DNA from: Sphagnum compactum
Lineage: Eukaryota
Direction of reading: 5' to 3'
Assembly (NCBI GenBank): GCA_965153455.1
Contig: OZ234493.1
Coordinates: 372,001 to 436,000 of the forward strand
DNA length: 64,000 nt
Position numbers and translations under genes: made by a program. Below the pieces are notes generated by a model. That model was not told where the DNA came from. It saw only the letters and a program-made list of their open reading frames with translations, and ran no database searches. Each line of letters begins with the position of its first letter. Within the stretch, counting starts at the first letter, position 1. Below, piece by piece: positions 1-64,000 of this stretch.

Positions 1-1598
1 AGAGCCTCCTTACCCTCTTTGTTTTGGGCGTACCCCAAAATCATGGCATTCCAGGTGACCACATCACGGTCAACAATTCTGTCAAACAACTCCCGGGCAG
101 TTGCAAGTTTCCCACACTTGGTGTACATGTCTACAAGAGCATTTTGAACAAAGGAATAAGTTCCATATCCTGCTTTGACTACCTGAGAATGGATTTCTTT
201 CCCCTTTTCTAAAGAGGCTATGCTGGCACAAGCATTGAGGGCACTTGTAAACGTCACACTGTCAGGAACGGCATTTTCTCGTTCCATTTGATGGAAGAGT
301 TCCAGGGCTTTCTCACCTCGCTTCTGCCGAGCATAACCCGATATCATTGCATTCCATGCCACCACATCTCGTTTTGGCATTCGAGCAAAAATCTGATGTG
401 CCTCCAGCACACTCCCACACTTGCAGTACAAGTTCATGACAGCGGTCCATGAGATTATGTCCTTTTCTGGCATCTTGTCAAATACTTGACGGGCACATGG
501 AATGCTTCCACATTTTGCATACATGGAAATCAGTGCATTTCCTAACCGTACATCTGACTCAAATCCAGCCTTGGTTATTAGGGCATGGATTTCCTTCCCT
601 CTTTGCAAAGTTTTGGGGTTTGTGCAAGCACCAAGAACACTCAAAAGTGTGACCTTATCAGGTTTCACACCCTCTTGTTGCATCTTACAAAAGAGTGCAT
701 ATGCCTCTTCAGTGCACCCTTGGTGAACATACCCTGCAATCATGGCAGTCCAAGAAATAACATCCCGTGAAGGAATCTTAGCAAACAATTGCTGTGCCTC
801 AGCAAGCTTCCCAAGCTTGCAATAGAGACTAACAAGCGATGTCCAAGAAACAACATCTCGTTCCTCCATTTTGTCAAAAATTTGGAGGGCACTTTTAACA
901 CACCAGCACCGTGCATACATGCTGACGAGAGCATTTGCAACTGCTGTGTCCCCCTCAAGTCCCGCTTCCAAAATCTGGGAGTGTATCTGCTTTCCTCGAT
1001 CCAAAAATGCAGGGCCCGTACAAGCATTCAAAACATTCAGGAAACAAACTTTGTCAGGTTCCACACCTTCTTTTTGCATTTGCAAGAACAGCTCAAAAGC
1101 TTCATCATAATGACCAAGCTGGATGAGTCCAAAAGTGATTGATGTCCATGTGACTACATCTTTTTCCACCATTTGTTCAAACACTTGACGAGCCTCCGGG
1201 ATGCTCCCACATTTAGCATACATGGTGACTAGGGAGTTTCCCAAATGAACATCAGGTTTGAATCCTGCTCTCATCATGTGAGCATGCACTCGCTTCCCAT
1301 CAGATAAAGCCTTCATCTTCCCACATCCATGTAAAAGTGCACCATAGATTTTGGGGTGTGCATGAATGACTTGTTGGTCGATGATGTCAAGAACCTGTAA
1401 AGCCTCTTTCAATCTTCCTTCCTTGCATAGTGTGCTGATGCCAGAGGCTACTGTATTCTTACTACTGTTAGTTCTCCTGTCCTCCTCGTCAGATCTTTCT
1501 TGCTGGGAATGTATATTTCGTGCAATCACAGAAGTAGCACACCCATTACCAATATCATGTGAAAATAGCTGCCTCCGGTTCCAAATCTGAAGTCCCAT
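1..1598 (-). CDS. PLS-class pentatricopeptide repeat (PPR) protein, 3'-partial (runs off the window); likely organellar RNA-editing or processing factor
   Basis: Manual translation from ATG 1598 gives MGLQIWNRRQ...ISTLCKEGRLKEAL...GKRVHAHMMRAGFKPDVHLGNSLVTMYAKCGSIPEARQVFEQMVEKDVVTWTS...EGVEPDKVCFLNVLNAC, and the same frame reads RDVVTWNAMILGYAQNKEGKEA at the window edge. These are typical P-L-S triplets. A CAG acceptor lies just upstream of the ATG, so further 5' exons (around 1790-1805 and 3270-3650) are possible. E/DYW domains would lie outside the window. Confidence 0.93.
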   Translation of the reverse strand, partial: MGLQIWNRRQLFSHDIGNGCATSVIARNIHSQQERSDEEDRRTNSSKNTVASGISTLCKEGRLKEALQVLDIIDQQVIHAHPKIYGALLHGCGKMKALSDGKRVHAHMMRAGFKPDVHLGNSLVTMYAKCGSIPEARQVFEQMVEKDVVTWTSITFGLIQLGHYDEAFELFLQMQKEGVEPDKVCFLNVLNACTGPAFLDRGKQIHSQILEAGLEGDTAVANALVSMYARCWCVKSALQIFDKMEERDVVSWTSLVSLYCKLGKLAEAQQLFAKIPSRDVISWTAMIAGYVHQGCTEEAYALFCKMQQEGVKPDKVTLLSVLGACTNPKTLQRGKEIHALITKAGFESDVRLGNALISMYAKCGSIPCARQVFDKMPEKDIISWTAVMNLYCKCGSVLEAHQIFARMPKRDVVAWNAMISGYARQKRGEKALELFHQMERENAVPDSVTFTSALNACASIASLEKGKEIHSQVVKAGYGTYSFVQNALVDMYTKCGKLATARELFDRIVDRDVVTWNAMILGYAQNKEGKEA

Positions 1599-1877
1599 CC
1601 ATCTGCATGAACAAGATCACACCCCAACTGCTATTTCACTGACTTGCCACATAACATTTCTGGTATCTGTGCCTTACCAAATTGCATTCAGGTTCTTACA
1701 TAACAAGTATTCCCACAATCTTATTGAAAGACAACACAAAGATGTGATCAACAGCTATTTTTCTTTGCATTAAAACCACATCACCTACCAACTGCATCAA
1801 CCCATCTGTGGGGTTAGTGCTAATAAGATCAGCCTATTGGTTGTTGACTTATACAATGGAGGATGCAGGTGACAGAG

Positions 1878-1900
1878 AAGAGAGAGAGAGAGAGAGAGAG
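1878..1900. repeat. (GA)n microsatellite
   Basis: Run of GA dinucleotides read directly. Confidence 0.9.
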
Positions 1901-4900
1901 TGGGCAATCTATGAGGGCTGCCAAGAAACATACTGGTAATGGACTGATTTGGCAAATCTGCATTGGGCATAAAAGACATTTGGCTTAGGACTCATTGCCA
2001 CCTTGTAAGTGGCTTGGTCCATAATCTACTAGGCTCATGCCAGATGGTACCCATGGTACTTAATGAAGCTATAGGAGGCCCCTCAGGTGAACTGACAACA
2101 TTAAGACAATTTCCCCTTCATATCCAAAGCAGGAATTATATGACGAGAAACCAATTCACAGTTTTCTCTGCTTTGACACAAGGGCACAATGAAGAACACT
2201 TCCCTACTAGGTTTAAATGAAGCACGGAAATGCAATAAAGGAATATATATGATGGAAGTACCGAAAACTCCAGGTTCGGGTTTGGAGGCCCATTTCACTT
2301 CTTCATAAAGAACTTAATCCCATGAAATGTTCATAACTGTTGTGTGCAACCTCCTGCAGAATAAAGTAAGTCAAAAATACCAAAATTTAGAGATCACAAG
2401 GTACCCAAACATATCACCACATCCAGCAGAGGGCCTAAGAATCACATATTTCCAAAACAAGAAAGTTTTCATTAATAAATCCAACCTGAGAAACACAGCA
2501 TCTTACAACTTATAACTTCCCCAGATTTGCCACATTCAATATAGATTGGATTACCAGTTGATCCAGTGACCTTGATCAAAGCTCATATAGATAACAACTG
2601 GCAATGTGAACTAGCACCAAACACATTGCCACAAGCAAGATGGCCATAAGTGCAATGAATATGCCATTGGCTTCATGCTAGACCTAATTGTATTGCGGTT
2701 TGGAACTAGATATGGATGCAGTAGCCACAAAACTTGGAGACACAAAACAAACTGCAGAAAGGACAGGATTTTAGAGAAAAAAATCTGCCTAAACTACTCT
2801 AAGATACTTCACAGTGAAAATCTCCATCCGGATACTTCAAGACTGCAGCTAACCACAAAACCCCCATACACTCAGGGCAGTTTGAACTGAGGTTCTTGGA
2901 TAGGGGAATTTTTTTTCCCCTCAGACACTAGACTCAGCATTACACCTCAAGGCAGCTCTAAAATCAAACAGAATGAGATCTAGAACCAGGGCATACAGAA
3001 TTCTTTCCAACAAGTCAAGCATGATTCAGAGTTAGGGCTCAGAGTTAGGGTTTTACATTACACACTCCGAATAGTGTGATTTATATCACCGACATCAAAT
3101 TGTTCGAGACATGAAGGCTCAAAGAATCTGACAGAAACCAAAACGGTGGAACCATGATGAAAATCCCAGAAAAGAAGAAGAAGCTCTACAATGGCACTTT
3201 CATGCCGTAGAAAACTACTGGATCAAAACAACAGAGGAAAGGAGAGTAATAAGATTGCAGAGAAATTCCCACCGGCTTGGCTGCTGCAGAAAAATCCTCC
3301 TTCCCAAAATGGGTTGCGAATCTTTGATTCCAAATGGCAAGTAAGCAAGCTTCGTGAACTAATCCTCCAAAGAGGAATACGACTTAGAGATTCTCCTTCC
3401 TCTTCCTCCTCACCCCATCGAAATCCAGTTCACGAAAAGAACTTCACTCATATTCAGGCTCTTTCTTAAACAGAAAAGAAAGACATTGTTGGCCCATTAA
3501 CAACAGCATATCTCCATTTTCAAAACCCCATAAAATCTTGCAACAAATTTCCGTTGCGAGGCAACGCAGTCCGTGAGACGCACATGTTGTGTGCCTCCTG
3601 GGTGCAGAGAGTTTGTCGTCGGACGAAGAATTAGGGTTTAAAGGGTACAATGCCCACGTGATGACTTGAGGTGTCGTTATTTCGTCCTCTCAATCAGGAC
3701 TCCAAAACCCTAGTTCTACTACTTGGAATTAAGAATTGTGATGAAGACAAGAAATAGTGCAATAATTATTTTCAATGAGATCGTTTCATGAATATTTAAT
3801 GCAATGATCGATCAGAATATTTTCATACCAGCATAATATCAGGGGAAAAAAAATTCATAAATTATCATTTTTATTGTCCTACTTGATTTTGAAAAATTAA
3901 ATAATTATTTGGCACCTAATTGCCAACCTAGATAATGTAATACATTAATATTAATAACAAGGTTTTTATTTTATATGATTTTATTGTTATCCGGCTTTGG
4001 GTTTATTTCTGGTGAGTGTTGTTTTTTTCTTGAAAAAGACAAAGGTAGGAGACAAAGAATATTTTCAAAATGAAAATCCTTGGGTTAAATTAGATCTATT
4101 GGGATAATTTTCCTTTTAATACATAGTATGTAAATATAAAAAATTGATTTGCTAATTATTTTTACAATATCATCCAACTCAAGTTGGGTTACTTATTTCT
4201 CCAAGATTAATGTACCCAAAAATGTGGAATAGCACATAACATTGCTTGCATAAGTTATGTTCATTGATTGTTGAAGGCTTGCAATTTATTATAAACATAT
4301 GTAATACTGCAGAAAAATTGAGTACAAACCAATTTTTTAAAATGTTTTTAATTCCCCAAAACAATTTAATGTGTTTTTGAAACACCCCCAAAACAAAGTT
4401 CACTACATGTAAAATGCAAAAAAAAAATCTTATATTTTTGTCAATTTTTGTTATTGAATGGGGAAAATCATTAATTATCAAGTGAACAAACTATATACTA
4501 AACTATGAAAACTATGTATGAACTTAACCATGGTTTTAAGCAAATCAAATCACTAGTTCCAATTACATAATTGTTATTCTCAAAAAATTGAGAACCCATT
4601 ATGTGTGTATGTCCCCAACTAAGTGTTTCAACCTTTCAGTTGGGGAACACCACACTTCAAAATGTGTATGGAATAGTCAAAAGCATAGGTATTACCAAGC
4701 CCATAAACCATGATATGGAATAGTTTCAAAGCTTAAGCTCCCTACACCTTGGTAATGGGAATATTTTAGTATCAAAGTTCAAATAGCTTATGGCAAGGGA
4801 TATAAGAAGCTTTAGCCTTTTGTGAATAGTCCTCCTAAACCAAGGGATTTGTGAATATTCTTGAGCAGCCTAGTGAAGAATCTTCATGGACTCATGGTTA

Positions 4901-6959
4901 ACACTTGTCTGGCAAGACACATTTTTTTGGTCTTGCATGTACTAACACTCCTCGTTGGCTTTGAACTCACCAATTGAAAACTAGACTATTATAATATTAA
5001 GGTGTTGAAATAGTAGGGTTTGGATGGGATGAGTAGGAACCACCATACCAACATGAAGACAATTGTCAAAAATCTAGTTTAATATGTAGCAAGATAGAAA
5101 TGATTATCATAAGCATCAACATGGGTGGTTATAAAATTAAATGAATGAATCAGCATGTAATTAAATCAAATTGTCTTTTTAAATTAATAGTAATGAAATC
5201 AAGCCTACATGTTAAAAGCATTTAACAAGGTACATTTACATTTTTAAAAATTCAAAAGAAAAAAAAATTGTTCAAAATGTAGATGTTAGGAATTGTTCAT
5301 GTCCCAAAATTATCAAAACCGTAAACCCCTTAAAGTCTTTTCTACATTAGAACCAGAGACTTGAGTAGGCAAGAGGAGCCTGGCCTGCTTGCTTGTCTAA
5401 ATTGGCTTTGGGGATTCCATTTTTATTTTTATGGAGTCTCTTTCCCCCCCCTTTTTAAGCTCTTTGAGTGTAAATAACAGAGTTGACCAATCTTTAACAT
5501 CATCATCTAGTGTTGTTGCTTCTTATTTCTAGGAGTTAGTTGTGTGTGTCAATTTTACTTTTTACCTTGAAGAAAAGGAAACTCCAAAGACAACAAGAAA
5601 ATGGACAGTTTAGAGGAAACGAAGGAGGAATCATGGAACAACAACTTAGTAGATGGGAGGATTGTAAGGATTGGAGCCACATGTAGCAACAAATGGAGAA
5701 AAAGAAATTGGCAGACAAAATTTCAATCAAGGTTAGTTTTATTTTTTTAAGATTTCACCCAATGTTTGGGTTTTGGTTAGGGCTTTTGTTTCATTTTGAA
5801 CTTGTGTTCTAATGGAACCCTTGGGATTTCAATGAGATTGACCATTGGACTAGAACTTATGGGCATCAACCTGTTAGAAAAAGTTTTGGACTTTTTGTAG
5901 GTTCTTTTTGCGAGGGTCTAAGTTCTTGTGGAAGATGAGAAAGTAGAGTGGTTTTTTAAGTGTGTAGGCCTAGAACTTGAAAATATTCTTCCCTATTAAA
6001 GAGTTTGTCCCCAACAAAAAAAAATAAAAAATTTGTTGTTGATGTTGTGCATAGTTATTGGAGTGGATTGGAATATTTGTGAAGAGGGTATCTAATCCAC
6101 CACAATTGTTTTTTTAAAAACTTTTGCACGATGTTACTTATTTTAGGTCTTCCAAGATTGGGAACAAAGAGTGAAGCCTATAATGTTTTAGCATCAGGAT
6201 GTATAAGTCGTGTTAAACTCAACATAGTAATGATTGTGCCACTCAAGCCTTTAATGTAGTTAAGGTTTGGCTTTGGCATAATGCCCTAGCTAGGGACCTT
6301 CAAGTAATTTCTTATGTTTATCGTTTTGATCTGTTTAATTTTTTGTGGTTGGTTTTGTAGATTTAAGATTGCCATATAACAATAGGTAATTTTTTAATAA
6401 GGGGGACTTGCGCTCCTATTAGGCCTCCTTCTTCATGGGCAACAACCGTCCCATGTCCTTTAGTTCATCATGTCCCATCAAACCCCATCCTTCCCATCAC
6501 CCATTTATTTTATCATGTGCCACCACGAACCTAGTTTCCATCCCATCTCCCATGCTAACCATGAATCTCCCATTGGTTCCCCTCCCATTTTAACAAACCA
6601 CACACCACCCACTAATTCCTTTTACCAGCCCTTAGCCCTTTGTGTGAATGTGAGGCCCTGACCTTACATTTTCCCAAACCTCCTTGGTTATGCACATGTA
6701 AAACCTTTTCCCCTGTCCACTCTACTAGCCCCTCTAGTTGCACACGATCAAACCCCCCAACCTACCTTCATTTCTTCAACATGTTTGTAATTTCCACCTA
6801 AAGTCTCTTGCCCCATTTGTTGGTGCCAATTTACCAGTCGAGGGTTAGCTTGTCATCAACATTTCGATCAAGCACCCAATTCATCTAATCCAAACCCCCA
6901 TGACTATCCCGACTCAATACCTTCCTTTGTTTCCACCTCATTTACATCAATTTAGACTT

Positions 6960-9900
6960 GGGTGTCATCTTTGGATGTCCTCGAGTCTTTTCATTTAGGT
7001 TTTTTTGTTCTCAATTATATAATTGCATCCCTATTACTCTACAATGTGATGTACAAATGGCGTTTCATTTTCCATTGGATAAGCTAATGCAAGACCCCTA
7101 TGATGTGGCAGTTTGGCATTTGTTCCTTTTATTATCCCAATGGTGTTTCACTTTGCCCCCTCATGGTAGGGTAGTGGGGCATAAGGAAACACAGATTTGA
7201 CTCAAACGTTTCCTAGTAGGCAATTGGGAAAACTTATAGGAAAGAATTTTTTTTGTGAACCTAAGCTTTTGCGGCAAGTTTGAATTTAGTGCCTTTTTCC
7301 CCAACTTGATCCCCTAACTCATAAACATTTTTTTCGAAGTCTAGTTCTTGGACATGCAAGGGGAATATTTTAAAACAACATTTTCCCCTCCACCCACGTC
7401 TTCTGACACCACCTTAGCTCTCACTGCACTACACCCTACATTAGATGGCTCCTTCCCATTTTTCCTATAAGATTATGAATTAAACCAAGACTTCGAACTT
7501 TCTTCTGAATCCTTCAAACTAACATTCCAATGCATGCCCCACTTGTTAGCAAATGGTGTTTTGGGAATGATTTTTGAACACCTTTAGGATTATTTTCACC
7601 CAAAAGATTCAATGAGTGGATTCCCTTAGTTATTTCAACTTCATGATCCTATTGCTAAAGGTCACATTCCACCTCCAATTGCATGTGTCCTTGGCACAAT
7701 TCGCCTCTTAACCATGACCAAGCCTTTAGGCGAAGTTCATCCCATTATAGTGGGCGAAACACTATATTGATTCACAAGTCACGCCTTATGCCTTCAATTT
7801 CGTAATGCCTTTGTAACACATTTCTCCCCACACCAATTCGGAGTTGCAACTAAGGATGGTTGTGAAGCAATAATCCATGGCATCATATGCACCTTAGACT
7901 TTCACCCCAATTGGATTGTTTTCTAGTTAGACATAGCAAACACTTTCAATTCAATGTCAAGAGGGGTCATATTTTAAGAGTTTCATGCAACAAATGGAAA
8001 CATCATGCAATTCATCCCTTTTGTTTGTGCATTTTATGCATTTGTGTTTTCCCTATTTTACAGCCATCATAATCGTGAAAGTGATGTCACAGTCATCCCC
8101 TTTGCCATGGGAACCCGCCAAAATGCTCCTTTGGGAGGGGCACTATTTGCATTAACCCACTTTAAGGCTTTGCGTACTACAGTTAGTCATTTCCCTTCTT
8201 GTTTATTTCCATCCATTGTTGACGACATTCACATGATAGGTCCCCCTTTTATTATATCATTTACATATGAATATTTCCAAACTGAATTCCATGCGACATG
8301 ATTTTTTATCGAATTTCATAAATGTGTAACATGGTCACTTTTTAGTTTACCGCCTGATTTTAACACCCCATCCCAATTTACCATCCCATTAGAAGGAATT
8401 ATAGTTTTGGGAGTTCCATTGGACACTTCATCATTCACATAATCCTTCATCAAAGATGCCCTATTAGAGGATGTTCGACATGTTGATCTTTTGCTTAGAA
8501 TGGGTGATGTTCAAATAACTTTTGGAATTTTAATTCACAGTTTCGTGCAATGGCCTTCATATTTCTTATGATGTACACCTCCTTCTTCCACCTTCATAGA
8601 ATCCCTCATTTTTTTTTACTTTTTCCTCCTTTAAGTGTTTGGGCACCTTTGACAATTTAGAAGGACCTCTAACATGTAAACAAGCCTCTTTCCCAATAAC
8701 TTTCGGTGGCATTGGGTTCATACTAACGACCACCATCGCCCTAACAACCTATTTAGGGAATTGGGCCCTTGTAGTTCAATCATAGCTGCTAGGTTTATGG
8801 TTGATCAACGTCCCTTCTTCTTGAAGTTTTAACACAAGTCAACAATAAACCTTCCTTTTCTAGCAACACTTCAAAGCAGCATGTGATTTCCTATTACCCC
8901 CAGTTTGCACATGTCTTCCTTTGTTTGAACAACTCATTAGGCAACCAATGGTTCCATTTTAAGATTCCATCTTGGAGTGTTTGCACCATCATACCTTTTC
9001 TAACATGCTCTCTAACGGGATATCCAAAGCCCATCATGCCCAAATGCTACCATGTTTTGGCCCAAGGGCAAGTGTTTGGCTTACAATTCAACCAATCTTC
9101 CCAAGTTTTTGATTAACTTCCCCAATCTTTTTCACAATGTTTTGATTACAACTTGGACTACCCCATTTTTCAATTGCAAGTATCTTTTTATGCGTGTGCA
9201 CACATCCCATCGGCCTTATGAATATTCACCTCTTACGTTGTGTTCATGGCAACGAGTGCATAGGAACCATGATGGAGTTTGTGACACCTTTGTTGCCATT
9301 ACGCATGATGCTGGTTTCCACATGGGGCGAAAACAACTACATGCGCTTTCTTCAATACATTTACTGCCCAACTTAAGATGGAGGATGCTTGTAGCCTTTG
9401 TAATGTGATTGAATTTTTTTGCTAAAGAAAAGTAACCAAGACAAAAAAATGGAAGGCCCTCTGGTCCTTTTAAATTCCAAATGGCATTAACACAATTGTG
9501 TAAAAACACATCTGCTTGTTTATGTAGATATCCAAATACCTCCATTCCTAAAGGGAGGAATTGATTAGCAAGGTGTCAGTTGCGATAGCTCCATTTTTTG
9601 GCTTGAGCCACATTGGAAGTAGCAAATCTTTGGGTGGTGCAAGATTGGGGAAATAAATTCGCTCGTGTTGGGTTAACAATGACAACATCGACTAAGGTGC
9701 AAATGTTATCTTTGGTGAGCACAATGTTAATTCGTCAATGAGAGGAGTTGAACATGGTTGAACTACTTTTTGACTTCCATTCCTTTAGGACACATCTCCC
9801 ATCTCCATGACTAACTTATTGTAAGCAGCTAGTTTTTGATATGGAAAAATATGACTAACCTCCTATAAGTGGTTGGTTTTTGACATGGATAGGTTTTGAC

Positions 9901-9995
9901 ATCTAGTTTGAGTTAACTTGATGTCATGTAAATTCTCCCTTTTCTTTTTTCTTATCCTTTTGTACATTTTCCTAATCTACGGTGTGTTTATCAAT
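6960..9995 (+). mobile_element. Decayed CRE-like (restriction-like endonuclease) non-LTR retrotransposon
   Basis: Broken-frame RT motifs (PHQFGVATKDGCEAIIHGI, VDIANTFNSMSR, GTRQNAPLGGALF, VDDIH), a CCHC-type knuckle (CTHPI..NIHLLRCVHG), and an REL endonuclease segment (RINIVLTKD..TLVDVVIVNP..AKK.SY..FLPLGMEVFG) that now lies inverted. Many stops and frameshifts. Ends approximate. Confidence 0.75.
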
Positions 9996-10964
9996 AAAGT
10001 TTTGTAAGGTTGCACTTTAAATCTTTTATTGTCCACTTTTCAAAACCTCATTTCCATTAGTTAAAAGAAATTGATCATCGAACATGACCAAAAATCTATC
10101 CAAATATTATATTTTACACTTTATACAATCTTTAAGAGAGGATCTATGAAACCCTTTCCAAGATATCATTTCCCAATAATTGAGATTGTTGGTTTTGACA
10201 ATTTCAAATGCATTCCATGTTGTTTTTTTCCACATAACAATAGAACATTCTTTATCTACTAAGTAAAGGTGCTAAAACATGAAGGGTTTGGTTAATAGCA
10301 AATGTGATAAAATGTGTCCAATCACCACATGATTTCTAGAAAATATGATAAGAAAAAAACTAGATGCATATGGGATTTCAATTTGGAAGTTACAATTTGA
10401 GAATTGAAGTTATATTTTATCAAAAGATTGGGATTTTGGGCTTGGGTCGAACTCAAGTCACTTTAGGGATTGTGCTAGAACTTTACTAACCATGAATTGC
10501 AATAGTTCACACACCTTGTGACAAAGAATGGAAGAAAACCACATTGAAAGCAAGAAGGATTCCCACAACATGAGGTCATAGCATTGACAATTCCAAAAAC
10601 ATCTTCATGCTCCCACATTGATTGCATAAGCACTATTGCATTGGTGTTTTGAAAAGAATAACCCTAGGTTTTATAAACATTCACCTACCTAAAACTTCAC
10701 CTTATTGTGATGGTTTTAGTCCTAGGACCTTTTTTTGTTTTTTTTTTCAAACATGAATTGGTTGTGGGGTTGTTGTCTCCTCCCCAAACACAAATATCCA
10801 AGTTCTAGTGTAGTCGTGATGGCTCCTTTTCCTCTCCAAATGTGAAGCTTGTGTTGTTTCCATTTCCTCAATTAACACAAAGCTTGTGCTATCTTTGTCT
10901 TTTATCTCCTTTCCAAACATGAAGCTTGTGTTGTTTTTGTTTCCTCAATTAATGTAAAGTTTGT

Positions 10965-11562
10965 GTTATTTTCATCTTTTTCCAAAAACTGTCTTTGCTG
11001 CTCCTCTTCACACTTTCCCATGATGGTTCATCACTTAAACCGCTACAAGGAACCCCACATTCTTTTGGTAGAGCTTACACAAACCACCCTGAAAGAGAGC
11101 CCATGCACCCTCTAGACACGAAAGAAATCTTTGCACGACGAATTTTCATGCATCACAAAACACAAGATACTAATTTCAACTTGAATTTAGGAGAAAAATT
11201 GAGTGGCATCCTACGTAGTTATTTTCATTTCTCTCGATCTTCTTCTTGTAGTGTTTTCATCTTTTTCCAAAAAATGTCTTTGCTGCTCCTCTTCACACTT
11301 TCCCATGACAGTTCATCACTTAAACCGTTACAAGGAACCCCACATTCTTTTGGTAGGAATGCACATGTTCAAAACATTCACAAGAGCTTACACAAACCAC
11401 CCTGAAAGAGAGCCCGTGCACCCTCTACACACGAAAGAAATCTTTGCACGCCGAGTTCTCATGCATCACAAAACACAAGATACTAAATTCATCTTGAATT
11501 TAGGAGAAAAATTGAGTGCCATCCTACGTAGTTACTTTCATTTCTCTCGAACTTTTTTGTAG
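10965..11562. repeat. Tandem duplication of a ~285-310 bp unit (2 copies)
   Basis: TTTTCATCTTTTTCCAAAAA.TGTCTTTGCTGCTCCTCTTCACAC... occurs at ~10970 and ~11255. The second copy has an extra ~28 bp (GGAATGCACATGTTCAAAACATTCACAA). Confidence 0.92.
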
Positions 11563-12489
11563 TGACTTTTCTTTTACATTGTCAGTTTCACACAAACCCA
11601 AGGTTCTCATCTTGTGTCCTACCTACTTTACTTTACGGATAACTTGATTGAGTCAGTTGAGGTTCATCCACAAAAAAAAGTGAGTAATAATGGGCAAACC
11701 AGTGGATTGTGCACTGGTGGGGTGCTGCTCCACTGTGGCCCCACAAGACCTTAACTATTGCAAGATGGATTATTTCCAATGCATGGTGCGCTGGTGGCTG
11801 TGTGGTGGTTTACTTTGGTTGGATGGTGCACTGGGGTGGTGGCTGTTTGGTTCTCCCAAATGCATGGCGCCATTTGGAAGTCGAATTTTGCCTTATTCCC
11901 AATATTGCCTGTAGGCCCATTCCGCACGTTCCCATGAGTTCACCTGCAAGTTCCCTTGCTTGTAATGTTAGATATTGGGCTGGGTATTGTTGGGATTAAT
12001 TGGTCCGAACCCATTGTGGGGGGAAGAATGGGCAGTGGGCACTAAAATTTTATAGCAAGCCGAATTCCCAAAGTATAAGGTGTCAAAGGAAGAGTCATTA
12101 CTTTTTAAAATTAAAAAAAAAACTGGGATTGTTGAAAACCCTAGGGGCAGCATTGCCTAGTACTCAATTCCCCCCTAGGGCCGGGGTTTATGGGAACAAG
12201 GAAGGGCCTTGCGAGGTGGAATCCAAAGCCTGACCCCAAGGGATTTACATGGTTTAAAAACAGCTGTGTTTTTTAATAAAATAAATTATTTTAAATTTAT
12301 TAATTGTAAAATTTAATTTTAAATTTATAAAAAATTAATTAAAAAAATTATTTAAAGAAAAAAAAGAAAACCTACAAGTTTTACAAAAAAAGTGTAAACC
12401 CCACCTCCGCACGGCATAACAATTTTTTAAAAGCCCATCAGGTTTTAATGTTGGGTAAGGTGCTCTCCAGATACACTAAGACAAAAAAA

Positions 12490-12850
12490 AGGCTAGGTTT
12501 TTGGCCTTGCCTACCAAGGCCCTTAAGGATATTGTTGTGTTTAGATTCACTATAGAGTTATAGGGATTTTGGCCGCGGCTAGGTAATAATAATAATAATA
12601 GGTCTATGTTTATAGACGGACTTTCGAAAGATGATATATTTTGGCTTGTGTTGAAACTTGAGATTAGTTATAATAGAGTTATAATAATATCTTGAAGGAT
12701 TTTGGTTTCTTTTAGAGGATTTTTTTTAAGAAGATTATATTTTTGCATGGTGAAGTATTTGAGTTTCATAATTCTACTTTTTTGCCTTAAGATGATACTT
12801 TTTAATGTCAAATGGCAAGGCCACAGTGTGTGACACACCCCTTGTTGTGG
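12490..12850 (+). repeat. Dispersed repeat, inverted homolog of 35090-35430
   Basis: GGCCTTGCCTACCAAGGC, AAAGATGATAT..TTTGGCTTG.GTTGAA.CTTGAGATTAGTTATA and GGCAAGGCCACAG.GTG recur in order as reverse complements at 35090-35430. Confidence 0.85.
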
Positions 12851-13075
12851 AGGTGTTGAAAACTCTAGGTGCAAATTTAGGGTTTCCCCTGCTCTCTCCC
12901 ACCGACCCACCCAAACGGAGGGTTTTTTTCTTGCCCTCCTGTTTTAGGGTTTGGTTTTTGTCGTTTGTTTGGTGATTTTTTTCTGCTGCGCGAGATCTTT
13001 GTTTGTTTGTCGTTGCAGCGTCTGCGTAGCGAAGGTATTGCAGGAGTTTTGTCAGGTGTGCGTGCGTGCATGATA

Positions 13076-13115
13076 AGAGAGAGAGAGAGAGAGAGAGAGA
13101 GATTACGGCTGCTGG

Positions 13116-13146
<31 letters not shown>
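13076..13146. repeat. Compound (GA)n and (TGTC)n microsatellites in the putative 5' leader/promoter of the DUF740-like gene
   Basis: Read directly. Confidence 0.9.
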
Positions 13147-13457
13147 CTTGCCCCGTTATCGTCTCAAAACTCCCCCACGACCCCTCGGACCCGGTCTCCA
13201 GGAATGATTCTCTCGGCAGCAAATTCACGAAGTTCTTCCGCCTGCGTGTGACCTGCGCCTTGCGTCACTGCGACTTCTTCAATCTCTCGAAGTATATATC
13301 AGAAAGCTTGGAAATCTGTCAGCGAGTCGTTGACACAGAAGAGTTTCTGTAACGCCACTGCGATTACCCAGTGATCGTCGTCGTCAAGCGCACACGCGTG
13401 GCTGGCTGGCTGTTTGTCTGGTGCAACGCTCCAAAATTAGGGTTTCGGGAATCCAAG

Positions 13458-13952
13458 GTGCGTGTTGCGGAACTTGGGAGAGACAAAAAAAAATTAGATC
13501 CGAAAGCAGTGAAATACGTTCGAGATTGACGCTGCTGCTGCTGTTGTTGTTGGTTGATTGAATTCGCTTTCCTTGAGTGAGGAATGTTTTGGTGTAGTAG
13601 TACCTTGGAGCTTCTTTCTTGTGGTGCTTGGATCTCCTCTTCTTGTTCGTTTCTTTGATTGCTCTTTATGTTCTGGCTTTAGTTTTTCTTTTCTGTTTTG
13701 TGTGGCATTTCGATGTTCAGATTTTTTTTGGTTTCTTCGTTAGCCGTAGCGCGGTAGACGAGTTTTCCTCTCTAGACTCTATCTGGGGTTTGATGGTTTC
13801 GAATATTTGAGGGCTGCTTTTTGGGCTCTAGTAGTGCTCAATTTGTGACTCTGGAAGAATTCCTCTTGGACTTGTTTGATGGTTTGGAATTTTGAGGGTT
13901 CATTTCTTGATCATGATAGATCTTTCATGATACGGGTTTCTCTTCCAAACAG
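13458..13952 (+). other. Putative 5'-UTR intron of the DUF740-like gene
   Basis: AAG|GTGCGT donor at 13458, T-rich interior and TCTTCCAAACAG acceptor at 13952, following a CpG-rich island with a telo-box (TAGGGTTT). Confidence 0.5.
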
Positions 13953-14314
13953 GTTTGCCAAAGTTTTTGGCAGTTTTAGGTTTATGAATTGAAACTTTTC
14001 TTCACTCTCTCCATGCCATCTTCATGTCTCATGGATGCTGCCATGTGATGTTTTGAGCTGGTCATGTTCTCTTGAAGCTTGCTTAGACTTAAAAAAAGTA
14101 GGATAGATTTAAGGAGAAATACAACACCATCTGAAGCTTGCAGAGTGGTGACTCTCTATGCAGGGCAAACTGCAGGTTGGTGTGGACAGAGAAATACAAG
14201 TTCTGTTATTGTGGAGAGGTAAAGGTGGTTCAAGCTTGAGCTTGGGATGTGGGATCGTGGGGAGAAGCTGAGGAGTTAGAAACTGGAGGGAGGTGTTTGG
14301 TGAGTTGGGGGGTG

Positions 14315-15979
14315 ATGGAGAAGCTTGATGGGAGGGGATCATGTAAGTGGCACCCAAGGAAACAAGGGGAAGGAGTGTGCGCATGGTGTCTGCGGGAGTC
14401 GCTTATCAAGCTAGTGGCCTCTCAGGGAAGAGATGAAGACACCTCCTCTCTTGATGAATATCAAGAAAAGTTTGATTCAAAGGTGATGCCAAATGGTGGC
14501 AGAAAGAAAGAAGGTGACAGTCAGCTCCCACTTGTGCAACTGTGGCGTTCAAAGTCGGTACGGGATGAGGAGTTGGCCAAGAACTCAGTGTCCGGTGTCG
14601 ATAGCAATCTCTTCCCCCTCAAAGCAAGATTGCATGGCTTGAAAGGAATGGGTGCTGTTGATTGTGAGGGAGGGAGGGACAAACAAGAATCAGCAAGAGC
14701 TTCTGATGCGCAGAACCCTTTTGATCCCTACTCTATTAGTGCAAGTAAACAGGCTAATCAGGCCCAAACTTCTCGCCCAAGAGGCAAAAACTCATGGAAA
14801 TCAGCTGTGGTTCGCATCAATGCTTTGAAGAATGCCTGGGGAACGTTCTGGAAATCAGAAAGGGGGGGAGATGATCCTACAGGTTCAAAGCTGAAGACAG
14901 GGCATGAAATAAGGGGAAAGCTTGCAGCCATGAATGATGAACCCCAATGCAGACCTGGTCAGTCTTTGGAACCATCTGCAGCTAATACTGACCCTAAAGA
15001 CTCTAAGCGACCTTCTATTGGCAGCAGGGTTAGCCCATTTAGCAGCAGAACTTCTCTCTTAAAGGTGAACAAAAAATCAGTGAGTGCTGCTAACTCAATT
15101 GAAGAAAGCAGCAACAAGGATTCAAGAGCGTTTCACAACCTTAGCACTTTAGAAGATTTTTCCCGAGAATGTATTATTGAGAGAGTTCAAGTTCACAATG
15201 TGGATACAAATGTTGTGGAGGAGAGTCCACGAAGATCTGGGTTTGAAGGAACTCAAGGTATGGGTTATGAACAAACTGTGGAAGAAAGTTGTCCAAGTCA
15301 TACTGATGTGCAATATACTGAAGTATCCTGGGTGGATGATGGAAACTACAATGATCAATCTGGCTGTGCTGTTGATGCTAAGCAATCTGTGCCACAGTCC
15401 AGTAACAAGGCCTCACCTTGGAGGATGTTTTCTCGCTCTAGCAGCAGGCAGAGTCCACAAACACAGCTGCGATCTGATGAACGAATATCAATCCCCAACA
15501 TTTTCAAGTTTCCGATGAGTCGCTCCAAGTCTGTTCGCAAGTCACAGGTGGCTTCACCTCCACCTGACTCCAAGCAAGTTCCTCGCAGCAGTAAACTTAG
15601 CCCATGGTCCAGAACTGTATCTAGATCCAGCAGCAAGTGGAGCCCTTTCTCTTCAAACTCTGAGATGAGGGGCGAGGCTGCTTTGTTTCCAGATGAGAGT
15701 CCTGGAAGGCTCAAGTCTGTTCTCCACACACAGTCGGCATCATCATCCCCATATGTATCCAAACCTGAAGCTGCAAAGCACAGTTCTCAGAGCAGTAAGA
15801 CCAGTCCATGGTCTAGCAACCTATCTCGACCCAGTAGCAAAGCAAGCCCTCTGATTCTGTCATCCAGTGCACATACCAGAGACCAGACAGACAATGAGTT
15901 GATGGGTGAGGCAGTGCGCTACAGACTGGATCCTGATGGAGAGATTAGTCAATTTTTGCAGTCAAGGTTTCAAGCATGA
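14315..15979 (+). CDS. DUF740 / OCTOPUS-like protein (554 aa) with an N-terminal Cys/His motif and a long Ser-rich disordered tail
   Basis: Single long ORF; first in-frame ATG is 14315. The N-terminus SCKWHPRKQGEGVCAWCLRESLIKL fits the CxxHP...G.CA.CL.E.L motif of the plant DUF740 family, and RSKSV motifs are present. Confidence 0.8.
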   Translation: MEKLDGRGSCKWHPRKQGEGVCAWCLRESLIKLVASQGRDEDTSSLDEYQEKFDSKVMPNGGRKKEGDSQLPLVQLWRSKSVRDEELAKNSVSGVDSNLFPLKARLHGLKGMGAVDCEGGRDKQESARASDAQNPFDPYSISASKQANQAQTSRPRGKNSWKSAVVRINALKNAWGTFWKSERGGDDPTGSKLKTGHEIRGKLAAMNDEPQCRPGQSLEPSAANTDPKDSKRPSIGSRVSPFSSRTSLLKVNKKSVSAANSIEESSNKDSRAFHNLSTLEDFSRECIIERVQVHNVDTNVVEESPRRSGFEGTQGMGYEQTVEESCPSHTDVQYTEVSWVDDGNYNDQSGCAVDAKQSVPQSSNKASPWRMFSRSSSRQSPQTQLRSDERISIPNIFKFPMSRSKSVRKSQVASPPPDSKQVPRSSKLSPWSRTVSRSSSKWSPFSSNSEMRGEAALFPDESPGRLKSVLHTQSASSSPYVSKPEAAKHSSQSSKTSPWSSNLSRPSSKASPLILSSSAHTRDQTDNELMGEAVRYRLDPDGEISQFLQSRFQA

Positions 15980-18900
15980 GCAGAATGACTCACATGTGCT
16001 TAGGAGAGCCTAAGATGAGCATCAAGCCCCACGTCTATGTTCCAGAAAGCAAGCAGGCCTACAAGTGGTGTTGAAAATGGCTTTGGTCCACCTCTATACA
16101 AGAGGAATTGGTCAACATGAGGGAGACTTGCAGCAAGGGACATGACAGGGATTTGGAAAAGCCAAGTTTTTCCTCCATAGGTTACAATAGCTATGTGTAA
16201 TATGCATGCAGGGGATCCTGGAGCAAGGTTGGTGGAGGACATGACCTGATTCTGGAGGAGACCCGTCTTTCAACAACTCCTTCAACAATTGTTGGGCCTG
16301 TTGTTGCAAGCTGAGTGACATTTCATGTCATGTACAAGTGAGATTGTTGATTACAAGGTTCCTGTAGGTAACCTGGCAACTTGGGCATTCACTATTTGTC
16401 CTTGTGGGGTATGTAATTACTGGGTTGGTTTGCAGATATAGACCTGCAATCAAGGCAGCTCTGATTCCAACACATGTCATTGTTGGAGCTGAAACAGCTG
16501 CAATGAAGAGAAGGAAGGTTCAGTATAGAACTACTGGGAAAGTACTTGGAATGGATAGTGTACATAATTGTTCGGACTTTGTAAACTTCATTTACTGAAT
16601 GGCATCAAAGTTGAATTGTCCTTGGTATCTGAATCTCTTGAATGTCCACCAGCTCCAAACCCCCTTTTGTCTTGGGTCATTGGAGGAGCCATGCTGCTTA
16701 GGAATATGTGCTGTGTGAAGGGAGTGTTTGGATCCTGCCTTCTAACTTCCCAGCCTTGTGTGCTCTGGTTTCAGGGAAGTTTGTTGTAGTTTCTTGCCGC
16801 TGGCACCAGTCAATCTTTGGAGTATAACACTCATTGAAGGAACTCAGACTTTCTTTTCAAAGGGAATTAGCCTGGGCCAGCATATGACTTCTTCTGGTGT
16901 CCCACCCATGTATTTTTTCCACAGGCAGGAATCATCAATGTTGCAGAGATGGAGCTCTGGTGGCATTGTGAAGGGATAATCAGAGTTGCCTGATATTTCA
17001 TGCTCAAAAATCAGGAGGGTGACCTATGGATGGCATTTTGTTAGTGTTAGTTTGGTTGATAATAGACAGAATGGAGAGTAGGGGGCAGCCATGTCATGAA
17101 TAGCACTCTGGGTGCATTCCTGAAATGTCCATTGATATCATTCTGTGGCCTCCTTCACTGATTGTATCTGTTCCAGGTTTTTGTCACATCAGATCATAAG
17201 TGGCATTTGTTGTAGGAGTTTCTGGTCACAATGTTGAAGCTATGCAATCAGTAATCTGTGTCTTGGACATGTCCCTGAGCATGGAGAAAGCATGCAGGAG
17301 ACTTATGTTGGAGTGTTCAACTCATGAACTCATAGAGGGTTGTTGATGTGCACTTTGATGTAAGCACTCTAGACCATGATTTATCATTGACATGCCTGTG
17401 CTTACAATCAATCCATGATAGTTGACTTAATTTCAGCAAATTCATAGCTGCATTGATGAATTTGTAATCAATGGAGCTTTGTAATGAGGGAATTTGCAGA
17501 TCAAGCTTGATATGCGCAATGTCTGATGCTTGCATACATCCATGCACAGGTGTTGAAGTTTTGCATTTCTGAGAACCACTGAGGAAGCTTTTCCTTAGCT
17601 GCAGAGTCTGGAGCAAGGTGTAATTCTCTTTTCTAGAAGGAAACAAGAAACACCCTGATGCTAGCCAAAGCCTCTTACACATGCTGCAGGTTTCTCCTTT
17701 CCAGCAAGGTGGGTTCTCCATCCGAAACCAATTGTCATCAAACACAAGTCAGATTTGCCGTTCCACTGCATTTTCAGATATCTAAACTGTTTGCCAAAAA
17801 GATTAGAAGGTGGATCACCAGGCACAAGAGTAGTTCCAAAATTAAAAGTGTGATGTAAAATTGATTCCAATCTGATGTCAAATTTCAAATCACAACAGCT
17901 TTAAACTCAACATGTCATGAACACACTTAGATAGCAAAAACAAAGTGTAGAATTTATGTATTATTGTCCTGTTTTACAAGCACAGAATGTCTTTGTTTTT
18001 GGAGTTGACTTACAAACATTGCACGAATTTTGTCACAAAATTCTATTTGCAAAATAATTTTTGTTGGATGTTAAATGAAATTCAAATCCCCAGAATTGAA
18101 TGTTTTCCCTTTTTCTTAATAATTGTCACCCATGGATCACTGTTGATGTTTCATCAATATTGTGGATATTGATGGAACACCCACAATGTTCAAAAAGGGA
18201 TGGGCAAATTTTTTTTTCCCACACCCACACCTGGGCTTCTGTCCATTACTTTTGGTGGCCAAATTTTTTTTTTAAGGAAAGGTAGAGCTGGAGTGTATTC
18301 TACATGATTAAATTAGTATCAAATAAGTCATAGAATATTGTGGCAATATCTAGTTCAAGTGCATTCCTTGCAATAAAAAACTATCTAGGATGACTTTGGT
18401 GTTGCCTAAGGGTGTTTCTGACCATGTTTTATGAAACTTTTGAGCTTTGTTATGTGTCATATGCCTCATCCTAATCATACTTGTCACCCTGTGAGCACCC
18501 AACTTCTACAATAAATGGTTTCAACGTTTTGCATCACTTCGCATCCCACAACTAAAAACATCACTTCATATCCAAAGTTTGTTCTGGTTTCAATGATTCT
18601 GCCACCTCACATCTCACAACTAGACATCACTTGTTATCTCTATAAGTGCAGCTCCATCAGCAACATTAGAATGTCATGTAAACTCTAATTTGGATGAAGT
18701 TTAGGCTTTAAATTGCAGAGTTTGGACTTGTAAACATACACATGATATAGTGCTCTCCAAAAGGGCCAAGAAAGAAATATGATCGGACTTTGATTGGCTA
18801 GTCACAAAGGTTGGACCGTGTGGCATTGATCTTCATTGTATGAACATTGTAAGCTTTTAAAGTATTTCACGTTTATGTGTGGAAATAACTTGCACATCAC

Positions 18901-19739
18901 TTTGAATGTGGTAAACACTGGCAAATGTCCATATACCAAGTGTGAGTGGAGATGCTCTTAAGAGCATCCCCACTGGTGCTCAGTATGTGACCCTGAACAT
19001 CAAAGTCGGATGAAGAAAAGTCTACATATGTTGGTTTGGCTCAGGAAAATGGTTTTTTTCTCCAACATATTTGTTCGGGTTGCTGAGGCTGGTAAAAAGC
19101 GCAGCAAAGCTGTGCACCTGCTAGAGAAGAGTGTAATAAATATGACCTGCGCTCCCTGTTTCTGATTGGCCAATCATAATGATTTGTCCAGGTGGTTTGC
19201 TATTAGTAATTCCCACCTATTTGCAGATAGACCCTGTTTCAATCTTATGGATGGGGTTCAGTGTTTTTTTTTCATTTTTGCAAAGTAGCCAGTGTGGCCA
19301 CCTCTAATGTACAGTTGGTGCTCCTCTGGCTAAAAGCAAGGTGGTGCAAGAGTTCTCTATGGCCCCACTAGCATATTACTTATATAAACCTGGCTGCCAC
19401 TTCAATTTTTATGGTGAATTATTTGACCCTTTCACACAATTGTTGGGTGAAAAAAAGCTGGCTAGATCTAAAATGAACATAGAGTTTTTTGGCTATCAAA
19501 CAATTGTATTTGGAGCTTATATGGTGAAGTGTGAGATATTGTTGTCAGAATTTGGCAACCACTTGTAGAATTCTAATTGTAGAATTTTCAAGGATGTTGA
19601 TTAATGTAAGAAGAGAAACAATTGCAATTGGAGTCCAGAGAGTTGGTAGACTTGTAAAACAACCACTAAATTCAGCAAACAGAATAGCACATTGAGAAGG
19701 GCCAAAAAAATTATGCCTTTACAAAAACATAGCCTGCAA

Positions 19740-20350
19740 TTCAACAAACCACAAAAGATTTTGCAGTTGTAGAAATGCTACTAGCAACTCCACAAAACAA
19801 CTACACCCTAAACCTCAAAGAAGTAGCGTTGTTGTGTTGCTCTCCACTCCAATACATTAGCATACGGGAAATTCTCCAAAGTGTAAAATTGCTAGAATTG
19901 TTGTGCAAACATGCGCACAACAATTGGGAGATGAGTAGTAAGCTTGTTGTGAAGCTTTGACTTCATAAAAGCTAGAGTTGAGAAGCATTTCTCATCCTCC
20001 ACACTGCCTATTATGTGTACCATTGCCAATTTAACAAATTTGACATACTTAGGGAAGCTAGAGACCAATATCCGAGATGTTGTCACAAGGTGCCACATTC
20101 TGGTTAACGGATTAATGTCAAAAGAGGGCACCATACAAGTTGTTGCATTTGACCTCATTGTGAGCTTGAACATGCCTTGTTGACAGTCAAGATCAATAAC
20201 ATTCAAGAACTTTTGCACTTGAACCTCTTGTTCATCCACGTTGTGCATTATTTTGCCATAGCAGAAAGTTGCTTTAAAAACTTGAAGGTGATTAAATTCA
20301 CAAGGCAAGGTTTGGATTCACAATCCTATCTTTCAAAAGCAAAATTCTTT
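19740..20350 (-). pseudogene. hAT transposase C-terminal (dimerisation domain) remnant
   Basis: NPLTRMWHLV...FPKYVKFVKLAMVHIIGSVEDEKCFSTLAFMKSKLHNKL matches the hAT S..E R.FS...K...RNRL signature in degenerate form. Confidence 0.8.
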
Positions 20351-21224
20351 CAACATGTCAAAGCTTCCAAATTGTGGGAGAAATAGTCTGAAATCTTTCA
20401 CCAACATTTTGAGAGCATATGGGTTAGACCAGCAAAGGTAAAGTAACATAAGAGTTGTAGAGAGTTCTAGATTAGAAACAAAAGTTTTAGCATATCAACC
20501 AAAACAAGGAGGGCATCTTAGAGTAATCAAAGAGGAACTACAAGAACTAGAGGTGGATCAGCAAAATTTGAATAGTAGAGTAGCCATTGAAGATCTACAA
20601 CAACTTGAACATCAAGGATTAAATCCTAGTGCTATCAAAGAAGAGATAGAAAATTAGGATTTAAACGTGGATGTAGAGGGACAACTAAGAAAGTTTGCAA
20701 TAGATCAGCTTTACAACCAAAAGTTCAAGAAGTTTCTATGTTACCGCTAGGTGCAAAGTTTTATAATTCGTAAATATAATCTAGGTAGTCACAAGAGAGG
20801 CAGATTTTATCTAGCTCCAAGAAATCGTAGTTTGTTGTTCACACCTACTGCCTATATCAAAACAACAGACCAAGATTTAATTTGGGATGATTTTGAATAG
20901 TTTTATGCATTGATAACTTCTTCCTAACAACTAGAGACATATGCATTTTAGACACACCCTGACTTGTCATACTTCCTTGAAAGTTGGGCAAAATACAAAA
21001 GATTCAAGTTTGTACTTCTTGTAGGGCCAAATAACACACCCCCAATGTGTTGGAGGTTGGGACCAAGGGGATCTAGATCATGATGATCAATGTACCTCAT
21101 AAGAGGTGAAGTGGACTATAGGAGGAATTAAGCCAAGACAAGGAAAATGTCCCACCATCTTGTAGACATGAACTAGCAAGAAAACAAAGGAGAGTTAATA
21201 GATGTGATCCTTTAATCACTAGAG

Positions 21225-23110
21225 GCAAATGGACCAATGAAGCATTGGAGGAGGCCATGGATGCAATTGAAAATGGGACAACTTCATTAAGGAAGGCAAG
21301 TAAGCACTAAAACATACATTTTATTTCATTGTCTGATCATTTATATGGGAAAACAAGATCTAGGAAACTTGAACCAACAGGTGTGCTAACAATAGAAGAA
21401 AATCAAGTTGTGGTTGCTTAAGTTTTTTCCATGTAGGAAGTTGGGCTATCAATTAGCCTACAATAATTAAAAATGAAAGTGGTAGAACTGATTCAAACAA
21501 GGCCAACACCTTTTCGAGGAAAGGTACTAAGGAGTTCTTAATGGTATTGGTTCAAGAAGAGACATCCTAAGCTCAACATTCGTTAAACTAAAGGAGTGGA
21601 AATTAACTAAGCACAAAGGTTGACAATTCAATCTTGCCAAAGCTTTTACCAAAACTTATAGTCCCATTACAACAAACACAACTATGTTGCAAACCATATT
21701 TGAAATTCTAATGAAACATGCATCTAAGCAAAAAGATAATCAAAAGCAAAGGTTCTTGCAAAATGAGGTTCACACTAGGTGTACAACATTATCCCAAAAT
21801 CCAAGGAGTGGTTGATTGTTAATTGTGTGGTCAATGTAATAGGAACAACACTGCCAGGGTTCTACATATTTAGAGGAGAGAGGATATGTGACGATTACAT
21901 ACAATTCTGCAAATTAGGGACTTGTATGGCTATGCAATCAAAGGCATGGATGACTACCTTCCTTTTCAAAAAGTTTTTGTCTTTTTTCAAAAGGTGTATA
22001 CCAAGTGGAATATCCATAACAAATAGACATATGTTCATCTTGGCTGGGCATGCATCCCATGTCACCCTTGAGGCAATTGAACAAGCTCAAGAGTTTGGGT
22101 TGGATATGATTATATGATTACTCTACCTTCACATACATTTCATGCAATTCAGCCCTTATATGTGGTTTGCTTCAAGCCTTTCAAGATTGCTTTCAAAAAG
22201 GAAAGAGACATAACAATGGTTAGGAAGAATTACACAGAACTATATAAGATAACATTGGCAGGGTGGGTAGACACAGCATTAGACCTAGCACTTACAAGTC
22301 AAATTATCATGTCAAGGTTCAAAGGTACAGGGATCTGGCCATTTAACCCTAAGGCTATGGATTCAAAAATTGGCTTTGTACACATTGTAAAATCAAGCCA
22401 GGGAAGAAAAAGAATCAAAGCAGGAGGATGGTGAAGAAGACTGGATAGAACATATAGTTGTAGAAGAACTCAGCAACATAGGCTCAACAATAAAAGTTCC
22501 AAATATTGCTAGTCTATCTAAAGATCAACCTAGGTATTATGTGAACATGCCTATAATTCCTACAATCACTAACCATGCATCTATAATAAAGTCAGAGAAC
22601 ATGGTTGAAAATTTGGCACAACCTTCATTGGATGAAACTGCAAAGCTTAGAAATTCTAAAAGTTCAACTCAAGTGGCATTAGCATAGGGGTGTCATGGTT
22701 TGCTGTCATTGCCACATTTGCCTGTAAGAAGGACCAATGGAAGAGAACCATTCATCGATTATTGTCAAAGCCATGTTGTAACCTTAGAAGAGTATTTGAA
22801 GATTATGCGACAAAAGGCAATGGATAAGGAGGCAACAAAGTGAATCCGAGAAAGCAAAAGGAAAAAAAGACACAATAAACAAGCAAGAAAAACACTTACA
22901 TTGTTGATTGCAGCTGAAAAACTAGTTGAAAGAGAACTTATAAAACAACAATGAGCTAATTTCATTACAGCTTGGTCATCTTTAACAGTTAGAGAGGCAA
23001 GAGATAAATTTCATTCCAATTTCAAGGCAAGTTTGCGAGCTCACCCTCTTGGATACAAGAATGTGAATCTTGGTGAAATAACGCAGGTGCAAAAACAAGC
23101 TTAGTAATGA
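21225..23110 (+). pseudogene. Decayed pogo/Tigger-like (CENP-B HTH + DDE_1) transposase
   Basis: KWTNEALEEAMDAIENGTTSLRKAS (psq-type HTH), WFKKRHP.L, SKAWMTTFLF, MFILAGHASH, LPSHTFHAIQPLYV.CFKPFK and FKGTGIWPFNP. Numerous stops. Confidence 0.88.
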
Positions 23111-23184
23111 GCCTTGGCTCGGATTCAAGCCAAAAGGGAAGTTGTAGCATCCCTACAACAACCACAAATGGACAACTAAGTTAT

Positions 23185-23430
23185 TAGGGTGGAATAGCTA
23201 ATGGGTGGAACAACTGTAAGTGAGGATGAATAAGATATCAAGAAGAGTAGCTAATGCTAGGGTGGAATAACTAAGAGAAGGAACAACAACTGTTAAGGTG
23301 GACAAACTAAAACGAGGATCAACTTTTGTTGGGTTGGAATAACTAAAAGAAAGAGCAGGTGTAATTGAGGATGAACAAGAAGTCAGGAGTAGTTGCTATT
23401 AAGGTAGAACAACTAGGAGGAACAATAACT
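23185..23430. repeat. Degenerate short tandem repeat (GGTGGAA(T/C)AACT core)
   Basis: The core recurs about six times with variable spacers. Confidence 0.55.
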
Positions 23431-24439
23431 ACTGTTGATGATGAACAATGTTTTTTGGTGATGTTAAGATTGAAGGATCTCCAATGATTCGATAATTGCT
23501 GATGTGATGCAAATTTACATGCAATTTTCCATATGGAAATGATTGTCTTACAAATCTATCACTGTAGACTAGATCAACAATTGTACATTTTTTGGTGATG
23601 TCAAAATTGAAGGATCTCCAATCTTGTAACTCCAAAATGTCAAATGAATTTACATGCATTTTCTTACATTGAAGTAATCAAAGTAACACCGCTAACAACC
23701 ACAATAATTTGATTCAATAGTAAATAAACTTATTAATACATTTGTGGAAATCACTCTAATCACTTACTTGAAAACTAGACCATCAGCATTATGTATAATC
23801 CAAATCATCACAACAATCCCCATTACAAAAATGTATTTTCTCCATTACATCTATGCTCATCTTCAACCCAAATGTAAGTACACTACAACAGAGAGTAGAC
23901 ATTTTTAGCTAGTGAAGATGAACTTTGAGTTGAAGAGTAACACTTTAGTTGAGATCAAGGAAGGGCAAATTGAAGTTCAACTACCACTAGTTTGGAAGAT
24001 GCAAAAGAACCTACTTCAAGCGGTGCACCAAGCTGCAACAAATGAAATGGGAAAAACTAGACTTGCAACAAATAACAACCAAGATCATCCACTATTGAAC
24101 TATTTATCAGAAAGCACACCATCAAAATTGAAAAACAGTTTCATGTTGCTTGATCCACGATTACAAATGCAAAAGTTTTGACAAAAATGTTTACTGTTGC
24201 AATGTGTTTTGATTTTGTTCCACCTCATTGATCTTTTAATTGGCAAAGGGACATGAGAATAAAAAAACCAAACAACCAAGTTGTGCACTCCCTTTGCTGC
24301 AGAAAAACTTGAGCAAGAAGTTCGAACCAAGGAGGTTCAAGCTCCTTTCAATCTTTCAAACTTGGCCTTGCCTACTTGCATGAGATTTGTGCACATGTTA
24401 GAGCTTCACGCTTATGTCCCTGCAACATAAAAAGGTGAA

Positions 24440-24920
24440 TGAGAATTGAGTCGAGAGGAGCTTGACCTGTGCATGGAGAAGAGACAAACAGGGGAGCGAG
24501 AGTCTTCCGTGCACGGAAAGAAACGGATAGGGGAGTGAGAGTTGGGTCAAGGGGAACCTAACCCATGCACGGAGAAAAGACGGACATGGGAGCGAAAGTC
24601 GGGTCGAAGGGAACCCGACCCGTGCACGTAGAGAAAACAAACATGGGAGCGAGAGTTGGGTCGGAGGGAACTTGACCCTTGCATGGAGAAAATACAGACA
24701 ACGCAGTAAGAATCGGGTTGGAAGGAGCCCAACTCATGCGCAAAGAAGAGATAGAAAGGGGAGCAAGCGTCGAATCAAGGGAACTTGACCCGTGTAGAAA
24801 GGAGATCGAGTGGGAGTTGAGGCGTGGGGGTCACGCACAGAGAGGAGACGAACGGGAGGAAAGCTCAAAAAAGGGACGAGCAATGTAATCGTGGGAATCT
24901 GACCCATGTGTGGAACGGAG
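24440..24920. repeat. Degenerate ~60-bp minisatellite, probably TE subterminal
   Basis: Unit like GGGAGCGAGAGTTGGGTCGAAGGGAACCCGACCCGTGCACGGAGAAAA recurs about 6-7 times. Confidence 0.8.
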
Positions 24921-26298
24921 ATGGAAGGGGGAGGGGGGTAGGGGGTTTTTGGGTCAGCACTACATGGGAGAGTGGCGGCTAATTTAGGGTTTAATAAACC
25001 TTTAGGTTTTGATAACCAAACATTGTTTTGCCTTTTTTTAGGGTTTTAATCTCAACCCTTGAATAAAGGTGTTTAGTTTTTTCAACGAACATGATTAGTT
25101 TGAGCATGAAATTGTTTGGTGACATGGTGGACTTGTGCAAAGGTGTTTGTTGATAGGATTTCCATTGCTTGAACATAGATAGAAAAAATGTTTAGTGACT
25201 TTTTTTTTTTGGGACAATGAGACTTAGAACTTCGAGAGGCCATATCTTTTGCATCTCTGGTCCAAATCAAACGATCTAAAGCGTAATAGGTGCGCCCAGA
25301 GCTCCTTTATAACTCAACTTTGGACCCCCGTGGCAATCGAGGTCTGCCTAGATCACAAAGTTCCTCTGTGTTTTTAAGTGTACTATGACCGGCCAGTTTA
25401 CCCTAGCATTAGTGGAGGTGTTGAGGAATAAGGACAGACAAGATGAAACTCAGTTTACCACCAAAATTGATCGTTTTCTGAGTTTCATACCCCGTTGAAT
25501 GCTAATGTACTCTTTTGCAGGTTTTTCTTAAATCTCACCTTGTGTATGACCAAACTCAGGGTTCTGGTGCTGTGTTTTTCTTACTTTATGGATAACTCTA
25601 ATGTCCCTTTGAAACAAAATCGAACTTTGAACCTTTCACCCAACTCGCTATGCTTGTTGCGGGAAAGAACTGTTGGGTTAGATCCGTGAAAAATTGGTTA
25701 CTCAAGAATCAGCCCAGGAGGTGACATGTTTTTTGCCTTTGGTTCAATCGTCGTTGGAAACGACGCATAAGCCTGCAACGACCCGTGTGCTCCAGGCGAG
25801 GACTGCTCAACCACCGCTGGGAACGGCTCTTGCGACAATGCACATACACCCGATCCATCTAGCTTGGGTGAGAGGCTGGGCGAAGAGCCAAGTACTTTGG
25901 TGCAATGCGCACAACGTATGGGTGGGAGTTCAGATGGCTCAGCTGGTTGCGCTACAACTAGTGCAATCGGTTGGTGCTAGATCTACGATAGGAGGCCCGA
26001 TCAACCAGGAAGCTGGGGCCCCACCCCCTCCAGGTTTTCCCCACACAATATTGAGTATAAAAAGGGTGAAGGACAATATGCGGCTAGCTTACATTGAAAA
26101 TCTCTTTACCAATCGCGAGATCAGGACCAGCGTGCAGACAAGATACTTGCGCTTCAAGGGTATGTTGTACAAGAGCGAAAGCTACTTGTGTGACATCAGC
26201 TATGTTCAGCTACGAAAAGCTCTGGCCCGGTTTTGATGTGGTAACACGCAGCTTGAGGTAGTGCTCGGTGCGTGGAAGGGCGTGCCATACGTAGAGAG

Positions 26299-29200
26299 CA
26301 GGGTTCTACAGATCCGGGAATCCCGTACGGGATGCAAAAATGCCGAATTTCCCCGGACTGGCGCGCAGCGCCAGGAACGGGGTGCCCGGACAAATGAGCG
26401 AGGGCCGAAGGCCCGAGCTCCGGGATAAGCTCCGGGATAAGCTTGCTGCATTTTCCCGCCCAGTCCGGGTACCCCGGACGATTTTGAGGCACCTTCTTTG
26501 CTGTATTCGGGAAGTGCAACATGAGCTCTGAGGTTCCAGCTCCTACAGACTTGATTGCTTCCCCAGTCAAACCCCCCAGCCCCTCCAGCACCAATGCCCC
26601 CATTGAGGCTGTTGAGCTAGTTGAGCCCCTAGAACCCCCAACCAAAGTAGCACGTACAGCCTGGTGGAAGTCTAAACCCTTAGCAGATTAGCCCAAGCAG
26701 CATGCAGCACCAGTTCTGACTACAGCTGTTGCAAGCTCTCGCAACACATCTGCCACTGCCATTGCTCCTACAGCAGCTGCATCAGCTTCAGCACCAGCCT
26801 CAGGCTTAGCCCCTGCGTCAGCCCCTGCGTCCGTTCCTGCTTCAATTTCAAGAGCTGCTGTCAGTCGCAGGCCAGCATCTAATGCTGCTGCCAGTCTAAA
26901 TGGGGAGGCCAGCACCTCAGCTGCAGCAGCTTCTGCAGGCGCCAGCAACTTGCCTGTTGCTGATAGCCCTGCTGAGCCCAAGAGGCAGGGCAGGCCCCCA
27001 GTGACTGCTAAGCAGCTCAACAAGTTCCCCATTGATTATTCATGGTGGCAGTTCAAGAAGCAGCTCGAGAACGGCAGTGTGACTGGCTGCTGCACCCTCT
27101 GTCTCAAGTATCAGCTCGACAAATGTCAATTCAGCAGGTCGTGCGGGGCCGTTGTGTGGGATGGCAACGATCTTCTCACTCACACCACCTCTCTCACGCA
27201 CAAAGCAGCAGTCACAGCCAAGGCCAACCCTCTCAAGCGGGCGTTTGACGTCGTTCGCACCACAGGCATCGTTGCAGCCAAGACAGCTACACAGTGCCTG
27301 ATGGCCACAGCTCTAACATGCATCAAGGAGCAGCTTCCAATCAGCAAGTTTGCACCACTGCTGGCATTGGAGAAGTTTCTGGGCGTGGATCAGATCGCGC
27401 ACAAGTACAACCATAGCAGGTATGTTCATGATGTAGTGCTTGCACAGGGCATCCGAGGTTGGCAGGTATCCCTTGCTTTGAAAACTCATCTTTGCGACCG
27501 CGTAATGCATGCTGTAAAGATCATGAATAATAAAGCAGTTGTCCTGCCTGAGCATTGCACTTGCAGTCGTCAGCAATCAGTGCATTGTTGCCAACACATG
27601 CCCATCTCCTGTCCACTTCAGTCCGTGTATGATGTCCTCTCCCTTGACCTATCTACTATCTGCAGGTAGTTTTGGTCAGCGCTCTTCAGCTGTAGCGAGG
27701 TGCTGTTACAGAAGCAGGTCGAGCGGATCAAGGCCAGCTCCAGCTTTGCACTGTTCATTGACAGTAGCACAGACGTGTCCACGGAGGATCACCTGCTCAT
27801 CTACGTCAGATACCTGCATCCCGACACGCTTGTCGCTACAACTGAGTACCTGACCTGCGTGAAGCTGTTGGCCACTACAGCTGATGCCATCACAACCGTT
27901 CTGTTAGGGGTCACGACAGCATTGGGGTTGGACGTGCAGCGCATGGCAGGGTTCTGCAGCGATGGGGCAGCAACAATGGCGGGCGTGAAGTCGGGAGTAG
28001 CTGCACGGCTGAAGGCAGTCAACCCGCGCATTGTTGCGGTACGCTGTGTAGCGCACCGCACCGCGCTCGTCATGAGCGACACTGCAAAGAGCAGCCCGGA
28101 GCTACAGGCAGTGGACTCCGAGCTGTGACAGGTGCACAATCTCTTCAACCATAGCAACAAGCGACAGTCAGAGTGGGAGGCTTTTGCAAAGGGTTACGGC
28201 ATCACCCAGCTCAGATTCCCCATCTTCAACGCCACACGCTGGTTCAGCCGGCTGCAGTGTGTGGTGGTGCTGACCAACAACCTGGCGGAGCTCATCATTT
28301 TCTTGGGATGTGCCACCCGCAAGCGCAACTCCAAACAGCCTTGGCCGGCTGGGGCGGCAGCACTTGAGGAGCTGCGCGACGTGCAAGCAGCAGTGAAACT
28401 GAACTTGCTGCGAGACATCATGCTGCCGCTTGATGTCTTGAGCAAGAAGTTTCAGCACCCGTCATACCTGCTGCAGCACCATGTGCGCAAGGCGACACAG
28501 CAGGTGGCGGTGGAGCTGCAGACCAACTTCATTGAGGCGGAGCTGTTGTCAGGGCAGCACTATGACAACTTCAAGGTAAGCAAACGGCACATGAGGGTTC
28601 GTGTGGTGTCATGAAACTTGATGCAAGCAGTCATTGTGCAACTTGTCAATTACCCAACATAGTTTGACTTCTTGACCATACCTGTGACTTGCGCATGTTT
28701 TGCTGTGTTGCAGTACATATGACACCAAATCCTGTCGTCTCTAATGCTATGCATGCACCTGTTTCTGCTGTGTATTGCAGAACGCCAAGGCTTGCCCTGT
28801 ACTAATTCTGCTTGCCTATTTCTTGTGTGCTACAGGTGAACCTGGGCAAAGTTAGCAGTGCCATCCATTACTGCGATGGAGATGGCAAGTTCACTGAGAA
28901 GGTGGTGCTGACGGGGGAGCTGAACGAGCAAGATCTGGCCGACTTTGCGGCCTCAATGGTGCAGTCAATTGTGTCGGGGCTGGAGGATCGCTTTCCTGAG
29001 GGGGATCTGTTGGACAGCAGTGCGATCTTTGATGTTGCATCGTACAGGGGCAAGTCAGCAAAGGAGATTGCAGAGTATGGCGAGGATGAGTTCATGATGA
29101 TCCTCAAGCATTTCAGCCAGCCTGCGGATAAGCATAGGTGGTTTAATACCGAGTCTGTGGGCTGTGAGCAATGTTTCATTGCGCTTCAGCATGAGTTCAA

Positions 29201-30235
29201 GAAGATGAAGCGATGGTTGGCAGATTATGCAGTTGCGCCAGGGCTGAGCAATCAGGATGTGTGGGCCTGCATAAAGAAGGAGCATCGTTTGGAGCTGCCT
29301 CACATGTTGCCCTTTGCGGAGGCCATGTTCTCTGTGCCGGTTGAAACGGCGTGTGTTGAGCGTGGTTTCAGTGAGCACCGAGTGATCAAGCATCGGCTCA
29401 CCAATCGGCTACGTGTGGTCACGGTCGATTCAATGATGCGTGTGAGCATTCTGGTTGGCAGTGTCGAGTCCTTTGATTATGCTGCAGCCAAGGAGTTTCA
29501 CAGCAGGCCTGTTGGCGAGCTTCTGGTCAGCAAGTTGTTCGCAGCAATGAGCAAGGAGCTCGCCAATCAGGTGCCTAGCTTTGATGATGGGCTGGAAGAT
29601 GATGGGTTTGATGAGGAGGGCAGTGTGTGCTCATCATCGGATGAGTCTAAGTGCTGGGGAGATGCTGAGATGGTAGGTGTGCAGAGGAAGGAGCTGGATT
29701 TTTTGGCCAAGGAGGTAGAGAAGCCAGTGGAGCAGTTGTCAAATGTGTCTCAGTTGCTGAAAAATTTGCATGCCAAGTAGGTGTCTTGGTGATGCACAGC
29801 ACCTTGTGACATTGACCATTGGACATTGACTTTGAGTGTGATGAAAGCTGGGCTGTGACTGACCATCCTTGGTATGCACACATGCATTTCCAGATGTCTT
29901 CAAGCAGTGTGCTGTTGAATAAATGACTTCTTGATGCAATGCAGCTTTGTGTTCTGGATGTGGTGAGTGTGATCTGGCAATGTCAAGCTGACAGTACTGC
30001 AACAATGAAGGCTTAGATCCCCATTCTGTATGAATCATTGTGCTCCACGCGTCATAGCAGAGTGCGATGCACACAAATTTTTTTTTGCATGCACCCGGAC
30101 AAGATTTGGCCCGTTTCCGGGGGACCCGGACAGAAAAGCCCCAAGAAGGCCCACTTTGTCCGGAGGGACTCCGGAACCCTTTCTTGACAAGCTTCGGAAA
30201 TCCCTGAACCAAATCTCAGAACCTGAAGAACCCTG
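26299..30235 (+). mobile_element. Full-length hAT DNA transposon, 3937 bp
   Basis: Perfect 8-bp TSD GTAGAGAG at 26291-26298 and 30236-30243; TIRs CAGGGTTCT...AGAACCCTG, imperfect further in; CCGGG/CCGGA-rich subterminal regions; internal transposase. Confidence 0.96.
26521..29780 (+). pseudogene. ZNF862-like hAT transposase, 3 exons (26521-27419, 27666-28575, 28836-29780), 917 codons before the terminal stop, with three in-frame stops
   Basis: Introns are AG|GTATGT...CTGCAG and AAG|GTAAGC...CTACAG, and both keep the frame. Motifs: TTF-type zinc finger (CTLC...HTTSLTH), FALFIDSSTD, FCSDGA, CVAH, TRW and CVERGFS. Stops at 26689 (TAG), 27667 (TAG) and 28126 (TGA). Confidence 0.92.
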
Positions 30236-31004
30236 GTAGAGAGGCTTCGTCGAGGTTGCGATTTGGGGAAGGTTGAGGTTGAAGAGCACTTGCTTCTTGT
30301 TTGTCCAAATACACAGAAAGTTAGGGAACGCTTTTGTTCGACCTTGCCCTTCACCCACACTAGCACTTTTGCTGAGCTCATGCAGACTACGAACATGGTC
30401 GCCCTGGCCAAGTTTGTGGCATGCTGCCAGTACCATAAGACAATCTGTCCTCCATGATCTACCTTTCGTCTAATGGACTCTCTGGTCCCAAACATACGTA
30501 AAATTGTAAACAGTAAACACTCTGCAACTTCTAATTTGAAAAGGAAAGAGCCTTCCACTTTTCTAAGGCGGTAAGGAACATTTTTTTCCAGCTATTCCTT
30601 AGTTTTGGCCCCCAAGCTTAGGCTATCACCCTGGAGAGCTTGGCCCTCAAACACACCAAGAGCTCCACCTTGTTTTCCCAGCATTTCTTTATATTTTAAA
30701 CATTTCTGTATGTTTAACATCATCATCATGACATGTAGTGCAACCTATTAGAGAAAAGAGAGGAGAGCTTTTAAAGCTACATGAAAATGAATGAGTGGAA
30801 AGGATTGACAGTGGTGGGGAGGACATACATAAATTGACTAAAGAAATTGAAAATAAAAAGATAAAAGGAAAAAGAAAGCCTCTCCCTTCCATGTCTTTCA
30901 GTGCCCAGCACTTCAGGTACCACCTTCATGTTTAGGCACCTCAAAACATGGAAGGGCCTCTAAGGCTACTCTTCTCATATGCTTTCCAATTTACAACCTT
31001 TTTT

Positions 31005-31300
31005 TAACTGGCGAAATTTGGCCAAAAAAGAAAAAATGATTTTGGAGGTTTTCAGTCACCCAAAGTTAGGGGGGAAAAAAATCACCAGATTTCTATAGTT
31101 GGCTTTCAGTCTGTAGCCAAAAATATAGAAGGATGATTAAAGATTTGTACTTCATATCTGGTTTATAGCCAAATTTGGCTAAATCTGACTGGGGATGATC
31201 ACCACTTTTTTACTTCTTCCTATCAGTCTTTGTCTTGCTGACTATATCTAGCCAAAAAGAGAAATTAAAAATTAAAATGCTAAAATCATCTGTTTAGGGT
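31005..31300. repeat. Dispersed repeat family member (AGCCAAATTTGGCT / GATGATCACCAC core); related copies at ~48110-48360, 54515-54685, 61420-61690 and a fragment at 35030-35095
   Basis: The core (GTGGATCATCC..AGGTGGAAT.AGCCAAATTT.GC) recurs in either orientation at these sites. Confidence 0.65.
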
Positions 31301-33013
31301 TTAGAAGAAGGACTGCATCATGATGATGACCCACAGACAGTGCTATAGCTAATTTGACTCTTACACAGTTTGCAGCTGAGCTTCATCTGTTGTTTCCTTT
31401 CTTTCTTCTGGCAAGGAGTGGACTGCCAGTTTTCACAGTTCTCATGCTGCTCTTGACGTTGCAGTTCTCATCATGCACTGCTCTTGTAACTTATGTTTTT
31501 CATAAATGCTAGTCTACTTCAGCTTGTACCTGCAGCTCCACTTCAATCATCATTCCAAACTCAAAACTCTAGACTTTCTCGAGGAGCTGATCCAAAACAC
31601 TTCAACTTCTAGATTCCACAGTACTAGTCCATCATTGTAGCAGCATCAAACCCATTTTGATATTCTTCAACTTTGCACAATAACAGTCATGGCTGCATTG
31701 ACCTACACTGAACTTGCTAGTCATGCCTCAGTCTCGAGTTCAATTTCTGGGTACGACCAATTTGTATTGGGTTGTTGTTGCAATAGCACTCAGTCTTGTA
31801 GGCTTTTTGATGTCATGTCTCACAGTTCTAAGCAACTGACATCCAGCACACTCTCCAGGTGATTACAATCCAAAATCTTTGTCTTAATTTTCAGAGGAGA
31901 ATGTAATACATGTTTGTGGGATCATTTGCATAATGATTTTTCTTTACTGTGGAACTTGGGTTGAATCATAAGTCAATTTTGCTCCTTTGTGGCTCAGCTT
32001 GCAAAATTTCACTCTTGTATGAAATATAACAAATTTGCTGCACTCTGCATGGAACAAAATGCCACTACTGGATTGAGACATGTAGAGAAAGGCATAGACT
32101 TAGCTTCTTGATGCTGCATCACACATAACCTTAAATGTTGAATATCCCTGGCTAGAACATCGTCACATGAGAAAGTATTGTTGAGAGTACCATGAAAACG
32201 CAATAGAAAACAGACAACCAAGCATAATAACATTGGCATTGTGTGAAGAACCAAATCTCTTCACCCAGGGAGAAGATCTTGCCATGGCCAACAAACAATT
32301 AAGATTGGACTGGATTCTTGGTGACGGAAGTGCATGAGGTGATTCTTTCCGCCAAAGACATTTCCAAGTGCAAGACTGTCAAGAATGAGCAGCAGAATTT
32401 TTGTAAACATATGAGCTTGCCATGAAAGATACAATCTTGGATTATGTGCTACAAAAATCTACAACATCAGCATGACCCAAAGAGAGTTTATTGAAGAGAT
32501 TTGAACATCAGAAAACTATATGCCGTATTCATTTGGGCTCAAACTAAATATGCACACTTAGATTTGAAGGTTTGAGTAAGATAAGACATTAATGAATCAT
32601 TAAACACATGATATCAAGAAATTTTGCTACTCATGTGCTAGTCAATTGATGACCAGATGTGCCTGTCAAAACACGCAACTTTGCCATGTAGAATTCTCAA
32701 TCAATAACCAGATCTGCCTGTCAAACACAATAATCTAGAACTGTACAAATCTCAATCTCAACTCTCAACACCACAGCAACGATTGAAAACACTGTACTGG
32801 TTTATCATAGCATGCAGCAGTCAAGTGAAATTGAAATAAAAGCACTCGCATACATAACAGGAAATGCAAAGCATTTTATTGATACGTGTCAGTCAATGAA
32901 CATTGCTTTCAATGAACCACTAGACAGACCTTGTATCTTTCTCTGCTTTCTGGGCACACTGTTGCACAAATCCTCTGCTGCACACATTGTGTAAATTCTG
33001 CTCAATTCCACAT

Positions 33014-34522
<1,509 letters not shown>

Positions 34523-34812
34523 TCACACTACTGCGAGCAATATAGAGAACGAGAGAGAGAACTCCAGAGACGCGAAGCTAGAGCGAGAAGAACAATGGAG
34601 TCGAAACGGAGAGGTGCACGAGCTTTATGCAGCAAAGCCGCAACTGCCCCCATCTGCCCGTCTGCCCGAAACAGCATCCACAGCAAACCGTGTTGACGAA
34701 AACCCGACCGCCCGCCTGCCCGTCCATCGGCCACCGACCCATGCCGCGTAACACGACGGTCGTTGTACTGGTTAAGGGGCCGGCTGGGTCCCGCCGGGTG
34801 ACCCAGTGGATC

Positions 34813-34824
34813 CAGAACGTTCTG
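34813..34824. promoter_or_regulatory. Palindromic heat-shock-element-like core (nGAAnnTTCn) in the GC-rich polyubiquitin promoter
   Basis: CAGAACGTTCTG lies about 430 bp upstream of the ATG. It has only two canonical pentamers. Polyubiquitin genes are commonly heat-inducible. Confidence 0.45.
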
Positions 34825-35089
34825 AAGCGTTTGGAACCCGGTCATTCAGCCGTTTTGGCCACTACAATTATGACCAGGTGTAGGTAGCTTACCTACCTAC
34901 TTGGTTCGAACTTGGCTATTTGGGGAGAGAAAGAAAGAAAGAAAGCGCAGAGTTAGCCTCAGGGACAGGAACTGGGCCAGGGATCGATTCTCGTGGCGGA
35001 ATGCTAAGTTACGTGCCAAGTTTCTTTTCTCAATTTTGTGATGTCGAAAATTGGCCAATTTTTCATAAATAGCAAAATGAGTAGAACTT

Positions 35090-35430
35090 ACACTAGAACA
35101 AGGGGTGTTTTCACCCTGTGGCCTTGCCAATTACATTAAAAGGTATCTTAAAGAAAAAGAAGAATTATAAAAACTCAAATATTTCACCATGCACAAATAT
35201 AGTCTTCGAAAAATCCTCTAAAAAGAAACCAAAATACTTCAAGATATTATAACACTATAACTAATCTCAAGCTTCAACGCAAGCCAAAATATCATCTTTT
35301 AAAAATCCTCAAATAAAAATAGACCTATTATTACTTAGGGGCCTATAAAAATCCCTTAAGCTACTATACTCTATAATGAATCTAAACATAATATGCTTGC
35401 CTTGGTAGGCAAGGCCAAGAAAGGCACAAT
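35090..35430 (-). repeat. Dispersed repeat, inverted homolog of 12490-12850
   Basis: Collinear reverse-complement matches to 12490-12850. Confidence 0.85.
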
Positions 35431-38400
35431 GTAATGTGCTACAAGCCTGTCTGGAAATAGATATATCATATGTATATAAGATACTAAATACATAACATGT
35501 TATATACAATTTTTTTACTTAAATATTATTTTATTGTGGGCCTCAATTGATAAAAATGTAAAACATAATATTCATCCGTGAAAATATATATTTTTTGATC
35601 CGATAGTTTTATCATATAAGATCATTTATATATAATATATGAAAATATTTATATATAATATATAATATTAATTAAAATATTTGTGAATAAAATGAATATA
35701 ATATAAAAAGTTATTTATAATTTATAATAATTTATTCATTTCTTTAAGTATTTATATTCTCAAATTAATTTATATTTTATAGTTATATAATCAAATTCAT
35801 ATTATAGTATAAAATTAAAGTGTGTGTATTTAATATACCATATTTAGATGTATTTTATTAATTAAATACACTATGTAACATTGAATGTTAAAAACAACGT
35901 TATTATATGTTCATACATCATGTTTTATGAACTATTTTTATTAAATTTCATAATTAAAATGTATTATGTAATACAAAACAAATTCATATTTTTAACATTT
36001 CTTTCATTTGGACAAAGTATGAAAAAGATAATGATGGTTAAAGGAAAAAAATGTCTTGTTGAAATGTATTGAAATGCAAGATTTACATGCAATTTTTTTC
36101 AATTCAAGTATTGTTTTAGTTATTTCATAATTTTTGTGTGTAAATTTTGGAAAAAAATTCAGAATGAAGTTTAAATCATTTCATTTGGACATAATATGAG
36201 AAATATATTACTAATTAAAATTGGCTTTTGGAAAAGTTTTAGTTGCATCTCAATTTAAAATTAAAGTGCAAGTAAAAGGTTTAGCCCATATGTTTTGTCT
36301 TTGAATCTCATCTCACAAGCTATATAAAAAACATGTTTTACCTTGATTACTCACCCATAAATGCATATACCAATTTGTGATGGGTGAAGAAACATTTGGC
36401 CTTAATATTATATTATTCTTTATATTATTCGTATTTTTTGGAAAACTATTATTTCCTCCTATTAAATAGGAAAGAGACTTATTCATTTAATGTGAATCGT
36501 TCATAGGTTCACCCAAATATCTATGGATTCTATCGTAGATCGATTTATTGCCATTGCTAATCCTACTCCATAAATCTATGAAAATTTTGAAAAATAGATA
36601 AACCTTTCCATAATTTCTAGAAATGCAGTTATCAATTAAAAATTAGAACAATTTTAAGGACCTTCAAATACCACTAAGTTGATTATAGGACGAATCACAT
36701 TTTTACCACTAAACTATACCCGCGATAAAGAAGTACATGAAAAGAAGAACATGAAAAGAAGTACACAACATTGTGTAGTAGTTTCCAACAAGGAAGAAAA
36801 GTACATGATGTGCAACAACTTCCAACAAAGAAAAGAAGAAGATTGTGGTGAACATCAACTCAAACTAAAAAGAAAAAAACATGGCTTGAAGATTAGGAAG
36901 GACAAAGAAGGAAAAGAACAAGGTGAGCTTCACATTTGACTAGGAAGGGGAAAAATAAGGTGAACATTAAGAAGAAGGTCAACTTGAAGATGACCATCTT
37001 TAAACCTTGGAAGAAACCCATTACAAACAATGTAAGTAACCTTGCAAACTTCTAGCTTGAGCTTGGGTGTAAGAGCACCAACACGTACAACATGAGTAGG
37101 AGGAGGATCAGGGGGCAAGAATTGTTCAACAAGGAACTTTGTCAAACTAGAAAAAGAAAAACATGGTGAGCACCAACATCAAGCGCCTAGCCCCTACCAG
37201 CTAGAAATGTTGTTAAAGCTTGCACTTGAAAATGGGTGTTGAAGCTTAATGAGAAGTGTTCAAACCAATTGTTTGTATAAGCAAAAGTGATTGCTTAAAC
37301 TCAACAACGCAAAGAAGAGTCACAATGACCATGAATAACTAATTGCTTGCACATGTAAGCTTACACCAACATGAAAGAGATGGTGACACCTCCCAACTTC
37401 CTCCTATGTTTGAAATTTTAGGGGTTTTCAAGCTAGTACACACCCATCACCATAGATTTACAACCCCATTTTCTTACTAAAACCTAAGCCATAAATTTGT
37501 TGATGAATGGTAATGTTAAGAAAACGAGAAGATTTTAATTGCACTTGAAGATCACATGATAGGTTATGTGCACTAAAGAGTTTTGAACAATTTTTTTGTA
37601 GGAGGAGAAATAGTTACTTTTAGGATGTAGATTGTTGGTTCAAAGATCACAAGTTGTATGGGCAAATGTTTTTTAAAAACATTGACCCCCCTCACTTTGA
37701 CAAGGCATATCTTGCTCATTTTCAAACTAAATCATGTACAATTTTTGCGTCATTGGAAGTGTTAGGTGGAGGGCTACAATTATTTTTTGAACTTAAAAAT
37801 TAAATTCAAATGTATGGGGATTTGACCTCCTTATAGCCACTAATTGTTCATTGATAGGCATAGTTACCCTAGTTTTTAATTTGAACTATCAAGAAATTAC
37901 TTCTAGGGAAATAACACTTGGCTCTAGCTTTAAAAAGTGGAAACAACCTAAGGTGTACCATAGGAAGTGATTAGGTGGCATTGCCCACACATATTTCATA
38001 ACAACTAAAGTCCAAGGATTTGTTTTCTTTGCAATATGCAAAAGTCATTCCACTACAATGGTGAAGGAGACTTCAAATTTAGGTACCCCTAGGAAAGTTC
38101 CTCCTTTGATTGCAAACACCACACTATCCATTTTGTAATAAATTGGTGTGAATAGTGAGGAAGCATGAAAATTTGATGTTACACAAAAGTTTCGCAACCA
38201 TCTTTGATGTAATAAGAGAGAGGAAAGACTGTGTTATAGCTTGTCACTAATAAGGTAAGCAAACATGGTGTTTTAGAGGATTTGAATGGGAGGTTAAATG
38301 CCACTAGCCAAAACCTTCAATGATTAATTTTTATTCCAGACAGTGGTATGGGAGACAACAACATAGATAAGGAAAATTTAATCAAAACCTTAACATGGTT

Positions 38401-39335
38401 GTTAGGAATAATAAAGTTTTCAATCCAGTGTGAAAGGATTCTATAGCAAGTCCTATCATCTTTGGGGGTTTGAGAAACAAGCAAAATTTGGGCAAAAGGA
38501 AAAGAACTCAAGTAAAATTTCCCAAATATTAAGTAGTCTTTTTGAATTTTCAAAGTTAGCCATCTTGTACTGTTAGGACAACAAAATGTAATTACATTAT
38601 GATTAGCTAACTTTAGTTTATTGACAAATGAAATAACTAACACATGAAAGGTGTGTAGACCATGTGTCATTGAAAGACTGAAATAGTGATTTAATACATT
38701 TTTTTTCCCCTAGATTCCAACAATATCTTGATATTTTACAAATCAACTCATGCAAACACATCTAGAGTGCAAAATATCTATTTCATCTAGCATGCATGAA
38801 CATACATTTGTTGGTTACTAAACACATATAATGAAAAAACAATGCAAAGATAAATACTCAAACAATCTATTAAGTAATAAAGCATTCGCAAACCCAAAAT
38901 TCTAGGAATCCATTAATATCCAATAGTAATTCAAAGTTTGATGACATCTAAGTTACTATTTTAATGCCTAATGAAGATATATTTGTCAAGTCTTACAATG
39001 TTTATCAATTGAACATGGATGGAAAGGTTTATACTTGTTAGCACATTTTTTTGGAGGAATAGTTCCTAAAATGGACATCATTTGCCTCCAATAACACAAA
39101 CTTCCCAATGAAAATGTGATAAATGTAAGAAATTAGATTTAGGGCAAGAACACAATAGTGGATTTCAAAGGCAAAGGAAAGACATATTTGAGCAAAGATA
39201 AGATAAGGAAAGCAAGGACTTGCATTTTTATGGATCCCAAGTGGGCAAAGTTTATCAAAGATTATTGGAACTTAGAAAGTAACGAAGTGTAGTTGTTTAA
39301 AATGAAGGGGTTGCCTTATGGTGACACAGGCATTA

Positions 39336-40068
39336 CATCACAAATTTAGCATGTGATGAATTAATAATGAAAATTGTGTGAAATTCGTTCATTCATAGGT
39401 TTGTACATTTTATAATCACACTAACAAGAGCCACAACAAGTGGAACACATGTTTAATTTTTCACGTTTAAATGATAATTTAATTTGATGTTGAAAGTATA
39501 AGATTCTTATATATAATAAGGTTCATAATATATCACTGGAACATGTGAATTAATTTGAAAAAGATTCGATGAACAAATGTTTTTAAAAATCACTCATTAA
39601 TGAATCATTGTAATGCATGTTTTTTGGCACTAAAAAGACTTATAAAAAGACTTAATTTTTTTGAAAATTACATTTATTTTGAAATATTTTACATAAACCT
39701 TTAATAATATAAAAATTAAAAAAAAAGATTTTTGAATTTTTTTTGAAGATTTGAAAAAATATATATTCTAAGGAATATTTTTCCAAAAACAATTCTAAAA
39801 GCAGGTAGGTGCGGCTTATGTTATTTCATTTGCACTCATGAATAACATGGGTTGATACCATGTTTGACACATGAATAAATGTGTTGATAGATGAAGTATG
39901 CATTTATAAACGAACAAACGTCACATGAATTTTGTGTCTTTTTATAAATCCATGTGTCAAATGTGTTTTCAATGCATGAAATTAGTGGGTGAAATGTATG
40001 AATTATCAATGAATGAATTTTGCATGATTTCCAAATTTATTAAGTTGTGAAATGTTGAGTTTATGATG
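39336..40068. mobile_element. Old Tc1/mariner-type MITE nested in the L1 endonuclease region
   Basis: TA|CATCACAAATTTAGCAT ... ATGTTGAGTTTATGATG|TA: degenerate TIRs with TA on both sides and an AT-rich interior. L1 coding resumes immediately after. Confidence 0.65.
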
Positions 40069-41379
40069 TATTAATGTTTATGTTCCTAATAGTTTGACAA
40101 ACATATTAAGTAATTTATGAAAGTTCATGAAGGAAAAGATTTCAAAAGAATATAGTAAGATACTTTGTGGTGACTAGAACATATGGTGGAAGCCAAACAA
40201 GACAAATGATCATTTTGTGAAAAATTCATTTCAAAGAAAGAAAGGTTGTCATGGAGGCACTTAAATTAACTTTAGAAGTGGAGGATTCTCCAAGGGCTAG
40301 ATACAATCGTAGATATTCATGGGATAATCAAAGAAGTGGGTAGGAAAGAATTATGGCTAGGCTTGATAGAGCTTAAGTTGGTAGCCTCATTGAGAAATAG
40401 GAAAGTAGGTTTTCATATTGTGTAGTGAAATGGATGGGGCGAGGTTTGACCACCACCCAATTTCATGTGTACTAGAGCTTGTGGATGAATTTCCAAGGTT
40501 TTCTTTTTGGAAACTGAATGTATGATACAAAATGAAGTAACAAATGCAATATATATGGAATGTGCAACCAAAAGACGTAGCTTTCTTGTTTAAAATGAGG
40601 AAGGTTGTCAAGTTCTATACTTAATTCTACAAGCATAAAATAATAGAATTTTGTAAGGAGGAAAAGGACTTGAGGTTCTAGTTTGAACTTGCACAAAATG
40701 ACCTTCAAAAGTTAATTCTAGATAAATATTTAGAATAGAAAGTTGGCTATCTAAAACACAAAGTCCAAAAAATAGAGGAGGTGAAGGTGATTAGGCAAGG
40801 AATTTGTGCCAAGATTTGTTGGAAAAACGAAAATAACTTTAACATTAAGGAGTTCTTTGTTTTGATGATAATGAAACCTTGCAAAATGTTGGTTTCTACT
40901 CTAAAAGATGAAGAAGGCACCACTAGAGCATTAGGCAATTAAAGAATAGTTAAAGAAAGTTTATTGTAACTTTTATAATAAACTATACAATGTTCAAGAG
41001 TACTTCCCTAAGCAATTAAAGTTGAGATCTTGGGTTCTCCAATTCAAGTCGAAAGAAATTTTTTTCAACCATGAATTATGAAATGATATAGTCAATTTCC
41101 ATGGAAGAACTATAAGCAATAACAAATTCCATGGCCAAAGGCAAAATCCCTTAGGCTAGATGGTGTGGTTTTAATATTTTATATCTTTTTCTACGACATA
41201 ATAGGTGAAGGTTTTTTCAAGATGAAAATAATAGTAGTCAAGGAAGGCCACCTTCCTAACAAGGTTAACAAAGGTTTGATTATGTTATTATTCATAATAA
41301 GTGAAAGAAAATGCTTTGGGAATTCAAGACTCATCACTTCTTATTGTTTCACACAAGATTTTTGTAAATGCATTGTAGT

Positions 41380-41986
41380 TAGGGGTGTAAACATAATAAA
41401 AGGAGCCATAGGGTGTGTGGACAATGCTTAAAATTATAATTAAAAAAAAAATCATAAGGGGAACATAATAAATTAGATTATATATATATAGGTTCCATTA
41501 CTTGCAAAAATTCATTCCAACTGATAATGTGTCAAGAGGCTTTTCCTATGTTCAAAATAATTATGAATATATATATTTTTCAAACATCTTTTTTTGTTAT
41601 CAAATGTGCACCATTCTTTTTCACAATTAGAGAGAATCTTAATATTGATAATTAGAAAAAAAGAACAGTTGAAATTGATGATATTCATTTAAAAACATAT
41701 TTGAACACATTTGTTTCAACATGCTTTTGACCTTGCACATTATGAATTTTGAAAATGTATTTTTAACAAAAGTTATTCATTTTTATGCTATTCAAAACAT
41801 GAATGCATAATATAAATAATATAGATCAAGATGTTATAAAAAATAATTATATTTAACACACAAACCTAAACTAGGTATGAAAAATGTAAAAATTAAGAAA
41901 AAATAAGAATCTCACATGTCAAATGCAATCTTTGGAAGAACTTTGACCTTGATGCCCTTGGTACCCTTTAGTGTGTTTGCACCTTG
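41380..41986. mobile_element. Old MITE (hAT-like termini) nested in the L1 RT region
   Basis: Left end GGGGTGTAAACATAATAAAAGG compared with right-end reverse complement AAGGTGCAAACACACTAAAGGG. It interrupts the L1 KIF..AL..(R/K)L.PI motif. No clear TSD. Confidence 0.6.
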
Positions 41987-44900
41987 AAGCTATAGCCAAT
42001 TTTCTTGGAAACAATATATACAAATCAAACAACTTTTCTATTAATTTGATACATACTTGATAATATTGCACTAGTGCAAGAGACCAAAGATTGGGCTAAG
42101 CATTACAATCAATTGTTGGTCTTCTTACAACTGGATTTTGCCAAAGCCTATGATAAGGTGAGTTGGGCATTTTTCTTCATAACTTTAAAGAAGATGGGCA
42201 TGGCCAAAGAGTTCATTGGGATGGTGGATTTGTTATTCAAGAATACAATTATAGCAATAATATACCTTAATGGTGGCATAGCTAAGACTTTGAGAATTGG
42301 AAGAAGGATAAGACCAGGATGCCCATTGACTCCCTATCTTTTCATTTTTGTGGGAGAAGTTCTCAATTTCATGGTTAAGGAAGTAGAAAGGTTAGGTGGC
42401 ATTAGAAGCATTTTTCTTTGAAGAGGAACAAAACATCAAGCTTCATCACAATAATATGCTGATGACACAACAATATCAGTCAAAGGGGATGAAAGAAACT
42501 TTCTGAATGTGGTCAATTTGCTAGATCTTTTTCTCTTGATCTTGAAATCAACTGGGAAAAGTTTGTGGCTTATTAGAGTTGCAAAGAGAGGAAGGAAAAA
42601 CCTAGCTGGATGAGAAACTTTAGGTGGAAATGGGCAAGGGAAGGAAACCTATCTAAGTTGCTAGGCATCATATTTAGCCTAAAGTTGGATGTCAAAGAAG
42701 TCAGTGAGTTTCTAGTTAAGAAAATTCAAAAGAAATTGAAATATTGGAGTTCACTACATTTGCATTTGGATAGAAGAGTACTGATTGTTAATGCAATATT
42801 GGTGCTACACTTTGGTTTTCTACTACTGTTTGGGGGGGTGGGGTGTGGGGCTTAAAAAAAGGCAGTTAAAAGGTCATGTCAATGTTTGCACAATTTCCAA
42901 TCGATTTGAGGCGAACACCATACTAGGGCAAGAATCAATTAACATGATTGTTGTGCTCAAAAAAGTATTAGAGGACTAGCTCTGATTGGCTTGAAGAGGC
43001 ATTCACAACCTTGCTTTGTAAATGGGTTTTAGTACCGTTGGAGCCAGGAGATCCAAACTTGAAAGCTTTACTAAGATTCAAGATCACCCATTGTATGCCA
43101 TCTGAACACAAATTATGTTGGCCTAACCTAAGTTGGGCCTTTATCATTTTAACACCAAGGTCCAAAGTCTGGGGACAAATAGTGAGAGCATTGAAATTTA
43201 TGGTGGATAAAATCCTGTTCCAACCCTCTCTTACAGTAGTTGAAATTTTGTGTCTTGTAACATTTCCATGAAGAAGATCAATGTTTGGTGGGGCTCCACT
43301 TTAGAGGTAGCAAGTTTGGACTCTCAATCTTGAGAGCTTCCACATTGCACTGGGAAGGACTATGCACAGATGGGGATCTGTGGACCCACAAGATCAGAGC
43401 TTCCAGGAGTCCGGAAAGGTCAGAGATAGGTTCAAGTTTCTTGAGAATGAGAAATGCATTTGGGAGTGGGTTATTGAAACTATTCCTAGTGTTTGGATGT
43501 AAGAGCTTATAGATCCTACCAAGGAGTTAAGGATTGGAGAATGGATCTGCATCTGTGAGAACCCGACTAAAGCCCCAACATGATATTTTGCACAACTAGT
43601 AGTTCTGCCAATGGTGGCTACAGCTCAACAGAGAACTGTGGTACTCCCCACTGAAATATAGGCATATGTGGTTGGTGCTCAATCACAACTTCTTCAACCC
43701 ATGAACAACTGCAAGGAGTTTTTAAGACCCTCAGGAGAGTAAGGTTATGTTCCAGATTAAGGTCAAGAGGCATGGAGTTCAGGTTGTTTTACGATGCACT
43801 AAAGGACTTGGATTTGCTTTGGAAGTGGAATGGAAGGGAAGAGTTAACAAGGGATGGTGTAAAAGATGGAAGGAAAATGTTGAAGCCAAGAAGGAGACTC
43901 ATGCACAATGTGCTTGAGATGTGGGCAAATGACATCCTATAATGATAGGATAGAAAGGTGCTTGAACAGGACCCGAAAATTGGTTATGAGGTTAAAGCCC
44001 ATGGGTGAGGGTGTGACCAGAATAAAGGGCCCGCATGAGCATGACCCAGTTCTAGAAATGCCCTCCCCAAGGGCATTTGCATGTATAAAGGTCGGCTGCA
44101 TTAATTGTTTTGGGCCTGTAAGATGTTTAGGGGTTAATGCTGTCTGGATCAGGACTTTCCACTATGTAAAGCACAAAGTAGAATATGGAGGTGCCTTAGT
44201 TTGCCTTATGTAAATTGGTGCCTTTGTAGGTGTGAGGCACCTTCGAAATGTGTAAGGTACCTTATTACACATAGTAGCCACCCCCATCTGGGCCTCACCT
44301 TGCACATGGTAGGTTATGCCATTTGGGATGCCTGCTTGTGCATTACCAAAATAATGAAGAGTGCCTTATGGTTTCTTATAAGCTTAAGGTGCAATGAGGA
44401 TGGTTATCTTTCAACTAATTATGGATTTGAATAAGAAAAATTTAAATGCAGGGTGGAAGGAGTTAAAAAATTTGGACTAGACATGAAGGCTTTGAATGCA
44501 AAGCAAACCAGGTTTGCCCAGGGATGGTTCAATGAAAGAGGTGTTAAAAGCTCTTTGGGAATTGTTCATTTAGATTTGAGACTTCTAACTAAGTACTAAG
44601 GACAATCCATCAAAACCATTTATTTTAGCTCCAAGGATTGAAACCTTAGTTAGATCCAATGAAGGGCATCATTTGTTGGTTGAGTGAAAAGGAAATAAAC
44701 TAGGCAACAAAGCAACACCAACATGGATGGAAGGCAAAAAGGTTTTGCAGGTTTAGCAATAATTTATGGACAACACAATGATGAAGATTCAGAAAGTTCG
44801 GCAAAGACAAACAATTTGAGCTTATGAATGGTTGTTAATTTGATAGGAGCATTGTTCTTCTGTCCAATGATGACTTATGGTTGTGAAGAAGCCTTGAATT

Positions 44901-46165
44901 CAAAGGAAAGGAATAGAAGGTACGGTGTTGATAGATTTGTGTGCCTATACGAAAATGGAAAGCAGCAACTATCATGAAGAAGGTTCAAGCCCACAATAGC
45001 ATTCTTAAAGCTATCTTGATATGTTAATTGACTCTAATTATGCAACTTAATATGTTGTAACAGAATCTTTGGGAAAGGACTTGGTAAACTGTGAGAGCAT
45101 GCATAACCAATTGCACGGGAGCACCAAACTTACAGGTTATGCGACATGAAAGAGGGTGAGTAATGAGCTTCAGCCAACCAGTAACCAAGAACATGCAAAA
45201 AGGTATTAAGGAGATGAAAATGTCAGAATGTAGCTTATACAAATGAGGAACTCTTGTTCAATGGCGTGCTACCATGTTAGCTAGAGACTCCTTACAATCC
45301 CTTAGGAACAAAAAGCAAATTAAGGGTCCATTATAATCTAAACATGCCTACTAATTATATTTTTGTCATTTCAATCAGTTATTTGTACAGATATAAATCA
45401 AATTAAGAACATGGGGATAACATCTTTAGCCAAAAAAGATCCTCAGAAGAAATAGTTCTCAGATTTGCAGCAAAAGCCATTTGACCAGCAAAATGCTATT
45501 TCGTCATGTAAGCAATGTCAGAGAACAGGATTTCAAAACAAGTGATGGAAATTGAGAAAATGGGACCCATATACTCTAAACCCTTGAGTTTGAACAGAAA
45601 TTTAGAATTGTTTGACAAACAGCTCAGAGTATTGTAAATCAGGAGTCTGAAAGATTCTTACAAAATGCCTCCTGATAACAAAGTTTTCCTAGCTTGGCAA
45701 AAAAATGAGAAGATGCTACATCACTCTGAAATTCACCCACAATGATGTGATAACTTTGCCAATTAATGAAAAATCCTCATACCTCATCCCAAAGGAATTT
45801 TATCCTGTGAAAGTGCAAAATTTGAAGGGAGATCAAGCAGAGCACATGGTGACTTTATAAAAGATTGGGGGCATTGTAAATACTACACAGTGAAATCCTC
45901 ACTGATGAAATCTCAAGCCTATTCTAAGACTTCAAAATTTGCTTAAACTTTGTCTAGTAGGAGGAGATCTCCAGCATCCATCATTGAATCTGATATCTGT
46001 GACCTCTGTTGCATTTCTGTAATTTCTTTCTTTGTTTCACAACATTGTTTTCACTCTATGGAATGCCATCTTATGGATCTCCAAAATGGGCTAATTTGTT
46101 GGTTGCTGCTACAAAACTGGTGTCCGATTATGGACAAATTTTCTTCACATAAAATATGGTCCATT

Positions 46166-47530
46166 TCAGAAAAGTTTGCCAGCAGTCTTTTCCTCCGATG
46201 AAAACAATGGCGTTTGGTCACGCCGACCCAATTGGAGTGCAATCTTTTGGTGGTATAACTCTCCGTCCTCTCTCTGGCAAACCGGTATCCTCATCGTGCT
46301 TTGGATATCTTGCTCCATCTCTGCATAGTAACCTGCACAGTTCCTGTACAGCTCAAATATCATTCCAATTTGCCCACCGTTGGAAAAGCTACTCACCAAC
46401 ACCGCTACTATACTGCAGGCTGCCGCCACTCCTGCCAAGTGAATCCCTGGCCAGCATCCCAGCAAGCTCAACACAGCCGCAACCACTGCAAATACTGGAG
46501 CCGATATTGCTAGCCTTTTGTTAGGAGTCTCCTTGTTTCTGGCCGCCCGCACGTATTTGGCGATGTCCGATGTGTGGAGCTTATCTGCTGTTCGCTGGAG
46601 GTCCCTCGTGATGGCATCGGTCCAGCCATTCGTGTTGTTGGCTGGGATTTCCGTCTCGGTGAGGTCAGCAACAGGGCCAAGTACCGAGGGTGCCACAACT
46701 TTGGGAAACTTCTCGAGGCCGTTGGGCTTCAAGGGGAGAGGAAACCCGACGTCAAGGGCCTGGAGTCTGCCCATCACCTCTTCCATGTACAGGTGCGCAT
46801 CCTTGCGTAGGCGTGGATCCATCAACAAAGTGGTGTCGATGTCCCTAGCCAGCAGCTTGTGGAAGCGAGACGCCGTGCGTTGCTCTTCAGCTAGCTGCGA
46901 CGGCTGATACTTGCTGGCCAAGAACATAAATCCGGCGGCACCGCCGTTGAGAAGGAAGGCTGCCACGGACATGCTGAAGGAGGTAGTTCCGACCCCGGTG
47001 TTCATGGCGGCCAGCATGGCCGCTGCGATGGTGGTGATGTTGACAGTCATGTGGCAGAGCTTGTTCCAGTTATCTCGTTGGACACCGATGATGGCATGCA
47101 TCTCGCTACGATCTTCGGCCGCTAAGGCGATGTTGCGCAACTGAGCCACCAGCATAAAGTCCTCGACTCCATTTCTATCAGTCCAGCCTTTGGTATTGCG
47201 CTGCGATGGAGATGTGGGGGAGCCGGGGCCTGCTGGATTGAATGAAGTCCAGTCTCGGTCAACGGAGTCAAAGGTAGTGTGTCTGGGTGTTGCGAGTGCA
47301 CAAGAAGGCCTTAGCGACCTGTAATTACACCTGCTACGCTTTGATCCATGTCCAGACTTCCGAGAGATCCGAATTGGCACTTGTATGAAACCCTGGGAAC
47401 TAGTGTTATGGGTAGAAGTAGGAGTAACAGAATGGCTAGAGCTGTAAGCATCACCGACTGCAAATTGGTTTCCAGAAATGAATTGAGAGCCTAAATTAGT
47501 GGCAGTAGAGAGGGCATTGCAGGCAGCCAT
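46166..47530 (-). CDS. At4g22030-like / petal-formation-expressed (Chloroplast_duf) family protein, copy 1, 454 aa
   Basis: Intronless ORF, first ATG 47530. Family motifs AEDRSEMHAIIGVQRDNWN, QPSQLAEEQR, FPLPL..LEKFP, NGW and GGQIGMIFELYRNCAG. Ser/Arg-rich transit-peptide-like N-terminus. No F-box motif seen. Confidence 0.9.
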   Translation of the reverse strand: MAACNALSTATNLGSQFISGNQFAVGDAYSSSHSVTPTSTHNTSSQGFIQVPIRISRKSGHGSKRSRCNYRSLRPSCALATPRHTTFDSVDRDWTSFNPAGPGSPTSPSQRNTKGWTDRNGVEDFMLVAQLRNIALAAEDRSEMHAIIGVQRDNWNKLCHMTVNITTIAAAMLAAMNTGVGTTSFSMSVAAFLLNGGAAGFMFLASKYQPSQLAEEQRTASRFHKLLARDIDTTLLMDPRLRKDAHLYMEEVMGRLQALDVGFPLPLKPNGLEKFPKVVAPSVLGPVADLTETEIPANNTNGWTDAITRDLQRTADKLHTSDIAKYVRAARNKETPNKRLAISAPVFAVVAAVLSLLGCWPGIHLAGVAAACSIVAVLVSSFSNGGQIGMIFELYRNCAGYYAEMEQDIQSTMRIPVCQREDGELYHQKIALQLGRRDQTPLFSSEEKTAGKLF

Positions 47531-49639
47531 AATGTTTGTTATGGAAGAATCTAAGCCTCTCAACCAGAGAGCAGCAAGTGAGGTAAAATTCGAAAGAAAG
47601 GTTAGAAAATGATCTAAATTGCTGTGGATGAGGAACTAATTTGTTGCTGGAGAAGTGTTAGGATTGTAGCCTGCTGCAAGTGGTGGTGTTGAGGTAGAGT
47701 AAGCAAAGAGAGCAGTGAGAGAGGAAGTATGGACTTTGGAGAGATTAGAGTTTGAGAATGAGGAATGAAATGGAGGGGGGAAGGAGAGCTTTTTGTAAAC
47801 AGCAAGAGCTGGAAATAGTCAAATGGGAAAACAAATATTCCCTGAAAACAAGGGTTAACGTGGATGGAGGAGAGTCAAAAGCGAGTATGGAATACAGGGG
47901 TGGCCCATTGGCCATTGTTTGACTTGTAATCTCATGTGCAATGCCTACAGTATCAGTCCCTAGTCTTCCAGAGCTGACTTTGAGCAATTCAACTGGGACA
48001 TAGATGCTTTCGTTTTGTACTTCCACTTCCTCTCTCTCCCTATTGGTGCTTTCAATCATAAAGTTTTGCAGGTCTTCATCATTTAATGGAACATTTTCCA
48101 AATTCACAACAACTGTTGTTTTCTTTTCAATTTTTTGATGTTGTCACATTGTGGATCATCCCCAGGTGGAATAAGCCAAATTTAGCCACATGGCAGAGAG
48201 GAAACTCAATTTTTCTAAGAATCCTGCTACATTGCTGAAACTTATTGTCTAAATATGGCGATTTCAGAAAATTTATTCCTGAAAAAATCTGACGGCTTTG
48301 GTGCATTCTTTTCAATAAATGTCCTTTGTATTTGTCACACTGGACTTTTCTCTTGTTTAAAAAAATAAGAATGTTCACGACTTGCTAGATTTATTTGATT
48401 GAACTTTGATTCTTCCTTTGATCAAAATTTGCAGGTTTATATAAGTTATTGGAAGATTTTGCAAATTGATTACTTTTTCTTTTTTTGGTCAGTGAAAAGT
48501 TTTAAATCATCAGACTTAGTTTGTGTTTTGGGAAGGGTAGAACTTCACCTTGGTCCCTTGTTTTCGGAATCCCCCAAGCCTAAAGACCTAAAGTAAACTG
48601 TGATTGAGGCTCTTCAGGGCCCTCAAAATATCAAGAAAACGGTACCCTTTGAGGCTTTGTTAATTATATTCCTCTGCTTGCCATTAACTATTGCCATTAA
48701 CCATGAATTATGACTATAGTTGTCAAAATGACTACGACTTAAGTTCACTTATAACTACATGATTATTTTGGGCAATAGTTACAACATGTCTTAGTCATAG
48801 AAACCACATTTTGGCATAGTGACAAATAATGTAAAAATAAATTATATCATAACACTGTGAGACCTTCATTGTACATACAATCAATCAACATACCTCAATA
48901 TTGGGCACAATCAACATGGTTAAACTTGGTCAACATACTAAGATTAAATTTTGATCCTTGGACCAATTCAAAATGGTGCAAAGTCTTTGCCATCCACCTT
49001 TCACATTAGAAAAACAATGTACTCACATATATGATTTATCATCTTTCAATGTTTGAATGTAAAAACCACAAAGTTTAAAATATAATTTTTTTTCAATACT
49101 TATTCAAATAAAAATTTGAATATGGATTATTAAACTTTGAAGCATAATCTACATATGTGCACCAACTAAAAAATTCAAACAACAAATTTTGAATGTAGAA
49201 AATCACTTTTAAATTTCAACATATCCATTATGTTTCAACATATGATAAACTTTAATAAATATATGCATAATTTAAATATAAAACCTATAATTATTTTATT
49301 TTATTTTTTATTCTGAAATATGAATATAATATACTATTATTAATATAAATATATTTATATATATTATTTACCATACTATATACACATAACATAATTTTAC
49401 ACGTAATTTATTAATCTACACATACATGTATGTATATATATATTTAAAATAATTGCAAATTAAGGATATCATATTCATACATTATCATTTTTTAAAAGAC
49501 CTGGTTCTGTTCTTGCAATTCTCCGAAGAGTAAAGTGTAATGGAAGGTGCCAAGGTGGGGGAAATCCCAAAATAAGGGCCCTTAGGGTAAGAAGGCTCAT
49601 TACCAAACACAAGCCTACCACTGAACAGTTGTGTGATGA

Positions 49640-51020
49640 AATTATCAGTGTATTTCAGGAATGTTCTCACCCCTGAGCCTTACACATCGTAATGTCGCAC
49701 AAGGCAAATGTTTTGATGAGATTACATGCATGCAAATCAAACCTTACAAGGTAATAGGAGTTACTAGGTGTAAGCATACATAATGCAATTACAATGAAAC
49801 AAATTTGGTAAAGCTTTTTTGGTCCACATGTATGAGGCCACAAGTGGTATCTGTGTGGATATTGAGAATGGCCCAATGAAATTGCTTTTTGGTCACCAAA
49901 TTGTGTTTATCCTTTTTGCTTCCCTGAAATTTGTGCAAGTAGAAGCACAAAATTCTTTGGTGTGCAAGGGACTCTTAACAAGGGGGATGAATCACATCAA
50001 ATTACCACATGGTTGACAAGTGTATATGTGAGGCCTGGTTTGGAGTCTCAAAAGGAATGAGATATTTCACAAATACTAGGAACAATAAGTGAAAACATGC
50101 ATCCCTATACTAAATGCAAAGAGATGAGTAATGAAGCTTTAGATATTGGAAGGTGATAGGGCTAGAGATAAGCTGAAATATGGAGTACGAGATGGGACAA
50201 AAGAGCTCATTAGGTACTTATGCCATCATTCTCATTTTGTGAGGTTTGCATGGGCCACCTCTATTAGCTTATCATAAAACATGGGCAGAGGACTTTTAGT
50301 GCATTTGGAGAGACATGGGAATCTTTCCTTGGCAAAGTGCAAGGTGTTTGAAAAGCAAAATGCAGGGTCCATTGTATTTTCCAGGTATCACGGGGAAAAC
50401 AATTTTAGAAATTTTGCGACCCGTGCTTTAGGTCAAGTAATGCTCAAGATTGAAGCATTCCAAAATACTCATATTTTATAAGGGGATATTTGCAAAATAT
50501 GCACCCCTCCATTGTCCACTGAGGGGTAGCTCATTTTGGGAATGCCCCCTTCCTTGGGTGTTACATTACACATAATGTGCTACAAACTACATTTTCAGTA
50601 CAAATGACAACACTTCATATGTTAGTCATCCAGGTTTTACATGAAGACTACATTGTTCCAACTAAGTGGATCCTCCTTATAATTTGGTTTCATTCTTGGG
50701 AAACATCTTTACAAATGAAACACCTTGCACATTGATGATGTTTTCAACTAACCATTACTTCACCCATTTCATGAATTGAGATCTTGAGCAACCATAGTCA
50801 ATTTTGAAAAGCGTAGGAGACTCTCATTCGTGTACATTTATTTACACACGTAATCATTTGTTTTGGACCCCATGTTTGTTACCGTATATATCTTGTTTAT
50901 ATTCTTGAATCTTAGAATTGAACCATTTACAACACCGCAGTTGAATATTTGAAAAGATTCACAAAATGTTTAATTTTTGAGAAAAATATTTTCTGAAAAT
51001 CTCAGCATGTCTAAAATATT
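49640..51020. repeat. Intergenic segment duplicated at ~57690-59140 (part of the tandem gene duplication unit)
   Basis: Long collinear matches such as GGGGATGAATCACATCAAATTACCACATGGTTGA and CATTCTTGGGAAACATCTTTACAAATGAA. Confidence 0.9.
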
Positions 51021-52569
51021 ATGTTTTTTGTCAAGCCTATGCAACTATGTTATGTAGCACACTATGACACAAAAGTAGAAAGCAGCCCGTCTTTGAGTTT
51101 TGGCAACCTTGATCAAGGTTGTCGGATCACTGTAATTTGGTGGAGTAATCATCATTTGTTCAATTGATTCCAAGTGATGCTTTTTGGGAATGCTTTTTAA
51201 AAAGGAAAATTGGTCAGAACATCTTGGTATGGCTTGATATTGATTTCATTAATTGAATGTTAACCCAACATAAAATCAGAACATTGTTCTTGCAAAACAA
51301 GAACTTGGATGTTAAATCAACTTGTGGTGGACCTTAAAGTGTGTTGAGGTATCACTGTGCTAGGAATGTGATGCCTGTGTTAATTTATATGTTCTAAAGT
51401 ACTTTAGAAAACATAAATAGTACCATATACCTCCGGAAGAAAAAGGATGTATTTCATCATCCATATTATGGTTTCCCATCAATGTATAATCAAACCTTCT
51501 TGTTCAAACTTTTCAGCAAATCGCCTTAAGCTCTTCAAATAACATCCATTTTATTTGATATGCGCATGCTGTAGATGGGCAGTTTTCCTAGGTTTGGATC
51601 AATCTGTTGTTCAAGAACCTTTTGCCCAGACATGCTTCTACTATAAAATGTTTATTTGTTAATGCTCATCTCTTTGCATTAAAGCTACTTTTATGTCAAA
51701 TGGGTTTTCAAAATGGGCGTCTATTTCAGGTATTAAAGGCTGGCAATCATGTTTATTCAGTAGTGATCAAGCAAATCTTTTTTGTGTGCAATTTTGCAAA
51801 ATTAGCACGTCATAAAATAGACACGAATATTCTGTCCCTATATACAACTTGAAACTTCCACAACTTCTCGAAATTAAAACCTGGGTTCACATTCCCCCTG
51901 CCTTGATGTGTTTTGGTTTCCTTCTTTGCAATGGATTTGTCCATTTGTGTCAAAAAATAAAAACCAAAAAACCTGAGTTCACAACAGGGATGTCCAATCA
52001 GCGAAGATGGAAGAATTTTGAAACCAGAAGTGTACTGACTATTCCGCCTCCTGTAATTTTGCTTCCTTTGGTCACATGGGTCATAAGCATTTTATGTTAC
52101 ACTCTTTGGTCCCAAGTACTGTGTTTTCTTTCCAAACATCAGATGCGACATTCAAGGGGGAAATGGACATATTCTTCTGTAAGACTTCGGTGTTGGCAAA
52201 AGCCAAACATACCAACCCCAAATTCAGATTCTCTCGTTTACACGGCCACACTGTAAAATTTGAAAGGAGTTGGAATTTAGAGCCTGATGGTTACTTCATA
52301 AAAAATGGGGTGCAATGTACATTGGTGAAAATCATCAACCCAGTACCTAGATATTGGAATGGGAGGACTTCACAGGCATGAATCACTTAGTCTAATGACT
52401 CTAACCTCTCTCTTTAATTTCTGTAAATTCTTTCTTGATTTCACAACATTGTTTCCCCTACTCTATGGAAAGTCCTCTACTAGCTCTCCAAAATGAGCTC
52501 GTTTGTTGGTCACTGCTGCAAAATTGGTGGCCCAATAAGGACAATTCTTCTTCACAAAAGCTGAGCTCT

Positions 52570-53934
52570 TCAGAAGAGTTTGCCAGCAGTCTTTTCCTCT
52601 GATGAAAACATTGGCATTTGGTCACATCGACCCAGTTGCAGTGCAATCTTTTGGTGGTACAACTCTCCGTTCTCTCTCTGGCAAACGGGTACCCTCATCG
52701 TGCTTTGAATATCTTGCTCCATCTCTGCATAGTAACCTGCGCAGTTTCTGTACAGCTCGAATATCATTCCAATTTGTCCACCATTGGAGAAGCTACTCAC
52801 CAATACCGCTACTATACTGCAGGCTGCAGCCATTCCTGCCAAGTGAATCCCCGGCCAGCAACTCACCAAGCTCAACAGAGCCGCAACCACTGCAAACACT
52901 GGAGCCGATATTGCTAGCCTTTTGTTGGGAATCTCCTTGTTTCTGGCCGCCCGCACGTATTTGGCGATGTCCGATGTCTGGAGCTTATCTGCTGTGCGCT
53001 GGAGATCCTTCGTGATGGCATCGGTCCAGCCATTCGTGTTGTTGGCTGGGATTTCCGTTTCGGTGAGGTCAGCAACAGGGCCAAGTACCGAGGGTGCCAC
53101 AACCTTGGGGAACTTCTCGAGGCCGTTGGGCTTCAAGGGGAGAGGAAACCCGACGTCAAGGGCCTGGAGTCTGCCCATCACCTCTTCCATGTACAGGTGC
53201 GCATCCTTGCGTAGGCGTGGATCGATCAACAAAGTGGTTTGGATGTCTCTTGCCAGCAGCTTATGGAAGCGAGACGCAGTGCGTTGCTCTTCAGCCATCT
53301 GTGAGGGCTGATACTTGCTGGCCAAGTACATAAATCCAGCGGCACCGCCGTTGAGAAGGAAGGCGGCCACGGACATGCTCAAAGAGGTACTCCCGACGCC
53401 GCTGTTCATGGCGGCCAGCATGGCCGCTGCGATGGTGGTGATGTTGACAGTCATATGGCAGAGGTTGTTCCAGTTATCTCGTTGGACACCGATGATGGCA
53501 TGCATCTCGCTACGATCTTCGGCGGCTAAGGCGATGTTGCGTAACTGAGCCAGTAGCCTAGAGTCCTCCGCCCCATTTCTATCGGTCCAGCCTTTGGTAT
53601 TGCACTGGGATGGAGATGTGGGGGAGGCGGGGCCTGCTGGATTGAATGAGATCCAGTCTTGGTCGACGGAGTTGAACATGGTGTGTCTGGGTGTTGCGAG
53701 TGCACAAGAAGGCCTTAGCGACCTGTAATTACACCTGCTACGCTTTGATCCATGTCCAGACTTCCGAGAGATCCGAATTGGCACTTGTATGAAACCCTGG
53801 GAACTAGCGTTTTGGGTAGTAGTAGGAGTAACACAATGGCTAGAGCTGTAAGCATCACCGACCGCAAATTGGTTTCCAGAAATGAATTGAGAGCCTAAAT
53901 TACTGGCAGTAGGGAGGGCATTGCAGGCAGCCAT
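52570..53934 (-). CDS. At4g22030-like family protein, copy 2, 454 aa
   Basis: Same length and motifs as copy 1; first ATG 53934. Confidence 0.9.
   Translation of the reverse strand: MAACNALPTASNLGSQFISGNQFAVGDAYSSSHCVTPTTTQNASSQGFIQVPIRISRKSGHGSKRSRCNYRSLRPSCALATPRHTMFNSVDQDWISFNPAGPASPTSPSQCNTKGWTDRNGAEDSRLLAQLRNIALAAEDRSEMHAIIGVQRDNWNNLCHMTVNITTIAAAMLAAMNSGVGSTSLSMSVAAFLLNGGAAGFMYLASKYQPSQMAEEQRTASRFHKLLARDIQTTLLIDPRLRKDAHLYMEEVMGRLQALDVGFPLPLKPNGLEKFPKVVAPSVLGPVADLTETEIPANNTNGWTDAITKDLQRTADKLQTSDIAKYVRAARNKEIPNKRLAISAPVFAVVAALLSLVSCWPGIHLAGMAAACSIVAVLVSSFSNGGQIGMIFELYRNCAGYYAEMEQDIQSTMRVPVCQRENGELYHQKIALQLGRCDQMPMFSSEEKTAGKLF

Positions 53935-64000: not shown

Follow-up and report, generated by a model that had tools for sequence, protein, structure and literature searches.

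The closest described systems to the element reported here are the hAT transposons, exemplified by Hermes of the housefly and by Ac of maize, whose terminal inverted repeats (TIRs) begin with CAGGG, as do those described below. The target duplicated by hAT elements usually follows the pattern nTnnnnAn. Among mosses, the mariner-like transposons PpTc1 and PpTc2 of Physcomitrium patens group phylogenetically with fungal elements, and a fungal origin is suggested for them in the cited passages of PMC7466625. The literature on Sphagnum transposable elements, horizontal transfer and hAT yielded no paper on the present family; in the searched portion of the Sphagnum genome paper (PMC9946827) the word "horizontal" is absent and "transposon" occurs once, hAT not being among the terms sought. 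The same paper dates the split between Sphagnum subgenera to about 16 Ma.

Here we describe a hAT element in a 64-kb stretch of Sphagnum compactum DNA (hereafter the window, meaning the whole stretch analysed). A first-pass annotation had read it as a complete, compositionally foreign element that arrived recently, possibly from a green alga. We conclude that it is a young transposon resident in its host and otherwise ordinary; the evidence does not support a recent algal transfer, and an older one is conceivable.

Structure and insertion site

The element carries the marks of a hAT transposon, namely an 8-bp target site duplication (TSD) and short TIRs (about 10-25 bp expected; 13 nt here), and the intact ends claimed for it were borne out, with 12 of 13 TIR positions matching and a perfect TSD (Table 1). 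Its first 16 bases are identical in all seven metagenome copies that reach the left end. The target GTAGAGAG, which we take to fit the usual hAT pattern, occurs singly in those contigs that carry the flanking repeat uninterrupted. The element contains 13 YCCGGR sites, and all but one fall within the two subterminal regions; these clusters are putative transposase-binding sites. The description of the element as complete holds for its structure but not for its gene, which is broken by three in-frame stops.

The insertion lies within a high-copy interspersed repeat, whose left part has a Logan contig depth of 4300-5900, compared with about 30 in the single-copy flank, and whose right boundary falls at 30517/30518. 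In runs X8 and X14, which bear two organism labels other than that of the window, one contig each joins position 25636 to 30518; the whole block 25637-30517 is absent and the locus is without the repeat in both. The left part of the repeat looks like a 5′-truncated retroelement. The name "LINE" would draw only on a C-terminal motif that is presumably of LINE type, on the A-rich end and on the abundance of copies, and we rejected this label, as no Pfam match appeared even at E 10. A tblastn search with the spliced protein and 10 relatives found no second relic of the hAT family elsewhere in the 64-kb window.

Table 1. Features of the element and its surroundings, in window coordinates
Feature	Position	Strand	Remarks
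pogo-like DDE_1 relic	21779-22117		in stretch of GC 0.36-0.37
Left part of high-copy interspersed repeat hosting the element	25637..26298	+	from Logan contig depth; GC 0.517
Left TSD copy, GTAGAGAG	26291..26298	.	8 bp, identical to right copy
hAT element	26299-30235		structurally whole, mutationally dead copy
Left TIR, CAGGGTTCTACAG	26299..26311	+	13 nt, 12/13 complementary to right TIR
5′ subterminal cluster	26313..26478	.	7 YCCGGR motifs
Exon 1	26521..27419	+	start ATG; Ala/Ser/Pro-rich extension; zinc-finger-like region 27043-27225; in-frame stop TAG 26689-26691
Intron 1 (predicted)	27420..27665	+	246 nt, GT..AG
Exon 2	27666..28575	+	catalytic core with both D residues, C..H motif, TRWFSR; in-frame stops TAG 27667-27669 and TGA 28126-28128
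Intron 2 (predicted)	28576..28835	+	260 nt, GT..AG; relatives align colinearly across junction
Exon 3	28836..29780	+	end of insertion domain, catalytic E in VERGFS, putative hAT dimerisation region, acidic tail; ends in stop TAG 29778-29780
3′ subterminal cluster	30094..30175	.	5 YCCGGR motifs
Right TIR	30223..30235	-	12/13 complementary to left TIR; conserved in metagenome copies
Right TSD copy, GTAGAGAG	30236..30243	.	8 bp, perfect match to left copy
Right part of high-copy repeat carrying the element	30236..30517	+	depth 8400-9600; GC 0.468; 3′ end A-rich
RVT_1 relic	42050-42421		in stretch of GC 0.36-0.37

The transposase gene and its product

Once spliced, the three exons of the transposase gene give 917 codons colinear with full-length relatives. 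The two introns of about 250 bp had been correctly anticipated, both being bounded by GT..AG, and removal of the first restores KYNHSR-Y-FW, in agreement with the KYNHxRYFW consensus drawn from 16 relatives. In the VERGFS region, the columns for E, R and F are conserved. The Ala/Pro-rich N-terminal extension was also found as described; it spans about 125-190 residues in which Ala, Ser and Pro abound, and relatives have no counterpart to it.

Matches of the window copy to hAT-related Pfam families all lie below the curated cut-offs. Dimer_Tnp_hAT (PF05699) scores 14.6 bits on exon 3 (E 0.029), short of the 21.4-bit cut-off, DUF4371 matches exon 2 at E 0.0035, and zf-C17orf113 matches exon 1 weakly (E 0.012) at a C..C...H.....H region whose consensus is common to relatives; Pfam gave no match to a BED-type zinc finger in the window copy. 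Relatives fall on either side of the PF05699 cut-off (P0013 above it with 22.0 bits, P0159 below it with 18.8). The window copy retains all 16 nearly invariant columns of a 34-row alignment, together with the columns for D, D, E, W and C..H, and conservation suggests D233, D300, E658 and W393 (numbering of the Volvox relative P0017) as the probable catalytic set. A profile of 16 clade relatives finds the Hermes transposase among PDB entries (E 1.1e-4). The model of P0017, which is 37% identical to the window protein, has a pLDDT of 75.3, and Hermes accounts for each of its 11 best structural matches in the PDB, with E from 6.9e-10 to 6.4e-8. This model points to a Hermes-like RNase-H fold with an inserted helical domain, for the clade through this relative rather than for the window protein itself. 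Querying the ESM Atlas with exon 3 returned generic hAT-dimerisation clusters only, which carry no taxonomic value.

The in-frame stops of the window copy can be compared with other copies. The codon at 26689-91 is CAG or CAA in all eight other rows covering it, with C in the contigs of four runs; that at 27667-69 is TAC in 12 of 12 rows of other copies; and that at 28126-28 is CGA in 11 of 12 other rows, the remaining one (L006) having TGA. An uninterrupted reading frame, which we used as the criterion of autonomy, is present neither in the window copy nor in any of the 11 other distinct copies. Metatranscriptome runs contain 0.15-0.19 of the element's sampled words. Contigs from the RNA library of run X15 are about 95% identical to the element; one of them reads through the exon 2 boundary into intron 2, and there is no spliced joint among the joints listed for these contigs.

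Composition and codon usage

The element is GC-rich, as had been claimed, at 0.536 where the window as a whole stands at 0.396 and the non-genic background at 0.367, probably for the most part because it is young coding DNA in an AT-rich genome. The sharp switch from AT-rich flanks did not hold up, the immediate left flank having a GC of 0.517 and the right one 0.468. The resident pogo-like and RVT_1 relics are indeed AT-rich (Table 1). Abundant CpG was not found either: CpG is depleted in the element, with an observed/expected ratio of 0.53 overall, only the 222 nt of 5′ subterminal sequence approaching 1, and the majority state of the family stands at 0.55, a depletion like that of host genes.

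Codons do tend to end in G or C, with a GC3 of 0.54, 0.74 and 0.63 in exons 1, 2 and 3. For the family's majority state GC3 is 0.649, above every host ORF in the window (0.42-0.59 in six ORFs that represent only four independent genes). The relative synonymous usage of CTG, GTG, AAG and GAG is 2.51, 1.87, 1.68 and 1.89 in the element and 2.64, 1.73, 1.91 and 1.42 in the host polyubiquitin gene, which shares the same preference for G-ending codons; against pooled host genes the correlation is only r 0.39. The introns have a GC of 0.45-0.48 and a T content of 0.30-0.33, beside a background T of 0.31. The majority-state GC3 of 0.65 stands against a host maximum of 0.59, but with the polyubiquitin match, the host-like CpG depletion and a GC of 0.47-0.52 in the resident repeat, the argument from composition is a weak one. 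We discarded GARP/FYMINK as a proxy for donor GC, since its range among relatives, from 0.26 to 2.7, is too wide to be informative. A GC of 0.47-0.55 is common to young coding transposons, host genes and the resident repeat in this AT-rich moss genome, and composition alone therefore cannot flag transfer.

Family copies and their decay

Metagenomes supplied 15 further loci, 92.5-95.5% identical to the window copy and located at other insertion sites in AT-rich flanks (GC 0.24-0.46). Copy L001 has the TSD ACATAGAG on both sides, and copy L007 has GCAACCAG/GCGACCAG, matching at 7 of 8 positions. Pairs of copies from different loci are about 92-96% identical, compared with 97.9-99.9% for the same locus in different samples. 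The element is present in 14 DNA runs from seven studies; DNA runs of three organism labels contain 0.48-0.60 of its sampled words, and annotated fragments with 81-92% amino acid identity (BLASTP) occur in Sphagnum magellanicum and S. troendelagicum.

Each of 12 distinct copies carries one to seven in-frame stops, mostly private, with a few recurring in two or three copies; the family's majority state has none. Differences from that state are C>T or G>A in 1015 of 1180 cases and are concentrated in CG and CHG contexts, at per-site rates of 8.07% for CG, 9.1-11.0% for CHG, 1.90% for CHH and 0.37% for A/T transitions. The pattern is that of a star-like burst followed by methylation-driven decay, and the 12 copies offer a natural gauge of methylated-cytosine loss in peat moss, in which CG and CHG sites decay about equally, at 20-30 times the rate of A/T sites. 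The proposed recent arrival is right about age, as the window copy lies 1.58% from the majority state and the repeat that holds it is absent in X8 and X14, but the burst is a family-wide one in Sphagnum. No copy was found beyond about 4% from the majority state, and the window holds no other relic, so that long residence of the family in the lineage is not demonstrated.

Element contigs are near-identical in organisms A, B and C, as against about 5% divergence in the flanks. We rejected transfer between Sphagnum species as a reading of this contrast, because the high-depth Logan contigs show a shared majority-like state and the differences are private C>T changes of the window copy. When the window, minus the element, was compared by blastn with the metagenome flanks, no repeat was shared at E<=1e-20 (a single 76-nt match had E 8e-4), and the metagenome host is thus not tied to the window's host through repeats.

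Relatives and phylogeny

The best full-length relative is Vretimale_19929 (P0017) of Volvox reticuliferus, 37% identical over 694 residues (E 1.5e-133). The detectable clade comprises 366 representatives (E<=1e-3) among 1.84 billion, none of which is a full-length protein more than 40% identical on exon 3, and a homologue search for longer proteins gave no match to exon 3. Protein searches with profiles A1 and A2 yielded at least 7 and at least 10 proteins. Three of the 30 looked-up proteins bear organism names, and the only named non-moss relatives, from V. reticuliferus, Haematococcus lacustris and Chlamydomonas sp. UWO 241, are chlorophycean; no named land-plant relative other than Sphagnum appeared among these 30 proteins or among five named matches. 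Profile A1 found no relatives in viral contigs, which leaves a giant-virus vector without support.

Trees were built under LG+G4 (58 rows) and under the site-heterogeneous PMSF model (35 rows). In both, the moss branch belongs to a polytomy and lacks a supported sister, and deep star-like branches of about 1 substitution/site lie between all lineages. Most rows are without an organism name, as are the weak neighbours of the moss branch under the site-heterogeneous model. Among relatives without an organism name, P0011, P0033, P0037, P0013 and P0022 lie closest on the tree. Nesting within algae, which the first-pass annotation had named as support for transfer, was not recovered; its green-alga donor has in its favour the chlorophycean identity of the named non-moss relatives, but the best of these is only 37% identical and no sister relation is supported. 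The family is part of a small hAT clade with little annotation, in which Sphagnum and Chlamydomonadales account for all named members (among 30 looked-up proteins, three of them named), and the clade could serve to test transposon exchange between algae and bryophytes.

Origin of the family

We consider it fairly probable that the element is a decayed copy of a young, low-copy Sphagnum class II hAT family that underwent a burst, then silencing and CG/CHG deamination. A 917-residue Hermes-like DDE transposase, with a putative zinc finger and a low-complexity extension on its N-terminal side, would have bound the CAGGG... terminal repeats and the subterminal YCCGGR motifs, and copies would have moved by cut-and-paste, with excision followed by reinsertion and an 8-bp target duplication. 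The burst would have taken place within millions of years or less, the window copy presumably entering the resident high-copy repeat after the host lineage had split from two related organisms. The host would then have silenced the copies, and through deamination of CG/CHG cytosines, 20-30 times faster than A/T transitions, each of the copies sampled would have acquired stop codons separately.

Alternatively, the family may have entered Sphagnum horizontally not long before it burst, coming from a green alga or some other microbe on or in peat moss, and may then have been amplified and silenced; such a transfer seems to us rather unlikely. The single young burst without older relics is consistent with it, as are the small detectable clade (366 of 1.84 billion representatives), the Chlamydomonadales as its sole named non-Sphagnum members (three of 30 looked-up proteins being named), a majority-state GC3 of 0.649 that exceeds the sampled host genes, and the precedent of the P. 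patens mariner-like transposons with the fungal origin suggested in the cited part of PMC7466625. However, similarity to a distant host far above that of host genes, the mark of such a transfer, was not found: the nearest named alga is just 37% identical, nothing full-length exceeds 40% on exon 3, and the moss branch has no supported sister and only weak neighbours without an organism name. The majority state, moreover, was already CpG-depleted (0.55) like host genes, the codon preference is that of the host polyubiquitin gene, the GARP/FYMINK range of relatives (0.26-2.7) indicates that not all come from GC-rich donors, and profile A1 gave no viral-contig relative. A more specific scenario, in which a rare hAT clade, known otherwise from chlorophycean algae and environmental assemblies, entered Sphagnum from a peat-moss microbe around the Miocene radiation of the genus, burst and was killed by CG/CHG deamination, is quite unlikely; if true, it would represent a datable alga-to-bryophyte transposon invasion with its full life cycle preserved.

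The deep star-like branches of about 1 substitution/site that separate all lineages, and the fact that all named members are Viridiplantae, would also fit vertical inheritance of a rare hAT clade from the ancestor shared by chlorophytes and streptophytes, lost or unannotated in most land plants and recently reactivated in Sphagnum. Annotation pipelines remove TE-domain gene models, including that of the Sphagnum genome itself as described in the cited portion of PMC9946827, so absence from named plant proteins is weak evidence. We nevertheless regard vertical inheritance as distinctly improbable, given that old relics were not seen and that no named land-plant member other than Sphagnum occurs among the 30 looked-up proteins (three named) and five named matches. 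The GC above that of the surroundings might finally suggest an artefact, either an algal contaminant misassembled into a moss contig or a domesticated host gene, but this is extremely improbable and was rejected on the junction and copy data: a perfect TSD sits within a host repeat whose sequence extends to either side, the same element occurs at other sites in AT-rich flanks and in 14 DNA runs from seven studies, and it exists in multiple copies that bear TIRs and private stops.

Comparison with known systems

With Hermes and other hAT elements, the young resident transposon described here shares an 8-bp TSD, short TIRs, short subterminal repeats, a DDE core that retains the conserved W, and a putative dimerisation region at the C terminus. 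Hermes is the sole solved structure that matches the clade-member model at E<1e-7; in sequence, the similarity to Hermes is marginal (profile E 1.1e-4; 13-16% identity in structural alignment). The element differs in its putative zinc finger, which is nearer, though weakly, to zf-C17orf113 than to BED, and in its 125-190-residue Ala/Ser/Pro-rich extension and two introns. The Chlamydomonadales hAT proteins Vretimale_19929 (P0017) and QJQ45_007011 with its paralogues (P0159-P0162), compared as proteins, are colinear with the element over about 690 residues and carry the precomputed domains PF14291 (DUF4371) and PF27073; they are 36-37% identical to it, stand in no supported sister relation and are without the N-terminal extension. 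PpTc1 and PpTc2 belong to the Tc1/mariner superfamily, unlike the present family, whose hAT tree lacks a supported placement and whose identity to relatives is low; like it, they are moss DNA transposons with their nearest relatives outside land plants.

Identity and structure of the element

The element at 26299-30235 (3937 bp) is a hAT transposon. Pfam alone is weak evidence for this, with all scores of the window copy under the cut-offs (DUF4371, E 0.0035; Dimer_Tnp_hAT, E 0.029; zf-C17orf113, E 0.012); profile, structural and residue comparisons carry more weight. In the PDB, a profile built from 16 relatives hit Hermes transposase (E 1.1e-4), and an AlphaFold model of P0017, a relative from Volvox reticuliferus (mean pLDDT 75.3, pTM 0.67), gave 11 top structural matches that were all Hermes (E 6.9e-10 to 6.4e-8, target TM 0.49-0.62), the next reaching only E 0.015. 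Nearly invariant columns (D, D, C..H, W of TRWFSR, E of VERGFS) are retained by the window copy, and one near-invariant H is replaced by R throughout the moss family.

The ends are 13-nt terminal inverted repeats (pair I14, 12/13 complementary), with an identical 8-bp sequence, GTAGAGAG, directly repeated on either side. Where contigs show the surrounding repeat without the insertion, this target occurs once, which fits a duplication made on insertion. Of the element's 13 YCCGGR sites, 26313-26478 contains seven and 30094-30175 five, leaving a single interior one; since the motif is not enriched across the window (53 strand matches vs 55.6 expected), the clustering is specific to the element ends, where these subterminal sites are putative transposase-binding sites.

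Spliced, the three exons total 918 codons (917 residues). The model is supported by colinear alignment with full-length relatives (best, residues 127-809 against P0017 18-689, 37.0% identity, E 1.5e-133) and by the motif KYNHxRYFW, a consensus of 16 relatives, which is rebuilt once intron 1 is removed. The first-pass annotation had called the element complete, which is true of its structure but not of its coding frame, broken by three in-frame stops.

Features of the window by position
Feature	Position	Strand	Detail
PPR protein	3-1616	minus	
Open frame	14240-15979	plus	579 residues; GC3 0.42
Pogo-like DDE_1 transposase relic, decayed	21779-22117	plus	E 6.7e-6; in GC 0.36-0.37 stretch
hAT exon 1	26521-27419		GC3 0.54
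hAT in-frame stop	26689-91		TAG
hAT exon 2	27666-28575		GC3 0.74
hAT in-frame stop	27667-69		TAG
hAT in-frame stop	28126-28		TGA
hAT exon 3	28836-29780		GC3 0.63
hAT introns (n=2)			246 and 260 nt; GT..AG
Polyubiquitin	33014-34522	minus	six ubiquitin repeats
Reverse transcriptase RVT_1 relic, decayed	42050-42421	plus	E 6.1e-7; in GC 0.36-0.37 stretch
PF14476 paralogue, tandem	46166-47635	minus	
PF14476 paralogue, tandem	52570-53994	minus	
PF14476 paralogue, tandem	59469-60938	minus	

Host context and composition

By its encoded genes, the window is plant DNA. The three paralogues of plant family PF14476 ("Petal formation-expressed", Chloroplast_duf) each match the family at E about 1e-82, have 474-489 residues and lie about 6.4-6.9 kb apart. 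The plus-strand open frame has no Pfam match and is probably a plant-specific host gene; the ESM Atlas includes its protein from residue 26 onward, and the nearest feature clusters there are streptophyte proteins, some DUF740 (score 0.92, a lead only). Decayed resident relics, as first described, are present in the pogo-like and reverse transcriptase remnants, but no resident hAT relic was found in the window with this family's protein or 10 relatives as query.

GC is 0.536 in the element, 0.546 in the majority state (of 12 distinct copies), 0.367 in the non-genic background, and 0.517 and 0.468 in the repeat directly flanking the element. GC3 of the majority state is 0.649; six host ORFs, of which four are independent genes, have 0.42, 0.42, 0.57, 0.58, 0.58 and 0.59. 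The preference for G-ending codons is real and is also found in the host polyubiquitin gene (RSCU, hAT vs polyubiquitin: CTG, 2.51 vs 2.64; GTG, 1.87 vs 1.73; AAG, 1.68 vs 1.91; GAG, 1.89 vs 1.42). CpG o/e of the element (0.53) and majority state (0.55) lies inside the host range of 0.29-0.69, and reaches 0.99 solely in the 222-nt 5' subterminal part. The element was first read as compositionally foreign; its GC is somewhat above that of the few sampled host genes, but the style is not foreign.

A burst of copies and their decay

A metagenome scan recovered 15 loci with protein identity of 88-94% and nucleotide identity of 92.5-95.5% to the window copy. Copies at different loci are about 92-96% identical pairwise, and four same-locus pairs across samples are 99.9, 99.9, 99.0 and 97.9% identical. 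Flanks of the metagenome copies have GC 0.24-0.46, besides two short GC-rich stubs, and an 8-bp duplication of its own is visible at L001 and at L007. The copy set is a star pattern, a burst followed by independent decay. L004 and L005 occupy one insertion site in two samples and differ by 2.1%; this probably reflects orthology, with the two copies coming from separate moss taxa or haplotypes, and would make the insertion older than the split between these. L013 matches L002 in the right flank but not in the left and has lost 170 nt; the contig may be chimeric or the product of recombination.

Measured against the 12-copy majority state, divergence is 1.58% for the window copy (62/3918 sites) and 2.58-4.22% for the others. 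C>T or G>A changes make up 1015 of 1180 differences. C>T rates are 8.07% in CG (243/3012 site-copies), 9.1-11.0% per site-copy in CHG and 1.90% in CHH (215/11314); transitions at A/T amount to 0.37% (62/16763). All 12 copies carry one to seven in-frame stops, mostly private although a few are shared by two or three; no stop is present in the majority state. At the window copy's three stops other copies read CAG or CAA, TAC, and CGA, and Logan contigs concur with them (four runs at 26689, three DNA runs at 27669); the third stop, TGA, lies at a CpG and recurs in L006 only. The C>T/G>A excess, its CG and CHG context and the private stops suggest that copies were silenced by methylation at CG and CHG, which we infer, and then deaminated.

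Decay is strand-asymmetric in 3 of 12 copies, in opposed directions: the window copy has 36 C>T against 12 G>A (p 7e-4) and L011 has 62 against 32 (p 0.003), whereas L013 has 30 against 70 (p 8e-5). These changes are spread along each copy, with runs as expected, and their asymmetry may depend on which way replication or transcription runs through the individual insertion sites.

Insertion site and timing

The hAT lies inside a block, 25637-30517, whose other parts are a very high-copy repeat, with Logan contig depth of 4300-9600 vs about 30 for the single-copy flank (reference: a flank contig of run X1, matching the window at 676/677 bases). Runs X8 and X14, from organisms B and C, each have one contig joining 25636 to 30518 with 3 shared letters, its flank about 5% different from the window (9/169 and 20/359); X1 has none. 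The nesting and these joining contigs give the order of events: the repeat inserted first, the hAT inserted into it and then decayed by 1.58%, and all this followed the split of the host lineage from B and C, or occurred while the site was polymorphic. The Sphagnum genome paper places the split of two subgenera about 16 Ma ago and notes introgression in the genus (PMC9946827).

The locus is flanked by another very abundant short repeat family: 25300-25693 and 31013-31200 reach Logan depth of 14000-26000 vs about 30 single copy, with many joints and loose ends in the contigs. No inverted or direct repeat of at least 30 nt linking these two segments was found.

Relatives and origin

Searching exon 3 by phmmer against 1.84 billion representatives gave 366 matches at E<=1e-3, 85 at E<=1e-10 and 10 at E<=1e-30. 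The closest are nine short fragments, 86-95% identical; no full-length protein there exceeds 40% identity. Organism names were attached to 3 of 30 relatives looked up (Sphagnum magellanicum, S. troendelagicum and Chlamydomonas sp. UWO 241), and five more named relatives, one from V. reticuliferus and four from Haematococcus lacustris, are among the profile-search matches listed. Annotation filters, as one source describes them, deplete named plant proteins of transposases (PMC9946827). DNA runs of three organism labels (14 runs, 7 studies) contain 0.48-0.60 of the element's sampled words, and six moss or plant metatranscriptomes 0.15-0.19. These records point to a Sphagnum as the host.

Recent transfer from a green alga, as first proposed, is unsupported: the best full-length relative outside the moss family is 37% identical, and no donor is in sight. 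Rather than nesting in algal sequences, the moss branch lacks a supported sister in both trees. Under LG+G4 (58 rows) the moss protein is alone on a branch of 0.76, in a polytomous 31-row group (SH-aLRT 85) with Volvox and Haematococcus clades; under the site-heterogeneous PMSF model (35 rows) its branch is 1.07, weakly grouped (84) with unnamed P0037, P0011 and P0033 on a polytomous backbone. Neither tree has a supported set containing it. The Chlamydomonas UWO 241 set is a far outgroup, P0047 is a chimeric model including an exostosin domain, and the profile search found no relatives in viral contigs. The green-alga idea is thus reduced to a list of the other organisms in which this rare clade is known. 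Overall, the initial observation is partly confirmed.

Older relics are lacking, the clade is small and GC3 is slightly raised, all of which agrees with a transfer that reached the Sphagnum lineage ahead of the burst. Each of the three facts also agrees with reactivation of a resident lineage present at low copy number. Overall we regard an older transfer as unlikely, and one from an algal or moss-associated microbial donor as more doubtful still. In the literature searched, supplementary files aside, we found no description of this hAT family and no case of a transposon passing between algae and Sphagnum. The closest earlier case is that of the mariner-like elements of Physcomitrium patens, for which one report suggests a fungal origin (PMC7466625).
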